Below, piece by piece: positions 1-64,000 of a stretch of 64,000 nt of DNA. The notes under the pieces are model-generated. The model was given only the letters and a program-made list of their open reading frames with translations. It was not told where the DNA came from and did no database searches. This stretch comes from Alphaproteobacteria bacterium (lineage in GTDB: Bacteria; Pseudomonadota; Alphaproteobacteria; JBFXJJ01), in contig JBFXJJ010000002.1 in NCBI GenBank assembly GCA_050175015.1, positions 160,001-224,000 of the forward strand, read 5' to 3'. A program made the translations under genes and the position numbers. Position 1 is the first letter of the stretch, and the number at the start of each line of letters is the position of its first letter.

Positions 1-1239
1 AACCCTGTTTCGACCGTCTTTTTTGGCCTTATACAAAGCATCGTCAGCTTTTTTGATAACGTCCTCAGCCGAAGAATCAACTCTCCCCTTTTCTGCAACT
101 CCCATTGAAACCGTAACTTGGACAGTACTCTTTTGAGCCTTTTCCTTATCTTTAGAACGCAGGCGAAATTCGGTTTGCTCAATCTTTTGACGAATTTCTT
201 CTAAATAGTCTTTTGCTTCATTTTTGCTTTTGCCAGGAAATAATATTGTAAATTCTTCACCGCCATAGCGATATGCTTTTCCGCCGCCGCCCACAGAAAA
301 CAAGTTGCTGGCTACCATTCGCAACACTTGATCTCCAACGTCGTGGCCATAAGTGTCATTAAACTTTTTAAAGAAATCAATATCTGCCATAGCAACCGCA
401 TAACGGCTTCCCAGCTTTTTCAAATCCGCTCCTAAGGCTTGTCTTCCTGGGATTCCTGTTAAGTGATCGTGAAATGCCATATTATAAGAATCTTGAATTA
501 TGGAAGCTAAAATAATCAAAATAGATGCGAGGAAAAACTCAACTGGCATCTTATCGCCAACAAAATGAAGTCCAAAAAACAGCGTAATCGTAACCGTTAA
601 AAAACCACAATCCATTGGTTTGCCTGTAATTGATGCCTTAACCATAAACCACAAAAAAGATACCAAAAATGCTGTCAATCCCACTTGGGGAATTGGCGTG
701 CTTTTAAAACTATTTTGGAAAATTTCCATATTAACAAAGTCATTGAGATTTTGAGCAATCTTTAAAAACCTTGCCGCATAAGGATCGTCGGCTTGATAAA
801 ACGCCATAAAAAAGACTAACGCTGTTTGAGCTATTAGAAATAATATTTTTAAAAAACCTTGAAACGTTAAAAGTCCTCTCTCCTCAAGATACGAAAATAT
901 GATTAGATTTAAAGGGGCTAAAAAACAATATGCAGGAAAGAATACCAAACTGTACAAATCAGCGCCTAATCCATTGGAAAGCTTTAGATAAATTAAGAGA
1001 TAGCCCAAGAATGAAACTAAAGAAATAAACAATGCCTTAGTTTTATTGAACCACCAAGAAAGGACAATTGCGATGGCAACGGAGATAAAAAAGAAATAAT
1101 GAATCATAAAAAAGCCGAATTTAGGCATCTGAGGGAAAAGCGCTCTGACGACTAAGGCTCCAGCTAAAAAAAAGGTCGGAACGGCTGCCGCTTTCGCTAT
1201 TTTTAAATATTCTAAAAGTTTTTTTGCTCGACTTTGCAC
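1..1239 (-). CDS. Membrane-anchored diguanylate cyclase (GGDEF); 3' end runs off the window
   Basis: Not in the ORF track. Manual translation from a probable GTG at 1239 gives hydrophobic N-terminal helices, then DID.FKKFND.YGH, RYGGEEF (~250-270) and K..GRNRV at the window edge. Confidence 0.88.
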   Translation of the reverse strand, partial: MQSRAKKLLEYLKIAKAAAVPTFFLAGALVVRALFPQMPKFGFFMIHYFFFISVAIAIVLSWWFNKTKALFISLVSFLGYLLIYLKLSNGLGADLYSLVFFPAYCFLAPLNLIIFSYLEERGLLTFQGFLKILFLIAQTALVFFMAFYQADDPYAARFLKIAQNLNDFVNMEIFQNSFKSTPIPQVGLTAFLVSFLWFMVKASITGKPMDCGFLTVTITLFFGLHFVGDKMPVEFFLASILIILASIIQDSYNMAFHDHLTGIPGRQALGADLKKLGSRYAVAMADIDFFKKFNDTYGHDVGDQVLRMVASNLFSVGGGGKAYRYGGEEFTILFPGKSKNEAKDYLEEIRQKIEQTEFRLRSKDKEKAQKSTVQVTVSMGVAEKGRVDSSAEDVIKKADDALYKAKKDGRNRV

Positions 1240-1374
1240 CTTAAGCTCCCGATATAACAATCGCCCGCAAGAATTGTCCTTTGCGAGTTAAAAAATGTTC
1301 CATTTCTTAAAAGAACTTAAACTAAAAAAGTTAATAATTATGTTATAAAATCAAAAAAATCTTTAAAAATTTTG

Positions 1375-2253
1375 TTACCAAACAAAATAAGGCACCGCCG
1401 CTCTTGGAAAAACACCATAATGCCTTGCTAAATCTGTAATATTTTCACTATCAGGAAGAGCGCCCAACGTCATTTTTATTTCTCGGCGGTGAACTCCAGA
1501 GGCAATTAAAACGCTGTCCAAACCAGCTTTATCAGCCCCGATTAGATCTGTTTCAAAAGAATCACCTATTACAACGGTACGTTCTTTGTAAATATATTCT
1601 GGAAGTCCTTCTAAACAGTATTTAAAAACTCTGGGATCAGGTTTTCCTCTTCTAAAAACCACTCCGCCCAAACGTTCATAATAATTGGCGATGCTTCCAG
1701 AACCAGGAACCGCAACGCCAGAAGCAATGCCTTTAACATCAGGATTGCAGCAAATCATCGGCAGCCTTAAATCTACAGAACGTTCTAAAACTGGTCTTAA
1801 TGATGTTTCATCAGCCCCAGAAAAAGGAAGTCCAGTTAATAAAATAAAGTCAGCTTCTGCAATGGTCGGCGTTTCTTTGTAATTTAAACCGTCAACTATC
1901 CCTGTTATTCTTTTAGCGCCAATATGAAAATAATTATATCCTAGATTTTTAAAAAAAGAATCTTGGCGAGCCTTCATTTCATAATGAATAACTTCTCCTG
2001 ATGACAAAAGACCATAATAAAGATTACGTGTAAGTCCAACAGCCTCAAGAGTAGATGCGACAATTTCCGAGCGCCTTGAAGAATTTGTTAGAAAAACAAC
2101 TTTTTTATTGGCCTGCGACAATGCTATTAACGCATCAATCACACCATCATAAGGTCTGTTTCCTTCAAAAACTACTCCCCATAAGTCGACAATAAAAGCA
2201 TCATAGTTATCAGCTAAGTTTGAAATTCCAGATAATACGGGGATATTAGTCAT
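1375..2253 (-). CDS. HAD-superfamily class IIA hydrolase (TIGR01459-like)
   Basis: DLWGV motif I, LTNS, NPD, GKP and IGDS..TD motifs. Confidence 0.88.
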   Translation of the reverse strand: MTNIPVLSGISNLADNYDAFIVDLWGVVFEGNRPYDGVIDALIALSQANKKVVFLTNSSRRSEIVASTLEAVGLTRNLYYGLLSSGEVIHYEMKARQDSFFKNLGYNYFHIGAKRITGIVDGLNYKETPTIAEADFILLTGLPFSGADETSLRPVLERSVDLRLPMICCNPDVKGIASGVAVPGSGSIANYYERLGGVVFRRGKPDPRVFKYCLEGLPEYIYKERTVVIGDSFETDLIGADKAGLDSVLIASGVHRREIKMTLGALPDSENITDLARHYGVFPRAAVPYFVW

Positions 2254-2265
2254 AAACTCTCTTCT

Positions 2266-3396
2266 TTATTGCTGGCGCATATCATACCCAACCGCATCTT
2301 GAACAGACTGAAAACCATCTGCTCTCAAAAGTGCGGCAAGTTCTTTTCTAATTTTTTTAACAACATATGGCCCATTATAAATAATCGCAGAATAAACCTG
2401 CACTAAAGATGCCCCTGCTCTAATTTTTAAATAAGCGTCTTTTCCTGAAAAAACACCGCCTACCCCAATTATAGGAATCTGCCCTTGAGTGTGATAATAC
2501 ATCTCTTTAATTAAATGGGTGCTGACTTCAAAAAGAGGCTGCCCAGATACCGAAGTTTTAAGTTTAGTATCGACCTTCTTGCTTGTAAGGGTTTCCGTTA
2601 ATCTTTTGGAGCCGCCAGCAACCACAATTCCATCAATATTATTAGCAATAGCACATTTTGCTGTGGCTTCTTTGCTTAAATCGCTCAAATCTGCCGAAAC
2701 TTTAAGAAGAAGTGCAGGCTTAGTAATTGGTGCCACAACATCAATTGCTTTGCGCAGACGTGATAGCAACGCATTAAGACTGTTTTCAACCTGATATTCT
2801 AAAAGTGATGCCATATTGATTGCAGAAATATTGATTGTTACATAATCACAAAAAGGCGCAACCGCACGCAAAGCTTTTTCATACTCCCCAACAGGATCTG
2901 TTTTGCCGATATATTCGCCTTTTTTATCGATTTCCACAATGGAACCTTCGCCAATACTAACGCCTACAATATTTTTGCGGGCTCTTCTGGCTGTAAGCTT
3001 TGCTGCCGCTTCTTTAGCCCCATCATTAGGAAAACCAATGGTCGCATCAGATATAGCAAGATCGCTGGAAAGACGAATGGTCGCCCTTTTTACTTTTTCA
3101 CCGTCAATAGTTATAGTTCCAACTTCACCAAAACCAAAACCGACATCTGATAAGTCATCAATAACTTCGATGTCGGGATCATAGCCAGCCGCAACGCCTA
3201 TGGGATTAGGAAAGTTACGATTCCACAAAGACACCTTTAAAATAGGATCGTCTCGCATTGGAGGTTCAGAAAAAGAACCGTCCTTTAAAAGCCAATGCTG
3301 CCATTTACGAGCAGTTTCAGGATTGCACCCTTTTAATACTGGACCTAAAAAATTCCAAGGGTTTTGGGTCATCTTCTTCAGAAAAAAACCAGCCAT
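2266..3396 (-). CDS. pyrD: Class 2 (quinone-type) dihydroorotate dehydrogenase homolog with degenerate active-site motifs
   Basis: NPIGVAAG, GFGFGEVGT, IIGVGG and GASLVQVYS are retained; NISSPN is NISAIN, INRMGFNN is absent and TNTT is AGGS. Confidence 0.75.
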   Translation of the reverse strand: MAGFFLKKMTQNPWNFLGPVLKGCNPETARKWQHWLLKDGSFSEPPMRDDPILKVSLWNRNFPNPIGVAAGYDPDIEVIDDLSDVGFGFGEVGTITIDGEKVKRATIRLSSDLAISDATIGFPNDGAKEAAAKLTARRARKNIVGVSIGEGSIVEIDKKGEYIGKTDPVGEYEKALRAVAPFCDYVTINISAINMASLLEYQVENSLNALLSRLRKAIDVVAPITKPALLLKVSADLSDLSKEATAKCAIANNIDGIVVAGGSKRLTETLTSKKVDTKLKTSVSGQPLFEVSTHLIKEMYYHTQGQIPIIGVGGVFSGKDAYLKIRAGASLVQVYSAIIYNGPYVVKKIRKELAALLRADGFQSVQDAVGYDMRQQ

Positions 3397-3470
3397 ATAT
3401 TTTCTCCAATTATATCTTTATTTCATATTTTTAAACATTTTATCCTAAAAATACAATATATGATATTCAT

Positions 3471-3902
3471 TCAGTCAATATTATTATAAAAAAGCTTATC
3501 TCCAATCTCTAAACAAGGAGCCTTTCCTCTTGCCCACAAAGGGTATTCAAAAACATCGTGAAAGATTGTTGCGCCTTTAGTTATGTCATCTACAGCGTTA
3601 TGAAGTTTTTTCAATGAAATCCTTTTGCATATATCAAAGGCTTTATCATCTTTCGGAATATTATTTAAAAGGAAATAATCATAACTATGTTTATCCCAGC
3701 AAGAAAACAACTTCGAATCCATACAAATAGTTGTCAGTTTTGTATTTGAAGATGATTTCTTTACTCTGTTAATAGCCACACAAGCCATAGCTTCCATCAT
3801 TTTTAAGGAATCATTGTGAGACATTCCATAAATAGTTTTTGCTAAAACTTGCCAATCTTTATTTTCTTCATTTTCTTGTTTTTTTTGCTTTACTTCTTCC
3901 AT
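3471..3902 (-). CDS. SleB/Hydrolase_2-like cell wall hydrolase homolog, catalytic Glu substituted
   Basis: LAKTIYGMSH (family: LARTIWGEAR), VAINRV, FSCW, DITKGAT, P.WA, IG..LFY. Confidence 0.75.
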   Translation of the reverse strand: MEEVKQKKQENEENKDWQVLAKTIYGMSHNDSLKMMEAMACVAINRVKKSSSNTKLTTICMDSKLFSCWDKHSYDYFLLNNIPKDDKAFDICKRISLKKLHNAVDDITKGATIFHDVFEYPLWARGKAPCLEIGDKLFYNNID

Positions 3903-3930
3903 TTCTTAAATCTCCTTAAAACTTTTAAAT

Positions 3931-5418
3931 TTATACTTCAAAATTAGTTTCTGCCTCAAAATTGCCGCTGCAACCACGCCAATCACCTTTTGATGCCGCT
4001 CTGCCATAAGCTTTTATTCTTATCGGTTCTGATGAGATACAGCCTGCAACCGCATCTAAGCCATCATCACGACCTTTTCCGCCAGGAACCCAGTTCCGCA
4101 TCTCCTCAACAAAAGGTGTTGCTAAAACGCTTTTGTGAACATTTAAAGCTTTGTCTGCCAGCAGAGCGTCAAAAGCTTCCATAATTCTGATGTCTTTTGC
4201 TTTACGGCTGTTTTCTTCAATCACACTGCACGCAACGCCAGCCTTTGCCAATTTTTGGCGCAGGATTCCAGGTAAGAATCTGCCAATGCCATTTTTTTCA
4301 ATTCTAATTGACGGTAAAAAATATCTTGAGGCGAAAGACGCAACCTTTTGACATTGAATACTTGCAGCCTTATCACTGTCATCGGCATTGACTTCTAAAT
4401 AACGCACCCGATAAAGCCAAAGAGAACCGTCTTCTGCGGTAAATACGCAGGCAATTACACTACCATCGCCCTTGTTTGCTCCCACACCATAAGCAGGATC
4501 CCACCAGCAGGAGGCAGAAACCAGCCGTTTATCACCTAATTTTAATTCCATTTTTCCTTGAGAAAATGCAGTTTCGATTTCGTTATCAAAAATCACAAGA
4601 TTTTCGACATCAAGCCTGCCGTCCGTTATATTAACTGGCTCTAACATCATTTGACTTAAAAATGATTTTTCACCATTGCGTCTTCTTATCGCTGCTATAC
4701 GGGAGAGCGAAAAACGTTCAGGCCAGCTGCTTTGTCCTGATTCATCTAAAATCGGTATCTGCAATTTATCAAAACCCAATAAAAAAGGCTCATTATCAAT
4801 ATGAGCCTTGTCTTTTTCTGTCTGATAAATCGTATTAAACGTGTGGGGCGTTCCGATATAAAGCACCATTCCTTTCGGCGTTATTATGTAGTCAAGTTCC
4901 TTTAGTTTTTCCCTAAGATCCTTTCTTTTAAAAGACGTATCCGAATTTTTAGGAACCTCAATATCATCGCAAATAATAATATCAGCTCTTGAACCCGTGA
5001 TATTGCCGCCAAGACCTCTTGCCAAAACCGACGGATCTCTTAATTCTGCTCTTCTTGCTATGATAAAGCTGTCTTTCCCCCATTGCTCTTTTTTCAAAGG
5101 AATTAAATGACGGGTCAAATCGTGCCTTTCAATAATACGCTTGATATTACGCACCATTTTTCTTGCCAGCTCTTGATCTGCTGCCATTACTAAAATGCGT
5201 AAATCAGAATTTTGAAGCAAAACCCAAGCACAAAACAAACCAACAATCGTTGATTTTCCAGAATTACGAAAAGCCATAAGCAGAGCTTCTCTTTTCTTGC
5301 TATGCCAAATTTTAGTCAGCCATTTAACTATAATTCTTTGATGCTTCGGAATTTCAAGTCCTTGAGCTTTGTTCCAAATCCAAACAAATTCTAAAAAATC
5401 AACTTTTGTTGTCATCAT
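3931..5418 (-). CDS. Terminase large subunit, T7 gp19-like
   Basis: AFRNSGKST Walker A, TGSRADIIICDDIE Walker B (nearly identical to the T7 motif), YIGTP, nuclease WDPA and DDGLDA. Confidence 0.93.
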   Translation of the reverse strand: MMTTKVDFLEFVWIWNKAQGLEIPKHQRIIVKWLTKIWHSKKREALLMAFRNSGKSTIVGLFCAWVLLQNSDLRILVMAADQELARKMVRNIKRIIERHDLTRHLIPLKKEQWGKDSFIIARRAELRDPSVLARGLGGNITGSRADIIICDDIEVPKNSDTSFKRKDLREKLKELDYIITPKGMVLYIGTPHTFNTIYQTEKDKAHIDNEPFLLGFDKLQIPILDESGQSSWPERFSLSRIAAIRRRNGEKSFLSQMMLEPVNITDGRLDVENLVIFDNEIETAFSQGKMELKLGDKRLVSASCWWDPAYGVGANKGDGSVIACVFTAEDGSLWLYRVRYLEVNADDSDKAASIQCQKVASFASRYFLPSIRIEKNGIGRFLPGILRQKLAKAGVACSVIEENSRKAKDIRIMEAFDALLADKALNVHKSVLATPFVEEMRNWVPGGKGRDDGLDAVAGCISSEPIRIKAYGRAASKGDWRGCSGNFEAETNFEV

Positions 5419-5705
5419 TCATCTTCCATATCTGCTAAAGCCGCTCTGGCATCAGCTATTAACTGTTCAGCAATATCATCTTGGCTCGGCTCATCTTGCG
5501 TTTTTTCTGCCCATTTCATAAGCTTTAACAAGGTATCAATATGAGCCATTGCAGCTTTGCAAGCTGAGTGATAATTCGCAAACCCCTTGGCGTCCATTGG
5601 CGCTTCGGTTTTTGAAAAAAGCTCATATCCCAAAATGGCTTCTGAAACTTTTTGCGGAATAATCATTAGTAAATGTTTTTTCAAATCTTCACTTGAAAAT
5701 GGCAT
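5415..5705 (-). CDS. Probable terminase small subunit / conserved phage protein
   Basis: 96 aa helical protein overlapping the terminase large start (ATGA coupling); position equals T7 gp18. Function inferred from position. Confidence 0.55.
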   Translation of the reverse strand: MPFSSEDLKKHLLMIIPQKVSEAILGYELFSKTEAPMDAKGFANYHSACKAAMAHIDTLLKLMKWAEKTQDEPSQDDIAEQLIADARAALADMEDE

Positions 5706-5742
5706 AATCTTTCTCCTTTAATATTTTTTCCTTCAAGAAATC

Positions 5743-6147
5743 TTATTTAAGATTTTTCTTAAACAGACTATCAGCAATTTTTTCACCACTGCGCCCCACG
5801 ACATAGCCGCCAACACCGATATTTAAAAGCTGCCAAAGTTCATCAGGCATATCTAAAGTAACTGATGCCCCAAATAATGCTTGAGCATAAGGTGCTATTA
5901 AAAAATTGTTGATTAAAATTGCCGTAATCGAGAGCATTAGGATAGGACGCCACTGCGATGTCAGCGTTTTTTGACTATTGGCTTCTGCCAAAACAATATT
6001 GGCTGCCGCCTTATCCATTTCCGCAGAATGACTTAATATCTGCATTTGAGCTTCATTCTTAGCCTTTTCGGCGGCTTCCTTATCGGGAATAACTTTGTCG
6101 ATTACACTGCTTATAACGGGTAGGATTGCTGCTAAAATTGCCGTCAT
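5743..6147 (-). CDS. 3TM holin (GTA_holin_3TM-like family)
   Basis: IDKVIPD..A..KA, IVLAEA.S, WRP, LWQLL..G.GGYVVGRSGEK family signature. Confidence 0.85.
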   Translation of the reverse strand: MTAILAAILPVISSVIDKVIPDKEAAEKAKNEAQMQILSHSAEMDKAAANIVLAEANSQKTLTSQWRPILMLSITAILINNFLIAPYAQALFGASVTLDMPDELWQLLNIGVGGYVVGRSGEKIADSLFKKNLK

Positions 6148-6176
6148 ATCTTTTTCCTTTCATAAAATTTAGCCAT

Positions 6177-6198
6177 AAAAAAAGCCCCTTGCGGAGCC
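6177..6198 (-). terminator. Intrinsic terminator between lysozyme and holin
   Basis: Minus strand GGCTCC-GCAA-GGGGCT followed by a T run; GNRA loop; G-U pairs work only on the minus strand. Confidence 0.7.
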
Positions 6199-6225
6199 AC
6201 ATAAAAGTTGCCATTTATTTTAATT

Positions 6226-6636
6226 TCAGCCTTGTTTAATCATCTGGGCTATTCGAGTTGACCTTAAGCCCACCTGTTTTGCCCAATCACTATTAAGCGC
6301 TTCAATAGCCGCTTTTTCAAAATCGCCAAACTCCATTGCGCTCAGCATCTTTTTAAAACCAAGAAGCCTTTTGATACCTAGGTTAAAGCACATATTGGCA
6401 AGCGCTCGTTGTCTTTTCTCTGACATATTCCGCCACCAGCTAAAATTTTTATCTAATTCAAATTCCACGTTTTCAATATCGTTTTCTAATAGATAAAATG
6501 CCTCATCTTTGGTGATGCCAACATCTTCAATATTGCGCCCGATACCGATAGTTAATTTGCCCTTGCTGCATAAATAAGGTTTTAACTTAAGCCCCTCATC
6601 TATGAGTAAATCTTTTTTAAGTTCCTCGTTATTCAT
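6226..6636 (-). CDS. Phage lysozyme (GH24, T4-like endolysin)
   Basis: DEGLKLKPY.C..GKLTIGIGRN, NMCFNLG, S.WAKQVG.R. Confidence 0.92.
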   Translation of the reverse strand: MNNEELKKDLLIDEGLKLKPYLCSKGKLTIGIGRNIEDVGITKDEAFYLLENDIENVEFELDKNFSWWRNMSEKRQRALANMCFNLGIKRLLGFKKMLSAMEFGDFEKAAIEALNSDWAKQVGLRSTRIAQMIKQG

Positions 6637-6893
6637 TTATCCAACCTTCCCCATAAGCCATAAACCATTGCCGCTAAAAGCGCCGTTGTTGATAATCTTA
6701 CAAAAGTCTGCCAAGCTACACTTTTGGTCGCCCGCCAAGCATCAAGCAAGTTCTTTATCTCTTTAATATCATCTTGAGAAAAAGCCTTTTCTACACCTTT
6801 TTCGACTGCTGTTTCCAATACTTTTTCAAACTCTTCTCTTGGCATACAAACAAAACCGCCTTCAGCACAAGGAGTTAAAATTTCTTTTGTCAT
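6633..6893 (-). CDS. DUF6127-like phage membrane protein (holin-like position)
   Basis: MPREEFE..LE.A.E.G, DIKEI..LL.AW...K..AWQT.VR, single C-terminal TM; overlaps the lysozyme start. Confidence 0.7.
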   Translation of the reverse strand: MTKEILTPCAEGGFVCMPREEFEKVLETAVEKGVEKAFSQDDIKEIKNLLDAWRATKSVAWQTFVRLSTTALLAAMVYGLWGRLDK

Positions 6894-7055
6894 CTAGCTC
6901 TCCTCTTCTTCGATTGCTTGCTCTATTTCCTCACTTGTTGGTTTTACCTGAACTTCATCAAGCCAGATTAAATCATCAAAGGTGTCGCCATTTAAAGTCC
7001 ATCTAGCATTGATGCGGATTTTCATTAAGGTTTGAATTATTTGTTCGTGTGTCAT
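6894..7055 (-). CDS. 53-aa phage protein, tail-fibre accessory-like (below ORF-track cutoff)
   Basis: MTHEQIIQTLMKIRINARWTLNGDTFDDLIWLDEVQVKPTSEEIEQAIEEEES; its ATG overlaps the tail-fibre stop and its TAG abuts the next ATG. Confidence 0.8.
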   Translation of the reverse strand: MTHEQIIQTLMKIRINARWTLNGDTFDDLIWLDEVQVKPTSEEIEQAIEEEES

Positions 7056-8143
7056 ACTGCAATCTCCTTGATTGTTAATGTTACAGGGGTTGTAGTACTA
7101 GAAGATATAGACACCGTTGACCCCACCGTTCCTACAGCCATAACTCTTAATTTAAAATTTTTAGTCGTTAATGATGTATTGTTTATAATTGCTCTTATAT
7201 ATAAAGGAGCGTCAACAAGGGCTTCCCCTGTACTCTTACTAACTGATCTAAAGCCGCATTCTGCTGTATTTAATTGAGTCTCGTTATTTACATCATAGAT
7301 TTCAGCTCTGCCTAACAAATAGGCATCAGCTTTATCAGCTCCATAATAATATTGATTAAAAATTCTATATCCGCTGGCTTCAATGATTAAAATCGAATTT
7401 GAAGACTTCGGGGTGTATGCTAATGTCAAGACAGCTTGGAACTCCTGCTCAGTCGTTGTTAATGAAGACGTCCTTGAGGACATTTTAAAACCAATCTGCG
7501 TTCCTGAAGCTGTAAGAATTTCATCTCTTGCTGCCTCGGCTGCTATTTGGGCGGCAACAGCTTCGCCTCGATAACCATCGGCTGCGCTTTCACTACTGGC
7601 AGCGCTTGCTGCACTTGAAGCTGCCAGCTCGGCTTGAGCCGTTGCGCTAGTAACAATGGTATCAAAATTATCGCTGCTATTGATAAGACCATCACCGTCT
7701 TCATTCCAAAGAAGAGCCTTGCCTGCATTGGGGGACGGCATCTCGGTATTTATATCCGCCGCATAAGCTGGCAGTTTGAATGCTCTTGAAATACTGTCAT
7801 CAATCTGCTGAATTGCAGCCGTTTGAAAATCAAGTTCATCGTTAATAACCTTTGCTCTAAAAGCTCCACCTGTTTGAAAATCTGATGTTCGTTCTATAAC
7901 CAGATTTCTAAGAAGCGTTACTATGGTCCCTTGCGTTGGAGCGGTATCTAAAACAATCTCACCGCCTCCGCTTTCTCCTGCACCAGAGATACTAAAGCCT
8001 GTGGTTATCTGCTCACTATCAAGCCAAACCTGCAAATCCTCGTCTTTAAAAATAGGAAAAGAATAAATAAAAATGGTTTGTTCTCCATCTGCTTCATAGC
8101 GTATTCTTGGAGTTACATCTCCAATAACAATATGTTCTGTCAT
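7052..8143 (-). CDS. Tail fibre protein with T7 gp17-like N-terminal anchor
   Basis: Y.ADG.QT.F.YSFPIF..EDL.V, R.SDF..GG.FRA..IN.ELD, Ala/Ser-rich linker, beta-rich C-terminus. Confidence 0.85.
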   Translation of the reverse strand: MTEHIVIGDVTPRIRYEADGEQTIFIYSFPIFKDEDLQVWLDSEQITTGFSISGAGESGGGEIVLDTAPTQGTIVTLLRNLVIERTSDFQTGGAFRAKVINDELDFQTAAIQQIDDSISRAFKLPAYAADINTEMPSPNAGKALLWNEDGDGLINSSDNFDTIVTSATAQAELAASSAASAASSESAADGYRGEAVAAQIAAEAARDEILTASGTQIGFKMSSRTSSLTTTEQEFQAVLTLAYTPKSSNSILIIEASGYRIFNQYYYGADKADAYLLGRAEIYDVNNETQLNTAECGFRSVSKSTGEALVDAPLYIRAIINNTSLTTKNFKLRVMAVGTVGSTVSISSSTTTPVTLTIKEIAV

Positions 8144-8169
8144 TTTTTAATCCTTCATAAAAAAATCTT

Positions 8170-8649
8170 TTAAAGAAGTGAACCTGAAGAACCTAAGACG
8201 TTGTTATAATATCTTAAGTTATTCATAGCACTGCTGTAGTTTATTGAGTTTAAATCCATAAGATTCTGGCGCTTTTCGTTGCTTAAAGAACGAGTTACTT
8301 GAGATATTTTGTACTGATCCATTTCTTTATCATAATCAGCATCTTCATCAGATCTTTTAGCCATACCCATTTGTACTGCCGCCGAAGAACCGCCGCTTCC
8401 AACTCCAGAAGCTCCCATTGCCGCTCTTTGCGTAGCCAGTTCTGCTTTTAAAAGATTAAGCCGCTTTTTTTCTCTTGCCTCTGCTGTAGTTTTGATATTT
8501 TCAATACTAGCTTGTGCGGCTTCTTCCTGAGCAGCCTGTGTTGCTGCCACGTTTTTTGCCTGAGCTTGATACTGCTTATTAGTTTGGTATTGTCCCAACA
8601 AGCCTGTTCCAACTCCAGCAATAGCTGTCGCTGCCTGTAATGCTCCCAT
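8170..8649 (-). CDS. Internal virion protein, T7 gp14-like
   Basis: Gly/Ala-rich N-terminus, QRAAMGASGV.SGGSS motif, located right after tail tube B. Confidence 0.7.
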   Translation of the reverse strand: MGALQAATAIAGVGTGLLGQYQTNKQYQAQAKNVAATQAAQEEAAQASIENIKTTAEAREKKRLNLLKAELATQRAAMGASGVGSGGSSAAVQMGMAKRSDEDADYDKEMDQYKISQVTRSLSNEKRQNLMDLNSINYSSAMNNLRYYNNVLGSSGSLL

Positions 8650-10559
8650 TATTCACCTACCTTTATTTTCGTTGTTACTGATAAAATATTCAAATCAAGC
8701 GGCTCATCACCCTTGACGCTCCAGATGGGCTTTTGCAAGTCCCTAATCCAGCCAAAAGCCTTAACAACAACATCTCCAGTGTACGCTGTAGGAGGACTGT
8801 CTAAAAAATCCGCCGTATCAAGATGAGGCATTAAGACGTGGCGATAACCTTTGCCCGTTGTTTCCGCCATAAACGCAGAGGTATTTTTTACCCTAAAAGA
8901 AATATCAATCAGACGATATGAACGCATCTGCATTATGCTGCTTGTTCCAGAAGTGATAACTGGCGGCAGCGGTTCTATTTGATGAAAAAAGCCAAGCCCT
9001 ACTTCTATTTGCGATACTTCATAAGGAAGATTAATGGCACCATCTAAAACGGTGCAGTCATTAATAAGAGCTTCATCGGCTCTTACCTTAACTTTTTTGC
9101 CTTCAAGATGCTCTAAACCTTTCCAAGTTTTCTTTGGCTCTTCCGAATCCCCTGTAAGAGCGCAATCCGTATGCAAATCATCGTCAAACACCTCTAAGAA
9201 ATAAGAGTCATTTCTTTTCACAATGACGTATGTGTTCCTGCCAGCGACCGCCACCGATAAAAAACGGCCATCGGTTTCAGCCAAACTCCAAGCGGTTATC
9301 TTTTCCGTACGATAATTAGTAACAAATGCCATACTGCCATCTGCCACCACAACATTTAAAAGCCTTTTAACAGCATCATAGTCCTGATCCAGCGGATCTT
9401 TAATAAGATGCTTGGAAAGCATTGCAAGATCGTTTGCCTGATATGCTTCTTCTAAATCGGTATAAATAAACTCCCTGATTTCATCACCATTAGCGCCAGC
9501 AAAAAGAGTTGCGCCGTCAACATTTAATGGCGGAACATATCTTTTCAGAATTGAACCTATTCTTGTCTGACGAGACAGCTGTATATTAGACGGCGTTAAA
9601 GGATCGCCTGTAACCATCCATTCTGAACCCGAGGTAAACACTTGTAAGTGACGTCCTGAAAAAATGGCGCAAATCGCATTAACTTGATCTGATAATATTT
9701 GAAATTCTATTGATTCATCATCAAGCCCTTCGCCCAAATCAAAGTTCATCAAATCGCTTGACTTTGACAGCCATAAACGATTAGGCAAATCTCTTGAACC
9801 ACCAATAACCAATCTGTCTTGATGGAATGTTACGGATATTGGCCAGCCTCTTAATGTCGAAAAAGCTGGTTCTTCCCAGTTTTTAGTTTCATCAGTTTCC
9901 GAGAGTTCAACTTTTACCGTTGCCGCTATTTCCGTCGCAGAATTAACAGCGGTTACAAGAACCTCACCTTCAGCCAAACGAAATCTTAAACCAATATAGT
10001 CATCACTAAAAAAATCTTTTGATGCTGTTATAGTAATATCACCCGTTGTTCCAGAAGGGGTAAAAGTTAAATCATCGTCCTCAAATTTAAAGTAAGGCTG
10101 CATTAAACTGTCATCAACTTCCTCATATTGCCATTCAGCAACCGACCAGTCAGCATCAGAAGATCTTGTTATCTTTCTAGGAGGTACATCTCTATGCGTT
10201 ACCAGAAGAGTGTCGGCACTTTGCGTCCACCTTATAGTAGAAAGCTGGTCTTCGGTCCAAGGCGTATCAAAACTTGCAATTTTAACCCCATCGAGATAAA
10301 CATCTACGGCTTCATCTTTAAAATTAAGCAGATAGACCTGCTCGGTATTGAATTCAAAGGCTACCAACCTGCCGACACCATCTAACGTGTCCAAATATCT
10401 TAAGCCGCTTCTTCTTGAAATTCCTCCTGTTGGGTGAACAAAAACATTTCTTAATTTCATCGCCCCGTTTTCATATGATCGAAGATCTCCTCTTCCCAAA
10501 AGATCTGGCGACAGCTCTCCTGAAGAAAAGCTGGTCTTAACAAGATTTAAAACGCTCAT
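8649..10559 (-). CDS. Tail tubular protein B / nozzle (T7 gp12-like)
   Basis: SFSSGELSP.L.GR.DL, N......GG..RR.G, WP..VTFHQDRL, beta-propeller-like composition. Confidence 0.88.
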   Translation of the reverse strand: MSVLNLVKTSFSSGELSPDLLGRGDLRSYENGAMKLRNVFVHPTGGISRRSGLRYLDTLDGVGRLVAFEFNTEQVYLLNFKDEAVDVYLDGVKIASFDTPWTEDQLSTIRWTQSADTLLVTHRDVPPRKITRSSDADWSVAEWQYEEVDDSLMQPYFKFEDDDLTFTPSGTTGDITITASKDFFSDDYIGLRFRLAEGEVLVTAVNSATEIAATVKVELSETDETKNWEEPAFSTLRGWPISVTFHQDRLVIGGSRDLPNRLWLSKSSDLMNFDLGEGLDDESIEFQILSDQVNAICAIFSGRHLQVFTSGSEWMVTGDPLTPSNIQLSRQTRIGSILKRYVPPLNVDGATLFAGANGDEIREFIYTDLEEAYQANDLAMLSKHLIKDPLDQDYDAVKRLLNVVVADGSMAFVTNYRTEKITAWSLAETDGRFLSVAVAGRNTYVIVKRNDSYFLEVFDDDLHTDCALTGDSEEPKKTWKGLEHLEGKKVKVRADEALINDCTVLDGAINLPYEVSQIEVGLGFFHQIEPLPPVITSGTSSIMQMRSYRLIDISFRVKNTSAFMAETTGKGYRHVLMPHLDTADFLDSPPTAYTGDVVVKAFGWIRDLQKPIWSVKGDEPLDLNILSVTTKIKVGE

Positions 10560-11125
10560 TTACGCACCTCAACCAAAGAATAATCTTCAAAACATTTAGG
10601 ACTTTCTTGCTGCGCATCAATTAATCTGGCACGTTTAAATTCTTCTTCTGCCATCTTGGTCAAAACATCAGATCTTGTTGTGCTTTCAGTTAAAGGTATA
10701 CAAAATTCTGCCGCCAATCTTGCAATTAACACCTGCGTAAAATACGGAGGAAAACTCTTTTCATCTGGGCGGAAAATATAGGTTAAATTAACACTATCAG
10801 AATCAGTATGAAGTCTGTTTTCAACAATACGATAGTTAATTCCTCTGCCCCTATTTCCGATACCTGCCGAAATAATCCTTAAAAAATCAGATGGAAGCTT
10901 AAAAGCATTTTTAAAATCCGCCACTGGCGACGCCGCAAGTTTAGGCAGAGTTGTCTGAGCAACAGCAAAACTCCACGGATAAACTGCCAGCATTGCATCT
11001 CTTGTTGATGGATAAAGATTGGCTGCAACTTCGGCTTCAGCCGTGCCTTCATCAAAAGATGAAATGCTTGTTGCTCCAAGTTTTAATAATGCTCTTGAGC
11101 AAATAGCTATACTGCCTATAGGCAT
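10556..11125 (-). CDS. Tail tubular protein A / adaptor (T7 gp11-like)
   Basis: ICSRALLKLGA..ISSFDEGT.EA, YPWSFA, LPSDFLR, FPPYF...L.ARLA.E. Confidence 0.88.
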   Translation of the reverse strand: MPIGSIAICSRALLKLGATSISSFDEGTAEAEVAANLYPSTRDAMLAVYPWSFAVAQTTLPKLAASPVADFKNAFKLPSDFLRIISAGIGNRGRGINYRIVENRLHTDSDSVNLTYIFRPDEKSFPPYFTQVLIARLAAEFCIPLTESTTRSDVLTKMAEEEFKRARLIDAQQESPKCFEDYSLVEVRK

Positions 11126-11153
11126 TTTTAAATCTCCTTATAGTTAAACATAT

Positions 11154-11183
11154 AGGGCAGTTTAGATTCCTCTAAACTGCCCT
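11154..11183 (-). terminator. Perfect 13-bp hairpin after the capsid genes (terminator or processing/stabilising stem)
   Basis: AGGGCAGTTTAGA-GGAA-TCTAAACTGCCCT on the minus strand; weak U tract. Confidence 0.6.
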
Positions 11184-11226
11184 TTTAAGCTTATTGATTA
11201 TCTATGTCGTTTTTTAAAAACTGATA

Positions 11227-11484
11227 TTATTCAGCCGCCGACACAATATTTGCCATAGCAACAACACCGCTGCTATTTGATGACACATTTAAAACTGCAC
11301 CCTTTGGGGTTGTCTCATTATCAGTGTTTGCAATAACAAAATCACCTACTCTAAGAGCTTCAGATGCATCATTGAAATATCCCTCGGTCTCAACTGATGC
11401 TGCTGCATCTGCGGTTTTATACTGCCATAATGTAAAGCCGTTAGCATACGCTAAAACTGCCAAATTTTTATTATTAAAAGCCAT
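11227..11484 (-). CDS. Small conserved virion protein (possible capsid decoration protein)
   Basis: 85 aa, LAYANGFTLW.Y.T.D....V...GYFN; strong RBS (AAGGAG); lies between capsid and tail tube A. Confidence 0.6.
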   Translation of the reverse strand: MAFNNKNLAVLAYANGFTLWQYKTADAAASVETEGYFNDASEALRVGDFVIANTDNETTPKGAVLNVSSNSSGVVAMANIVSAAE

Positions 11485-11513
11485 TAGTATTTTCTCCTTA
11501 TGTTTAAAAAAGT

Positions 11514-12353
11514 TTAAGCTTCAACTAAAGTTGCGGTGTCATCACACTTAATTTTGACGATACCCGTGTTATCAATCAAACACGCACCTTGACTCATTGA
11601 ATTACTGATAAAATTAGCAGCGTGATCACCGTGCCACGTAATATCGCTTTTAACGTCTTGACCTGAAGCGTGTCCAACTGCGGTTTTATGGAAAATGTAA
11701 CAGTCTCTTTCCTTAGTGTTATTAAGCGTAAGTCCTGTGTGCATCAACCATACAATACCAAGCCATTTGCGGCTTTCTGTGCCATTAAGCCAAGGCAAGT
11801 CTTCACCGACATAATCGGAATCGGAAAATTCCTTAATATTCAAAAGCTCATTCCATTGATTAACCCCAACTAGACCAAAACGCTGTCCGTCATCAGGAAC
11901 ATCTTGAGCATTAATTTTTGCAAACGCCTGCAAAATAAGACTTTTAGAAATTCCTGTTGAATAATCACCTACGCTGTTACTGGCATCAGAAAGAGCATTG
12001 ATAATAAGCTCATCGGTTTTGCGTCCTAAGGCATAAGCTCCTGCTGCGGCCACAACCTGCCTTTCATCGACGTTGGTTTTAAGCTCGTCAAGACTGTCAA
12101 CCCAATCACCTGCATAGTAATCATAAAGATTGCATTCCACAGGTGTAAAATCCATACTCATAACAGGAACAAGACCGTGTCTGGCTTTGGTTGAAGCTGT
12201 TCCCTTTCCTACTTTCTGGAAAACTGCGGTTGCTCCTTTTATATTGTTTTTGGTACGCACCATATTTCTTAGCTTAGATCCAGTACGTTGGTAAGCAGTG
12301 TGAACTTCAGCTTCAAAATGCTTCGTAAAAATTTTATCTATATTTTCTGACAT
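11514..12353 (-). CDS. Major capsid protein (podovirus/T7-like HK97 fold), 279 aa
   Basis: Start moved to MSENID (AGGAG RBS). F.AEVH.AYQR.GSKLR, VD.LDELK, AYALGRKTDELII.A; follows the scaffold gene. Confidence 0.9.
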   Translation of the reverse strand: MSENIDKIFTKHFEAEVHTAYQRTGSKLRNMVRTKNNIKGATAVFQKVGKGTASTKARHGLVPVMSMDFTPVECNLYDYYAGDWVDSLDELKTNVDERQVVAAAGAYALGRKTDELIINALSDASNSVGDYSTGISKSLILQAFAKINAQDVPDDGQRFGLVGVNQWNELLNIKEFSDSDYVGEDLPWLNGTESRKWLGIVWLMHTGLTLNNTKERDCYIFHKTAVGHASGQDVKSDITWHGDHAANFISNSMSQGACLIDNTGIVKIKCDDTATLVEA

Positions 12354-12394
12354 AATTTGCCATCTCCTAAAAAATTGAACATAAAAATAAAAAA

Positions 12395-12483
12395 GCCTAA
12401 AAGAACAGTTATGGTTAAGAAACCGCTGTCGTTTAGGCATAGAAAAACAGGGGCTTTTAATACGTCCTAAAAGTTATCCCTGT
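12395..12483 (-). promoter_or_regulatory. Structured RNA leader of the capsid gene: two hairpins sharing an AUAA/C internal loop
   Basis: ACAGGG-ATAA-CTTTTA...TAAAAG-C-CCCTGT and GCCTAAA..ACAG-C-GGTT-TCTT-AACC-ATAA-CTGT...TTTAGGC. Confidence 0.65.
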
Positions 12484-12507
12484 AAGAAAAACGTTTTTTA
12501 AAAATAA

Positions 12508-13245
12508 CTACTGATTGCCGTAAAGTTTTTTAAACCCATCGGAAACCTTGGAAATATATGATGGGTCTTTATCTCTCCAATAACGAGGATCTTTCATCAT
12601 TGTTTTAAGCTCTTTTTCTGAAACCTCAGAACTGGCAATTTCACCCCTATTCCCAATATCAGGTTCTCCGGCTCCCATCATTCTGCTGATAGCAATAATG
12701 CCTTCGTAAGTTGTTGCTAAAGTTTCATAAATATCTTCGGGAAGATTTTTCTGTCCCCAAGATGATATTTGCCTTGAAGTTTCTCTCCAGCGCTCTTCTC
12801 CGCCAAAATGACTTATAAGCTTCTGCCGTTGTTTGTCTGCTTCAAATTCTGCCGCCATTTCTTCAATCAAAGGAATCACTCTCTCGGCGGCTAAGTCATA
12901 CACCAACTGCGCCTGCTGCGGCGTAAAATCGGCATCTAGCAGTTTTTGATTAACATCACCATCACTTTCTAAAAGCTTATGACGGGTAACAATGTTATAA
13001 CCATTAGCATCTTCGGGAATACCAAAAGCTTTTCTAAAGGTTGTCCGTTCTTGAGGATTGTTTTTATCAAATGGCAGTTTAATCATATTTGATAATTTTT
13101 TCTCAAGCTCAATATACGATTTTAAAAGTTCGTTGGCATTGATGCCGCCTGATTTATAATTCTTAAATTTTTCAGGTACGCTAAGAGCAACATCATCTGC
13201 ACCTGTTGAATCAAGGTTTTCATTCTCTAGTAAATTTTCACTCAT
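12508..13245 (-). CDS. Capsid scaffolding protein (T7 gp9-like)
   Basis: VPEKF, L.KSY.ELEKKL, acidic helical body, C-terminal M.DPRYWRD.DP....V...FKKLY. Confidence 0.82.
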   Translation of the reverse strand: MSENLLENENLDSTGADDVALSVPEKFKNYKSGGINANELLKSYIELEKKLSNMIKLPFDKNNPQERTTFRKAFGIPEDANGYNIVTRHKLLESDGDVNQKLLDADFTPQQAQLVYDLAAERVIPLIEEMAAEFEADKQRQKLISHFGGEERWRETSRQISSWGQKNLPEDIYETLATTYEGIIAISRMMGAGEPDIGNRGEIASSEVSEKELKTMMKDPRYWRDKDPSYISKVSDGFKKLYGNQ

Positions 13246-13269
13246 TTTTAAAATATCCTTATCTCTAAA

Positions 13270-13545
13270 TTAATTTTCATCTGCTCCCATTTTGACCATA
13301 GATTTAATATGGAAAAAAAGAGACCTCTTGCCTTCTTGATACCGTAGTTCCTCATTGCTGGCATCTTGAGGCAAAACTCTTCCTGTTGTTATTTTTTCCA
13401 AATAACTCATTACTTTTGAGCCGTCATTTCCGCTAAAAATTCGAGCAAAAGAAAGAGCAATATTCTCGCCGTTCTCTCCTTCTCGCTCATTATTTCTAGC
13501 CTCTAGGAATTCCCAACCCATAAGCTTCTTTTTCATATTCATCAC
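13270..13545 (-). CDS. Conserved podovirus protein between portal and scaffold (Bbp19-like)
   Basis: F...DG.KV..YL and L.YQEGKRS motif. Confidence 0.7.
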   Translation of the reverse strand: MMNMKKKLMGWEFLEARNNEREGENGENIALSFARIFSGNDGSKVMSYLEKITTGRVLPQDASNEELRYQEGKRSLFFHIKSMVKMGADEN

Positions 13546-13556
13546 CTCCTCAAAAT

Positions 13557-15224
13557 CTAAGAATTAAGTTTATTTGGAACAGGAACCGTTTCAGCTAAAG
13601 CTGCACTTTGGTTTAAATTAGGGCTACCAATGGCAGGCATAGCCTCTCCTTTGTTGTCAACTGACGCCAGCATATTAGGAATGGACTGTAATAATGCCGC
13701 AGATTGATTAGTATCAGCGCCATTTGCCATCATTATATCTTCGTCAGTTTTGATTAACGCTTCGGGAACCCCTAGCGTTCTTCCAAGCCATCTTGCCGCT
13801 TCTTTAAGATTAACCGCAGCTCCCGCCTCAGCCCCCATACCAGCAATAGACGTAAGCCACGAAAGGGTGTTGTTAGCATCTTGCTGTGCCTGCTGTCTTG
13901 CGAGCGGTGAACGATATTCAATATCAACCATATGACCATCAACCCAAATATCAGAAATTTCACCACGACGTCTTAAAATTGCAACAGCTTTAAGAATAAG
14001 CGGTGTCAGCAGCTCTGACTGTAACCTGCCATAAGTTGCGCCTAGAATTCTCGCCATTTCTGCCGAGCGCTCTAGAACCTCGGTAGCGGTCATATTAGAT
14101 GCTTCAACCTGCCCTAGTTTATCAGCTAAAAGAGCGTGTTTAATTCTGGTACGCAGGTCTTTTAAAACCAATTCGGAAATATCAAATCGCCCAGGGGCTT
14201 CAAGCGGCGTTAGCCCCTTGGAACCAACCGCTTTAGGAATAATTGCTCCTGGGATTAATTTAATGTTTGCAGGATTTAAAACCCCGTCATCATCAGCCAG
14301 CCAAATACCTGTAACTGCTATCGTCGCATTTTTTAAAACCAGCTCAACAACCTTATTAGCGGTTTTTATATCTGGCAGCGCTTTCATTATGGGGGAACGT
14401 CCATAAATCTCTCCTGGAGCTTTCTGCCACCTAAAATTAATAAAAGGCGAATTAGCAAAAACCCCTGACTTTAAAACTCTATCAAAAGCTTCATCTTTCA
14501 GCCCTAAACCGTTGTCATTATCAATAAATGCCGTATATTCAAAACCGCCTTGACTTCTAGTACTTCTTGGAACAACGGCTTCAACAACATTTACCTTAAA
14601 ATCTGGTTCTTTTTCTATTTTGGAAGATACCTGCGGTGATAACACCTTATCGCCAAAACGCTGCTTTAGATTTTGCAAAGATGTTTCATATCTTCTAAAA
14701 CTGGCATCTATCCTGCCGCTTTCGGTTTCTTCAAATGCCATTTCGAATAACGGCACAGCACAAAACCTAAAAGCCGAAATATCTCCAGACGGCGCCTCTT
14801 CAAATAATAAGGTAGCGGTACCTGCTGTTACTAAATCCAAATAACACTGATGAATTTCAATAGCAAAAGAAGAGCGATCGAAATGAGATCTGATCGTTTC
14901 GGTTGTTTTTTCCAATAACGGTGCTATTTGTTTCCGTTCTTCCTCAGATAAATCGACGCCTCCGCCTAAGCCAAACCATCTTGCCCACGGCGGAGTAAGT
15001 CTTGCAAGCATACTAGCTGCCAACTGGTCAACCGCATCGGGAGCTGTCCCATCAAAAAGGCGATCGCTGCTGGTTTTTTTAACAAAGCTAGCGGTGCTGA
15101 ATCCGCCTTCACGCTGGGGAAGAGAAAATTCATAACATTCGCTCCAGATATTTTCCCAAGCGGAACGTCTCTCCCAAGCCCTTTGGCATCTTTTTCTTAA
15201 ATTTTGAAATAAATCTTCTTCCAT
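13557..15224 (-). CDS. Portal / head-tail connector (T7 gp8-like)
   Basis: LFDGTA..A...LA..M...LTPP..RWF, GE.YGRSP...ALPDIK, MTATEV.ER, GRLQSELL.PLI, Y.SPLA. Confidence 0.93.
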   Translation of the reverse strand: MEEDLFQNLRKRCQRAWERRSAWENIWSECYEFSLPQREGGFSTASFVKKTSSDRLFDGTAPDAVDQLAASMLARLTPPWARWFGLGGGVDLSEEERKQIAPLLEKTTETIRSHFDRSSFAIEIHQCYLDLVTAGTATLLFEEAPSGDISAFRFCAVPLFEMAFEETESGRIDASFRRYETSLQNLKQRFGDKVLSPQVSSKIEKEPDFKVNVVEAVVPRSTRSQGGFEYTAFIDNDNGLGLKDEAFDRVLKSGVFANSPFINFRWQKAPGEIYGRSPIMKALPDIKTANKVVELVLKNATIAVTGIWLADDDGVLNPANIKLIPGAIIPKAVGSKGLTPLEAPGRFDISELVLKDLRTRIKHALLADKLGQVEASNMTATEVLERSAEMARILGATYGRLQSELLTPLILKAVAILRRRGEISDIWVDGHMVDIEYRSPLARQQAQQDANNTLSWLTSIAGMGAEAGAAVNLKEAARWLGRTLGVPEALIKTDEDIMMANGADTNQSAALLQSIPNMLASVDNKGEAMPAIGSPNLNQSAALAETVPVPNKLNS

Positions 15225-15229
15225 AAAAA

Positions 15230-15454
15230 CTATTCTCCTAACAAATTCTTGCGTCCGTTATCAACTGAAACGTCATTCAACACACCACGCCAAGATGTCT
15301 TGATATTTTGAGCCAGCCCTTTACGGTTACGTTCAACCGTACTAACAGAAGACGTGCTATCATCACTATCGTCAGTATCATCAATTTCCGTCGTTGTTTC
15401 GGCTGTCGGCGAAACATAACTCGGAGTGCTTGGAACACTAAAAAAGCTTCCCAT
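15230..15454 (-). CDS. Small pre-portal virion protein (T7 gp7.3-like position)
   Basis: MGSFFS.P..P N-terminus, R.KG....I.TS..G, K.LLGE end; AAGGAG RBS. Confidence 0.7.
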   Translation of the reverse strand: MGSFFSVPSTPSYVSPTAETTTEIDDTDDSDDSTSSVSTVERNRKGLAQNIKTSWRGVLNDVSVDNGRKNLLGE

Positions 15455-15494
15455 AAAAAATCTCCTTAAATCTTTTTCCTTAAAAAATTTTAAT

Positions 15495-15533
15495 AAAAAA
15501 ACCCAGCTGACTAACTCTAATCAACTGGGTTTT
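15495..15533 (-). terminator. Intrinsic terminator in the leader of the virion operon
   Basis: ACCCAGTTGA...TCAGCTGGGT followed by TTTTTT on the minus strand, about 40 nt before the first structural ATG. Confidence 0.75.
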
Positions 15534-15604
15534 AAAGGGTGATTCCCTAACAAAAAGGCTCTAACTTCAGAGTCTAGGTACAGTTATACTTACTGAACCT
15601 GTTA

Positions 15605-16150
15605 TCAGATGTACCACAACTGTTCCCTAATGTCAAGGATTATTTTCTTATTTTTTTCACTTAATAGGAATTTATACAGTTTATAGGGGGTTACAATTCT
15701 GAAATTGTGAATCCCGAGAACTCGTTTTACCGCCTCAACACAGGTAAAAAATCCTAAAGGAGCAGATACTAAAGGAACATCTTTAAGACTTGTCGCCATT
15801 ACCGTAAAGCCTTGCTCTAAGTACCAAGATGCCATATCGAAATCGCCGCAAACAGGCTGAATAATAACATCTGTTTTGTGAAGCATCGCATCAATCGTAA
15901 GCCACAGATCGCCATTTCCAAGCGTAATAAAGCAATGTCTAAAACCTTTTTTTAAAAAACGCAGCCACCATTTAGAAACATCGCCCGAAAAAACCACCAG
16001 ACAAACTTTCCAGCGGTATTTTTGCATTAAATCATTTTGAAGTTGGCAATTTTGAAGAACCATATCTTTAAACAGCTTTTTATTTAGATTCGCATTTTCT
16101 AACTTCTTCATTTTCTCGTCGAATCCAGCCAAAACAAACGATTTATTCAT
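15605..16150 (-). CDS. Conserved phage-associated protein, possible permuted papain-like (His...Cys) fold, 181 aa
   Basis: Start moved to MNKSF (GGAGG RBS). LKKGFRHCF ... TCVEAVKRVLGI....VTPYKLYKFL. Confidence 0.65.
   Translation of the reverse strand: MNKSFVLAGFDEKMKKLENANLNKKLFKDMVLQNCQLQNDLMQKYRWKVCLVVFSGDVSKWWLRFLKKGFRHCFITLGNGDLWLTIDAMLHKTDVIIQPVCGDFDMASWYLEQGFTVMATSLKDVPLVSAPLGFFTCVEAVKRVLGIHNFRIVTPYKLYKFLLSEKNKKIILDIREQLWYI
15608..15650 (-). promoter_or_regulatory. Putative sigma70 promoter of the virion operon with overlapping 16-bp operator
   Basis: TTGACA (15636-15631)-N17-TACATC with upstream TG; AAGGATTATTTTCTTA at 15635-15650. Confidence 0.65.
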
Positions 16151-16359
16151 AATTAACCTCCTTAAATTATTTCTATAAAAAACGTACAAGGACTAGAACT
16201 ATCGACGTTTAAACGTGCTAGAGTTCTGCGATTTATTTTAGCAATACAATCTCCTAAGCTTGGCTCGTATAGAATATACGTCCACATAGAGATTAAAAAA
16301 TAATGCGAGGCTCTATCCCAACCAGAACACCGTAAGGAACAAACAAAAAGCACTAAAAT

Positions 16360-16746
16360 TTAATTTGATATGGCACTATTTTTCCACTCAAAAACAATCG
16401 CTCTTTGCTTAAAAACTTCATCTAAAACCCCAATCCCCTTATGCCAAAGAGTTTCCTCATAAGAGGTTGCTCCAAAACGAACATCTGGCGGCTGATTTTG
16501 CTTGCCATATTTAATTAGAACATTAAATTCTGGCGCATTTAGAATATTTTTTGCCAGCAATGATTTAACAATCAGATAAATATCATTAACCTCGCAGGGA
16601 CGAGCCGTTTTTTTATAATCGCCATCACCCCTATTTTTATAATCGGTCATCATCATACGGCAGAACCAGAACCACGCCGTTTCAGTAGAATCAAAAGGTT
16701 CGACCTCAAGATCTTCAATAAAAAAATAATTTATTTTTCGTCCCAT
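16360..16746 (-). CDS. Conserved hypothetical protein, candidate activator/antiterminator, 128 aa
   Basis: Start moved to MGRKIN (GGAGGT RBS). PF.S.E.AWFWF, RPCE..DI, VL.KYG....PPD, LW..G...L. Confidence 0.65.
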   Translation of the reverse strand: MGRKINYFFIEDLEVEPFDSTETAWFWFCRMMMTDYKNRGDGDYKKTARPCEVNDIYLIVKSLLAKNILNAPEFNVLIKYGKQNQPPDVRFGATSYEETLWHKGIGVLDEVFKQRAIVFEWKNSAISN

Positions 16747-16763
16747 AATAACCTCCACAACTA

Positions 16764-16778
16764 GAACATATAAAGAAC
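16764..16778. promoter_or_regulatory. Alphaproteobacterial LexA (SOS) box
   Basis: GAAC-ATATAAA-GAAC (GAAC-N7-GAAC), between a minus-strand TTGACA(16813)-N17-TACTAA promoter and the RBS of the 128-aa ORF. Confidence 0.8.
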
Positions 16779-16821
16779 ATTTTATTAGTACAAAAAGTTG
16801 CACGAGATGTCAACCATTTTT

Positions 16822-16911
16822 TAAGATTATTTTCCTATTGACTTTTACCCTCATTTAATGGGATTATTTTCTTATAGATGTTTTCAAAAATATCTTAAGA
16901 TTATTTTTTAA
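16822..16911. repeat. Three 16-bp operator-like repeats at 37-bp period
   Basis: TAAGATTATTTTCCTA (16822), TGGGATTATTTTCTTA (16859), TAAGATTATTTTTTAA (16896); quasi-palindromic consensus TAGGA-N6-TCCTA. Confidence 0.8.
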
Positions 16912-16951
16912 GTTTTTTGATACCCGCAATTTTAATTTTTAGGATTTTTTT

Positions 16952-17581
16952 ATGAATTTTGAACAAGTTTGGCAAGCAATCGATATTTTAGCAGAACTAA
17001 ACGGACTTTCAGCATCAGGACTTGCTCGCAAAGCAAACCTTGATCCAACGGCATTCAATCCCAGTAAAAGAGTTGGAACCGACGGTCGTTTGCGTTGGCC
17101 CTCGATGGAAAGCATTCATAAAATTTTGACGGCAACGAACTGTTCTATGGAATTTTTTGCAGGACTAGTCGGTGAGGATTCCAGCAAAACAGGTAACACA
17201 ATCCCTCTTCTAGGGTTTGCGCAAGCTGGAAATGATGGTTATTTTGATGAATCAGGCTATCCTTACGGTGTTGACAGCTGGGACGGCATAGAATTTCCTC
17301 AAGTAAACGACACCAACGCCTATGCAATTGAGGTTAGCGGGGATTCTATGGAACCAGCATACCGCGAAGGTGATGTTTTAATTGTTTCGCCCTCAGAAAC
17401 GGCAAGACGTGGCGATAGAGTGGTCGTAAAAACCAAAGAAGGCGAAGTTATGGTAAAGGAGCTTAAACGGCAGACAGCTATGAAAGTTGAATTGAAGTCT
17501 CTCAATCCTGAACACTCCGACCGTGAATTTGATGCCCGTGATATTGCTTGGATTGCAAGAGTTTTATGGGTAAGCCAATAA
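16952..17581 (+). CDS. LexA/CI-like repressor (HTH + S24 peptidase), RogA-like family
   Basis: W.AID.LA...GLSASGLARKA.LDPT.FN.SKR HTH; AQAG cleavage site, GDSM catalytic Ser, VKEL catalytic Lys. Confidence 0.9.
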   Translation: MNFEQVWQAIDILAELNGLSASGLARKANLDPTAFNPSKRVGTDGRLRWPSMESIHKILTATNCSMEFFAGLVGEDSSKTGNTIPLLGFAQAGNDGYFDESGYPYGVDSWDGIEFPQVNDTNAYAIEVSGDSMEPAYREGDVLIVSPSETARRGDRVVVKTKEGEVMVKELKRQTAMKVELKSLNPEHSDREFDARDIAWIARVLWVSQ

Positions 17582-17890
17582 GCAATTGTTTTTAATCTAA
17601 ATTTTTTAAAAATTGCAGATTATCTAACCCTTCCCGAGGTTAATGATAAACTATAATAAAAGGCTTTAAAACTTCTTGCTTTTAATTGTGTTCATTCTGA
17701 CTAAATAAAAAAGTTTTGATTTTACTTTTACAAAAGTAAAAACCTAACCTGTTAAGGTTGCCGTAAGGCAAAGAAAAAACCTCCCAAGCGTCAACTAGGC
17801 TAGCTAGTTATACCGACTCTCAAGGGAGGTTATCTATTAAAATATCAGAGATGCTTAAAAAGGCAAAGGCTTTGATGGGAAAAGGACTCT

Positions 17891-18136
17891 TTATAACTGA
17901 TATGGCAGAACTTTTTTGCAATATCTGCGGAATTCTTCAGGAGCATTATTGCAGATATGCTTAATTGCTAAAACCATTATTCCTACTTTTTCTTGATGAT
18001 TGTTTTTTACATAATCAACAAAAAAATCTACCGCCATTTTGCGTTCTTCAATAGAAATATCTTTGCTTGTTATATAGCTTAACGTTGCCTCGAACATTCT
18101 CTGACTTTTACTACTATCTGAAGCCTCATAAAGCAT
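17891..18136 (-). CDS. Small helical hypothetical protein (paralog A)
   Basis: Aligns along its length with 18432-18671. Confidence 0.75.
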   Translation of the reverse strand: MLYEASDSSKSQRMFEATLSYITSKDISIEERKMAVDFFVDYVKNNHQEKVGIMVLAIKHICNNAPEEFRRYCKKVLPYQL

Positions 18137-18431
18137 TGAAGAAACCTTTCTAAAAAAAGCAAATTGCTTAACTTAAAAAGATTTTAAGGTTCTAAAGGTT
18201 AATATTTATTAAAAGCTGAATAATTAATTATAACTATGTTAAAAGCTTTTGGCATTTATCTGCCTGCTTTTATTTTTGTCTTTATAAAGATAAAAGCAAA
18301 ACTCTCGCAAAGCGAGCTATCTTATAAATAACCAAAGGATTTCACCATAGTAAATAAAATTTAGGGCCAAAAATCCTTCCTACTTCAGAAAAGACTTCAG
18401 CCCTATTTAAAAGGTTGCTTAAACGATGTTG

Positions 18432-18671
18432 CTATTTTAGAATTACTTTGCAGTATTCTTTTACTTCTAATGGTGCATTTTCGCCAATTTTGTTAATGAC
18501 CTCAACAACCAGCCCTGTTTTTTCATTCGGATTGCTTTTAACATAATCCGCCAAGAAATCAACGGCGGCTTTCTTCTCACCAATCGAGCTTTCATTACTG
18601 GAAATATAATTAACCACCGACATAAAAACTTCATGATGTTTATGATAATTATTGCCTTTTTCGTTAAGCAT
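18432..18671 (-). CDS. Small helical hypothetical protein (paralog B)
   Basis: Shares YI.S...SI.E.K.AVDF..DYVK.N..EK.G.....I..I..NAP.E...YCK with paralog A. Confidence 0.75.
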   Translation of the reverse strand: MLNEKGNNYHKHHEVFMSVVNYISSNESSIGEKKAAVDFLADYVKSNPNEKTGLVVEVINKIGENAPLEVKEYCKVILK

Positions 18672-18701
18672 AGGATTTCCCTTTATAAAAAAATGCCTAA
18701 A

Positions 18702-18744
18702 ACATAATCTTGTATTAAATACAGTAAATACTACAAGATTATGT
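18702..18744 (-). terminator. 13-bp inverted repeat, probable terminator of the NUDIX gene
   Basis: ACATAATCTTGTA...TACAAGATTATGT followed by TTT on the minus strand. Confidence 0.5.
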
Positions 18745-18774
18745 ACAGCATAATCGCAAAAGGTAAAAAATTTA

Positions 18775-19275
18775 TCAAGATTTAAAAAAATATTTTATCG
18801 CATTCTTATGAAAGTATTGCATCGTTTCCAAAGGAGCTTTAGTAAAAGGCGTCCAAACTAAACGCTCTCCGCCGTTATTAAACCACTCATCTTTTTCTAA
18901 AAATGCTTTCAAATTATTACTTGCTGTTATCTCAATCTTCCAAAAAGTCATATTATAAAGCCAATATTCTTTATCGACATCGGCATAAAAATTAATGTCT
19001 TGAGAAAACTCCTTTTGAATTTGTTCTTTTTTCAATCCCAAAACAGCCAAGCCTGTTTCTTCTTCTATCTCTCTTGCTGCGGCTTCTATTAAATCCTCAC
19101 CTTTTTCAATCCCGCCGCCGACAAGTTCGGCACTATTTTGAGCGTGCGGAGGATAGGACAGAAGCAGTCCTTTAGTGTTGTGATATAGAACAATATGAAT
19201 GGAATTTCTTGGTCTTATAATATCGCCTTTTTGCGGTTTATGTTCAACACCATAGCGGTCGAAAAATTCAGTCAT
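18775..19275 (-). CDS. NUDIX hydrolase
   Basis: GGIEKGEDLIEAAAREIEEETGL Nudix box. Confidence 0.9.
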   Translation of the reverse strand: MTEFFDRYGVEHKPQKGDIIRPRNSIHIVLYHNTKGLLLSYPPHAQNSAELVGGGIEKGEDLIEAAAREIEEETGLAVLGLKKEQIQKEFSQDINFYADVDKEYWLYNMTFWKIEITASNNLKAFLEKDEWFNNGGERLVWTPFTKAPLETMQYFHKNAIKYFFKS

Positions 19276-19295
19276 ATCTTTATCCTCAAAATCTA

Positions 19296-20477
19296 TTATT
19301 TAGGCTGTTTTCTTAAGATTATGCCATAAATAGGCAAAACAATTATTTTAGGAATCAAAATGCAAACCAGCAGTGTTGGCATCGCACCATAAATATCCGC
19401 AAAAAAACCAACAATCACAGAGACTACCGCAAAGAAAGCACTGCCTAATAACGATACCATTGACCCCATTGTTGCCCTTTGTTTATCACTGAATTCTTTC
19501 TGCATAATTGAATTCTCAGCAATTAACGTTGTTCCAAAAAGCAGTGAGGGCAAAGCTAGCAAAAAAGGCGAAACAATGTTGTTAATTAAAACCGCCGCAA
19601 CATTGATAATCCCGCTAAGAGCTGTTCCTTGAACAAAAATTTTGAAATATCCAAATTTATTAATTATACTGCCAGCAAACCAAAAGCTAAAAACTGCCCC
19701 CAAATTACAAAGTGATTTTATTAAGTTAATTGCCCAATCAGGAATGATGTTTTTTATAAAAGCAGCCTGAAACTGATAACTCGCCTCACCAAAGCTAAAA
19801 CTAACAATGCTAGCGATAGTAAACCACTTGAGCTTTTTATTCTGATGAAAACTTTTTATCGCCTCTTTGGTATGAGCTAGAACATTCGTCTCAAATTTAT
19901 GCGAATGGCTTTCTGGTTCTACAAAGAAACAAGAGGTTATTATTTGGCAAAATTTTGGTATTACACTTAATAAGAATGCCAATTTATAAGAATGCCAAAC
20001 AGCCGCAGCTCCTAATAACGAGGCACAGAAAATGGCAGCTTGAAACATTGATGATACTTTACCTTGGCAATCATCATAATCTTTATCTTCCCCCGTTTCC
20101 TGCAACGTTTCATAAAGCAAAGCCTTGTCTGTTCCCGAATAAAAAGATCTGGCAAGACCTTCAAAAGCAGCTCCAATAATAAGAAAGCTGTAATCGTTAG
20201 CAAAAGTATAAAATATTAAGCTGAAAAAACCAGCAACGGCTCCGCAAATCATTGAGCCTTTACGTTGAAGATGCCTGTCTGACAATATTCCTGTAGGAAC
20301 TTCAAGTAGCGACTGGGATAAATAAATAACAGAAAAAACACTCATTCCAAAAGCATAAGAACCCGAAATTTCTGCGAAGTAAATTATAGCTATTGGAGCA
20401 TAAAGCCTAAAATCTTCAAAAAAATTGAACCACTTAAGAAGCGTAATATTGCGCTTAATCTTAAAATTGTGGTTCAA
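19296..20477 (-). CDS. MFS transporter
   Basis: About 12 TM segments; LEVPTG.LSDR..RK, SGT.KALLYE, RAT.GS. Confidence 0.9.
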   Translation of the reverse strand: MNHNFKIKRNITLLKWFNFFEDFRLYAPIAIIYFAEISGSYAFGMSVFSVIYLSQSLLEVPTGILSDRHLQRKGSMICGAVAGFFSLIFYTFANDYSFLIIGAAFEGLARSFYSGTDKALLYETLQETGEDKDYDDCQGKVSSMFQAAIFCASLLGAAAVWHSYKLAFLLSVIPKFCQIITSCFFVEPESHSHKFETNVLAHTKEAIKSFHQNKKLKWFTIASIVSFSFGEASYQFQAAFIKNIIPDWAINLIKSLCNLGAVFSFWFAGSIINKFGYFKIFVQGTALSGIINVAAVLINNIVSPFLLALPSLLFGTTLIAENSIMQKEFSDKQRATMGSMVSLLGSAFFAVVSVIVGFFADIYGAMPTLLVCILIPKIIVLPIYGIILRKQPK

Positions 20478-20549
20478 TTTCTTCTACCTAATATTTTATG
20501 TCTAGCAAATGTCTGCTAACAGCTTTATTTTTAAACTTATCTAAAAAAA

Positions 20550-21527
20550 TTACATACCACGTGATTTTTTAGAGGCAATAACAGCCTGCATTGCATTAGT
20601 GTTAGCTTTAGTTTGGCTATTCAATGCAACTGGACGGTAAAACTTCAAAAGCTCAGGCATACCTTTTTCAAGAATTTCAGTAGGTCTGTTGTCATCGTTC
20701 ATTTGTTTATAATGACCTTCTACAGCTATTGAATATTCCTTGCTTGTGGCAAATCTTTCATAAAGTTTTAAAGTTGAATCAGATGGTGTTGCACCGTGTT
20801 TTTGCCAAGCAAAATCAATTCCTGCACCAACGCCGCTGCCGCCATCGGAACGAACATTGTCACCAATCATTACAGCCTTAGATTTATCAGTTAAACCAAA
20901 ATCTTTCAAAATTTTCTCAACCGCTTTAGGATTAGGTTTTGATGTCTTGGGACCTTGAACAATGAGTTTATCACCCAAAGCCTCTTTGAATTCTATGGCT
21001 TTACCTTTAACTGGAAGGGTTACAGGCTTGCCTTCTTTATCTAAATCAGGCTGAACATACATTCCGTCAATTAAATCAGTAGGAAAACCCATTTTAGCAA
21101 GACGAGGAACGCAAGATGATTCTCTCGAATCGGTAAATAAAACAACCTTGGCTCCTGACTGCTTAATTTTTCTAAGTGCAGCTAAAGCTCCATTATAAGG
21201 GCAAGCTTTTTGTTTAATCTGCTGCCAGTTATGGATAATTTCAGCATCGCTTTTCTCAAATTTTGCGGCTTCTTCTGGGGTCTTGGGCTTAAGACAAGGA
21301 GCAAAACTCATCGTCTGCACAATATCTTTACCTGCAACAACGCCAGGAACGTGTTTTAAATGCTCTGGGATATTGTCAAAAATATCCTTTTCTAAAACTT
21401 CTCTTTCAATGCCTCTGCTTTTAGCTAAAGCATCAAGAGCATAATCAAAAGCATCTCCCCAAACATTAATGGTGTCGGAAAGGGTATTGTCTATATCAAA
21501 AATAAACAGGCTTTTTTCTTTTTTCAT
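20550..21527 (-). CDS. HAD-family hydrolase
   Basis: FDIDNTL motif I, FTDS, KPNP, MIGD...SDG. Confidence 0.85.
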   Translation of the reverse strand: MKKEKSLFIFDIDNTLSDTINVWGDAFDYALDALAKSRGIEREVLEKDIFDNIPEHLKHVPGVVAGKDIVQTMSFAPCLKPKTPEEAAKFEKSDAEIIHNWQQIKQKACPYNGALAALRKIKQSGAKVVLFTDSRESSCVPRLAKMGFPTDLIDGMYVQPDLDKEGKPVTLPVKGKAIEFKEALGDKLIVQGPKTSKPNPKAVEKILKDFGLTDKSKAVMIGDNVRSDGGSGVGAGIDFAWQKHGATPSDSTLKLYERFATSKEYSIAVEGHYKQMNDDNRPTEILEKGMPELLKFYRPVALNSQTKANTNAMQAVIASKKSRGM

Positions 21528-21611
21528 AGCGTTTAGTCCTTAAAATTTAGAATAACTTAAAAATTTAAAATGATTATATCTTTTCCATCATTTTTAGTCA
21601 AAACATTTTTG

Positions 21612-23198
21612 TCAAATTTTGTGCAAAATCTGATCTATTAAATCAGCTGATTTTTTTAAACCGTAAAGCGCAAAAACTGAACCCATACGAGGTCCTTGAT
21701 CTTGACCAAGTATAATTTCATAAAGAGCTTTAAACCAATTTCTGAGTTCACCAGCAAAAACATCAAGATTTTCCTTACCTACAGCGTAAACTGCACTTTG
21801 AACTTCATCGGCAGTTGACTTCTCGGGAAGAGTTTCAAGTTTATCCTTTAAAATAGACAAAACTCGTTTTTCATCATCATTAGGGGTTTTAAATTTTTTG
21901 TTTGGTAACACAAAATCTTTATAATAACTAATAGCAAAGCCAACTAATTTGTTTAAAAACGGGCAAGACTCTGGAGTTGCTTTTGGTTCATAGGCAGAAA
22001 TATAATGCCAGATAGCGGCAGGATCATCAGAACCGCAAACGCTTACCAAATTAAGCAGAACACTCATAGAGATTGAGGCTTCAGGCTGCGGAACTTTGCC
22101 ACTGTGAATATGCCAAGCTGGATTATCTATTTTTTCAGCGTCTTTCTGCTTAGGGTAGTTTTCAATGAAGGCAATATAGTCATCAATCGCTCTTGGAATA
22201 ACGTCAAAATAAAGCTTTTTAGCGGTCTTTGGTTTTTGATACATAAATAAAGCCAAAGATTCTTGAGGCGCATATTTAAGCCAATCTTCAACCGCTAAAC
22301 CGTTTCCTTTTGATTTCGATATTTTTTCGCCCTTGTCATCAAGGAATAGTTCATAGGTAAGATTTTGCGGAGCTTCCCCACCTAAAATTTTACAAATACG
22401 GCTGGATAATCTAACCGAATCGGTTAAATCTTTGCCCGACATTTCATAATTAACATCAAGAGCCGTCCAGCGCATTGCCCAGTCGACTTTCCACTGTAAT
22501 TTGCAATTACCGCCTGTAACTTCGGTTTCAACTAACGAGCCATCTTCATCACGATATATAATAGTGCCGCTCTCGGGTTTGGTTTCAACCACGGGAACCT
22601 GCAAAACTTTTCCTGTTTTTTTGCATACAGGAAGATATGGGCTGTAAGTTGCTTTGCGCTCATCACCTAGGGTTGGCAGAACGACATTTATAACTTCGTC
22701 ATAATGCTTCAAAATTGCGAGCAGCGTTTTATCAAACATACCTGATTTATAACATTCGGTTGAACTCTTAAACTCATAATCAAACCCAAATGAATCTAAA
22801 AAGCCTTTAAGCCTAGCGTTGTTATGATGTCCAAAACTTTCATATTTACCAAAAGGGTCAGGAATGGTCGTTAAAGACTTGCCTAAATGCTGCGCCACCA
22901 TATCTTTATTAGGAATATTGTCTGGGACTTTGCGCAAGCCGTCCATATCATCAGAGAAACAAAACAGCTTGGTTTTAAATTCAGGGAAAAGCAAAGCAAA
23001 GGCATTTTTGACCATAATTGTTCTGGCAACTTCGCCAAAAGTTCCAATATGAGGAAGTCCTGATGGTCCATACCCTGTTTCAAACAAAACAAAGCCTTTT
23101 TCCGGAACCTTGCCTCTCAACCTCTTTTCCATTAAATTTCTAGCTTCTTCGAAAGGCCAAGCTTTGCTTGCTTGTGCAAACTCTCTAAAATCTGACAT
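21612..23198 (-). CDS. lysS: Lysine--tRNA ligase, class I
   Basis: ETGYGPSGLPHIGTFGE, KLQWKVDWAMRW, KISKSKGNG, QGPRMG. Confidence 0.97.
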   Translation of the reverse strand: MSDFREFAQASKAWPFEEARNLMEKRLRGKVPEKGFVLFETGYGPSGLPHIGTFGEVARTIMVKNAFALLFPEFKTKLFCFSDDMDGLRKVPDNIPNKDMVAQHLGKSLTTIPDPFGKYESFGHHNNARLKGFLDSFGFDYEFKSSTECYKSGMFDKTLLAILKHYDEVINVVLPTLGDERKATYSPYLPVCKKTGKVLQVPVVETKPESGTIIYRDEDGSLVETEVTGGNCKLQWKVDWAMRWTALDVNYEMSGKDLTDSVRLSSRICKILGGEAPQNLTYELFLDDKGEKISKSKGNGLAVEDWLKYAPQESLALFMYQKPKTAKKLYFDVIPRAIDDYIAFIENYPKQKDAEKIDNPAWHIHSGKVPQPEASISMSVLLNLVSVCGSDDPAAIWHYISAYEPKATPESCPFLNKLVGFAISYYKDFVLPNKKFKTPNDDEKRVLSILKDKLETLPEKSTADEVQSAVYAVGKENLDVFAGELRNWFKALYEIILGQDQGPRMGSVFALYGLKKSADLIDQILHKI

Positions 23199-23354
23199 AA
23201 TTTTATCCTTGTTTTTTAGTTAGGTTAAGCTTTCCTGCAAATTTAACACTTAATCTTAGAACAACAATATTTTTTTATTTTATTTTTGATAAATATGGAA
23301 AAAAATCGCATAATCTTTTTAAATTTCAATATTTCATAGTGGATATGCCAAAAA

Positions 23355-24416
23355 ATGAAGCTTTTTAAAATAATTATCAGTATGGGACTGCCTCTTTTTC
23401 TCTCGGGCTGCCTTGAAGAATTCAAATCATTTTATCCTCAAAATGTTTCTCTTGATAGCAATGATGACGCCTATTTGGGTGAAAAACATATTTTAACAAT
23501 AGACACTGGCAAAGAAGATTTAATAGCTGTTATAGACAATTACAAAAAGACTTGCTCTGAACTGCAATGTTATGTCCTTTCTTCCACGGCAGTAGATAAA
23601 AGCTCTGCACAATTAAAAATCTTAATACCAAATATTAATGTTGATGAATTATTAGAGAAAGTTAAAGCAAAGGTTGTTTCTAAAGCTTTGTTAGAGAGCA
23701 TTAATCCTTCAGATGCAGGTTTAGAAAAAAGACTTGCAATAAAAAATGCAACCTTTGACAGTTTGCTTTCAAAATTAAACCAAGACACCGCTAATCCTTT
23801 AAAAGTTTCAGAGGAACTTAACAATATTCAAACCGACATTGAAACCATTAAATTGTTTCAAAAAATAAAAGATAAGCCCATAAAATTAAAACCTATCTTA
23901 AAAGGGAATTTAAAAGACAAGAAAACAGAGGTAAAGACTGCCAATGATAACAAAAAATTAAAAGTCATATCAGAAGGCAAAGAATATTATGTTGATACCA
24001 ACCCTAAACTTATAATGCTTGATATTAAGTTGGGAGAAGTTGTTCCCTTTTATGGTCTTAATATTAATCTAATAAAAGATACTTTTGCTAAATCTTATAA
24101 AATATTTGTTATAAGTGCCTCTTATGCCATAGTGTCTCTTGCTATTATACTTCCTTGGCTGCCGCTTGCTGTTATTTTTATGTGGCTGTTATCCATTGTT
24201 TTTAAACAGAAAATTAAAATAAAAACCTTTGTATCCCAGAATAAAACCAAAGAAAAATCCCGCAATGCAGGTGATGATAAAGAGCCCTTTTTTGATTCCG
24301 CAGATGATGATGATGACGAAGATGTTCCCGAAAAGAAAAAGGGTCTTCTAGGCGGTCTTTTTACAAAAAAGGTAGAACCAGCTAAAGACACTTCAACAGA
24401 AGAAACTGAGGAATAG
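23355..24416 (+). CDS. Lipoprotein, DUF4349-like, with C-terminal TM
   Basis: LSGC lipobox, coiled coil, LPWLPL TM segment, acidic tail. Confidence 0.6.
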   Translation: MKLFKIIISMGLPLFLSGCLEEFKSFYPQNVSLDSNDDAYLGEKHILTIDTGKEDLIAVIDNYKKTCSELQCYVLSSTAVDKSSAQLKILIPNINVDELLEKVKAKVVSKALLESINPSDAGLEKRLAIKNATFDSLLSKLNQDTANPLKVSEELNNIQTDIETIKLFQKIKDKPIKLKPILKGNLKDKKTEVKTANDNKKLKVISEGKEYYVDTNPKLIMLDIKLGEVVPFYGLNINLIKDTFAKSYKIFVISASYAIVSLAIILPWLPLAVIFMWLLSIVFKQKIKIKTFVSQNKTKEKSRNAGDDKEPFFDSADDDDDEDVPEKKKGLLGGLFTKKVEPAKDTSTEETEE

Positions 24417-24421
24417 TTTCC

Positions 24422-27181
24422 TTGAGTGATATTTTACTTCCTCCTGTTCCGATATTAATCATAAAAGGATCTAAAGCTTTTGTTTTATCTCTTGATGGTG
24501 AGATTGAAACCATAACCTTAAGAGATGCGGCTCTTTTTGCAAGCTCGAGGCCTTTTATCGTTTGTCATAAGAAGGCTGTAGCAACCGCCTTAGAAGTTAA
24601 AAATCATACTTTTTTTGATGTCTTGGAACTTTTTGCGTTCTGCCGTCCAGCCGAGTTCTGCGTTCCAACTATTTCGGGATTAGCCGAATATTTAGATATT
24701 CCGCAGCCTCAAACTATAGAACAGCAAGCTATGACCCTTGCAGGCATTACCTTATCATTATTAGAAAAACTAAGGGGACTTACTCCGAAAGAAAACTTTC
24801 GAGCCGCAAGTGTTGCCGAAGTTATGAAAAATGACGGCTGGCTATGGGGAGAAGCGGTTTTAACTGCTCTAGGAAACCCTTCTCACAACAGACTTGCTAA
24901 ATACAGCGATGTTTTAAACCGCTTAAAAGAATGGCAGGAATATTATCGAGAAGCACCAGATAAAATAGAACCTATTGATGCCGCCCAAGCAAGGCAAAGA
25001 TTAGCTAGGGTCTTAGAAAAGAGCGGCTCACACAATGAAGATAGACCAGAACAAACTGATTATACTTCGGCGGCAAGTTTGGTGTTTGATAAAAATGAAA
25101 ACGGGCGAGCTAATATTGTTATTGCGGAAGCTGGAACTGGGGTGGGCAAAACCTTGGGATATTTAAGTCCGTCGTCTCTTTTTTCTGAAAAAAATTGTAC
25201 TTCTGTCTGGATTAGTACTTTTACCAAAAATCTTCAAAAACAAATTGATAACGAGCTGTCTCTAATTTATCCCGAAAAGGGGAACAAGGAATATAACGTT
25301 ACAATTCGAAAAGGGCGGGAAAATTATGTTTGTCTTCTTAATTTTGAAGATGCCTGCAATAGTCTTCACAAAAATAGAGAGAATGCCGCCTTATGCGGAC
25401 TTATTGCCCGCTGGCTCGAAGCTACTCGATATGGCGATTTAGCAAGCGGCGATTTTCCAAGCTGGCTGGCGGATATTCTGGGAAGGAGTCGAACCTTGGC
25501 TCTGACCGATCATCACGGAGAATGTCTTTATGCGGCTTGTCCGCATTACCGCAAATGTTTTATTGAAAAAACGCTTAGAAGAGCTAAACGTTCCAATCTT
25601 GTTATTGCCAATCACGCTCTGGTTATGGCTCAAGGAGCTTTAGGCGGTCTTGATGATGACAACTGTCCGTCATACTATGTCTTTGACGAAGGACACCATC
25701 TTTTTGCTGCCGCTGATGCCGCTTTTTCGGCTCATCTCACAGGAGGCGAAACCTTTGAGTTGAAAAGATGGATACAAGGCGCCGAAACAGGCACTAAATC
25801 ACGAGCAAAAGGTTTAAAAAGACGGCTCGAAAATATTGAAGTTAATGAAGAAACTTTGTCCTTAGTACAAGAAATTGTTGAAATTTCAGAATGTTTGCCC
25901 AAAACAGGCTGGCTTAACCGAATTCTTAATCATAATCCCTTGAATGCGACCGAAGAATTGCTGGTTACAATTCATTCTTTGGTTAGAAACCGTAATCTTA
26001 ACGATAGCAGCGAATATAGCATTGAAGCCGAAATTCCGCCTCAACCCGACGAGCTTATCCTTTCTGCTGAAACTTTAGCAAAAAAACTTAGTTTTCTTCT
26101 AACAAAACTAAAGAAACTAGCTAAGATTCTACTAGAATTATCACTGAAAAAACTAGAAGCAGACGATAATGATGATGAAATAACTAAAATTGATGCTTTA
26201 ATCAGAAGCCTAAAGCAAAGAACGATAATTCCTATTGGCGCCTTTTTAGATATGCTTGATGTTCTTAAAGGCGGCAGCGCTTCAGAAGAGTTTGTTGACT
26301 GGTTAGAAATAACTAGAGAAAATGCTCAAGATATTGATATTGGAATGCACCGTCATTATGTCGATCCAACGAAGCCCTTTGCTAATACTTTTGTTGCCAA
26401 AGCTAAAGGTATGCTTATAACTTCGGCAACCCTCAAAGACAGAACGCAGGATCTTGAAAAAAACTGGCAGGCGGCAGAGCTTTCTACAGGGGTTAAATAT
26501 TTTCTTGATAATGTCAACTTAACCAAAGCTTCAATCGCATCTCCTTTTAATTATCAAGAACAAACTAAAATTCTAATTATTAATGATATTCCTAAAAATA
26601 ATATCAAAGCCTTATCTTTAGCTTATGCTAAACTTTTCATTGCCGCAGAAGGCGGCGCTCTTGGCATTTTTACTTCTATCAAACGGTTAAAAAACGCCTA
26701 CCCTAATATCTATAAAGCTCTCGATGATAACGGTTTAAACCTGTTATCACAGCACGTTGACGGTATGGATACGGGCACCTTAATTGACATTTTTAAAGAA
26801 GAAAAAAACAGTTGTTTGTTAGGAACTGATGCCGTTAGGGACGGCGTTGATGTTCCTGGACAATCCTTAAGATTAATCGCTTTTGAGAAAGTTCCTTGGC
26901 AAAAAAATACCATCCTACAAAAAAGACGCAAAAAAGAGTTCGGAGCAGAATACACCGATATTCAAACCAGAATGAAACTTGCCCAAGCTTTTGGCCGTCT
27001 TATCCGAAAAAAGACGGATAAAGGTGTTTTTGTAATGTTGGATTCGGCGTTTCCTTCTCGTCTACATTCAGCTTTTCCTGAAAATTGCTCTATCGAAATA
27101 CTTGGTCTTAATGATGCTTGCGATATTATAAAATCTTTTTTATCTCCAGATAATTATCAACCAAATTCCATAAAATCTTAG
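24422..27181 (+). CDS. dinG: DinG-family ATP-dependent DNA helicase
   Basis: EAGTGVGKT, KGRENY.C, ANHAL, DEGHH, TSATL, QAFGRLIR; Fe-S Cys residues. Confidence 0.92.
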   Translation: MSDILLPPVPILIIKGSKAFVLSLDGEIETITLRDAALFASSRPFIVCHKKAVATALEVKNHTFFDVLELFAFCRPAEFCVPTISGLAEYLDIPQPQTIEQQAMTLAGITLSLLEKLRGLTPKENFRAASVAEVMKNDGWLWGEAVLTALGNPSHNRLAKYSDVLNRLKEWQEYYREAPDKIEPIDAAQARQRLARVLEKSGSHNEDRPEQTDYTSAASLVFDKNENGRANIVIAEAGTGVGKTLGYLSPSSLFSEKNCTSVWISTFTKNLQKQIDNELSLIYPEKGNKEYNVTIRKGRENYVCLLNFEDACNSLHKNRENAALCGLIARWLEATRYGDLASGDFPSWLADILGRSRTLALTDHHGECLYAACPHYRKCFIEKTLRRAKRSNLVIANHALVMAQGALGGLDDDNCPSYYVFDEGHHLFAAADAAFSAHLTGGETFELKRWIQGAETGTKSRAKGLKRRLENIEVNEETLSLVQEIVEISECLPKTGWLNRILNHNPLNATEELLVTIHSLVRNRNLNDSSEYSIEAEIPPQPDELILSAETLAKKLSFLLTKLKKLAKILLELSLKKLEADDNDDEITKIDALIRSLKQRTIIPIGAFLDMLDVLKGGSASEEFVDWLEITRENAQDIDIGMHRHYVDPTKPFANTFVAKAKGMLITSATLKDRTQDLEKNWQAAELSTGVKYFLDNVNLTKASIASPFNYQEQTKILIINDIPKNNIKALSLAYAKLFIAAEGGALGIFTSIKRLKNAYPNIYKALDDNGLNLLSQHVDGMDTGTLIDIFKEEKNSCLLGTDAVRDGVDVPGQSLRLIAFEKVPWQKNTILQKRRKKEFGAEYTDIQTRMKLAQAFGRLIRKKTDKGVFVMLDSAFPSRLHSAFPENCSIEILGLNDACDIIKSFLSPDNYQPNSIKS

Positions 27182-27256
27182 CTTTCCCGTTAATTGCAAG
27201 AACAAGACTTTAAAAAAGTTTTTATTTTTTCTTTTATAATTATTTAAATAATACTT

Positions 27257-27285
27257 TTGACTTTTAATTAAAAACGGGATATAAT
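27257..27285 (+). promoter_or_regulatory. Near-consensus sigma70 promoter
   Basis: TTGACT-N17-TATAAT. Confidence 0.7.
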
Positions 27286-27632
27286 CTGTTTTCGATTGCA
27301 AGCTAATGCGTTACAAATATTTTTATTTATAAGCGGCAATTTTATTTTAACCGTCTGTCTTTATCACGCGTTTACAGGACAGATAGCCTAAAAGCTTAAT
27401 TTTTAAATAAAGCAAAAAAGGCAAATATAAGCGAGAAAGATTACATATTTGGCTATTTATATTTTGCAAAGCTCAACTAAGTTGAGAATTTTTTGCTCGC
27501 AGAAAATCCAAAAAGTTACTGACTTCAAGACTAATAGAAACAAATATAAATTTGTTTTTACTGAGCATCCTTGGTCTTCTTTTAGGTAAAGCTTTAGAAA
27601 AAAACAATTTTTTATTTATATGGAGAACTTCT

Positions 27633-27842
27633 ATGACTAACGGTATCGTAAAATGGTTTAATGCTAGCAAAGGTTTCGGTTTTATTGAGCCAGAACAAGG
27701 TGGCAAAGATGTTTTTGTTCACATCAGTGCTGTTCAAAAATCAGGCCTTTCAACTTTAAAAGAAGGTCAAAAACTTAGCTTTGAGCAAGAAAAAGATGCT
27801 AGAAGCAATAAAATTTCAGCAGTAAATCTTAAAGCTCTTTAA
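27633..27842 (+). CDS. cspA: Cold-shock protein (CspA family), 69 aa
   Basis: Start at [10 protein letters not shown] (GGAG RBS); [14 protein letters not shown]. Confidence 0.93.
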
Positions 27843-27862
27843 TTTTTACTTTCTAATTTTAT

Positions 27863-27901
27863 AAAAAAAAGCTGCAATTTAAACAAGTTGCAGCTTTTTT
27901 T
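27863..27901 (+). terminator. Intrinsic terminator
   Basis: GCTGCAA...TTGCAGC with flanking A/T runs. Confidence 0.8.
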
Positions 27902-28019
27902 GTAACTTAAATAATCAAATTTTTTATGTTTAATAAAAGCCTCATTTAGAGCTTCTTCCATTTATATTTTTTAAAACTTCTATTTGCTTGACGGATATTA
28001 GCAATAAATTTATTTTAGT

Positions 28020-28192
28020 TTTTGGTAGTTCATCTTAACTGATGATTAAAAGGGAATATGGTGCAAAACCATAACTGCCCCTGCAACTGTAAGCGGTGAG
28101 TTTTAAGATACGATACACCGTCACTTGATTTCTAATCAGGGAAGACAATCTTAACGCATTGACCCGTAAGTCAGGAGACCTGCTGCCATTAA
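28020..28192 (+). ncRNA. Cobalamin (B12) riboswitch
   Basis: AAAAGGGAA.ATGGTGCAAAACCAT.ACTGCCCCTGCAACTGTAA ... GGGAAG ... AAGTCAGGAGACCTGC B12 box upstream of metE; ends approximate. Confidence 0.93.
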
Positions 28193-28298
28193 CAACTGGG
28201 CATATTTACTTAAGAAACAGGGTGTTTTCTTTAGAGTAATCTGAAAAAAATCAATGCCTCAGTTTTTATATATTTTTATTTTTTTAGGAGTGTATCTT

Positions 28299-30581
28299 AT
28301 GATAATCACAGCGAATCTTGGTTTTCCAAGAATAGGACTTCATCGAGAGCAAAAAAAAGCTCAAGAAAGCTACTGGCAGGGCAAAACAGCCTTAAATGAT
28401 TTGCAGCAAACTGCCGCCAATATCCGAAAACAAAACTGGCTATGGCAAAAAGAAATTGGAATAAACCATATTCCATCTAATGATTTTTCTTTTTATGATC
28501 AAGTTTTAGACACGGCAGTAATGCTTGGGGCAATTCCTGAACGTTACCAAGTGCCGTCTGAAAAAATTGTTGATATTGATACTTATTTTGCAATGGCACG
28601 GGGCGGAGAAAACCTTGAAGCGATGGAAATGTCTAAATGGTTTGATACCAATTATCATTATATCATTCCAGAATTAAAGACAGGGCAGAAGTTCTTTTTA
28701 GGATCGCTAAAGATTTTTGAGGAATTTGAAGAAGCAAAACAAATGGGAATAAATACTCGTCCTGTTGTTTTAGGTCCCGTAAGCTTTTTAATGCTCAGCA
28801 AAATGGTTGATGACTCTTCAAGATGGGAACTGCTTCCTGATATTTTAAAGATTTATAATACCATCTTTGCAAGACTAGAAAAACTTGGGGCGGAATGGCT
28901 TCAAATTGATGAACCCTGCTTAGTCTTAGATTTGGGTGATGAGGCTAAAAAAGCATATAAAGCAGCTTATGATAATTTGAAAACATCAAAGCTTAAATTT
29001 ATGCTCACAACATATTTTGAAAAAACAACTCAGAATCTAGATTTAATTAACAGTTTATCGATTGCAGGACTTCACATTGATTTGGTCAGAGGTGAAAGCC
29101 AGCTTCAAGATGTCTGCGCAGCTATCGATAAAGATTTATGGCTTTCTTTAGGCTTAGTTGATGGTCGTAATATTTGGAAAAGTGATTTTACTAAAATAAT
29201 CGGATTAGTAAATGAAGCTAAAAACAACCATAACAGCGAAAAATTAATTATTGCTCCAAGCTGTTCTCTGCTTCATACCCCGATTAGTCTTGAAACCGAA
29301 AACAACCTTGATACCGAAATTAAAAGTTGGTTATCATTTGCTAAACAAAAACTTGAAGAGGTTGCCTTTATAGCAGATATTGCAAACAACCCTTTGGAAA
29401 ATGAAGATATTTTGGAAGCGAATGCCTTCATAATTCAAAACAAGAAAAGCTCGCCTAAGATTCACAATCTGCAGGTTAAAGAACGGATAAAATCTTTAAA
29501 TACTAATATGTTGCAACGAAAATCATCTTTTGCGGACAGAATCGTGGCACAAAAGAAATTGTTAGACCTGCCGTTACTGCCAACCACGACAATCGGTTCT
29601 CTGCCTCAGACAAAGGAAGTTAGGGAAGCTAGAGCCGCATTTAAACGAGGAGATCTTAGCTGCCAAGATTATGAAGAAAAAATCAAGCAGAAGATTATAG
29701 AAGCCGTAAAATGGCAGGAAGACATTGGAATCGATGTTTTGGTTCACGGTGAATTCGAGCGCAACGATATGGTTGAATATTTTGGCGAACAGTTAGATGG
29801 CTTTGCTTTTACTCAAAATGGCTGGGTGCAAAGCTATGGTTCAAGATGTGTTAAACCTCCAATCATCTTAGGCGATGTCAGCCGCAAACAGCCGATGACC
29901 GTTAAGTGGAGTTCTTTTGCAATGTCTCAAACCAAAAAACCGCTTAAGGCGATGTTGACAGGACCTATTACCATTCTACAGTGGAGCTTTGTCCGCAACG
30001 ATATTCTAAGAGAAGATACCTGTAAGCAGATAGCTTTAGCCATTCGTGATGAAACTTGCGATCTGGAAAAAGCTGGTTTTAGAATTATCCAGATTGATGA
30101 ACCTGCTTTTAAAGAGGGAATGCCGCTTTTAGAGCGTGATAAACAGCATTATCTTGATTGGGCAGTTGATTGTTTTCATTTGTGTTCTTGCGGGGTAGAA
30201 GATGGCACTCAGATTCACACTCATATGTGTTATTCAGAATTTAACGATATAATAGAAGCTATTGCCGCTTTAGATGCTGATGTTATTTCGATTGAAGCTT
30301 CACGTTCCAAAATGGAAATATTAGATGCTTTCTCTAAGTTTAAGTATCCTAATCAGATTGGACCTGGAATTTATGATATTCACAGCCCAAGAATTCCGAC
30401 GCAAGATGAAATAAAAAATCTTATCAGTAAGGCTCTTGAAGTGCTTAATCCTGAACAATTATGGATTAATCCTGACTGTGGTCTTAAGACAAGGCGATGG
30501 GAAGAAGTTAAGCCCTCAATTTTAGAGATGATTAAAGCCGTTCATTATAAAAGAGAAAATTTGAATCAAAACAAAGTCTAA
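28299..30581 (+). CDS. metE: B12-independent methionine synthase
   Basis: LGFPRIG, KWFDTNYHY, HGEFERNDMVEYF, IHTHMCYSEF, NPDCGLKTR; start moved to MIITAN. Confidence 0.97.
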   Translation: MIITANLGFPRIGLHREQKKAQESYWQGKTALNDLQQTAANIRKQNWLWQKEIGINHIPSNDFSFYDQVLDTAVMLGAIPERYQVPSEKIVDIDTYFAMARGGENLEAMEMSKWFDTNYHYIIPELKTGQKFFLGSLKIFEEFEEAKQMGINTRPVVLGPVSFLMLSKMVDDSSRWELLPDILKIYNTIFARLEKLGAEWLQIDEPCLVLDLGDEAKKAYKAAYDNLKTSKLKFMLTTYFEKTTQNLDLINSLSIAGLHIDLVRGESQLQDVCAAIDKDLWLSLGLVDGRNIWKSDFTKIIGLVNEAKNNHNSEKLIIAPSCSLLHTPISLETENNLDTEIKSWLSFAKQKLEEVAFIADIANNPLENEDILEANAFIIQNKKSSPKIHNLQVKERIKSLNTNMLQRKSSFADRIVAQKKLLDLPLLPTTTIGSLPQTKEVREARAAFKRGDLSCQDYEEKIKQKIIEAVKWQEDIGIDVLVHGEFERNDMVEYFGEQLDGFAFTQNGWVQSYGSRCVKPPIILGDVSRKQPMTVKWSSFAMSQTKKPLKAMLTGPITILQWSFVRNDILREDTCKQIALAIRDETCDLEKAGFRIIQIDEPAFKEGMPLLERDKQHYLDWAVDCFHLCSCGVEDGTQIHTHMCYSEFNDIIEAIAALDADVISIEASRSKMEILDAFSKFKYPNQIGPGIYDIHSPRIPTQDEIKNLISKALEVLNPEQLWINPDCGLKTRRWEEVKPSILEMIKAVHYKRENLNQNKV

Positions 30582-30601
30582 CTTATAAAAAACGCATAAT
30601 G

Positions 30602-30636
30602 AAAAAGCCGCAAAACATAAACTTGCGGCTTTTTTT
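30602..30636. terminator. Bidirectional intrinsic terminator
   Basis: AAAAAGCCGCAA...TTGCGGCTTTTTTT between convergent genes. Confidence 0.8.
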
Positions 30637-30674
30637 ATAACTTAATTTTTTTGATGGAACATAAAATCTTAAGT

Positions 30675-30935
30675 CTAGTGTACACTCATAGGCTCTAAAT
30701 CGAATCTTTTAACTATAGCAAAAGCTGCATCTCGGCTGTTAGCTGTAGTCATAAGCGAACCTTCGGCGCCGTAAATACCCCATACAGGTTTATCCTCAAT
30801 AACGGTAAATTTAACGTAAGAAACGTTTTCCAAACCCCACAAAGACAAAGCATTTTTAGAAACAATACTGTGAAAATTAGAAGTATCATCACTTAGTTCG
30901 TTATTATCTTTCTCTTTTTCTGGAGCATCAGTCAT
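30675..30935 (-). CDS. DUF1150 family protein
   Basis: G...V.YVK, I.GA.G..M....SRD.AFA......LEP.SVH C-terminus. Confidence 0.8.
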   Translation of the reverse strand: MTDAPEKEKDNNELSDDTSNFHSIVSKNALSLWGLENVSYVKFTVIEDKPVWGIYGAEGSLMTTANSRDAAFAIVKRFDLEPMSVH

Positions 30936-31008
30936 TGTTTAATAAACCTTATATCGAAATATTATTATTCCTATAGATTTAAAGCATAAAAATTAAGAAA
31001 GAGTTACA

Positions 31009-31431
31009 TTATTCAATTTTAGGCAAAATATTTCTTTGAACGTTATCGATAATTTTATTTTTGCTGTCATCATCATAGAAAGTTTCTAAAAGTTTTCCAA
31101 ACACAGGGGACGGCCAAGCACTGTCAGTTTTATAACGTGCGATAATATGAATGTGAAGTTGAGGAACAACATTTCCCAAAGCTGCGATATTCACCTTATC
31201 TGGTTCAAAAATACTATTAAGCTCTTTGGCGAAAGAGTTTATTTCTTTGAATAACTGCTCGGTATCATCAGGTGAAAGCTCAAATGTTTCTTTGATATTG
31301 TTGCGCCTTGGAACCAAAATAAACCAAGGAATTTCCTTGCGATTCATTAGTAAAACACGGCAAAGCTTTAAATCGCCAACCAAAAAAGTGTCGTTTTTCA
31401 AAGTTTCATTAAGAACAAAATCATTTTCCAT
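31009..31431 (-). CDS. HIT family protein
   Basis: PW.ILVPRR, K.NIAALGNVVPQLHIHIIAR, AWP.PV. Confidence 0.92.
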   Translation of the reverse strand: MENDFVLNETLKNDTFLVGDLKLCRVLLMNRKEIPWFILVPRRNNIKETFELSPDDTEQLFKEINSFAKELNSIFEPDKVNIAALGNVVPQLHIHIIARYKTDSAWPSPVFGKLLETFYDDDSKNKIIDNVQRNILPKIE

Positions 31432-31508
31432 AATATTATTTTTCCATTTATGATATTTTAGATATTAAAAAATTAAACCTTATAAATTTGTAGTAAAGAG
31501 ACAAGGTT

Positions 31509-33293
31509 ATGAAAAGCAGTTTCTTAGGAAGTTTAAATCAAAAATTTATTTTTGCAATAATAGCGGGCTTTTTAAGCACTTCCGTTTTGTTTATGGTGGC
31601 TTTTACCCATCTTTATGCCACACAGCTTGAAAGAGAGCGAACGCTAGATCGCAGCAAAACTGAAAAGATGCTGGAAATCTATGTTCAAAACAACCAGTTA
31701 AAACAGGAAATAAAGAAACTTATTGATTATAATGCCAAAGAAACCCTCAATATAAAATCTCTTTTTTGGCCATTGGAGCAATTTAATTCGCTTCTATCTC
31801 CATATAACGTGTTTAATCCCAGTGAAGATAACAACCGGCTTGAGCCTAACTATGAGGTTTTAAACAAAATAACCGTCATTCCCGAACCATATGATGTCTC
31901 ATTTTTATCTATAAATGGCGATGCCTATGAACTTCGGTATCAAGCAATGGTTATGGCTTTAAGATTCATCGGAGCTGGAGCGTTTCTAATAATTCTAGTA
32001 ATTATTACAATGTATTGGTTAATGAATCTTTTTGTTATTAATCCTATTGAACAATTAGTTTTGGCGAGTGAAAAAATTGCAGAAGGCAATTTAGATACCA
32101 GAGTTGCAGTTTTTGGAGAGCGAAAAAGCAAAGATGAAATGAAACGGTTAGGTACTGCTTTTAATAAAATGGCAGAAAATTTAGAAGTTAGTTTAAGAGA
32201 AATTGAGCTTAAAGAAAAATTTCAACAAGCTTTAATTGATGCGATTCCTGATGGTATCAGAGTAATAGACAGCAATTATCATATTGTTTCTGCTAATAAA
32301 GCCTATAAAAAATATACAGAGTATAAAGAACCTAATGATGAAAGAGTTTTTTGTTATCAATCAAGTCATAAGCGTAATGCTCCTTGTCAAACAGCGATGA
32401 CAACCTGTCCGTTGAAAGAAATAAAAGAAAAACCAGAAGCCATAACGGTTGTTCAAACCTTTTGTTATGGTGATGGCAAAGAGGAATATGTAGAAGTCAG
32501 AGCTGCCCCGATTAATTTTTCAAAAGACGGCGAAGGCAACGAGAAAGATTTGTTAATTGTCGAATCCATAAGAGATTTAACTAAAGACATTCGCTTTTCG
32601 CACCAGCAAAAGCTTTCGTCCATAGGACTTTTAGCGACAAGCGTTGCCCACGAGATGCGTAATCCTTTAGGTTCGGTTAGATTGGTTGTTGATGGTCTGA
32701 TAAATCGCTTGGAAAAGAAAGATTTAGCATTAGAAGAAAATATAAAGTATCTCAAAATGATAAATGAACAGTTGGTAACGTGTATTGATGTAACTGAACG
32801 CCTTTTGAAAATGGGAAGAATCTCAAGTGGCAAACTGGAAAAAATCAACTGTAGCAACGCTATTAAAGAAACCATATCTCTCCTTGATTATGAAGCTAAA
32901 AAGCAAGGGATTAAGGTTAATATTAATGCGCCAGAAAAACCTGTTTATATTATGGCATCTGAAAGCGAATTTAGAATAGTTATGGTCAATTTAGTACAGA
33001 ATGCGTTTAATGCTGTCAGCAGCGATGGCGAAATCAATGTATATGTTAATGATGACAACCAAAAAGTTACGATTAAAGTTGCGGATAATGGGCAAGGAAT
33101 TGAAAAAAATAAACTCCCCCGTATTTTTGAGCCGTTCTTTTCTGATAGAAAAAAGAAAGATGATAATAAAGAAGGGACGGGTTTGGGGCTAACAATTACA
33201 AAAAGCATTGTTGAAGGATTTGGCGGCACGATAAAAGTTGAAAGCAAAATGTTGGAAGGAACAACTTTTAGCCTCGATTTTCCTAAAATATAG
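31509..33293 (+). CDS. Sensor histidine kinase (TM-HAMP-PAS-HisKA-HATPase)
   Basis: DE...L...FN.M HAMP, VAHEMRNPL H-box, NLVQNA, DNGQGI, FEPFF, GTGLGL. Confidence 0.92.
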   Translation: MKSSFLGSLNQKFIFAIIAGFLSTSVLFMVAFTHLYATQLERERTLDRSKTEKMLEIYVQNNQLKQEIKKLIDYNAKETLNIKSLFWPLEQFNSLLSPYNVFNPSEDNNRLEPNYEVLNKITVIPEPYDVSFLSINGDAYELRYQAMVMALRFIGAGAFLIILVIITMYWLMNLFVINPIEQLVLASEKIAEGNLDTRVAVFGERKSKDEMKRLGTAFNKMAENLEVSLREIELKEKFQQALIDAIPDGIRVIDSNYHIVSANKAYKKYTEYKEPNDERVFCYQSSHKRNAPCQTAMTTCPLKEIKEKPEAITVVQTFCYGDGKEEYVEVRAAPINFSKDGEGNEKDLLIVESIRDLTKDIRFSHQQKLSSIGLLATSVAHEMRNPLGSVRLVVDGLINRLEKKDLALEENIKYLKMINEQLVTCIDVTERLLKMGRISSGKLEKINCSNAIKETISLLDYEAKKQGIKVNINAPEKPVYIMASESEFRIVMVNLVQNAFNAVSSDGEINVYVNDDNQKVTIKVADNGQGIEKNKLPRIFEPFFSDRKKKDDNKEGTGLGLTITKSIVEGFGGTIKVESKMLEGTTFSLDFPKI

Positions 33294-33432
33294 CTGTTAT
33301 AACGTTCTAAAAGCTTAAATTAAAATATCTCTTAATAAGATGCCTTGCTAAAACAAAAAGCTTAGAGTATAAAATAAGAAGCATTTAGGCTAAAAAGATA
33401 AATTTTTAGCATATTATTTTTTAAGGAAGAAT

Positions 33433-33654
33433 ATGTCGAAAGAAGAATTATTAGAGTTTGCAGGAATTGTTGTAGAAAAATTACCTAACGCTATGTTTAG
33501 GGTACAGCTTGAAAATGGGCACGAAATTTTGGCTCATACCGCAGGAAAAATGAGAAAGTTCCGTATTAGAGTTATGGTTGGGGACAAGGTTAACATTGAA
33601 ATGACACCTTATGACTTAACCAAAGGCAGAATCACTTTCCGTCATAAAGCCTAA
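33433..33654 (+). CDS. infA: Translation initiation factor IF-1
   Basis: [37 protein letters not shown]. Confidence 0.97.
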
Positions 33655-33681
33655 ATTTTCTACAAAAATTCTAAACTTTTT

Positions 33682-33720
33682 AAAAAAGCCGCTTAAAGAA
33701 CAATCTTTAAAAGCGGCTTT
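33682..33720. terminator. Bidirectional terminator
   Basis: AAAGCCGCTT...AAGCGGCTTT. Confidence 0.7.
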
Positions 33721-33784
33721 GTTTTATGTTGATATAAGCATATGCTCTAATACTTAGACGTGGCTATTTCTAAAGGCTCTGGTT

Positions 33785-34711
33785 CTAAGCAAGACCTTTT
33801 GCTCGGCTGTAAGTTCCCAAAACTTTAACATTTAACGTGACATTTACTAATTCAGATAAAGCTTTTTTACCTGCCTCATCTTCTTGATTAATCTCTAAAT
33901 CAACATAGAAATGAGGGCTGGAATGATTGGCTCCAATCATATAAGTTTCAAGTTTGGTAATGTTAATGTTATGGCGTTTAAAAACTTCTAAAGCGGCAAA
34001 CAAGGCACCAGCTTCATTTTTAGTTTGAAACATTAATGAAGTAACAGGATTTTCTGTTACATCTTGGGCTTTTAACGGTTTGCTAGCCAAGATTAAGAAA
34101 CGAGATGTACTGTTTTTATCATCTTCGACCTTATCTAAAAGAACCGTCATATCATATCTAACGGCGGTTTTCGGGGCAAGTGATGCCGAATGCGTATCAA
34201 AATCAATTGCAAGGTCTCGTGCGGCACCTGCGGTATCCCACGTTTCGTGAATTCTTACCTTGTGTAAGGTTTTTTTCATAAACTTTTCACAAAGAATAAC
34301 TCCTTGATGATGCGTATAAATATCAGTTATACGGTTTATAGCATCAGTAACTTCTGCCTCATTAGGCTCACGGTTTTTCCATTCCATCAATTCTTCTTTG
34401 CTTAAATTTTCATCTGGTTTGCCTCTAACTGCTTTTGTTGGCATTAACAGACAAAAGTGAATCGGAAGGAAGCACTCGCCGACAATAAATAAATCAGAAT
34501 AAGGAAGAATATTATATACTTCGGCAATTCTACCCGCTGACGAATTATCTACAGGAATAACTGCATAATCACAATCGCCGCTTTTAACCAAATCTAAAAC
34601 ATCATTAAAGGTTTGACAGCCTCTAAAGTGTGTTTCTTTTTCATTAAAATATTTTTGACAGGCTTGGTGCGAAAAGGCTCCGTGAGTTCCTTGATAACTG
34701 ACTCTAGTCAT
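33785..34711 (-). CDS. pheA: Prephenate dehydratase with ACT domain
   Basis: YQG..GAFS, IPVDNS.AG, DTAGAAR, N.TSRF, GAL..AL..F....IN.TKLE, LGTY. Confidence 0.88.
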   Translation of the reverse strand: MTRVSYQGTHGAFSHQACQKYFNEKETHFRGCQTFNDVLDLVKSGDCDYAVIPVDNSSAGRIAEVYNILPYSDLFIVGECFLPIHFCLLMPTKAVRGKPDENLSKEELMEWKNREPNEAEVTDAINRITDIYTHHQGVILCEKFMKKTLHKVRIHETWDTAGAARDLAIDFDTHSASLAPKTAVRYDMTVLLDKVEDDKNSTSRFLILASKPLKAQDVTENPVTSLMFQTKNEAGALFAALEVFKRHNINITKLETYMIGANHSSPHFYVDLEINQEDEAGKKALSELVNVTLNVKVLGTYSRAKGLA

Positions 34712-35642
34712 TAGTAGAATTCCCTTGTGTTTTAGTTAAATATACTTTTTCATTTTCCATAATATGCTGCTTGGCATCAATAACTTCTTTACGAATTTTT
34801 TGGGTTTTTGTAAAAAGATCGAATAATTTATCTCCCTCGTTCCACCTAATAGCACGCTGAAGAGCGGTTAAGTCTTCTGAAAAGCGCTGAATAACTTCAA
34901 GAACAGCGTCCTTGTTGGCAAGAAAAATATCCCGCCACATTGTTGGATCTGAACCTGCAATTCTAGTAAAATCTCGGAAGCCGCTGGCAGAATATTTAAT
35001 GATTTCTTGTTTTAAATGGGTTTCCATATCATCAGCTGTTGCAACAATGGTGTATGCTATCAAATGCGGCAGGTGAGAAACAATCGCCATAACTTTATCG
35101 TGATGCTCAGGGGTCATCGTATCAACTTTAGAACCTATTTCCTGCCATAAGTCTGACAGTTTTTTAACGACGTCATCAGGCGTGCCATCTAGCGGTGTTA
35201 AAATGCACCATCTATCTTGAAAAAGCTCGGCAAAACCCGCCGCTGGTCCTGATTTCTCCGTGCCAGCTATAGGATGGGCAGGGATAAAATAGACACCACG
35301 TGAAACTTGGGGAGCAATATCTTTTACAACAGTTGTTTTCACTGAACCGACGTCAGAAACAATAGCGCCTTTTTTAAGAAAGGGAGCTATTTTAGTAAAA
35401 GCTTCACCCGAAGCACCAACAGGCGTACAGATAAAAACTAAATCGGCATCTTTAACAACGCTTTGATAATCTTTAACGGCAATATCTGCGAGATTGAGTT
35501 TTATCGTTTCATCAATGACATCATCAGAAATATCAAAGACCGCAATTTTTTGCGCAAGATTTTTAGCTTTGATTGCTCTTGCTAAAGAAGATGCAATAAG
35601 TCCAAAACCGATAAAAGAAATTTGTTCAAACATATAAGTCAT
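34704..35642 (-). CDS. tyrA: Prephenate/cyclohexadienyl dehydrogenase
   Basis: IGFGLIASS, DVGSVK, HPIAGTE.SG, HD...A.VSHLPH, GFRDFTRIA.SDP.MWRDI. Confidence 0.93.
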   Translation of the reverse strand: MTYMFEQISFIGFGLIASSLARAIKAKNLAQKIAVFDISDDVIDETIKLNLADIAVKDYQSVVKDADLVFICTPVGASGEAFTKIAPFLKKGAIVSDVGSVKTTVVKDIAPQVSRGVYFIPAHPIAGTEKSGPAAGFAELFQDRWCILTPLDGTPDDVVKKLSDLWQEIGSKVDTMTPEHHDKVMAIVSHLPHLIAYTIVATADDMETHLKQEIIKYSASGFRDFTRIAGSDPTMWRDIFLANKDAVLEVIQRFSEDLTALQRAIRWNEGDKLFDLFTKTQKIRKEVIDAKQHIMENEKVYLTKTQGNSTND

Positions 35643-35722
35643 TTTTTGATATAATTTTAAAAGATTATTCTCTATATTATTAAAAAAAAGAGCATAAGCA
35701 TTTAAAATATTTATAGCAAGGA

Positions 35723-36460
35723 TTGTTTAAAGTGCAGGTAAGTTTAATTGTATTTATATCTACGATTATGGGCTTTTTGTTTCCCTTTTTATCCCGAAGA
35801 CCATCGAAATTTATGCCCGCCGATGCTGCCACTGCTGCTGTTATGTTTTGCCATTTACCACGGTTTCCTCGAGGTATTAATAAAAATCATAAGAAAAGAT
35901 TTAAGAAGCTATGGTTTGATTTAATTAAAGGAAGCATTCTATGCGGAGCGGTATGCGGTTTAATAACTTTTTTCTTTATGTTTAAGATGCCGTTTTATCA
36001 GGGAATATTTATAAGTTTATTATGCTTAATTATGGTTTTTATGGCTCTTATTGATGCCAGATTTCAGATTATTCCAGACTTTTTTACCGTTCCGCTTTTG
36101 ATAATGGGCATAGCATTTGCCAACTTTGATTCCTATGTTGATGTTAATGATAGTATTCTGGGGGCATTATTTGGCTATGGAGCTCCAACCTTGGCAGGGG
36201 TTTTAATATCTTGGCGAACGAAAAGAGCGATAGGCGGAGGCGATGTTAAATTATTAGCGGCCTTAGGCGCTTGGTTTGGGATAATTGGCCTTAATTTTAT
36301 CGTTTTTGTCTCGGTATTACTGTTTGGATTTTATAGTTTTTTAACAAAACAAAAATATCTACCTTATGGACCTTTTGCTGCTATTGCCGTAATTGGAACC
36401 GCTATTATGCAGTTTGGTTTTGATATCATTCCGCTAGAATTTATTCTTGCTACAAAATAA
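35723..36460 (+). CDS. A24 prepilin peptidase
   Basis: IDARFQIIPD and GGGDVKL catalytic Asp motifs, LPYGPF; start uncertain. Confidence 0.85.
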   Translation: MFKVQVSLIVFISTIMGFLFPFLSRRPSKFMPADAATAAVMFCHLPRFPRGINKNHKKRFKKLWFDLIKGSILCGAVCGLITFFFMFKMPFYQGIFISLLCLIMVFMALIDARFQIIPDFFTVPLLIMGIAFANFDSYVDVNDSILGALFGYGAPTLAGVLISWRTKRAIGGGDVKLLAALGAWFGIIGLNFIVFVSVLLFGFYSFLTKQKYLPYGPFAAIAVIGTAIMQFGFDIIPLEFILATK

Positions 36461-36543
36461 TTTAGAGCATAAAAAAATCGGCATTTATTGCTGCTATGCG
36501 CATAATTTTTTTGTAGATAATTTTTATTTCAATTAGTTCATAT

Positions 36544-36578
36544 AAAAAAACTGCGGTCTCATTAGAAACCGCAGTTTT
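36544..36578 (-). terminator. groEL terminator
   Basis: AACTGCGGT...ACCGCAGTT with T run on the minus strand. Confidence 0.8.
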
Positions 36579-36623
36579 ATTTTTGACGCTAGGTTAAGCG
36601 CAAAAGAAGATAAGCTATCTAAA

Positions 36624-38306
<1,683 letters not shown>

Positions 38307-38315
38307 CTAATTCAA

Positions 38316-38606
38316 TTATTTTTCAACAACACCGAGAATATCGGCTTCTTTCATAATGATGCGTTCTTCACCATCAACCTTAACTTCGGTGCCTGACCAT
38401 TTGCCAAAAAGTACTCTATCACCAACTTTAACGTCCAAAGAAATTACTTTGCCGTCTTCAGTTCTAGCGCCTGGACCAACTGCTTCAACTATTCCCTGTG
38501 ATGGTTTTTCTTTGGCGGTGTCTGGAATAATGATTCCGCCTGCTGTTCTTGTATCTTCTTCAACGCGCTTAATAAGCACACGATCATATAATGGTCTAAA
38601 TTTCAT
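38316..38606 (-). CDS. groES: Co-chaperonin GroES
   Basis: [22 protein letters not shown]; start moved to 38606. Confidence 0.98.
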
Positions 38607-38707
38607 GGAAAACCTCTTTCGCATTCCCATATTGTTAAAACAAAAAACTAATTATTACCGTAAAACAACCCAAGCAAAAAAGCTTCGAATACGATAAGTG
38701 ATAACTC

Positions 38708-38736
38708 AAGTAGGTTCTTTAAATTAAACTGTCAAG
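38708..38736 (-). promoter_or_regulatory. RpoH (sigma32)-type promoter of groESL
   Basis: CTTGAC-N16-CCTACTT. Confidence 0.7.
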
Positions 38737-38754
38737 GAGTTAAAGGAATATTTT

Positions 38755-39615
38755 TTATTTTTTTAACTTATCCCTAAGCAAATCAACTAGTTCTTTATGT
38801 TGTTTTTCTAGGATTTCAATTTTCTCTTCTATGCTTTCAGATGAAGAGTTTTCTTTGTTAAGACGTTTTTCTGTTCTTATTCCTTTAACACCTTCAACAA
38901 CAGCGCTGGTGAAAACATTTATAATCATAAGCATAAAAACGGCAACAAAAACCATAAAAAATATCCAAGAACAAGGATAAACCGACATTGCAAGTTGAGC
39001 TTTTTCACTCGACCAGCCATCAAAAGTTAAAAATCCAAATAAAGCTTCAAGTGCTAAAGAAAGATTACTAAAATCAACTAGTTCATCACCAAAAAGATAA
39101 ACCGACATAACGCCAAAAACATAGAAAACAATAACCATTAGGAATAATGTTGAAAAAACACTGGGCAATGTTTCTAAAAACATTGTTAAAACTCTGCGCA
39201 TTGATGGCAAAACCGAAAACAAGCGCAGCACTCTGAAAACTCGGAATGTTCTTATAATGATAAAGGCTCCAGTGCTTGGAATAAGAGAAAGGGCAACAAC
39301 TATAAAATCAAAAATATTCCAGCCGTCTTTAAAAAATTTATTTTTCATAACATAAATTTTTAAGCATATTTCAAAGACAAAAATTGAAACACATATGTAA
39401 TCAATTCCAATTAAAACTCTGTCAAAAGCAAGATAGATTTCAGGAAAAGTCATAGCTCCTAGAACAAAAGAATTAAGAAGAATTATTGTAAGAATGAAAG
39501 TATCAAAACGATAGTCTTTTACAACGGCTTCTAATTTTGCTCTAACATTAGAAAAACAACAAGTAACATGGTTTTTCACATTATCTGACAATTTTTCTTT
39601 GGTAGTCTGAACCAT
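38755..39615 (-). CDS. Voltage-gated cation channel (BacNav-like ion transport protein)
   Basis: WNIFDF, S4 R..R..R..R (IRTFRVFRVLRL), filter LTFDGWS, C-terminal coiled coil. Confidence 0.88.
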   Translation of the reverse strand: MVQTTKEKLSDNVKNHVTCCFSNVRAKLEAVVKDYRFDTFILTIILLNSFVLGAMTFPEIYLAFDRVLIGIDYICVSIFVFEICLKIYVMKNKFFKDGWNIFDFIVVALSLIPSTGAFIIIRTFRVFRVLRLFSVLPSMRRVLTMFLETLPSVFSTLFLMVIVFYVFGVMSVYLFGDELVDFSNLSLALEALFGFLTFDGWSSEKAQLAMSVYPCSWIFFMVFVAVFMLMIINVFTSAVVEGVKGIRTEKRLNKENSSSESIEEKIEILEKQHKELVDLLRDKLKK

Positions 39616-39754
39616 TTTTAAAACCTCCTAAAATTCATTACTAATAAGGTACCCTTTATCTAACAATAAATAAAGCAAAATTATTTTTATATACTTGTTC
39701 TAATGTTTTAACTTTTGTTATTATATAATATCTTTTTCTTAACTTTAATTAAGG

Positions 39755-41593
39755 TTGATATTTTTGTCTGAAGTTCTTAAAGAATATGCGAAAGGCGATA
39801 TAATTTTCCGTGAAGGCGATATAAGTAACTTAGCTTACATCGTGGTTCAAGGAAGTGTTGATATTTTTAAAAAGGGCATCTCTGATCCGATAGCTACGAT
39901 AAAAAACGGTGACATTATTGGTGAAATGAGTGCCATTGATGGCAAGCCTCGCAGTTGCTCGGCCATGGCTAAAACTAAAGTTATTTTAGAAGAGATAAAA
40001 GCTTCACAGTTAAAGGAGCAGATTGAAAAAGACAAAGATTTTTCGTTATCGATCATTAAAAGCCTTATTAAAAGAATGCGCGATACGGATAATAAACTCT
40101 CCTCAACGGCAAATAATCAGGTTGAAAGAATCAATACTTCTACAAATGTTGAAGAAAAAGATCTTTCTGCAGCTCAAGAGAGTAGTACTCAAGTAAAAAC
40201 AGAGGATAATGTCTCCAATTTTAATTTTATGGGTTGGTTGTTTGGCTCTAAAGCAAATAGCATCTTTAATCTTTATCTGCCATCAATTATGGGAGATAAA
40301 AACAACCAACTCCGCAATCAGCTTTTAGAATTTTTTGAGACGTTAGATTTTTTTAATGCGAATAAAGCTTCTGACTGCAACAATGTTACCTCCTATGTTA
40401 AGCAAATTAGTAAAAAAAATGGCGATATATTGCTTAAGTGTGAAATAAATTATGACAGCAATATTCTAGCGGTTGCCTTAATTACTAAACACCCTAATCC
40501 TTATACTTATACCAATATTTTGCACAACAGCTTTAAGTTTTATATCCCGATATCGGCAGAAGACGGCAATTTTTCTTTGCTCAAGTGCTTGATTGCCGGA
40601 TTTGTTAATCCCAGAAGTAAAAAACAAAAAGATGCTCTAGCTGCAATCTTGCCTTCTTTCATTGATGACGCTAAAACATCATTGGCATCACCAAAGCTGC
40701 ACTCTCCTCAGCTTATTGCTTATAACCTTATCTGTTTTGGAGTTGTTTGTTTTAATTTATATAACTTAAATAATGATGATAAATGGCTTAAAACCGCTAT
40801 CGAGATTTTTCAAAAAACACTATCTATACCAAATAATCAAACGGAAATTTCTTTTGCAGGTAATTTTCTTCTAGCTCAATGCTACAGCTGTCTTTGTAAT
40901 AAAAAAGAATATCAAGAAAGTAATATGAATCTTGCGGTAAAACACTATAACATTGCTAAAACTCTTCTAAATTCATCTATAGATGCCGAAAAGCTAGCCA
41001 TCATTGACAGCCAAATATCTTTTATATGTTCAACGGTTGGTATGGTTGAGGGACGTAAAGATGATCTGCTTAATTCGATAACCTGCGCCAAAAGCGCATT
41101 GGCTTATTTTTCTTCACAAAAAGAGATTTCTAAATGGTCAGCTGTTGCCAATAATATGGCTCAGACTATGCAGTTTTATGGTAACCTTTATGGCGATATT
41201 GATTACATAAAAAGCTCTATCGAGGCGTTTGAGCTTATTCTTGCAACTAGAGACAAGAAGAAAAATCCTTTGCTTTGGGCTGAAACAAAAAATAATTTGG
41301 CATCATCTTGTTTTATTTTAGGAAAATATACTAACAATAATAAAGACTTTCAAGAAGCTGCCGAAGCCTTTGAAGAAGCTGCCAATATTTACAAAACACA
41401 CAAGCAGGAGAAGCAGGCCCACGTTTCTTTGCGTAATCATAAACTTGCGACAGAAGCATGCGCTAAAACAGCCGCTCAGAAAACTAGTCGTGATGAAACT
41501 TGGCGGCTTGAATTTGAAAGCAAAGAAGATATAGATGAAATTCCAAGCAACATTAATGAAGATGAGTGGAGCAAAGAACTTTTAGACAGCTAA
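39755..41593 (+). CDS. Cyclic-nucleotide-binding domain + TPR-repeat protein
   Basis: GD.IFREGD, GEMSAIDGKPRS.SA CNB motif; P..WA.T.NNL-type repeats at the C-terminus. Confidence 0.8.
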   Translation: MIFLSEVLKEYAKGDIIFREGDISNLAYIVVQGSVDIFKKGISDPIATIKNGDIIGEMSAIDGKPRSCSAMAKTKVILEEIKASQLKEQIEKDKDFSLSIIKSLIKRMRDTDNKLSSTANNQVERINTSTNVEEKDLSAAQESSTQVKTEDNVSNFNFMGWLFGSKANSIFNLYLPSIMGDKNNQLRNQLLEFFETLDFFNANKASDCNNVTSYVKQISKKNGDILLKCEINYDSNILAVALITKHPNPYTYTNILHNSFKFYIPISAEDGNFSLLKCLIAGFVNPRSKKQKDALAAILPSFIDDAKTSLASPKLHSPQLIAYNLICFGVVCFNLYNLNNDDKWLKTAIEIFQKTLSIPNNQTEISFAGNFLLAQCYSCLCNKKEYQESNMNLAVKHYNIAKTLLNSSIDAEKLAIIDSQISFICSTVGMVEGRKDDLLNSITCAKSALAYFSSQKEISKWSAVANNMAQTMQFYGNLYGDIDYIKSSIEAFELILATRDKKKNPLLWAETKNNLASSCFILGKYTNNNKDFQEAAEAFEEAANIYKTHKQEKQAHVSLRNHKLATEACAKTAAQKTSRDETWRLEFESKEDIDEIPSNINEDEWSKELLDS

Positions 41594-41626
41594 ATGAAAT
41601 GTGCTTTGAATTCATAGCCTAATTAC

Positions 41627-41667
41627 AATAAAAGCCCCAAAGACATTTTATCTAAGGGGCTTTTATT
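41627..41667. terminator. Bidirectional terminator
   Basis: AATAAAAGCCCC...GGGGCTTTTATT. Confidence 0.75.
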
Positions 41668-41690
41668 TATAAACGATAGATTAAGAACAA

Positions 41691-42140
41691 CTAATCTTCT
41701 TCAGTAAACATCGCAAAGATAGCTTCAGAACTGCCGCTGCCTCTTAATTTTTCGCACATTTTTTCATCTCTTAAGACTCTTGAAACTTTAGCAAGAGCTT
41801 TAAGGTGATCTGCACCAGCTTCTTCAGGAGCTAAAAGTAAGAAAATAAGATCAACTGGTCTATCATCAATAGAATCAAAATTAATCGGATTTTCTAATCT
41901 CGCAAAAAAACCATAGAGTTTATTTAATTCATTAAGCTTCCCATGAGGAATAGCGACTCCATTACCAACACCAGTAGTTCCAAGACGTTCTCTTTCGATT
42001 AAAACATCAAAGATTTCTCTTTCTTCTATGGTAGTAAGATGAGAAGCGCAACTAGCTAGCTCTTGAAGGGCTTGCTTTTTGCTTGAGACCTTTAACTTTG
42101 GAATAATTCCTTCAGGTCTAATTATATTACTAAAATACAT
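41691..42140 (-). CDS. ptsN: PTS EIIA(Ntr)
   Basis: RERLGTTGVGNGVAIPHG, DDRPVDL, AGADHLKALA. Confidence 0.95.
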   Translation of the reverse strand: MYFSNIIRPEGIIPKLKVSSKKQALQELASCASHLTTIEEREIFDVLIERERLGTTGVGNGVAIPHGKLNELNKLYGFFARLENPINFDSIDDRPVDLIFLLLAPEEAGADHLKALAKVSRVLRDEKMCEKLRGSGSSEAIFAMFTEED

Positions 42141-42190
42141 TTGTAATCCTTTGTGAAACACTCAAAAAAAACAACAAAAACAGCAGTTGT

Positions 42191-42766
42191 TTATGCTTGT
42201 TTATTGCGTTCGCTTTGAGGATCAACCCAGCCGATGTTACCATCTTTACGTCTATAAACCATATTGATTCCGCCGTGAGAATTGTTACGGAATAATAAAG
42301 CTGGCATATCAGCTAAATCCATACGCATTACTGCACCGCTAACCGTACAAGATGGGATTTCGGCTTCGAGTTCTGCGATAGTAATTGGAGAACCTTCCAC
42401 AGGAAGTTCTTCTTCAGAATTTTCAGCAGCAATAATTGAATGATAAGCAGATTCAATTTCTGCTGAACGACTTTTTTGATCAACAAGACGGTTTTTATAA
42501 CGACGAAGTCTTGTTGCAATTTTTTCATTAGCATTATCAAGAGCAGCGTTAAGGTCTGAACTTGTAGAACTGCCCTGAAGAACAATACCTCTTCTTGGGT
42601 GAACCGTAATATCAGCCTTTACATTGTCTCCTTCTTTTGAAAAAGAAACGTTTGCACTAATAATGTCATCAAAATATTTGCTGACGGTAGACGTTAAACT
42701 TTTTTCAACATATTCACGCAACCTATCGGTTACTGTAATTTGTTTACCTGTTGTAGTTATTTTCAT
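42191..42766 (-). CDS. hpf: Ribosome hibernation promoting factor (long HPF)
   Basis: GK.I.V...LR, RLRRYK.RL, N.VYRR.DGNIGW.DP. Confidence 0.93.
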   Translation of the reverse strand: MKITTTGKQITVTDRLREYVEKSLTSTVSKYFDDIISANVSFSKEGDNVKADITVHPRRGIVLQGSSTSSDLNAALDNANEKIATRLRRYKNRLVDQKSRSAEIESAYHSIIAAENSEEELPVEGSPITIAELEAEIPSCTVSGAVMRMDLADMPALLFRNNSHGGINMVYRRKDGNIGWVDPQSERNKQA

Positions 42767-42961
42767 CTTAAACACTCTATCACTTTGTTATTAAGTATAA
42801 ACTAATAAACTAAAATTTAGATATAAGACTTTTATTATGAATAATCAAGTCTAGTATTAAATATAGCAAACAGCTAATTAAGCGAAAAAAAGCCTGCTCG
42901 TCAATAGAGAATAAGTTTAAGTTACTGATATTATTTTTTAATTTACAACAACGCGTTGTTT

Positions 42962-44416
42962 TTAAACGGTTTTTTTATCCCTGCGGCGCTGAACTGAGGA
43001 TGGAATTTTCATAGCTTCACGATACTTAGTGACCGTTCGCCTTGCGATATCCACACCTTCTTTTTGTAAGATTTCCACAATTTTATCATCTGAAAGTATT
43101 TTTTTGTGATTCTCCTCATCAATTAGAGCTTTAATTCTGAATTTGATTGTTTCAGAAGAGGTTGATTGCCCGCTTGATGCTCCCAAAGCTTGAGAGAAGA
43201 AATATTTAAGTTCAAACACCCCTCTTGGAGTTGCAATATATTTATTAGTTGTTACACGGCTGATTGTGCTTTCGTGCATTTCAACGGCTTCGGCAATATC
43301 CCTAAGCGTTAAAGGTTTGAAAAACTCAATGCCATATTCAAAAAAATCTTGTTGATGAATAACAATCTCGGTCGCCGTTTTAAGTATTGTATTAGCACGC
43401 TGCTGCAAAGATTTAATGAGCCAATTAGCCGATGAAATTTTTTCGTTAATAAAACTTTTTTCTTCTCTCTTTTTAACTAGAGAATTAATTTCGACCAAGT
43501 AATCATTATTAATTAGAACCCTTGGGAGCGTTCCAGAATTAAGCTCTAGAGTCCAAGAACCATCAGTCCTTGTCCGCATAATAATATCAGGAACAACTGT
43601 TTGAACTATGTTATATTCAAAGATGCTGGCTGGTTTAGGGTTTAGCTCTTTAATTTCCTTTATCATCTGCAAAACATCTTCTAAATCGACCCCGCAGACT
43701 TTTTGCAGCTTATTATAGTCTTTAGCCGCAACTAGATCTAAATTATCCAACATTGCAGCTATTGCTGGGTCATATTTGTTTTTTTCTTTCAACTGCTCAG
43801 CCAAACATTCGGCAAGATTTCTGCAAAAAACACCCGTTGGCTCAAATGTCTTCAACTTGGCCAAGATTTTGTTCATTCTGCCTTCCGAACAACCAAGTTT
43901 TTTTTCAATATCTTTAACATCACCAAAAAGATAGCCTGAAGGATCTAGCATATCTAAAATATTTACGGCAATAATACGATCAGCATTATCAGGAAATGCT
44001 AAATTTATCTGATCTAAAATGTGTTCTCTAAAATTAACGGTGTGAGAAATAGTCTGTTCTAAAACATTTTCTCCATATTCATAATTTTTAGAGTTTGTCT
44101 CTTTCCAATTATTAAGACTTAAATCACTTTCAGCATAATCACTATCGATATCAAGTGGAGCATCGGTTTCTATATTTTGCGTTTTTTCTATTTCTGGGTT
44201 TTCTGATATTGTTTCTTCTTCGGAAATTATTTTGCTTTCAACCCTGTCTAAGGTTTCATCTTCGGTTTCGAGTAAGGGATTTTTTTCTAATTCTGAAGTA
44301 ACATATTCTGCCAATTCTAAGTTAGACATCTGCAAAAGCTTAATCGCCTGCTGCAACTGCGGCGTCATAACCAGCGATTGTTTAAGCTTTAAGTCTAACC
44401 TAGGTGTTACAGCCAT
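42962..44416 (-). CDS. rpoN: RNA polymerase sigma-54
   Basis: MTPQLQQAIKLLQ, HESTISR, ARRTV.KYRE RpoN box. Confidence 0.97.
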   Translation of the reverse strand: MAVTPRLDLKLKQSLVMTPQLQQAIKLLQMSNLELAEYVTSELEKNPLLETEDETLDRVESKIISEEETISENPEIEKTQNIETDAPLDIDSDYAESDLSLNNWKETNSKNYEYGENVLEQTISHTVNFREHILDQINLAFPDNADRIIAVNILDMLDPSGYLFGDVKDIEKKLGCSEGRMNKILAKLKTFEPTGVFCRNLAECLAEQLKEKNKYDPAIAAMLDNLDLVAAKDYNKLQKVCGVDLEDVLQMIKEIKELNPKPASIFEYNIVQTVVPDIIMRTRTDGSWTLELNSGTLPRVLINNDYLVEINSLVKKREEKSFINEKISSANWLIKSLQQRANTILKTATEIVIHQQDFFEYGIEFFKPLTLRDIAEAVEMHESTISRVTTNKYIATPRGVFELKYFFSQALGASSGQSTSSETIKFRIKALIDEENHKKILSDDKIVEILQKEGVDIARRTVTKYREAMKIPSSVQRRRDKKTV

Positions 44417-44523
44417 TTATTACATAACCTCAAACGCACTAAAATGAGCAACTACGCATCTTTTTAGCGGTTATATTTTTGTTAAATACGGTAACACTAT
44501 AACGCATTATTATTAAACAATGC

Positions 44524-45330
44524 TTAAAGACTGAAACGTGTGCCTAAATAAACTCTTCGGACACCATCGTGGGCAACAATCTCAGAAGGAGAACCCTCCA
44601 TCATAACCATTCCATCGTGAAGAATATATGCACGGTCAATAATGTCGAGTGTTTCTCTAACATTGTGATCGGTTATCAAAACGCCTATTCCCTTGTGTTT
44701 CAGATGAGAAACCAAATCTCTGATTTCCCCAACGGCAATAGGGTCAATACCAGCTAAAGGTTCGTCAAGCAGGACAAAAGAAGGATTAGAAGCTAAAGCT
44801 CTAGCAATTTCAACACGGCGACGTTCACCGCCAGAAAGTGCAATTGCAGGAGCGTGTCTTAAATGAGTTATGGAAAATTCAGCCAAAAGCTCTTCCAGCA
44901 TATTTTCTCTTTTATTATAATCGCTTTCAATAACTTCTAAGATTGAGCGAATATTATTTTCAACCGTCATACTGCGAAAAATTGAGGCTTCCTGAGGCAA
45001 ATATCCTATACCTAATCTTGCTCTGCGGTACATTGGAAGTGATGTGATATTATTCCCATCAATTTTAATTTCGCCGTAATCAGGAGTAATTAAACCAGTA
45101 ACACAATAAAAACAAGTAGTCTTGCCGGCACCATTCGGTCCTAAGAGACCAACGGCTTCACCACGTTTTACATTAAGAGAAATATTTCTTAAAACAGGAC
45201 GTTTTTTATACTGTTTGCCAATACTTACAACTTCCAAACCGGCATTAACAGAGACTAACTTGGGTTTTGTTATCTCTTTATCTTTGTCTGTTTTGCTGTT
45301 CTTATTTGTAAAAATTGGTTTTATATTCAT
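44524..45330 (-). CDS. lptB: LPS export ABC ATPase
   Basis: GPNGAGKTT, YLPQEASIFR, LSGGERRR, ITDHNVRETL. Confidence 0.97.
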   Translation of the reverse strand: MNIKPIFTNKNSKTDKDKEITKPKLVSVNAGLEVVSIGKQYKKRPVLRNISLNVKRGEAVGLLGPNGAGKTTCFYCVTGLITPDYGEIKIDGNNITSLPMYRRARLGIGYLPQEASIFRSMTVENNIRSILEVIESDYNKRENMLEELLAEFSITHLRHAPAIALSGGERRRVEIARALASNPSFVLLDEPLAGIDPIAVGEIRDLVSHLKHKGIGVLITDHNVRETLDIIDRAYILHDGMVMMEGSPSEIVAHDGVRRVYLGTRFSL

Positions 45331-45383
45331 TTCTTTGTTTTACAATAATTTATATTAAAAATTATTTAAGAATCTTTTATTTT

Positions 45384-46169
45384 TTATTCTTTAACAAAAG
45401 TTCCCTTAACTCTTTGTTTTCCTTGGGCATTAGATGTCAAACGACTTATCCCTGTTTGCAGATTAACCTCAGCTTTATCACCTCTTAGCTGATTTTCTTG
45501 CTGACTTATTATGACGTTACCGTCCAAAGTTGCAATAGATTTTTTTGCATCATAAATTCCATTATCGGCAGTTATTTTCTCGTTAGCGGTGTTAATCTCT
45601 ACCTTTCCGATAGTTTTCGCATTTTTTAACTCGAGAACATTTTTTTCTTTGTTGTTAACAAAATATGCTTCTATTGTTGATGCAACTAATTTTTTGCCAT
45701 CACTAACTATGGTTGCATTACCCTTGGCAATTGCTTTTTTTTCATTTTGGTTATATTCAAGTTTTTCATACGCTGTAAGAGTTTCTTTATGACGCTCTAA
45801 TTTAGCAGGATTACCCGTTACGGTTATAATGCCTGTTTCAATATTATATTCCGCTTCATCTCCGCTTATCTTGACTTCTGGAGATATAAAAACAATATTG
45901 TCTTTAGCCGCAAATTTGAAAACTTCAGGTTTATCATTATTATGATAATAAGCTTCGATAACACTACTGGTTAGCTTAAGCTTTCCTTGTGTTACAACAG
46001 CATTTCCAAGTGCTGATATACTTTTCTTGGTTCTATCCCATTCAACACCGTCGGTTGCTTCAATTTGTATCGCTCCTCCAGTTGAAGCTGCAAAACCAAG
46101 ATTTTGAGCTTTTGCTTCTGCTGCAAACATTGTGGCTAAAAATGCCAAAAATAATAACCTTTTTATCAT
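45384..46169 (-). CDS. lptA: LptA/OstA-family LPS transport protein
   Basis: Signal peptide, beta-jellyroll repeats, position between lptC and lptB. Confidence 0.85.
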   Translation of the reverse strand: MIKRLLFLAFLATMFAAEAKAQNLGFAASTGGAIQIEATDGVEWDRTKKSISALGNAVVTQGKLKLTSSVIEAYYHNNDKPEVFKFAAKDNIVFISPEVKISGDEAEYNIETGIITVTGNPAKLERHKETLTAYEKLEYNQNEKKAIAKGNATIVSDGKKLVASTIEAYFVNNKEKNVLELKNAKTIGKVEINTANEKITADNGIYDAKKSIATLDGNVIISQQENQLRGDKAEVNLQTGISRLTSNAQGKQRVKGTFVKE

Positions 46170-46813
46170 AAAGTTCCCTTTGGTATCCGATATAATTTAA
46201 CTTTTGTTTTGCCTGTAATTTTTATTTTGTTGCCTTTTTCACTGATACTAAGTCCTTCACCTGCGACCTCACCAAAAGGTGCCGCAAACAAAATTTTTTC
46301 ATTTGAAACCGCCTCTCCTTTTTTTAAATCTATCTTCATTTTGCCGATTTCAAAATTATAGCCGCCATCGTGAAAAATGCTAACGCCATCATTTAATTCT
46401 AAAATTTCATCTTTCTGCTTAAAAACGCCATTAGATGCTTCCGCCGCAACCCACGTATTATCAGACATCATAATGTCAGCTTTAGGTTTTGTAAGCTCAA
46501 TAATCATTGAGCCTGGCTCTGTCTCCATAGCCAAATCTGCGCTTAAAGAATATGGTTGATTCTTATTGTCGGTTGCAAAGAATTTGGCATTAACCATACG
46601 CATACTTTCAATTCTAGAAAACTCAGGAATGCCTATATTGATTTTAAATTTATCTTTTTCAGCAAGAATTTGAGGCCAGATTAAAATTAGACCTATTAAC
46701 ACGCTAGCTATAGCTGGCAGTAAAAGTTTTAAAATTTTTACAAACCTAGTATATCCGATAACACTACGTTCAGACAATCTTTGCGGTTTATAACTTTCAG
46801 AAAACTTGCTCAT
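46166..46813 (-). CDS. lptC: LPS export protein LptC
   Basis: Y.RFV...K..LP single TM followed by beta-rich domain; operon context. Confidence 0.85.
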   Translation of the reverse strand: MSKFSESYKPQRLSERSVIGYTRFVKILKLLLPAIASVLIGLILIWPQILAEKDKFKINIGIPEFSRIESMRMVNAKFFATDNKNQPYSLSADLAMETEPGSMIIELTKPKADIMMSDNTWVAAEASNGVFKQKDEILELNDGVSIFHDGGYNFEIGKMKIDLKKGEAVSNEKILFAAPFGEVAGEGLSISEKGNKIKITGKTKVKLYRIPKGTL

Positions 46814-47797
46814 TTAGGAAATCTTAGCACGTAAACAATCATGGATATGAATTATTCCACAAGGAATTTTTTCTTCATCAACAAAAAGACTGGTAATTTT
46901 ACTTTGATTCATAATTCTTAAAGCCTCAACTGCCAGCAGTTCTTTTTTCACTGTCTTAGGATTTTTAGTCATAACATCTTTAGCTTTAAGTTCTAACATA
47001 TTTTTTGACATATGGCGACGCAAATCGCCATCGGTAATAATACCGATAATTTCTTGATTATCGTCCAATACGCAAAGACAGCCAAAACTCTTATTCGTCA
47101 TAACAATCAGCGCTTCGGGCATTGGCATATTATAATTTACATTAGGCATTTCATCGCCTTTATGCATCAAATCTTCAACCTTCAGCAAGCTTTGCCCGAG
47201 CTTTCCACCTGGGTGCCTTACCGAAAAATCATCACGAGAAAACCCTTTCTTTTCAAGCAGAGCAACCGCCAAGGCATCACCTAAAGCCATCATCATTGTT
47301 GTTGAAGTGGTAGGAGCTAAGCCAAGAGGACAGGCTTCATCTGCCTTGGGAAGAACCAACGTAACATCGCTGTTTTTAGATAAGGTGCTTTTATCTTTGC
47401 TCGTAATAGATATTAATGGGATTCCGAATCTTTTGGTATAAGCGACAATATCCTTGAGTTCTGCAGTTTCGCCAGAATTTGAAAGAGCAAGAACAACATC
47501 TTTAGCCGAAATCATTCCCAAATCACCATGACTGGCTTCAGCGGGATGAACAAAAAAAGACGGCGTTCCCGTTGATGCTAAAGTAGCTGAAATTTTACAG
47601 GCAATATGTCCGCTTTTACCAATTCCTGTAACAATTACCTTGCCTTCAAGTTTATTAATAATTTCAACAGCTTTGATAAAATTTTCATCTATTTTTTCTG
47701 AAAGCTTCTCTATTCCTTTAGCTTCCATCAACAAAACAGCCTTAGCTATAGCAATGCCATCTTTTGCTGTTGCATCTATTACCGAATTCAACTCCAA
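46814..47797 (-). CDS. kdsD: Arabinose-5-phosphate isomerase (SIS + CBS)
   Basis: GIGKSGHI, HP.EASHGDLG, APTTSTT, HPGG.LG. Confidence 0.95.
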   Translation of the reverse strand: MELNSVIDATAKDGIAIAKAVLLMEAKGIEKLSEKIDENFIKAVEIINKLEGKVIVTGIGKSGHIACKISATLASTGTPSFFVHPAEASHGDLGMISAKDVVLALSNSGETAELKDIVAYTKRFGIPLISITSKDKSTLSKNSDVTLVLPKADEACPLGLAPTTSTTMMMALGDALAVALLEKKGFSRDDFSVRHPGGKLGQSLLKVEDLMHKGDEMPNVNYNMPMPEALIVMTNKSFGCLCVLDDNQEIIGIITDGDLRRHMSKNMLELKAKDVMTKNPKTVKKELLAVEALRIMNQSKITSLFVDEEKIPCGIIHIHDCLRAKIS

Positions 47798-47822
47798 AAT
47801 TCCTTACTTACTTAAAAATTAT

Positions 47823-48458
47823 TTAATGGGAAAAGATATCCATATCATCAAAACCAGCAAGATCTAAATCCGCTCTGGTTTCTAAAAAGTCAAAAGCCTT
47901 TTGAGCCAACTCAAATCTTTTTTCTCTTTTCAGCAACGCTTCAACTTTGTCTTTTAAACGATGGAGATAAAAGACATCATTAGCAGCATAGACCATTTGT
48001 TCTTGAGATAATTTAGGACTTGCCCAATCTGAGGTTTGTTGCTCTTTTATTAGTTCAACATTGAGTAAATCATAGCATAGATTTTTAAGCCCGTGCCTAT
48101 CCGTATTAGTACGGCACAATTTTGAAGCAATTTTAGTGCAAAAAACAGGCGTGCATCTAACGCCCAAATATCTTTTGATAATTGCAACATCAAATCTAGC
48201 AAAATGGAATATTTTTAAAATATCTTGATTGCCTAAAAGTTTTTTTAGATTAGGAGCATCATAGTTATCATTAAGTTTTACTAAATGACATTCGCCATTT
48301 TCTAAGCCAATTTGAACTAAACATAAACGGTCACGATTAAGTTTTAGCCCCATAGTTTCGGTATCAACCGCGATTGATGTTCCAAAATTGATTTCACCAC
48401 TAATATCACCTTCGTGATATATGATAACAGGAGCGGTCATAGCTTTTTCCTTAAACAT
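47823..48458 (-). CDS. rnd: RNase D-like 3'-5' exonuclease
   Basis: AVDTET, RDRLCLVQ, FHFARFD, Q.SDW, YAA.DV. Confidence 0.88.
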   Translation of the reverse strand: MFKEKAMTAPVIIYHEGDISGEINFGTSIAVDTETMGLKLNRDRLCLVQIGLENGECHLVKLNDNYDAPNLKKLLGNQDILKIFHFARFDVAIIKRYLGVRCTPVFCTKIASKLCRTNTDRHGLKNLCYDLLNVELIKEQQTSDWASPKLSQEQMVYAANDVFYLHRLKDKVEALLKREKRFELAQKAFDFLETRADLDLAGFDDMDIFSH

Positions 48459-48466
48459 TCCAAAGC

Positions 48467-48553
48467 TGGTGCCCAGAAGAAGACTCGAACTTCCACAACC
48501 GTAAGGCCACAGGTACCTGAAACCTGCGCGTCTACCAATTCCGCCATCTGGGC
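48467..48553 (-). tRNA. tRNA-Leu(CAG)
   Basis: GCCCAGATGGCGGAATTGGTAGACGCG-CAGGT-TTCAGGT-ACCTG, long variable arm, GTTCGAGTC, encoded CCA. Confidence 0.96.
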
Positions 48554-48659
48554 TCTTTGGACTTTAAATATCTTAAATTACTTATACTCGTAACACTTGG
48601 TATAGCAATAAGTTAAAAAAAAGCCAATATCAATTTTATTTTTTTAACGTTTTTCTTTT

Positions 48660-49073
48660 TTAATCTCCAATTAGAGTATGTTTTAGCCTCATAACAAGTT
48701 TTTCTGGAGAAATTGGTTTAACTAAAAAATCCTGAATACCAAGTTTTTTAGCTTCAATTACAGTATCTTTATCTGCAAAATTTGTAACCATAACAATCTT
48801 AACATTAGTGTTGGTTATGCCATCTTTGCCTTCTCTGATAACTCTCGCAAATTCTAAACCTGTTAAACCTGGCATTTCGTGATCAAGCAGCAAGACATCA
48901 ATGTGATGCTTTTTTATCATCTCTGTTGCTTGAATAGCATTCGTTGCATCATAAATATTGTTGATGCCGTATTGTTTTAAAGATGTCCTCAAAAGATTTC
49001 TTGAAAAAGCATCATCATCAACTATCATATAGTTGAGAGAAATCATTCTGGGATCAATTTTCCCACTATCCAT
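48660..49073 (-). CDS. Single-domain response regulator (CheY-like)
   Basis: IVDDD, LLDHEMP...GLE, MVT, FLVKP. Confidence 0.9.
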   Translation of the reverse strand: MDSGKIDPRMISLNYMIVDDDAFSRNLLRTSLKQYGINNIYDATNAIQATEMIKKHHIDVLLLDHEMPGLTGLEFARVIREGKDGITNTNVKIVMVTNFADKDTVIEAKKLGIQDFLVKPISPEKLVMRLKHTLIGD

Positions 49074-49088
49074 ATAAAATCCCCTTAT

Positions 49089-50000
49089 TTAATTTTTCAT
49101 AAAATCGGGCATACCTATATTCAAAAAACTCTCAGGGTCTATTCTTGTTGTCCCTACACTTACTCCAAAATGCAAATGCGGACCTGTCGCTCTTCCCGTT
49201 GCTCCAACAGCCCCAATGACATCGCCTTGTTTTACTTTTTGACCCAGCCGAGCGTCTATCTGATCTAAGTGAACATAAATGGTTGAAAGCCCCATACCGT
49301 GGTCAACCATAACTGTCTTACCCGTTAAATACATATCATCATTTACTAACGAAACTATACCATCTGCCGCAGCCTTTACCGGCGTGCCTGTTCTGGCCTT
49401 AATATCTATCCCCGAATGCGGCGCTCTTGACTCTCCATTCAAAATCCGCTGACTTCCAAAAACGCTTGTTATCTGGCCGTCAACCGGCATAATAAATGAA
49501 GAATTATAAAAAACTTTGCTTGAATATTTTTCCCTAATGTTTTTTACTTGAAGGTTATCTTTTTTTATTCTTTCTGCTGTAACTTCATCAGGTGAAACCA
49601 TTGATGAAGGCAAACCTTCTATCTTCTGTATAAGCCAATTTCTTTTCATTATATTAAGCTTAACGGTTTCTACCTTATTGTTCGAGAGAACAATATCAAG
49701 CTTATTATCTTGCATCAAATCACGGTCAAACCCTAAAATAAAAAAACCGTTTTCTGAAACTGGAACAAGACTTCCATTAAATTTGACTTCAGACTTAAGC
49801 GGGACTTTGCCGTAGAACAATCCGCCCTGCCTCATATCTCCAAACAATTTCACACCTAAAGGCAAATTGTCTGGATAGCTGAACACATCGGCTGCACAAA
49901 CCTGCCCACAAAAGACAAAAGATAAAAAAACCAATAAAAAAAATAGTTTTCTTTGTTTAAAATAATTCTTTTTGAATGTCTTCATAGGCATTTTTATCAT
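49089..50000 (-). CDS. M23 family metallopeptidase
   Basis: HSGID, Y.HL, GATGRATGPHLHF; true start probably somewhat downstream. Confidence 0.9.
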   Translation of the reverse strand: MIKMPMKTFKKNYFKQRKLFFLLVFLSFVFCGQVCAADVFSYPDNLPLGVKLFGDMRQGGLFYGKVPLKSEVKFNGSLVPVSENGFFILGFDRDLMQDNKLDIVLSNNKVETVKLNIMKRNWLIQKIEGLPSSMVSPDEVTAERIKKDNLQVKNIREKYSSKVFYNSSFIMPVDGQITSVFGSQRILNGESRAPHSGIDIKARTGTPVKAAADGIVSLVNDDMYLTGKTVMVDHGMGLSTIYVHLDQIDARLGQKVKQGDVIGAVGATGRATGPHLHFGVSVGTTRIDPESFLNIGMPDFMKN

Positions 50001-51387
50001 CTTTTTTTCTTTTTGGCTGCTGCAACCTTAATGTTCCTGCATTTACTACTTTAACACAACCATCATAGAAATTTAAAGAGATTTCTGGTTGTTTTTCAGC
50101 ATTAATACTACTAATGATGGGGTTGCCTTTATTATCCTTAGCCAGAACAAAACCTCTTTTTAGAATGTTCATAAAAGAGCAATTTTCCAATTCTGCCCCG
50201 TTTCTTTCAAGCTGGTTTCTTTTCTCGCTCAATACGTTTTCCATAACTGTTTGAAGTCTAAATTTCAGCTGAGCAATTTTCATTTTTTCAGAATTAATCA
50301 TAGCCTCAGGATTTATTAATAAAGACTTTAAGCGAAAAACCACACTTTCTTTTCTTTCAAGAAAAACCTTGGTTCCATTATAGAACCTTTCCATTCTGTC
50401 ATCTAACTGCTGGCTTAATTCTCCGATAAGATTTTGCGGCTGCGGCAAAGCCCTTGCGATATTCTTGATATTATAACGCCTGTCTGCAATAAACTTCTGC
50501 CAAGAACTAAGAGCTCTGACTTCCAGCTTTTTAATATGTGAAACTAAATCTATCCTAACAGGAACCACCATTTCAGCTGCGGCACTAGGGGTCGGAGCCC
50601 TAACGTCTGCCGCATAATCAATTAAAGTCGTATCCGTTTCGTGTCCAATCGCAGAGATTACAGGGATTTCAGAGGCCGCAACGGCTCTTGCCAGTTCCTC
50701 ATCATTAAAAGCCCACAAATCTTCAAAACTTCCGCCACCTCTAGCTACAATAATAACATCAGGCTTTAACTTTAAATCTTTAATTCTGTTAAATCCCTTA
50801 ATCGCTTCAACAATTTTGGGCGGAGCAGCATCTCCTTGAACCGGTGCCGGCCACAACAGAAGATGACGGGGAAATCTATCACTAATGCGGTGCAGCATAT
50901 CACGTATTACAGCCCCAGTAGGCGAAGTTATTATTCCTATTTTTTCAGGAATAAGCGGTATCTTCTTTTTTCTTGAAATATCAAAAACGCCTTCTTTGCT
51001 TAAACGTTCTTTGCGTTCCATAAGAAGCTTAAGCAGAGCACCTTCGCCGGAAGCCTCCATTTTTTCAACAATTATCTGATACTGAGAGCGTCCTTGATAG
51101 GTTGTAATCCTGCCTGAGCATATAACTTCAAGACCTTCTTCGGGAGCAATGCTTAAACGATCAGCGTTTCCTCTCCAGCATATTGCAGAAATAAGCGCAT
51201 TTTCATCTTTAAGGCTAAAATATAAATGACCAGAATAGTGCTTTTTAAAACCTGTAATTTCACCCTTAATTTTCACTAAGCCTAAACCATTCTCAAGAGC
51301 AGATTTGATTTTTAGTGAAACTTCACTCACAGACATTACTTCTGAAGTTCGGTTTGAAATCAGGTCATTGTTTTCAAAATCAATCAT
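49957..51387 (-). CDS. xseA: Exodeoxyribonuclease VII large subunit
   Basis: SGHLYFSLKD, ITSPTGAVIRD, ARGGGS.EDLW.FN, GHETD, RAPTPSAAAE. Confidence 0.96.
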   Translation of the reverse strand: MIDFENNDLISNRTSEVMSVSEVSLKIKSALENGLGLVKIKGEITGFKKHYSGHLYFSLKDENALISAICWRGNADRLSIAPEEGLEVICSGRITTYQGRSQYQIIVEKMEASGEGALLKLLMERKERLSKEGVFDISRKKKIPLIPEKIGIITSPTGAVIRDMLHRISDRFPRHLLLWPAPVQGDAAPPKIVEAIKGFNRIKDLKLKPDVIIVARGGGSFEDLWAFNDEELARAVAASEIPVISAIGHETDTTLIDYAADVRAPTPSAAAEMVVPVRIDLVSHIKKLEVRALSSWQKFIADRRYNIKNIARALPQPQNLIGELSQQLDDRMERFYNGTKVFLERKESVVFRLKSLLINPEAMINSEKMKIAQLKFRLQTVMENVLSEKRNQLERNGAELENCSFMNILKRGFVLAKDNKGNPIISSINAEKQPEISLNFYDGCVKVVNAGTLRLQQPKRKKDDKNAYEDIQKELF

Positions 51388-51857
51388 TTAATCATTCTAA
51401 TTTCTGTAAAAAAATTTCTAATAATCTCGGAGCATTTCATTTCTTCTATGCCGCTGTAAATCTCAGGAATATGATGGCAGCTGGAACTTTGAAAAATCTT
51501 AGGTCCATGCAAAACCCCGCCCGACTTAGGGTCATAAGCTCCAAAATAAAGCCTTTTTAAACGCACCAACGAGATAGCTGATGCACATAACGGACAAGGC
51601 TCTAACGTTACATAAATATCTAGATTATCAAGGGTTTTAGAGCCCAATTTGCGACAAGCTTCGTTTATTACTAAAATTTCAGCGTGGTTTAGAGGATTTT
51701 TAGTTTCTTCAACTCTATTACCAGCACTTGCAACAATTTTATTTTCTTTAGCATCAAAGATAACCGCTCCCACAGGAATTTCGCCATTCTTTCCAGCTAT
51801 TTCTGCTTGAAGAAGCGCAAACTGCATCGGGTTAAAGGCTTTGTCTGTAACAAACAT
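51384..51857 (-). CDS. tadA: tRNA adenosine deaminase / nucleoside deaminase
   Basis: GEIPVGAV, HAE, VTLEPC..C, GA.DPK.G. Confidence 0.9.
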   Translation of the reverse strand: MFVTDKAFNPMQFALLQAEIAGKNGEIPVGAVIFDAKENKIVASAGNRVEETKNPLNHAEILVINEACRKLGSKTLDNLDIYVTLEPCPLCASAISLVRLKRLYFGAYDPKSGGVLHGPKIFQSSSCHHIPEIYSGIEEMKCSEIIRNFFTEIRMIK

Positions 51858-51948
51858 ATTGTATTACTCTAAAAAAAATATCACTATATAGTGTTTTATT
51901 ATGATATTTTATTTTTAGCAACCCTTTAAGCGGAGTTTTCAATTTAAT

Positions 51949-52962
51949 ATGAATATTGATATCGCCCCTAATAATTACAAAATAGATCTTGGCGGTTATT
52001 CTATTAACGAAACAACGTTTGCCCACATCAGTGACGCCAGCCGCTTAACAGGAACCAGCCTCGAGTACCTCTTAGCAAAAGCAGGACAGGAAAGCAGTTT
52101 TGCTCCTAATGCTAAATCCTTATCTTCAAGTGCCGCAGGTCTTTATCAATTTACAGAAAACACTTGGCTGCAGCAATTTAAACTCCACGCTGCTAAATAT
52201 GGATATAATGAGTTTGCTAAACATATAACAAGCGATGCTCGTGGTCATTTTGATGTCGATGACAAAAAAATTAAAAACAAGATTTTAGCCTTAAGAAAAG
52301 ATACCAAAATATCCTCGTTACTTGCCGCAGAACTCGCTAGAACGAACCAAGCAATTTTGGAAAAAGAATTAAACATTGAAGCTACGCCTTCAGATTTATA
52401 CCTAGCACATTTTTTAGGAATAAATGGCGCAATTTCCCTTCTAAAAGCCATTGATGAAAATCCCAAACAAAATGCCTGCTCTCTTTTTCCAGAAGCGGCA
52501 AAAGCAAACACTCGAGTTTTTTACAAAGAAAAAGGAAAGAAGCCTCGTAATGTTAAAGAGGTTTACACTTTCATCAGTAAGCTTTTTGAGATTTCAGCCA
52601 AACGCATAACTAATATTCCAACAAGTATAATTGCAACCCTGCCTAAAATGCTTCCTAAAGCGAATCTCAAAACCGATTTGAGACTAGAAAATAAAAAAGC
52701 CAATCAGTTTAGTCAAATTGATCACAATGTTGATATTTTTCATATCAATGATTTTAAAAGCATTGAAAATAATGGTAACAACGATTTCAACTCTTTGAAT
52801 TTTAAAGATATTTTAACTATAAACAACACTGTTCCTATTCTGCCTAATAAAATCAGCGCTCGAATGATTCCCGAAAAAAAACTTGCCGTTGATGAAAAAA
52901 ATGTTTCTTTACCAGAAATAAACTTTATAAATGAGATTATCGAACACGTTACCAATAAATAA
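51949..52962 (+). CDS. Lytic transglycosylase-like (SLT) protein
   Basis: A.QESSF, SSA.GLYQF.E.TWL, LYLAHFLG..GA, AAKAN..VFY. Confidence 0.82.
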   Translation: MNIDIAPNNYKIDLGGYSINETTFAHISDASRLTGTSLEYLLAKAGQESSFAPNAKSLSSSAAGLYQFTENTWLQQFKLHAAKYGYNEFAKHITSDARGHFDVDDKKIKNKILALRKDTKISSLLAAELARTNQAILEKELNIEATPSDLYLAHFLGINGAISLLKAIDENPKQNACSLFPEAAKANTRVFYKEKGKKPRNVKEVYTFISKLFEISAKRITNIPTSIIATLPKMLPKANLKTDLRLENKKANQFSQIDHNVDIFHINDFKSIENNGNNDFNSLNFKDILTINNTVPILPNKISARMIPEKKLAVDEKNVSLPEINFINEIIEHVTNK

Positions 52963-52988
52963 CTATTTAAATAAGGTATTAAATCCTA

Positions 52989-53738
52989 ATGGAAAAACAA
53001 GCAAAAACTAAAGCGTTTGAGGGTGAACGCTTAGCGAAGGTTATTGCTAGATCTGGGGTTTGCTCCAGACGCGACGCTGAAAAATTAATTGCCTCTGGAA
53101 AAGTTACGGTTAACAATCAAAAAGTTGAAAGCCCAGCTTTAAATGTTAAGAATTCTGATGAGATAAAAATTGAGGGGAATTTACTAAATTCTCCAGAAAA
53201 AACCCGTATTTGGCGTTTTCACAAACCTAAAGGGATTGTTACAACCAACCGTGATCCTCAAAATAGAACTACTATTTTTGAATTGTTGCCTAAAGATATG
53301 CCAAGAGTGGTTTCTGTTGGACGCCTAGACTTAAACTCTGAAGGGCTTTTACTTTTAACTAATGACGGCGAACTTTCAAGACATCTTGAACTGCCTACGA
53401 CAGGCTGGTCACGTAAATACCGTGTCCGAGTTCATGGAAAAGTCGATGCCAAAAAACTTGAAGAATTAGAAAAAGGCATCAGTTTTGAAGGTGTTAATTA
53501 CGGTGTTGCCAAAGTTACGGTCGAACGCACCCAAGGTTCCAACGCTTGGTTAGTTGCAACAATAAAGGAAGGTAAAAACCGCGAGATACGAAAAATAATG
53601 GAAAGCATTGGTTTAGAAGTTACAAGGCTTATCCGTGTATCTTATGGACCTTTCCAACTAGGAAACCTTGCTAAAGGCAAAGTTGCAGAAGTTCCAGCCA
53701 AAGTAATTAAGGAACAATTAGGAAAATATCTTTCATAA
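52989..53738 (+). CDS. rluB: rRNA pseudouridine synthase (RluB/RsuA family)
   Basis: S4 domain, HKPKG, VGRLD.NSEGLLLLTNDG, EGKNREIR. Confidence 0.9.
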   Translation: MEKQAKTKAFEGERLAKVIARSGVCSRRDAEKLIASGKVTVNNQKVESPALNVKNSDEIKIEGNLLNSPEKTRIWRFHKPKGIVTTNRDPQNRTTIFELLPKDMPRVVSVGRLDLNSEGLLLLTNDGELSRHLELPTTGWSRKYRVRVHGKVDAKKLEELEKGISFEGVNYGVAKVTVERTQGSNAWLVATIKEGKNREIRKIMESIGLEVTRLIRVSYGPFQLGNLAKGKVAEVPAKVIKEQLGKYLS

Positions 53739-53778
53739 GAAAACAAGCAGCTTTTTAAGTAAAACAAGGCAGGTTTTT

Positions 53779-54339
53779 TTGAGAATAATATCAGGAACAC
53801 TAAAAGGGAAAAAAATTCTTTCTCAAGAAGGACAAGATACTAGACCAACTTCTGATAAAAATCGGCAATCTCTGTTTAATATTATCTGCCATAACTATTT
53901 TTCTCAGAATCTAACAGGCGTCAGCGTTCTTGATATTTTTGCAGGAAGCGGCGCCTTAGGTTTAGAGGCCTTATCAAGAGGAGCATTAAAAGCTTGTTTT
54001 GTTGAGAACAACAAAAAAGCTCTATATTACATTAATGAAAATATTAAAAACTGCCGCTTAGAAAAACAAAGCGAAATTATAAAGAGCGATGCCACGAATC
54101 TTGCCAACTTAAAAAATGAATGTTTTTCATTAATTTTTATTGACCCCCCTTATCACAAAAATCTAATTGAACCAACGCTCAACAATTTAATTAAGAATCA
54201 TTTTATAAATAATGAAACCATCTTAGTCATTGAAACTGCTAAAGATGAGAGCATAAACCTTCCTGAAAACGGCATAATTGATGATCAAAGGAGCTATGGA
54301 ATAACAAAATTTTCCTTTATGAAAATAAAATCTTTTTAA
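53779..54339 (+). CDS. rsmD: 16S rRNA m2G966 methyltransferase
   Basis: RIISG..KG, RPT.D, LD.FAGSGALGLEALSRGA, DPPY. Confidence 0.95.
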   Translation: MRIISGTLKGKKILSQEGQDTRPTSDKNRQSLFNIICHNYFSQNLTGVSVLDIFAGSGALGLEALSRGALKACFVENNKKALYYINENIKNCRLEKQSEIIKSDATNLANLKNECFSLIFIDPPYHKNLIEPTLNNLIKNHFINNETILVIETAKDESINLPENGIIDDQRSYGITKFSFMKIKSF

Positions 54340-54429
54340 GATTTTTTCTAGTTTTCTTTGATTTTATTTTATTATCACGTTAAAACTAAAACAATTGTAA
54401 TATTTTTGAAATATTAGCTGGAGGTTCTC

Positions 54430-55299
54430 TTGGAAAATTACGAAGAACAACTCAACAACTTGCGTGATGAAATTGATAAAATTGATGATGCTCTTCATGA
54501 AAATTTAGTAAAGCGCACAAAAATTGTTTTAGAAATAGCTAAGGTAAAAAGAAGTATGCCTAATTCTGACAGAGCTAGCGCTTGGCACCCTGCTAGGGAA
54601 GTTAGGATTTTAAGAAGACTGCTGGGCAAAGACAGTGGAGGCTTTCCTAAAACATCTATTTTTAGAATTTGGCGTGAAATGTTTGGAGCATTAACCAATT
54701 TACAAAAGCCTTTTATTATGGCTGTTTTTATGCCTCAGCGCGGCGCTGGATTTTTAGAAATTGCTAGAGATCAATTTGGAGCTTATTCTCCCTTTTCCGT
54801 TTGCGGCTCGGTTGGACAGATTATTAGAGAGCTTACAGAAAACAAAGCTTCTGTCGGTGTAATTCCTATTGATGACAGTTATGATTCGACTTCTCCTTGG
54901 TGGATAAAAATGCTGCCGTCCAACATTAAAGTTGTTGCCAGACTGCCGTTAATTGGACCTGGCGAAGGTCGTGGCGGAGGCAAAGAAGCTTATGTTTTAG
55001 CTGTTGCTCCTCACGAGAATACTGGAGATGACCGCTCCTTAATGGTAATTGAAGTCAAAGAGGAAGCTTTCAGTATTGGTTCTTTAAAAGAAAAATTGAA
55101 AACGGTTGATATTGAAATCGAGAGAATTTGCTCTAATTACACCGTTAATGATAAAGAAGCGGCATATCTTGCTGAGGTTCAAGGATATATCAGTGACGAT
55201 GATCCTAGAATTAAAAAGCTTTATTCCAGCAATAAAAATAATTTTTCGAAAATAACAATTATTGGAGGCTATGCCGTACCACTCGATACGCAAGCCTAA
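54430..55299 (+). CDS. Chorismate mutase (AroQ domain + C-terminal PDT-like remnant)
   Basis: L..LR.EID.ID, P.RE..ILRRL, RIWRE, IGGYA.P; upstream of hisC as is common in alphaproteobacteria. Confidence 0.85.
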   Translation: MENYEEQLNNLRDEIDKIDDALHENLVKRTKIVLEIAKVKRSMPNSDRASAWHPAREVRILRRLLGKDSGGFPKTSIFRIWREMFGALTNLQKPFIMAVFMPQRGAGFLEIARDQFGAYSPFSVCGSVGQIIRELTENKASVGVIPIDDSYDSTSPWWIKMLPSNIKVVARLPLIGPGEGRGGGKEAYVLAVAPHENTGDDRSLMVIEVKEEAFSIGSLKEKLKTVDIEIERICSNYTVNDKEAAYLAEVQGYISDDDPRIKKLYSSNKNNFSKITIIGGYAVPLDTQA

Positions 55300-55320
55300 T
55301 AAGTTATAGGATTTTTGCAA

Positions 55321-56412
55321 ATGTCTAGTCCAACTCCAAAACCAGGAATTATGGATATTACGCCCTACAAAGGCGGCGAAGCCAAAATTAAAGGCGTTTC
55401 TCAAATTTTAAAGTTATCATCTAATGAAAATGCATTTGGAATAAGCCCGAAAGCACTTGAAGCGATAAAAAAGCATTCTGAAGAAGCTTTTCGTTATCCT
55501 GATGGCAACTGCAACCTGCTTCGAGATGCTCTTGCGGAAAAATATCAAATACCTTCTGAAAATATTGTATGCGGCGCTGGCTCCGATGAACTGATAAAAA
55601 CAATCTGCAATGCTTTTGCAGGCTGTGGCGATGAAGTCTTATATAATTATCATGGTTTTTTGATGTATGGCATTTACGCTAAAGCATTTGGAGCAACCCC
55701 TATTAAAGCTCCGGAAAAAGACTTTACGGTCGATATCGATACTTTAATCGCAGCCGTAACACCTAAAACCAAAATTGTTTTTTTAGCTAATCCTAATAAC
55801 CCAACAGGAACAATGGTTCCTAAAAATGAAATTGAAAGACTTGCTAAAAGCCTGCCTTCCAACATTCTTCTTGTAATTGATGCTGCCTATGCTGAATTTA
55901 TTGAAGATGACAACTACTCAACAGGATTTGAGCTTGTTTCTAAATTACCCAACGTAGCTGTTCTTAGAACCTTTTCAAAGATTTACGGCTTGGGAGGTAT
56001 CCGCTTAGGTTTTTGCTATTGCAGCGCTGCCATCGCCGATATTCTTAATCGAGTAAGAGGGCCTTTTAATGTCTCATCTTTAGCTCAAGAAGCGGGAATT
56101 GCAGCATTAGGTGATGAAGATTTTGTTGATAAGTCGAAAAAACATAATTTTTACTGGCTTCCTAAATTAACCGAAGAAGTTAATAAAATCGGCATAAAAA
56201 CAACGTTATCTTTTGGAAATTTCATTCTGGCGATATTCCCTGAAAATGGCGATAAAACCGCGCAAAATGCTGATGATTTTTTACGTAAAAACGGCATTAT
56301 TACAAGACGTATGGAACCTTATAATCTTCCTAACACTTTAAGAATAAGCATTGGACGTGACGATGAAATGAACTTCTTAATCAAAACTTTAACTGATTTT
56401 ATGAATGGATAA
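55321..56412 (+). CDS. hisC: Histidinol-phosphate aminotransferase
   Basis: KLSSNEN, YPD, GAGSDE, NPNNPTG, D.AYAEF, RTFSK.YGLGG.R.G. Confidence 0.95.
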   Translation: MSSPTPKPGIMDITPYKGGEAKIKGVSQILKLSSNENAFGISPKALEAIKKHSEEAFRYPDGNCNLLRDALAEKYQIPSENIVCGAGSDELIKTICNAFAGCGDEVLYNYHGFLMYGIYAKAFGATPIKAPEKDFTVDIDTLIAAVTPKTKIVFLANPNNPTGTMVPKNEIERLAKSLPSNILLVIDAAYAEFIEDDNYSTGFELVSKLPNVAVLRTFSKIYGLGGIRLGFCYCSAAIADILNRVRGPFNVSSLAQEAGIAALGDEDFVDKSKKHNFYWLPKLTEEVNKIGIKTTLSFGNFILAIFPENGDKTAQNADDFLRKNGIITRRMEPYNLPNTLRISIGRDDEMNFLIKTLTDFMNG

Positions 56413-56420
56413 ATTCTTCA

Positions 56421-57050
56421 ATGGCAACTAGAAATATTAAAAATGTAGTATTCGACTTTGGCAATGTCTTAATTGCTTGGGACGTAAAAAGCCTCTATGT
56501 TAAAATTTTTAACGGTGATGAACAAAAAGCTTCTTGGTTTTTGAGCAATATCTGCACCCTAGAATGGAACCGCCAGCTTGATGAAGGGGTTACTTTTGAT
56601 GATGCTATCGCACAACTTCTGGGTAAGTGGCCAGAATATGAAGAAGAAATAAAAGCTTATAAAACCCGTTGGCACGAAACTATTGTTGGTGAAATATCAC
56701 CATCGGTCAACGTATTAAAAAATTTAAAAAACAAAGGCTATCCATTATACGGTCTTACAAACTGGTCTCACGAAACTATCGGCTATGCTAAAAACAGGTT
56801 CCCATTCTTAAATTTATTAGATGGTATTGTGGTTTCGGGCGAAGAAAAAGTATCTAAACCAGATAATGAAATTTTTGAGATTCTCTTAAAAAGATATCAG
56901 CTTAATCCAAATGAAACACTCTTTATTGACGATAATGGGGACAACATCAAAACCGCAGATAAGCTAGGATTTGATACAATATGGTTTCAAAATTCAGACC
57001 AACTTGAAACCGAAATTGTTACCAGAAATCTTTTTAAAAAAAAATTTTAA
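56421..57050 (+). CDS. HAD-family phosphatase / haloacid dehalogenase-like
   Basis: FDFGNVL, LTNWS, KPD..IF, FIDD...N. Confidence 0.88.
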   Translation: MATRNIKNVVFDFGNVLIAWDVKSLYVKIFNGDEQKASWFLSNICTLEWNRQLDEGVTFDDAIAQLLGKWPEYEEEIKAYKTRWHETIVGEISPSVNVLKNLKNKGYPLYGLTNWSHETIGYAKNRFPFLNLLDGIVVSGEEKVSKPDNEIFEILLKRYQLNPNETLFIDDNGDNIKTADKLGFDTIWFQNSDQLETEIVTRNLFKKKF

Positions 57051-57059
57051 GAAAAGATA

Positions 57060-57087
57060 TTGAAACTAAAAAATACCCTACCTATAT
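57060..57087 (+). promoter_or_regulatory. RpoH (sigma32)-type promoter of ibpA
   Basis: TTGAA-N16-CCTATAT. Confidence 0.75.
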
Positions 57088-57094
57088 AATTTTT

Positions 57095-57191
57095 GTTAAG
57101 GACGCCATAAGTAATGGGTTCTTACAAATGAAGTGATTTTTAATACTTAAACAATATTTTATCGCTTAATATTTAGGAGGGTAAAAAAATG
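57095..57191 (+). ncRNA. ROSE-like RNA thermometer
   Basis: 5' hairpin TAAGGACGCCAT...ATGGGTTCTTA and a TCGCT motif able to pair with the AGGA SD; upstream of a small heat shock gene. Confidence 0.6.
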
Positions 57192-57686
57192 ACAACTTTT
57201 GATCTTTCACCATTACATCGTTTTACTGTAGGTTTTGATAATATTGATAGTCTTTTTGAATCTTTATCAAGACTAGATGAGACATCTACATCTTATCCAC
57301 CTTATAATATTGAAAAACTTTCTGAAGATAGATACGGCATAACTTTAGCCGTCGCAGGATTTGATGAAGATGAACTTGAAATAACGGCTAAAGAAAATTC
57401 TCTCTACATTTCTGGAAGAAAGAATGAAAACAAAAACGAAGATTCCTTCCTTTATAAAGGAATTGCAACCAGAGCCTTTGAAAGGACTTTCGAACTTGCT
57501 AACCATATTAGAGTTGAAGGAGCAAAACTCGACAAGGGATTACTTACGATTGAACTTGTAAAAGAGATTCCCGAATCGATGAAACCTAGAAAAATTTCCA
57601 TTTCTGATATAGGTAAAAAAGTTATCGAAAATCAATCAAAGGAAAAAAGCGAAAAAAAGGGAGAAAATGGAAAAGAAGCCGCTTAA
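57189..57686 (+). CDS. ibpA: Small heat shock protein (Hsp20)
   Basis: DLSPL.RFTVGFD, YPPYNIEK, LAVAGF, YKGIA.RAFER.F.LA, GLL.I.L..EIPE..KPRKI.I. Confidence 0.93.
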   Translation: MTTFDLSPLHRFTVGFDNIDSLFESLSRLDETSTSYPPYNIEKLSEDRYGITLAVAGFDEDELEITAKENSLYISGRKNENKNEDSFLYKGIATRAFERTFELANHIRVEGAKLDKGLLTIELVKEIPESMKPRKISISDIGKKVIENQSKEKSEKKGENGKEAA

Positions 57687-57731
57687 TAAACTTTTTTTCC
57701 AATTTATTCACAAAACTTAACGTTATTCGAT

Positions 57732-57761
57732 AAGTCGGGGTTTCTAGCCCCGACTTTTTTT
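57732..57761 (+). terminator. Intrinsic terminator
   Basis: AAGTCGGGG...CCCCGACTTTTTTT. Confidence 0.85.
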
Positions 57762-57837
57762 ACCAATTATTAATTTTTATGGAACACCATATTAAAAAGA
57801 TACTTCTTAAAAATTATTTTTTTTAAGGAGTAGTCTC

Positions 57838-58677
57838 ATGGTCGGAGTAAGTTCTCGTTTAGTAGCAAGCCAGACAAAGTCATCAACTGTATGGGAAAAA
57901 AACGTTCAAGATGTAAATAGTTCTAAAGATAATTATCTTCAGGCTAGAGACATCGGAATGGCACGCCTTAATTTTAATCGCCTTAATCTTGTTGCTGAAG
58001 TTTCTAAGAACGACAGCGTTGATTATTACAAATTCAATGCCATATCTAGGGGCAATATGAGAATTACGGTACGTGAAGCCAGTAGTTCCGAAACCGCTGA
58101 TGCCACTAATGTTACCAAAACTGATAATTCTGAAAAAACTATTGAAGACCAAAAGAAAGAATTAGAAGACCTTGTTGACAGTTTAAAAGTAAAGAATGTC
58201 AGAGTCCAAGTTATGACTGTTAATAGAGGCAAAGAAACAGTTGTTGCCGATAGCGCAGGTGAAGAGGGCTCTACCGAATTAGAAAATTTTGAATCATTAT
58301 CTTTAGGCGAATATCGAGTAAAAAATCCTGATATGTACTATCTAAAAATATCAAGGATAGACGAGACTAAAACCAGCGAGTCTTACCCTTATGCTGTACA
58401 AATTCAGATTGGCGATACTCATAAATATGATTATGTAAGTATTGAGAAAAAAGCATCTGAAAGCATAGACAGTTCAACAACATCTACAACATCAAAAACC
58501 AGCAGCACTAAAAGCACAAGCTCATTAAGCACCCAAGCACAGCTAGCTTTAGATAATGCCTTACAATCAACTTCTGCCAAATTTAAGTCATCTCAACTTG
58601 CAGTAAACTTATTAAAAAACAGTAGTTATTGGAATAGTTCATCAAGTCAAAAGTCAAAAGTAAGCTTTTGGAGTTAA
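57838..58677 (+). CDS. Hypothetical protein with PPC-like beta domain and Ser/Thr-rich tail (paralog 1)
   Basis: ARDIG.ARL..NRLN..AE.S.NDSVDYYKF shared with the next gene; AAGGAG RBS. Confidence 0.75.
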   Translation: MVGVSSRLVASQTKSSTVWEKNVQDVNSSKDNYLQARDIGMARLNFNRLNLVAEVSKNDSVDYYKFNAISRGNMRITVREASSSETADATNVTKTDNSEKTIEDQKKELEDLVDSLKVKNVRVQVMTVNRGKETVVADSAGEEGSTELENFESLSLGEYRVKNPDMYYLKISRIDETKTSESYPYAVQIQIGDTHKYDYVSIEKKASESIDSSTTSTTSKTSSTKSTSSLSTQAQLALDNALQSTSAKFKSSQLAVNLLKNSSYWNSSSSQKSKVSFWS

Positions 58678-58821
58678 CTAAAAACATTGAAAAAGCCAGC
58701 TTTTATTAATTTTTAACTTTTTAAATGCTATAATTTAATAAAACAGCTTCACGATAAACAGTAAAAATGGTATTATGTTTATTAGAAGTAGAAAGATGAA
58801 AAAACTAGGAGGGATTCTATT

Positions 58822-59754
58822 ATGTCCAGTGTTTCTTCAACCACAGAAGTAGGTCCATCAGCTTGGGAAGCTAGAAGTGCTCCTAAACTATGGGAAAAGA
58901 GCGTTACTGATGTTAGTGACGCCAAAGAAAGTTATTCCGAAGCTCGTGATATTGGCACCGCAAGGCTTGATTATAACCGTCTTAACGTTATTGCGGAACT
59001 GTCTGAAAATGACTCGGTTGACTATTATAAATTCTCAACATCTTCCAGAGGCAACTTAAGAATTTCGTTAAGAGACTCTGATGCAGAAGATGAAGAAGAT
59101 CCTTTAGATATTGATGTTAATGATTATCTTAAAGCCGCAGGAATCGAAGTTGAAGAAGATTCAACAGATGAGACTTTAAGTGATCTTGAAGAAATTATTG
59201 ATGACTTAACAGCTAAAAATATCAAACTTCAACTCTATACCGTAAAAAATGGCAAAGAGACTCTAGTTGCTGACAGCACTGCCGACGAAGATTCTGATGA
59301 ATACGCAGCTTTTGAAGCTTTATCTGAAGGTGAATACCGTATTGATAGTACTGAAACTTTCTACGTAAAAATTTCAAGAATCGATGAAAGTGAAGACAGT
59401 GATGCTTATCAATATGCTCTCCAAGTTCAACTTGGAACAGAATACGATAGCAACCTTCTGACAACAGAAAAAGAAGCCGATGAAAGCACCGATTATGAAG
59501 GAAAAGCCGGAGCTTATATTAGTTCTGAAGGTCAAGCTGCTGTAGATGCTCTTTCTACCTACGGCGTATATAATCTTTCAGAAGAGGCTGAAACTGCTTT
59601 GAGTACAGCTATATCAAATGGCTACACATCAACTTATGTTGCTGGACAATCTGCTGTAACAATTTTAAATTCAGCCAGCTCATCATCAAGTAGTTCAGCT
59701 GTTTCCATCTTACAAGATGGATCAAGTTCATCAACTATTGACTTATTTAGTTAA
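58822..59754 (+). CDS. Acidic hypothetical protein with PPC-like beta domain (paralog 2)
   Basis: Same core as 57838-58677; Asp/Glu/Ser-rich; AGGAGG RBS. Confidence 0.75.
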   Translation: MSSVSSTTEVGPSAWEARSAPKLWEKSVTDVSDAKESYSEARDIGTARLDYNRLNVIAELSENDSVDYYKFSTSSRGNLRISLRDSDAEDEEDPLDIDVNDYLKAAGIEVEEDSTDETLSDLEEIIDDLTAKNIKLQLYTVKNGKETLVADSTADEDSDEYAAFEALSEGEYRIDSTETFYVKISRIDESEDSDAYQYALQVQLGTEYDSNLLTTEKEADESTDYEGKAGAYISSEGQAAVDALSTYGVYNLSEEAETALSTAISNGYTSTYVAGQSAVTILNSASSSSSSSAVSILQDGSSSSTIDLFS

Positions 59755-59772
59755 CTACAAGAAATAAACCAT

Positions 59773-59804
59773 AAAAAAAGAGCCGTTATCCGGCTCTTTT
59801 TTTT
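59773..59804. terminator. Bidirectional terminator
   Basis: AAAAAAAGAGCCG-TTATC-CGGCTCTTTTTTTT. Confidence 0.85.
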
Positions 59805-59911
59805 GGCTGTTATTTTTTAATTCTAAAGCCAGTTGTCTCTAAACTCATTATTTTTCTATAATTATAGCTGATAAAAAACAAAAACATTCGTCAAAAAATG
59901 TTTTTCTGTTT

Positions 59912-61237
59912 TTACTTGTCCGCATCTTTCAGAAACAACAAATCTCTATCTTTTCTAACCTCTCTTATATCGGTATCTATAATAGGAATTTCATCTATTT
60001 CCTGCGAACTTCCTTCTATTTCCAAATCAACAAATTTCCTAGCCTGAGGCATAACATTAGCCTCTAAACTCCCAACAAAAGCATTATATTTTTTTACCGT
60101 TTTATCAATCTCGCTTCCAATTCCAGCAATATGATTGCCCATAATACTAAGCCTTTTATAAAGATCTTTGCCCAAACTCGCCACTTTTAAAGCATTTTCA
60201 GCTACCTTTTCTTGACGCCAACCAAAAGCAATCGCTTTAGCAAGTGCTATCAGTGTTGTTGGCGTAACTATTAAAACTTTTGCACTTATCGCTTCTTCCA
60301 AAAGATTAGGATCTTTTTCTAAAGCTGCCGCAAAGAAGTTTTCACCAGGAATAAACATTGCAACAAATTCTGGAGTAACTGTTAGTCCGTCCCAATAAGC
60401 CTTTGATGATAATTGCTTTACATGCATTCTAATTTGAGATGCGTGCTGTCTTAAATAGTCATCAACATCTTTATCTGTTTCAGCTTCCATTGCGTCCATA
60501 TAAGCCGATAAAGATGTTTTGGCATCAACAACAATATGCCTGCCGCCAGGTAGATTTATTATGACATCGGGGCGCAGTTTTTTATCGTCACGATCAAAAC
60601 TTTCTTCAACCCTAAAATCGCAATATTGCGACATTCCTGACATTTCCATAACATTTTTTAACGTCTCTTCACCCCATCGTCCTCTGGTCTTAGGAGCGGA
60701 ACGCAGAGCATTAACCAATTTAGCAGTCTCATTCTTAACTTCTTTTTGGGTATTAATCACGTTCTGCAATTCCGAAGATAAAGAACCATAAGCTTTTTGA
60801 CGCTCTTTTTCCATATCATCAACACTCTTGCGGTATTCTGATAAAATATCGAATGCGGGTTTAAGCATACTTTCTATCGCCTGTTTTCTATTGTCTAAAT
60901 CACTATCCGCATTTTTTTTGTGTTTAGATAAAATTTCATTCGCCAATTCGATAAATTTGCCCTGATTATCAAGAAGTGCTTTATCGGCAATAGTCTGAAG
61001 TTTAGCCTCAATTTCTTCTTTTATCTTTAGAAGAGCCTCTGTTTTTTCTTGATAGTATTTTTCCTGTTCTCCAGCTTTAGCCTTAATTTCAGCAAGCTCA
61101 GATGTCAAACTGATAATTTTATTCACAAGTCTTTCAACCTCTTGTTTGTTTTCGGGATCTTTCTTACTTGACCTAGCAAGCCAGCCAATTACAAACCCAG
61201 CAAACAACAAAACAACATCTAAAAAATAATCCATCAA
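59912..61237 (-). CDS. rmuC: DNA recombination protein RmuC
   Basis: RGRWGE..L, RPD.II.LP, VDAK, LSSK.YW, MFIPGE, TPTTLIAL. Confidence 0.95.
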   Translation of the reverse strand: MMDYFLDVVLLFAGFVIGWLARSSKKDPENKQEVERLVNKIISLTSELAEIKAKAGEQEKYYQEKTEALLKIKEEIEAKLQTIADKALLDNQGKFIELANEILSKHKKNADSDLDNRKQAIESMLKPAFDILSEYRKSVDDMEKERQKAYGSLSSELQNVINTQKEVKNETAKLVNALRSAPKTRGRWGEETLKNVMEMSGMSQYCDFRVEESFDRDDKKLRPDVIINLPGGRHIVVDAKTSLSAYMDAMEAETDKDVDDYLRQHASQIRMHVKQLSSKAYWDGLTVTPEFVAMFIPGENFFAAALEKDPNLLEEAISAKVLIVTPTTLIALAKAIAFGWRQEKVAENALKVASLGKDLYKRLSIMGNHIAGIGSEIDKTVKKYNAFVGSLEANVMPQARKFVDLEIEGSSQEIDEIPIIDTDIREVRKDRDLLFLKDADK

Positions 61238-61437
61238 TTTAAAAACCTAAAAAATAACTATTGTTAACAAAAAAATAAATTATATAATTGACTTAATAAT
61301 AATCAAAACTATTTTTAGTTATTGTTTTGAGCAATAAACTCCCGAAAAAATGGTTCTTCGGGATTGTGTTAGAAGTCTTCTAACGCAAAGCTTTTTTTGT
61401 TGCTTAAAAAACATTTATTTTTGAAAGGATATAAAAT

Positions 61438-61962
61438 ATGGCTTTACCTTTAATGCCCAAAGCAACAGCAGTATGGTTGGTTGAAAATACCGCTCTTACG
61501 TTTTCTCAGATTGCTGAATTCTGCGGACTTCATGAATTAGAAATTCAAGCTATTGCTGATGGCGAAACTGCTATTGGCATCATTGGTCAAGATCCTATTA
61601 AAACAGGACAACTTACACCAGAAGAAATTGCCCGCTGTGAAAAAAATCAAGACTCTTCTTTAGTTCTTTTAGAAAAAGAAGCTGCCAAACTTAAAACCAA
61701 AAATGCAAAATATACATCAGTTGCCAAACGTCAAGATCGCCCAGATGCGATTGCTTGGATATTAAAACATCACCCTGAAATACCTAATGCTCAAATTAGA
61801 AAACTTTTGGGAACAACCAATCAAACTATAGATTCTATTAAAAACAAAACTCACAAAAAAATTGCAGTTATAAAACCTATTAACCCTGTAACTCTTGGGT
61901 TATGCACAGAGGCTGACTTGGAAAAAGAAATTATCGTAGCCAATGCCCGTGCTAAAAAATAA
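61438..61962 (+). CDS. trcR: DUF1013 family / cell-cycle transcription regulator TrcR
   Basis: PLMPKATAVWLVENTALTF.QIA.FCGLH.LE, KRQDRPDAI.W. Confidence 0.9.
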   Translation: MALPLMPKATAVWLVENTALTFSQIAEFCGLHELEIQAIADGETAIGIIGQDPIKTGQLTPEEIARCEKNQDSSLVLLEKEAAKLKTKNAKYTSVAKRQDRPDAIAWILKHHPEIPNAQIRKLLGTTNQTIDSIKNKTHKKIAVIKPINPVTLGLCTEADLEKEIIVANARAKK

Positions 61963-61982
61963 TTGTTAATATAAAAAAATAT

Positions 61983-62013
61983 AAAAAACCTGCTTTTAAA
62001 AGCAGGTTTTTTT
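61983..62013 (+). terminator. Intrinsic terminator
   Basis: AAAAAACCTGCTTT-TA-AAAGCAGGTTTTTTT. Confidence 0.85.
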
Positions 62014-62162
62014 GTGCCCATACAACTAAAACAATAACAATTAACAGTAATAACACTTAATTTTTATAAAAATAAAAACATCGCTTCGAAAACTAATAAA
62101 TTTATCGCTTTAGTAATTAGAATAGATTAGGGATATATCTGCAAATATTAAGATGTTTCTTT

Positions 62163-62197
62163 AAAAAAAAGCGGCTTAATTATAAAGCCGCTTTTTT
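62163..62197 (-). terminator. Intrinsic terminator
   Basis: AAAAAAAAGCGGCTT...AAGCCGCTTTTTT. Confidence 0.8.
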
Positions 62198-62218
62198 GTC
62201 TCTGCAAAAAACTAAAAA

Positions 62219-62392
62219 CTAATTAACCTCTTCGTCTGAAGACATTTCTTCTTTAATTTTTAACTTCTGTCTTTTTAGCTTACTTAAAACGGCATTATCT
62301 GGAAGAGGACGTGAGTTCTCTTCTTCAATAGCGGCTTCTAGAGCTGCATGTTTTGCTTCTAACGCTTTAAGATGTTGCTCTTCAATAGTCAT
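62219..62392 (-). CDS. DUF465/YdcH family protein, 57 aa (below ORF-track cutoff)
   Basis: MTIEEQHLKALEAKHAALEAAIEEENSRPLPDNAVLSKLKRQKLKIKEEMSSDEEVN; GGAGG RBS. Confidence 0.88.
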   Translation of the reverse strand: MTIEEQHLKALEAKHAALEAAIEEENSRPLPDNAVLSKLKRQKLKIKEEMSSDEEVN

Positions 62393-62479
62393 TAACTAAA
62401 CCTCCAAAACAAAAAATATCAGATACGATTTCATTATAATATTTATTTGTTTTTTTTTCTAGTATTGTTAAGAAATATT

Positions 62480-63598
62480 TTACAAATCCTCTTTGAATTT
62501 GATGCCTTCACCAACATACATACCAAGACCTACAGCGGTCTTAAGAATAGCATTAGTTTCAGGTTCAATATTCATTGCACCTCTGGCGACCACATCAGAA
62601 AGAGGGAATTCTGTTACGCGGCTGTTGCGCCAGCCAACCATACAGTCACTCTTGCCCTTAGATAAAACATCAACAGCGTGAACACCAAAAGCTGAAGCCG
62701 TAATTCTATCAAAAGCTGAAGGAATACCTCCTCTTTGAACGTGTCCCAAAACTGTAACACGACATTGGAGTTCAGGCTCCATCTCTTTTAATTTTTCACT
62801 TAAATAGTGACCGATACCACCATAACGAATATCGCTTTCACCGTGAGCAACAGAAACACTTTCGCCGCATCTTGTTTTAACACCTTCTGCGATAACAGCC
62901 AGTGCGTGTTTGCGACCTTGATTGCGAACATTTTTCAGCTTTTTAATAATGCCTTCTAAAGTATAAGAAACCTCAGGAATAATGCAAACATCAGCTCCAC
63001 CAGCAATAGCTGAATGAAGAGCAATATGCCCAGCATCACGTCCCATAACCTCAAGAATCATTACACGGCTATGACTAGCTGCGGTAGCATGAAGCCTGTC
63101 AAGAGCATCGACACAAACATCACGAGCAGTTGCAAAACCAACAGAATGCTCGGTAAGAGGTGCATCATTATCGATTGTTTTAGGAATACCAACCATAGGA
63201 ACATTAGCACCATGACACAGACGGCTAACAATGCTCATACTGCCATCACCACCAATAACAACAATGGCATCAAGCTCTAATTCCTTAACACCAGCAGCAA
63301 AATCTGCGGTTAAATCACGATATGAACCATCTGGCATTTTACGATTAAACGGGTCGCCGCTGTTAATTGTTCCAAGCATAGTTCCGCCTGTACGGATTAA
63401 TGGCCCAGAAAAATCTTCAATTTCTAGTTTCCGGTATCTTAAAGGTCTGCTAGTTAATCCTTCGGTGCCGTCTAAAATTCCATAAACTTCCCATTTATAC
63501 GTCCAAATTGCTCTATGAGCCACAGCGCGGATAACGGCATTAAGCCCTGCACAGTCACCGCCACTGGTTAAAACGCCTATTCTCTTTATTTGTTTCAT
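62480..63598 (-). CDS. pfkA: ATP-dependent 6-phosphofructokinase (group III-like)
   Basis: LTSGGDCAGLNA, IGGDGS, PKTIDND, EVMGR.AG, LGHVQRGG. Confidence 0.93.
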   Translation of the reverse strand: MKQIKRIGVLTSGGDCAGLNAVIRAVAHRAIWTYKWEVYGILDGTEGLTSRPLRYRKLEIEDFSGPLIRTGGTMLGTINSGDPFNRKMPDGSYRDLTADFAAGVKELELDAIVVIGGDGSMSIVSRLCHGANVPMVGIPKTIDNDAPLTEHSVGFATARDVCVDALDRLHATAASHSRVMILEVMGRDAGHIALHSAIAGGADVCIIPEVSYTLEGIIKKLKNVRNQGRKHALAVIAEGVKTRCGESVSVAHGESDIRYGGIGHYLSEKLKEMEPELQCRVTVLGHVQRGGIPSAFDRITASAFGVHAVDVLSKGKSDCMVGWRNSRVTEFPLSDVVARGAMNIEPETNAILKTAVGLGMYVGEGIKFKEDL

Positions 63599-63769
63599 TT
63601 GTTAGTTCTCCTAAAAAACAGACCTAAATTTAATATTATAAGATATCCTTCTTATATATCTTGAATTAACATTAAAAAAATCTTAATGCGTATTTATTCA
63701 TTCTCTTTTTATAAAATTTATATTAGAATAAAAAGACTTTTTTAAAGATTTTTTTTTAATGGGCAAAAA

Positions 63770-63976
63770 ATGACGGCTAAAAATAAAGAAGAAACCTCTA
63801 AACTCTTGGTTGAACTGAAGACCGAACATCGTGATCTTGACGATATTATCAACAATTTAGTACGTGAGCCTTCATTTGATCAAATTCAACTTCACCGTCT
63901 AAAAAAAAGAAAACTTTTTATCAAAGATCAAATTTCCAAGATAGAGAACAATATGTTGCCAGACATAATTGCTTAA
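63770..63976 (+). CDS. DUF465/YdcH family protein
   Basis: EHRDLD..I, D..QL.RLKKRKL..KDQI......PDIIA. Confidence 0.9.
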   Translation: MTAKNKEETSKLLVELKTEHRDLDDIINNLVREPSFDQIQLHRLKKRKLFIKDQISKIENNMLPDIIA

Positions 63977-64000
63977 ATGATTCCATTTTTTATCATCTTA

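Follow-up and report, generated by a model that had tools for sequence, protein, structure and literature searches.

Q-type antitermination is textbook knowledge for the lambdoid phages, and lambda Q, Q21 and BrrG need a sigma-dependent pause element (a -10-like NANNNT sequence) in the initial transcribed region. In the lambdoid layout, the Q gene is followed by the PR' promoter, the promoter-proximal terminator tR' and the late genes, and Q21 itself is reported to resemble sigma region 4 (both according to the sections cited here of bioRxiv 10.1101/651190). The alpA gene of Pseudomonas is under the control of the autocleaving repressor AlpR, and its product AlpA allows the bypass of terminators located 54 or 26 nt after the start (PMC7969949, in the portion drawn upon). 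For Bartonella, the relevant parts of a preprint on the gene transfer agent BaGTA (bioRxiv 10.1101/2024.11.20.624540) describe BrrG as acting at a promoter of the form TTGACA-N17-TATCAT, behind which a leader terminator follows; the bgtA-K promoter is constitutive on its own, and the authors propose Q-type antitermination as a general control of alphaproteobacterial gene transfer agents (GTAs). In the Caulobacter GTA, the terminator consists of three 150-bp repeats placed after the first gene, gtaT, and is not a leader hairpin (PMC11150451, in the passages cited).

The locus described here lies in a 64-kb window, the whole stretch of alphaproteobacterial DNA that was analysed (64,000 nucleotides). 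A promoter, a leader with a terminator, the ORF of 181 amino acids in which the promoter is embedded and the virion genes that follow are all on the minus strand. We interpret this site, with a probability of about 0.6, as a cassette that controls the late genes of a small T7-like phage-derived element and that would work like the lambdoid Q / PR' / tR' module.

Late promoter, leader and terminator

The elements at and around the late promoter are the following.

15605..16150, minus strand: 181-aa ORF, a permuted papain-like (NlpC/P60, YiiX-like) protein, the unconserved 3' tail of which holds the late promoter
15637..15648, minus strand: operator-like box AGAAAATAATCC, 12 nt, abutting the late -35
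15608..15636, minus strand: late promoter TTGACA-N17-TACATC (-35 at 15636-15631, spacer of 17 nt, -10 at 15613-15608)
15535..15602, minus strand: leader, with three small hairpins predicted by RNA folding
15573..15597, minus strand: conserved initial-transcribed motif TTCAGTAAGTATAACTGTACCTAGA, from the leader alignment
15491..15533, minus strand: leader intrinsic terminator, a 16-pair stem and a T run, from the consensus scan and folding
15230..15467, minus strand: ribosome-binding site (RBS) AAGGAG (15467-15462) and the first late ORF, 74 aa, of the MGxxF...LLGE family

The TGA stop codon of the 181-aa ORF is located directly 3' of TACATC, which places the late promoter inside the 3' end of this ORF. 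Judging from the -10, transcription is predicted to start near 15602-15600. The -10 of the window agrees with TATAAT at three of six positions and does not have the final T, which is why the consensus promoter scan has no entry for the late promoter. Promoter-like hexamers are no commoner than chance in this AT-rich DNA (30 found in 13 kb, 33.3 expected from shuffles), so that the late promoter call is based on its conservation in relatives. The 17-mer formed by the box and the -35 occurs a single time in the genome, and no second target promoter was found with that query.

Three elements at the late promoter are candidates for the binding of a factor: the box abutting the -35, the spacer sequence TAGGA, which is recurrent in the late promoters of relatives, and the leader motif. 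A possible -10-like pause element of the NANNNT type is present in the window as CAGGTT, at about +1 to +6, a motif too degenerate for counting; inspection by eye of the leader alignment (A4) revealed no A...T pair at a fixed column.

The RNA from 15602 to 15490 folds into three hairpins (15600-15576, 15575-15556 and 15548-15536) followed by the terminator, with a minimum free energy of -37.3 kcal/mol (z = -4.38; none of 200 shuffled sequences folds as well). The terminator stem (15533-15498) was found by the consensus scan and contains 16 pairs, five of them G-C, a loop of four and the tail TTTATTAAAA, with a run of seven T from 15501 to 15495 and a free energy of about -19 to -21 kcal/mol. 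It has the arrangement by which intrinsic (Rho-independent) terminators are recognised, a G+C-rich stem-loop with a direct T run on the transcribed strand. From the end of the stem to the ATG of the 74-aa ORF (15454) there are 43 nt, in which the consensus scan found no promoter-like site; the AT-rich sequence after the T run contains a TAAAAT hexamer.

The first 25-30 transcribed bases are conserved in the family, with a consensus of about tCAACgCCAcAnnTGYGtCC, of which the TG and an A are nearly invariant in the leader alignment. A four-pair 5' hairpin drawn on this motif shows no covariation: the share of alignment cells that pair is 61.3%, in shuffles it is 61.5%, and the number of compensatory pairs is 0. 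It is therefore probable that the motif acts at the level of sequence, or is single-stranded. The conserved TGYG at about +22 to +28 could be another kind of pause signal. RNAalifold gave no consensus structure for 20 leaders, the hairpins being out of register in the MAFFT alignment, and an Rfam search of 15300-17100 found nothing at gathering score (the best hit has 24.9 bits, the cut-off being 48).

Much of this had been proposed from the sequence in a first-pass annotation. It had located TTGACA-N17-TACATC within the 3' end of the upstream ORF, small leader hairpins at 15540-15600 and a strong stem with a T run at 15495-15533 ahead of the first structural gene. The coordinates of promoter (15636-15608) and ORF (15605-16150) bear out the first of these, folding recovers three hairpins (15600-15536) for the second, and scan and folding agree on the third. 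The 16-bp operator overlapping the -35 that it had also described is retained as an operator-like box, but one of 12 nt, which abuts the -35 and does not overlap it.

Conservation in related genomes

When 61 genomes of the same class (the window's own and 60 others, each from a different family) were searched for the portal, 18 gave matches. A scan of species representatives matched 600 stretches, of which 569 were confirmed as relatives; for the whole collection, about 1400 matching stretches are estimated, and 80 loci were kept. Together with 11 portal-search loci that contain a homolog of the 181-aa protein they make up the 91 loci analysed; the other 12 portal-search loci were left out. 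By tblastn, homologs of the 181-aa protein are present in 64 of the 91 loci, of the 128-aa protein encoded upstream of it in 60, of the repressor in 53 and of the 74-aa protein in 37.

A late promoter was called where an A-rich box, TTGACA (at least 5/6), a spacer of 16-18 nt and TAnnnn together scored above a set cut-off. Such a promoter is found beside the 181-aa homolog in 35 of the 64 loci, against one of 64 equal-length controls taken inside the portal gene; one of the 35 calls (L093) looks false. It persists across genomes of 36-72% GC; at 64-72% GC the AT-rich tract is conspicuous and the A-rich box beside the -35 is still present. The distance from the promoter to the stop codon of the ORF varies from -106 to +54 nt. 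This variable distance and the retention in GC-rich genomes indicate that the promoter is not conserved as coding sequence.

With a terminator defined as a hairpin of -10 kcal/mol or lower, followed by at least four T in eight and located within 170 nt, 24 of the 35 promoter loci have a leader terminator, compared with four of 35 shuffled leaders. In relatives it mostly starts at +16 to +39, from which an RNA of about 55-65 nt is predicted, and the hairpin sequence differs among loci while its position is kept. The terminator lies further downstream in three loci (L002, L005 and L028), in three others the T tail of the hairpin is poor (L004, L008 and L031), and four that carry the promoter together with the initial-transcribed motif lack a terminator (L029, L064, L075 and L077). 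From the end of the stem to the next start codon preceded by an RBS there are at most 60 nt in 18 of the 24 loci (median 47, minimum 24); this start codon opens either an MGGxF small ORF or the portal gene itself, and nothing is conserved between the terminator and the RBS in relatives.

In the remaining 29 of the 64 loci with a 181-aa homolog, the score is under the promoter cut-off. In most of those inspected (Azospirillum, Micavibrio and others), the stop codon leads straight into an RBS, and early and late genes form one unit; in a few (L080 and L087) a promoter is visible by eye. The 128-aa family is also encoded in loci that have neither promoter nor terminator, so that its role cannot be only at the leader terminator.

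The order of promoter, leader terminator and structural genes is conserved across distant relatives. A sigma-70-type promoter, a promoter-proximal terminator, late genes and no promoter after the terminator also constitute the layout of a Q-type cassette, and all of these are found here. The arrangement that the first-pass annotation had inferred for the window, a promoter and a leader terminator ahead of the virion genes, gains support from its conservation in distant relatives. The same annotation had named a promoter downstream of the hairpin as the case that would speak against its proposal; with 43 nt available in the window and at most 60 nt in 18 of 24 relatives, such a promoter is unlikely.

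Early promoter, operator-like boxes and repressor

Upstream of the 181-aa ORF lies an early region, which contains these features.

16360..16746, minus strand: 128-aa ORF (p147 family), candidate Q21/AlpA-like antiterminator
16764..16778, minus strand: GTTC-N7-GTTC box (SOS/LexA-type direct repeat) GTTCTTTATATGTTC, starting 6 nt after the early -10
16785..16813, minus strand: early promoter TTGACA-N17-TACTAA
16824..16909, minus strand: three operator-like boxes (A/G)GAAAATAATC(C/T) at 37-bp spacing, upstream of the early promoter (16824-35 and 16861-72 exact, 16898-909 with one mismatch)
16952..17581, plus strand: S24-peptidase cI/LexA-like repressor gene, 209 aa, divergent from the early operon

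A TTGAC promoter is kept at the place of the early promoter in the intergenic region of both class A and class B relatives. Given its position in the window (16813-16785), the GTG listed as a start at 16803, which gives a 147-aa version, is not where the 128-aa gene really begins. The GTTC-N7-GTTC box at 16778-16764 is the sole match in the 64-kb window, and relatives keep GTTC-N6-7-GTTC or GAAC-N7-GAAC at the same place. We take GTTC-N7-GTTC to be the alphaproteobacterial LexA box, which was checked at lexA: GAAC-N7-GAAC precedes the ATG of the genome's own lexA gene (contig 8, 299-994, minus strand) by about 50 nt. Genome-wide, GTTC-N7-GTTC is not enriched (36 matches, against 90 for the reversed control). 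As a direct repeat of this type overlapping a promoter, which is how members of the SOS regulon are recognised, the box at the early promoter is a putative LexA site.

The divergent gene encodes a protein with matches to Pfam Peptidase_S24 (9.3e-26) and to the transcriptional repressors of PHROG 4 (7.4e-32), while its match to the NCBIfam lexA model falls under the cut-off of that model. The sequence RGAAAATAATCY has three exact matches in the 64-kb window (15637-48, 16824-35 and 16861-72) and a one-mismatch copy at 16898-909; all three exact copies are located at the late promoter or in the intergenic region between the repressor and 128-aa genes. When one mismatch is allowed, seven matches are found in the window, not above chance (4.4 +/- 2.1 expected). 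In relatives, the equivalent AGGAnnAnnATC box precedes the early -35 by 10-12 nt, and a palindromic form of it overlaps the start codon of the repressor gene. At the late promoters of 34 relatives, an exact GGA-N6-TCC occupies the same fixed offset at the -35 as the box of the window in ten and lies across the -10 in three, with a background of 10 per 50,707 nt. Going by the operator-like box that the late promoter and the repressor intergenic region have in common, an additional layer of control by the repressor is plausible.

The two upstream open reading frames

The best fold matches of the 128-aa protein are the Q21 and AlpA antiterminators, with Q21 first; the scores are modest. At the fold level, the protein appears to contain a sigma-like helix-turn-helix. 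It belongs to no Pfam, PHROG or NCBIfam family, the Pfam Q family included, and profile searches gave no sequence link. It has 1205 relatives, and among the 120 matches listed all are unnamed or 'hypothetical'. In the Protein Atlas it matches unnamed clusters only, a 'putative Q protein' cluster being found at 0.80, below the threshold for a lead. The modelled fold makes a Q21/AlpA-like antiterminator a good lead for this protein, one that is strengthened by its context.

The 181-aa protein was rejected as a regulator: it has a papain-like fold, and its place in Vibrio phage genomes assigns it to the morphogenesis module. Foldseek gave no match under an E-value of 0.3 for its model. Both ORFs had been put forward earlier for co-expression; the 128-aa one stays a candidate for the factor, through its Q21 and AlpA fold matches, and the 181-aa one is dropped as a papain-like morphogenesis protein. 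A DNA search of 15230-16803 against phage records gave no match.

Late operon and genomic context

The genes behind the leader terminator form one long operon with two internal sites that resemble terminators.

3471..15224, minus strand: late operon, with genes for portal, Bbp19-like protein, scaffold, capsid, an 85-aa protein, tail tube A and B, gp14-like protein, fibre, DUF6127 protein, lysozyme, holin, a 96-aa protein, large terminase and cell-wall hydrolase (Pfam, PHROGs)
11154..11183, minus strand: internal terminator-like hairpin with a weak T tail, in the gap between the 85-aa ORF and tail tube A (consensus scan)
6183..6198, minus strand: internal terminator-like hairpin with a T7 run, in the gap between lysozyme and holin

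The structural genes are T7-like, with a portal matching Pfam Head-tail_con (9.7e-133), a T7 capsid assembly/scaffold protein and tail tubular proteins A and B. The fibre has a T7-like amino-terminus, and the holin is of the GTA type. The element is flanked by host genes, with pyrD at one end and NUDIX, MFS, HAD and class I LysRS genes at the other. No replication or integrase families were found among the scanned window ORFs (3471-18671) or, by Pfam, in the flanks of three relatives, and the element contains no ORF of gp15 or gp16 size.

A gene order of about 14 kb is collinear in five other genomes, which belong to different families and range from 40 to 72% GC; one of them has a 10-kb insertion and another a split portal gene. 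One relative (G039) has the same flanks as the window, pyrD and class I LysRS, a second (G045) has LysRS, and two (G009 and G049) have neither. Portal identity to cultured phages is at most 35% (Pelagibacter podophages), whereas the chromosomal copies share 53-68% with one another; 57.6% is reached by an unannotated 'Bacteriophage sp.' fragment of 5 kb. These sequence comparisons suggest a vertically inherited, domesticated particle system.

Tentatively, and with a good deal of doubt, the cassette may be the master switch of an undescribed podovirus-derived GTA or self-lysis particle system. The basis of this idea is the cluster itself, about 14 kb of T7-like head, tail, lysis and terminase genes, without replication, integration or core proteins of gp15/gp16 size. 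Also pointing towards it are the apparent vertical inheritance, with pyrD and lysS as neighbours, in distant alphaproteobacterial families (Magnetospirillum, Azospirillum, Micavibrio and many uncultured lineages) and the likely wiring, from SOS response to a new family of Q-like factors and to antitermination. No description of a podovirus-type GTA in the Rhodospirillales was found in the titles and abstract openings covered by the search, outside of which most subscription journals fall.

Proposed mechanism and alternatives

In the mechanism that we propose, DNA damage would remove LexA from the GTTC-N7-GTTC box, or the S24 repressor, or both, and thereby turn on the early promoter (16813-16785). 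The early transcript would encode the 128-aa Q21/AlpA-like and the 181-aa papain-like proteins and would end at the hairpin 15533-15495. Transcription from the late promoter (15636-15608) would meanwhile yield only an RNA of about 105 nt, ending at the same hairpin. Once accumulated, the 128-aa protein would load onto RNA polymerase at the late promoter and make it terminator-resistant, after which polymerase would pass the leader terminator and the two internal terminator-like sites and transcribe the portal, capsid, tail, lysis and terminase genes. The repressor probably exerts direct control as well, through the AGGA-N6-TCC-type box by the -35, copies of which also lie in the repressor intergenic region.

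Several observations count for this Q-type reading: the promoter wiring matches that of the AlpR/AlpA and BrrG systems, an SOS-type box accompanies the early promoter, with its repeat recurring ahead of the host lexA gene, and two further terminator-like sites, as would call for processive read-through, are present in gaps of the late operon. Counted against it are the 29 of 64 loci below the promoter cut-off, the four loci without a terminator, the lack of a conserved pause element, the modest fold scores of the 128-aa protein and the poor -10 of the window.

The 128-aa protein could instead be an activator resembling sigma region 4, which would bind the AGGA-N6-TCC box centred near -41.5 at the late promoter and near -52 at its own promoter, the leader hairpin only damping leakage. 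We consider this unlikely, but it is the alternative that fares best.

Somewhat less probable again is an arrangement without any dedicated factor, in which the hairpin would end the early operon and act as a leaky attenuator, and the late genes would be expressed by read-through from the early and late promoters after derepression. The loci without promoter and terminator, which run early and late genes as one unit, would fit this arrangement, as would the short or interrupted T tails of several high-GC relatives and the general observation that internal terminators are common within phage late operons. The terminator of the window is strong, however (16 pairs, about -20 kcal/mol and seven T), a Q-like protein is encoded alongside, and a separate conserved promoter set directly ahead of a terminator is hard to understand unless read-through is regulated.

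Rather improbable, and able to coexist with antitermination, is that the unit of promoter and terminator is mainly a small-RNA gene, with a product of about 105 nt here and of about 55-65 nt in most relatives, with the 5' motif acting as its seed. The layout fits such a gene, in that a 5' motif both conserved and unstructured comes first and a terminator hairpin with a U tail comes next, and the missing covariation of the 5' hairpin makes the motif probably single-stranded or read as sequence; a precedent is StxS, which originates from a Shiga-phage late promoter (PMC7547250, in the part cited). On the other hand, there is no standout target among 19 start regions of the element (the best duplex has -23.5 kcal/mol, the random 5% tail being at -26.0), no Rfam family was matched, and some relatives keep the motif without any terminator.

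That the hairpin does no more than end the 181-aa gene, with the virion operon driven by another promoter downstream of it, is very improbable, since the AT-rich sequence and TAAAAT hexamer after the T run are set against a space of 43 nt from stem end to ATG in the window and at most 60 nt in 18 of 24 relatives (down to 24), T run and RBS included, in which the scan found no promoter-like site and nothing is conserved between terminator and RBS.

Significance

Comparison with the described systems supports the Q-type reading of the cassette as a further case of a known mechanism, recently shown for Pseudomonas Alp lysis and for the Bartonella and Caulobacter GTAs. The locus would extend Q-type antitermination to a different particle type, a T7-like podovirus, and bring in an unannotated protein family of more than 1000 members. 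If the tentative reading as the master switch of a GTA or self-lysis system is true, the 128-aa family, with its 1205 unnamed proteins, would be a fourth sequence-unrelated family of Q-type antiterminators. The cassette is compact and easily testable, with about 150 bp of DNA and one 128-aa protein. If the element is a domesticated particle system, the cassette would provide a laboratory on-switch, with which it could be asked what the particles package and do.

Comparison with known systems

The first-pass annotation had likened the leader terminator to the one controlled by GafY and GafZ in Caulobacter. This analogy is replaced by a closer one, to the Q, AlpA and BrrG cassettes; the Caulobacter terminator follows gtaT, as far as the cited passages of PMC11150451 describe it. 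What the two loci may share is the activation and antitermination of a phage-derived particle cluster, and GafZ is reported in the same passages to have a sigma-like helix-turn-helix, as the 128-aa protein appears to have at the fold level. By the account given there, the Caulobacter system needs IHF and GafY and controls an RcGTA-type cluster, unlike the T7-like cluster described here. A GafYZ-controlled RcGTA-type cluster was considered as an assignment for our locus and rejected: the genes here are T7-like, and the terminator precedes the first of them.

From AlpR/AlpA, the programmed lysis system of Pseudomonas aeruginosa, the locus differs in its target, which is a full set of virion genes and not lysis genes alone. 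The promoter elements are also placed differently. The AlpA element lies between the -35 and the -10, whereas here there is a box upstream of the -35 and a transcribed leader motif, the spacer containing only the recurrent TAGGA.

With the lambdoid phages, and phage 21 (Q21) in particular, the locus shares a regulator gene, here a candidate one, upstream of a sigma-70-type promoter, an immediate intrinsic terminator, and virion and lysis genes behind it. Unlike lambdoid Q, the 128-aa protein has no sequence similarity to Q and does not belong to the Pfam Q family, one morphogenesis gene separates the regulator gene from the promoter, a conserved -10-like pause element is not seen, and the structural genes are T7-like podoviral.

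The BaGTA system, as it is described in the cited parts of the preprint, differs in its leader, which is about 860 nt long with a weak terminator (-6 kcal/mol), compared with a leader of 55-105 nt and a strong terminator here; it also requires a -10-like element 5 bp after the -10, and BrrG is encoded at a separate locus. The likeness to BrrG and the bgtA-K promoter, drawn by analogy from those same parts, would consist in a factor resembling Q21, a TTGACA-N17 promoter close to consensus and a terminator in the leader of the capsid genes, all in what is probably a domesticated alphaproteobacterial element.

A LexA-type box at the early promoter

A GTTC-N7-GTTC direct repeat occurs both at the early promoter of the element and near the host lexA gene:

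Window 16764–16778: repeat just 3' of the -10 of the early promoter
Contig 8 of the same genome (locus L111), 1043–1057: the same repeat, about 50 nt upstream of the lexA start

The early operon is probably under SOS control by the host LexA, either in addition to the S24 repressor of the element or in its place. A related locus that lacks both the 128-aa and the 181-aa genes, L102, contains a TTGACA-N17 promoter followed by GAAC-N7-GAAC (around 2477–2600), immediately upstream of the portal gene. In that relative, the virion genes seem to be gated by the SOS box, with no antitermination layer.

Proteins encoded around the control region

Window 15230–15454, minus strand: small first late ORF, with homologs in, for example, L003, L048 and L056
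Window 15605–16150, minus strand: 181-aa ORF, a permuted papain-like (NlpC/P60, YiiX-like) protein
Window 17891–18136 and 18432–18671: two small ORFs of 81 and 79 aa, between the repressor and host NUDIX genes

The 181-aa protein has an invariant His and an invariant Cys, and its gene adjoins the portal gene both in the window and in 49 Vibrio podophage records, a conserved position. Members of the first late ORF family start with MGGxF(S)xPxxP and end in LLGE, with long proline-rich repeats enlarging the protein in some high-GC relatives (L004, L006); the product may be a small protein of the virion or one that takes part in ejection. The 81-aa and 79-aa ORFs gave no family matches.

Content and conservation of the element

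Window 3471–17581: T7-like element of about 14 kb, with related loci L105–L109 and L120

Neither replication or integration genes nor core proteins of gp15/gp16 size were found in the element. Some copies are decaying or act as insertion targets, because in L107 (genome G042, 2882–12657) an insertion of about 10 kb separates the capsid and scaffold genes, and in genome G056 the portal gene is in two parts (L121 and L122), about 17 kb apart. Gene order is collinear in five genomes from other families (GC 40–72%), and the estimate for species-representative genomes is about 1400 matching stretches. The flanking genes in genome G039, pyrD and class I LysRS, are those of the window, and LysRS also flanks the element in G045. 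The T7-like element may be podoviral and GTA-like, passed on by vertical inheritance.
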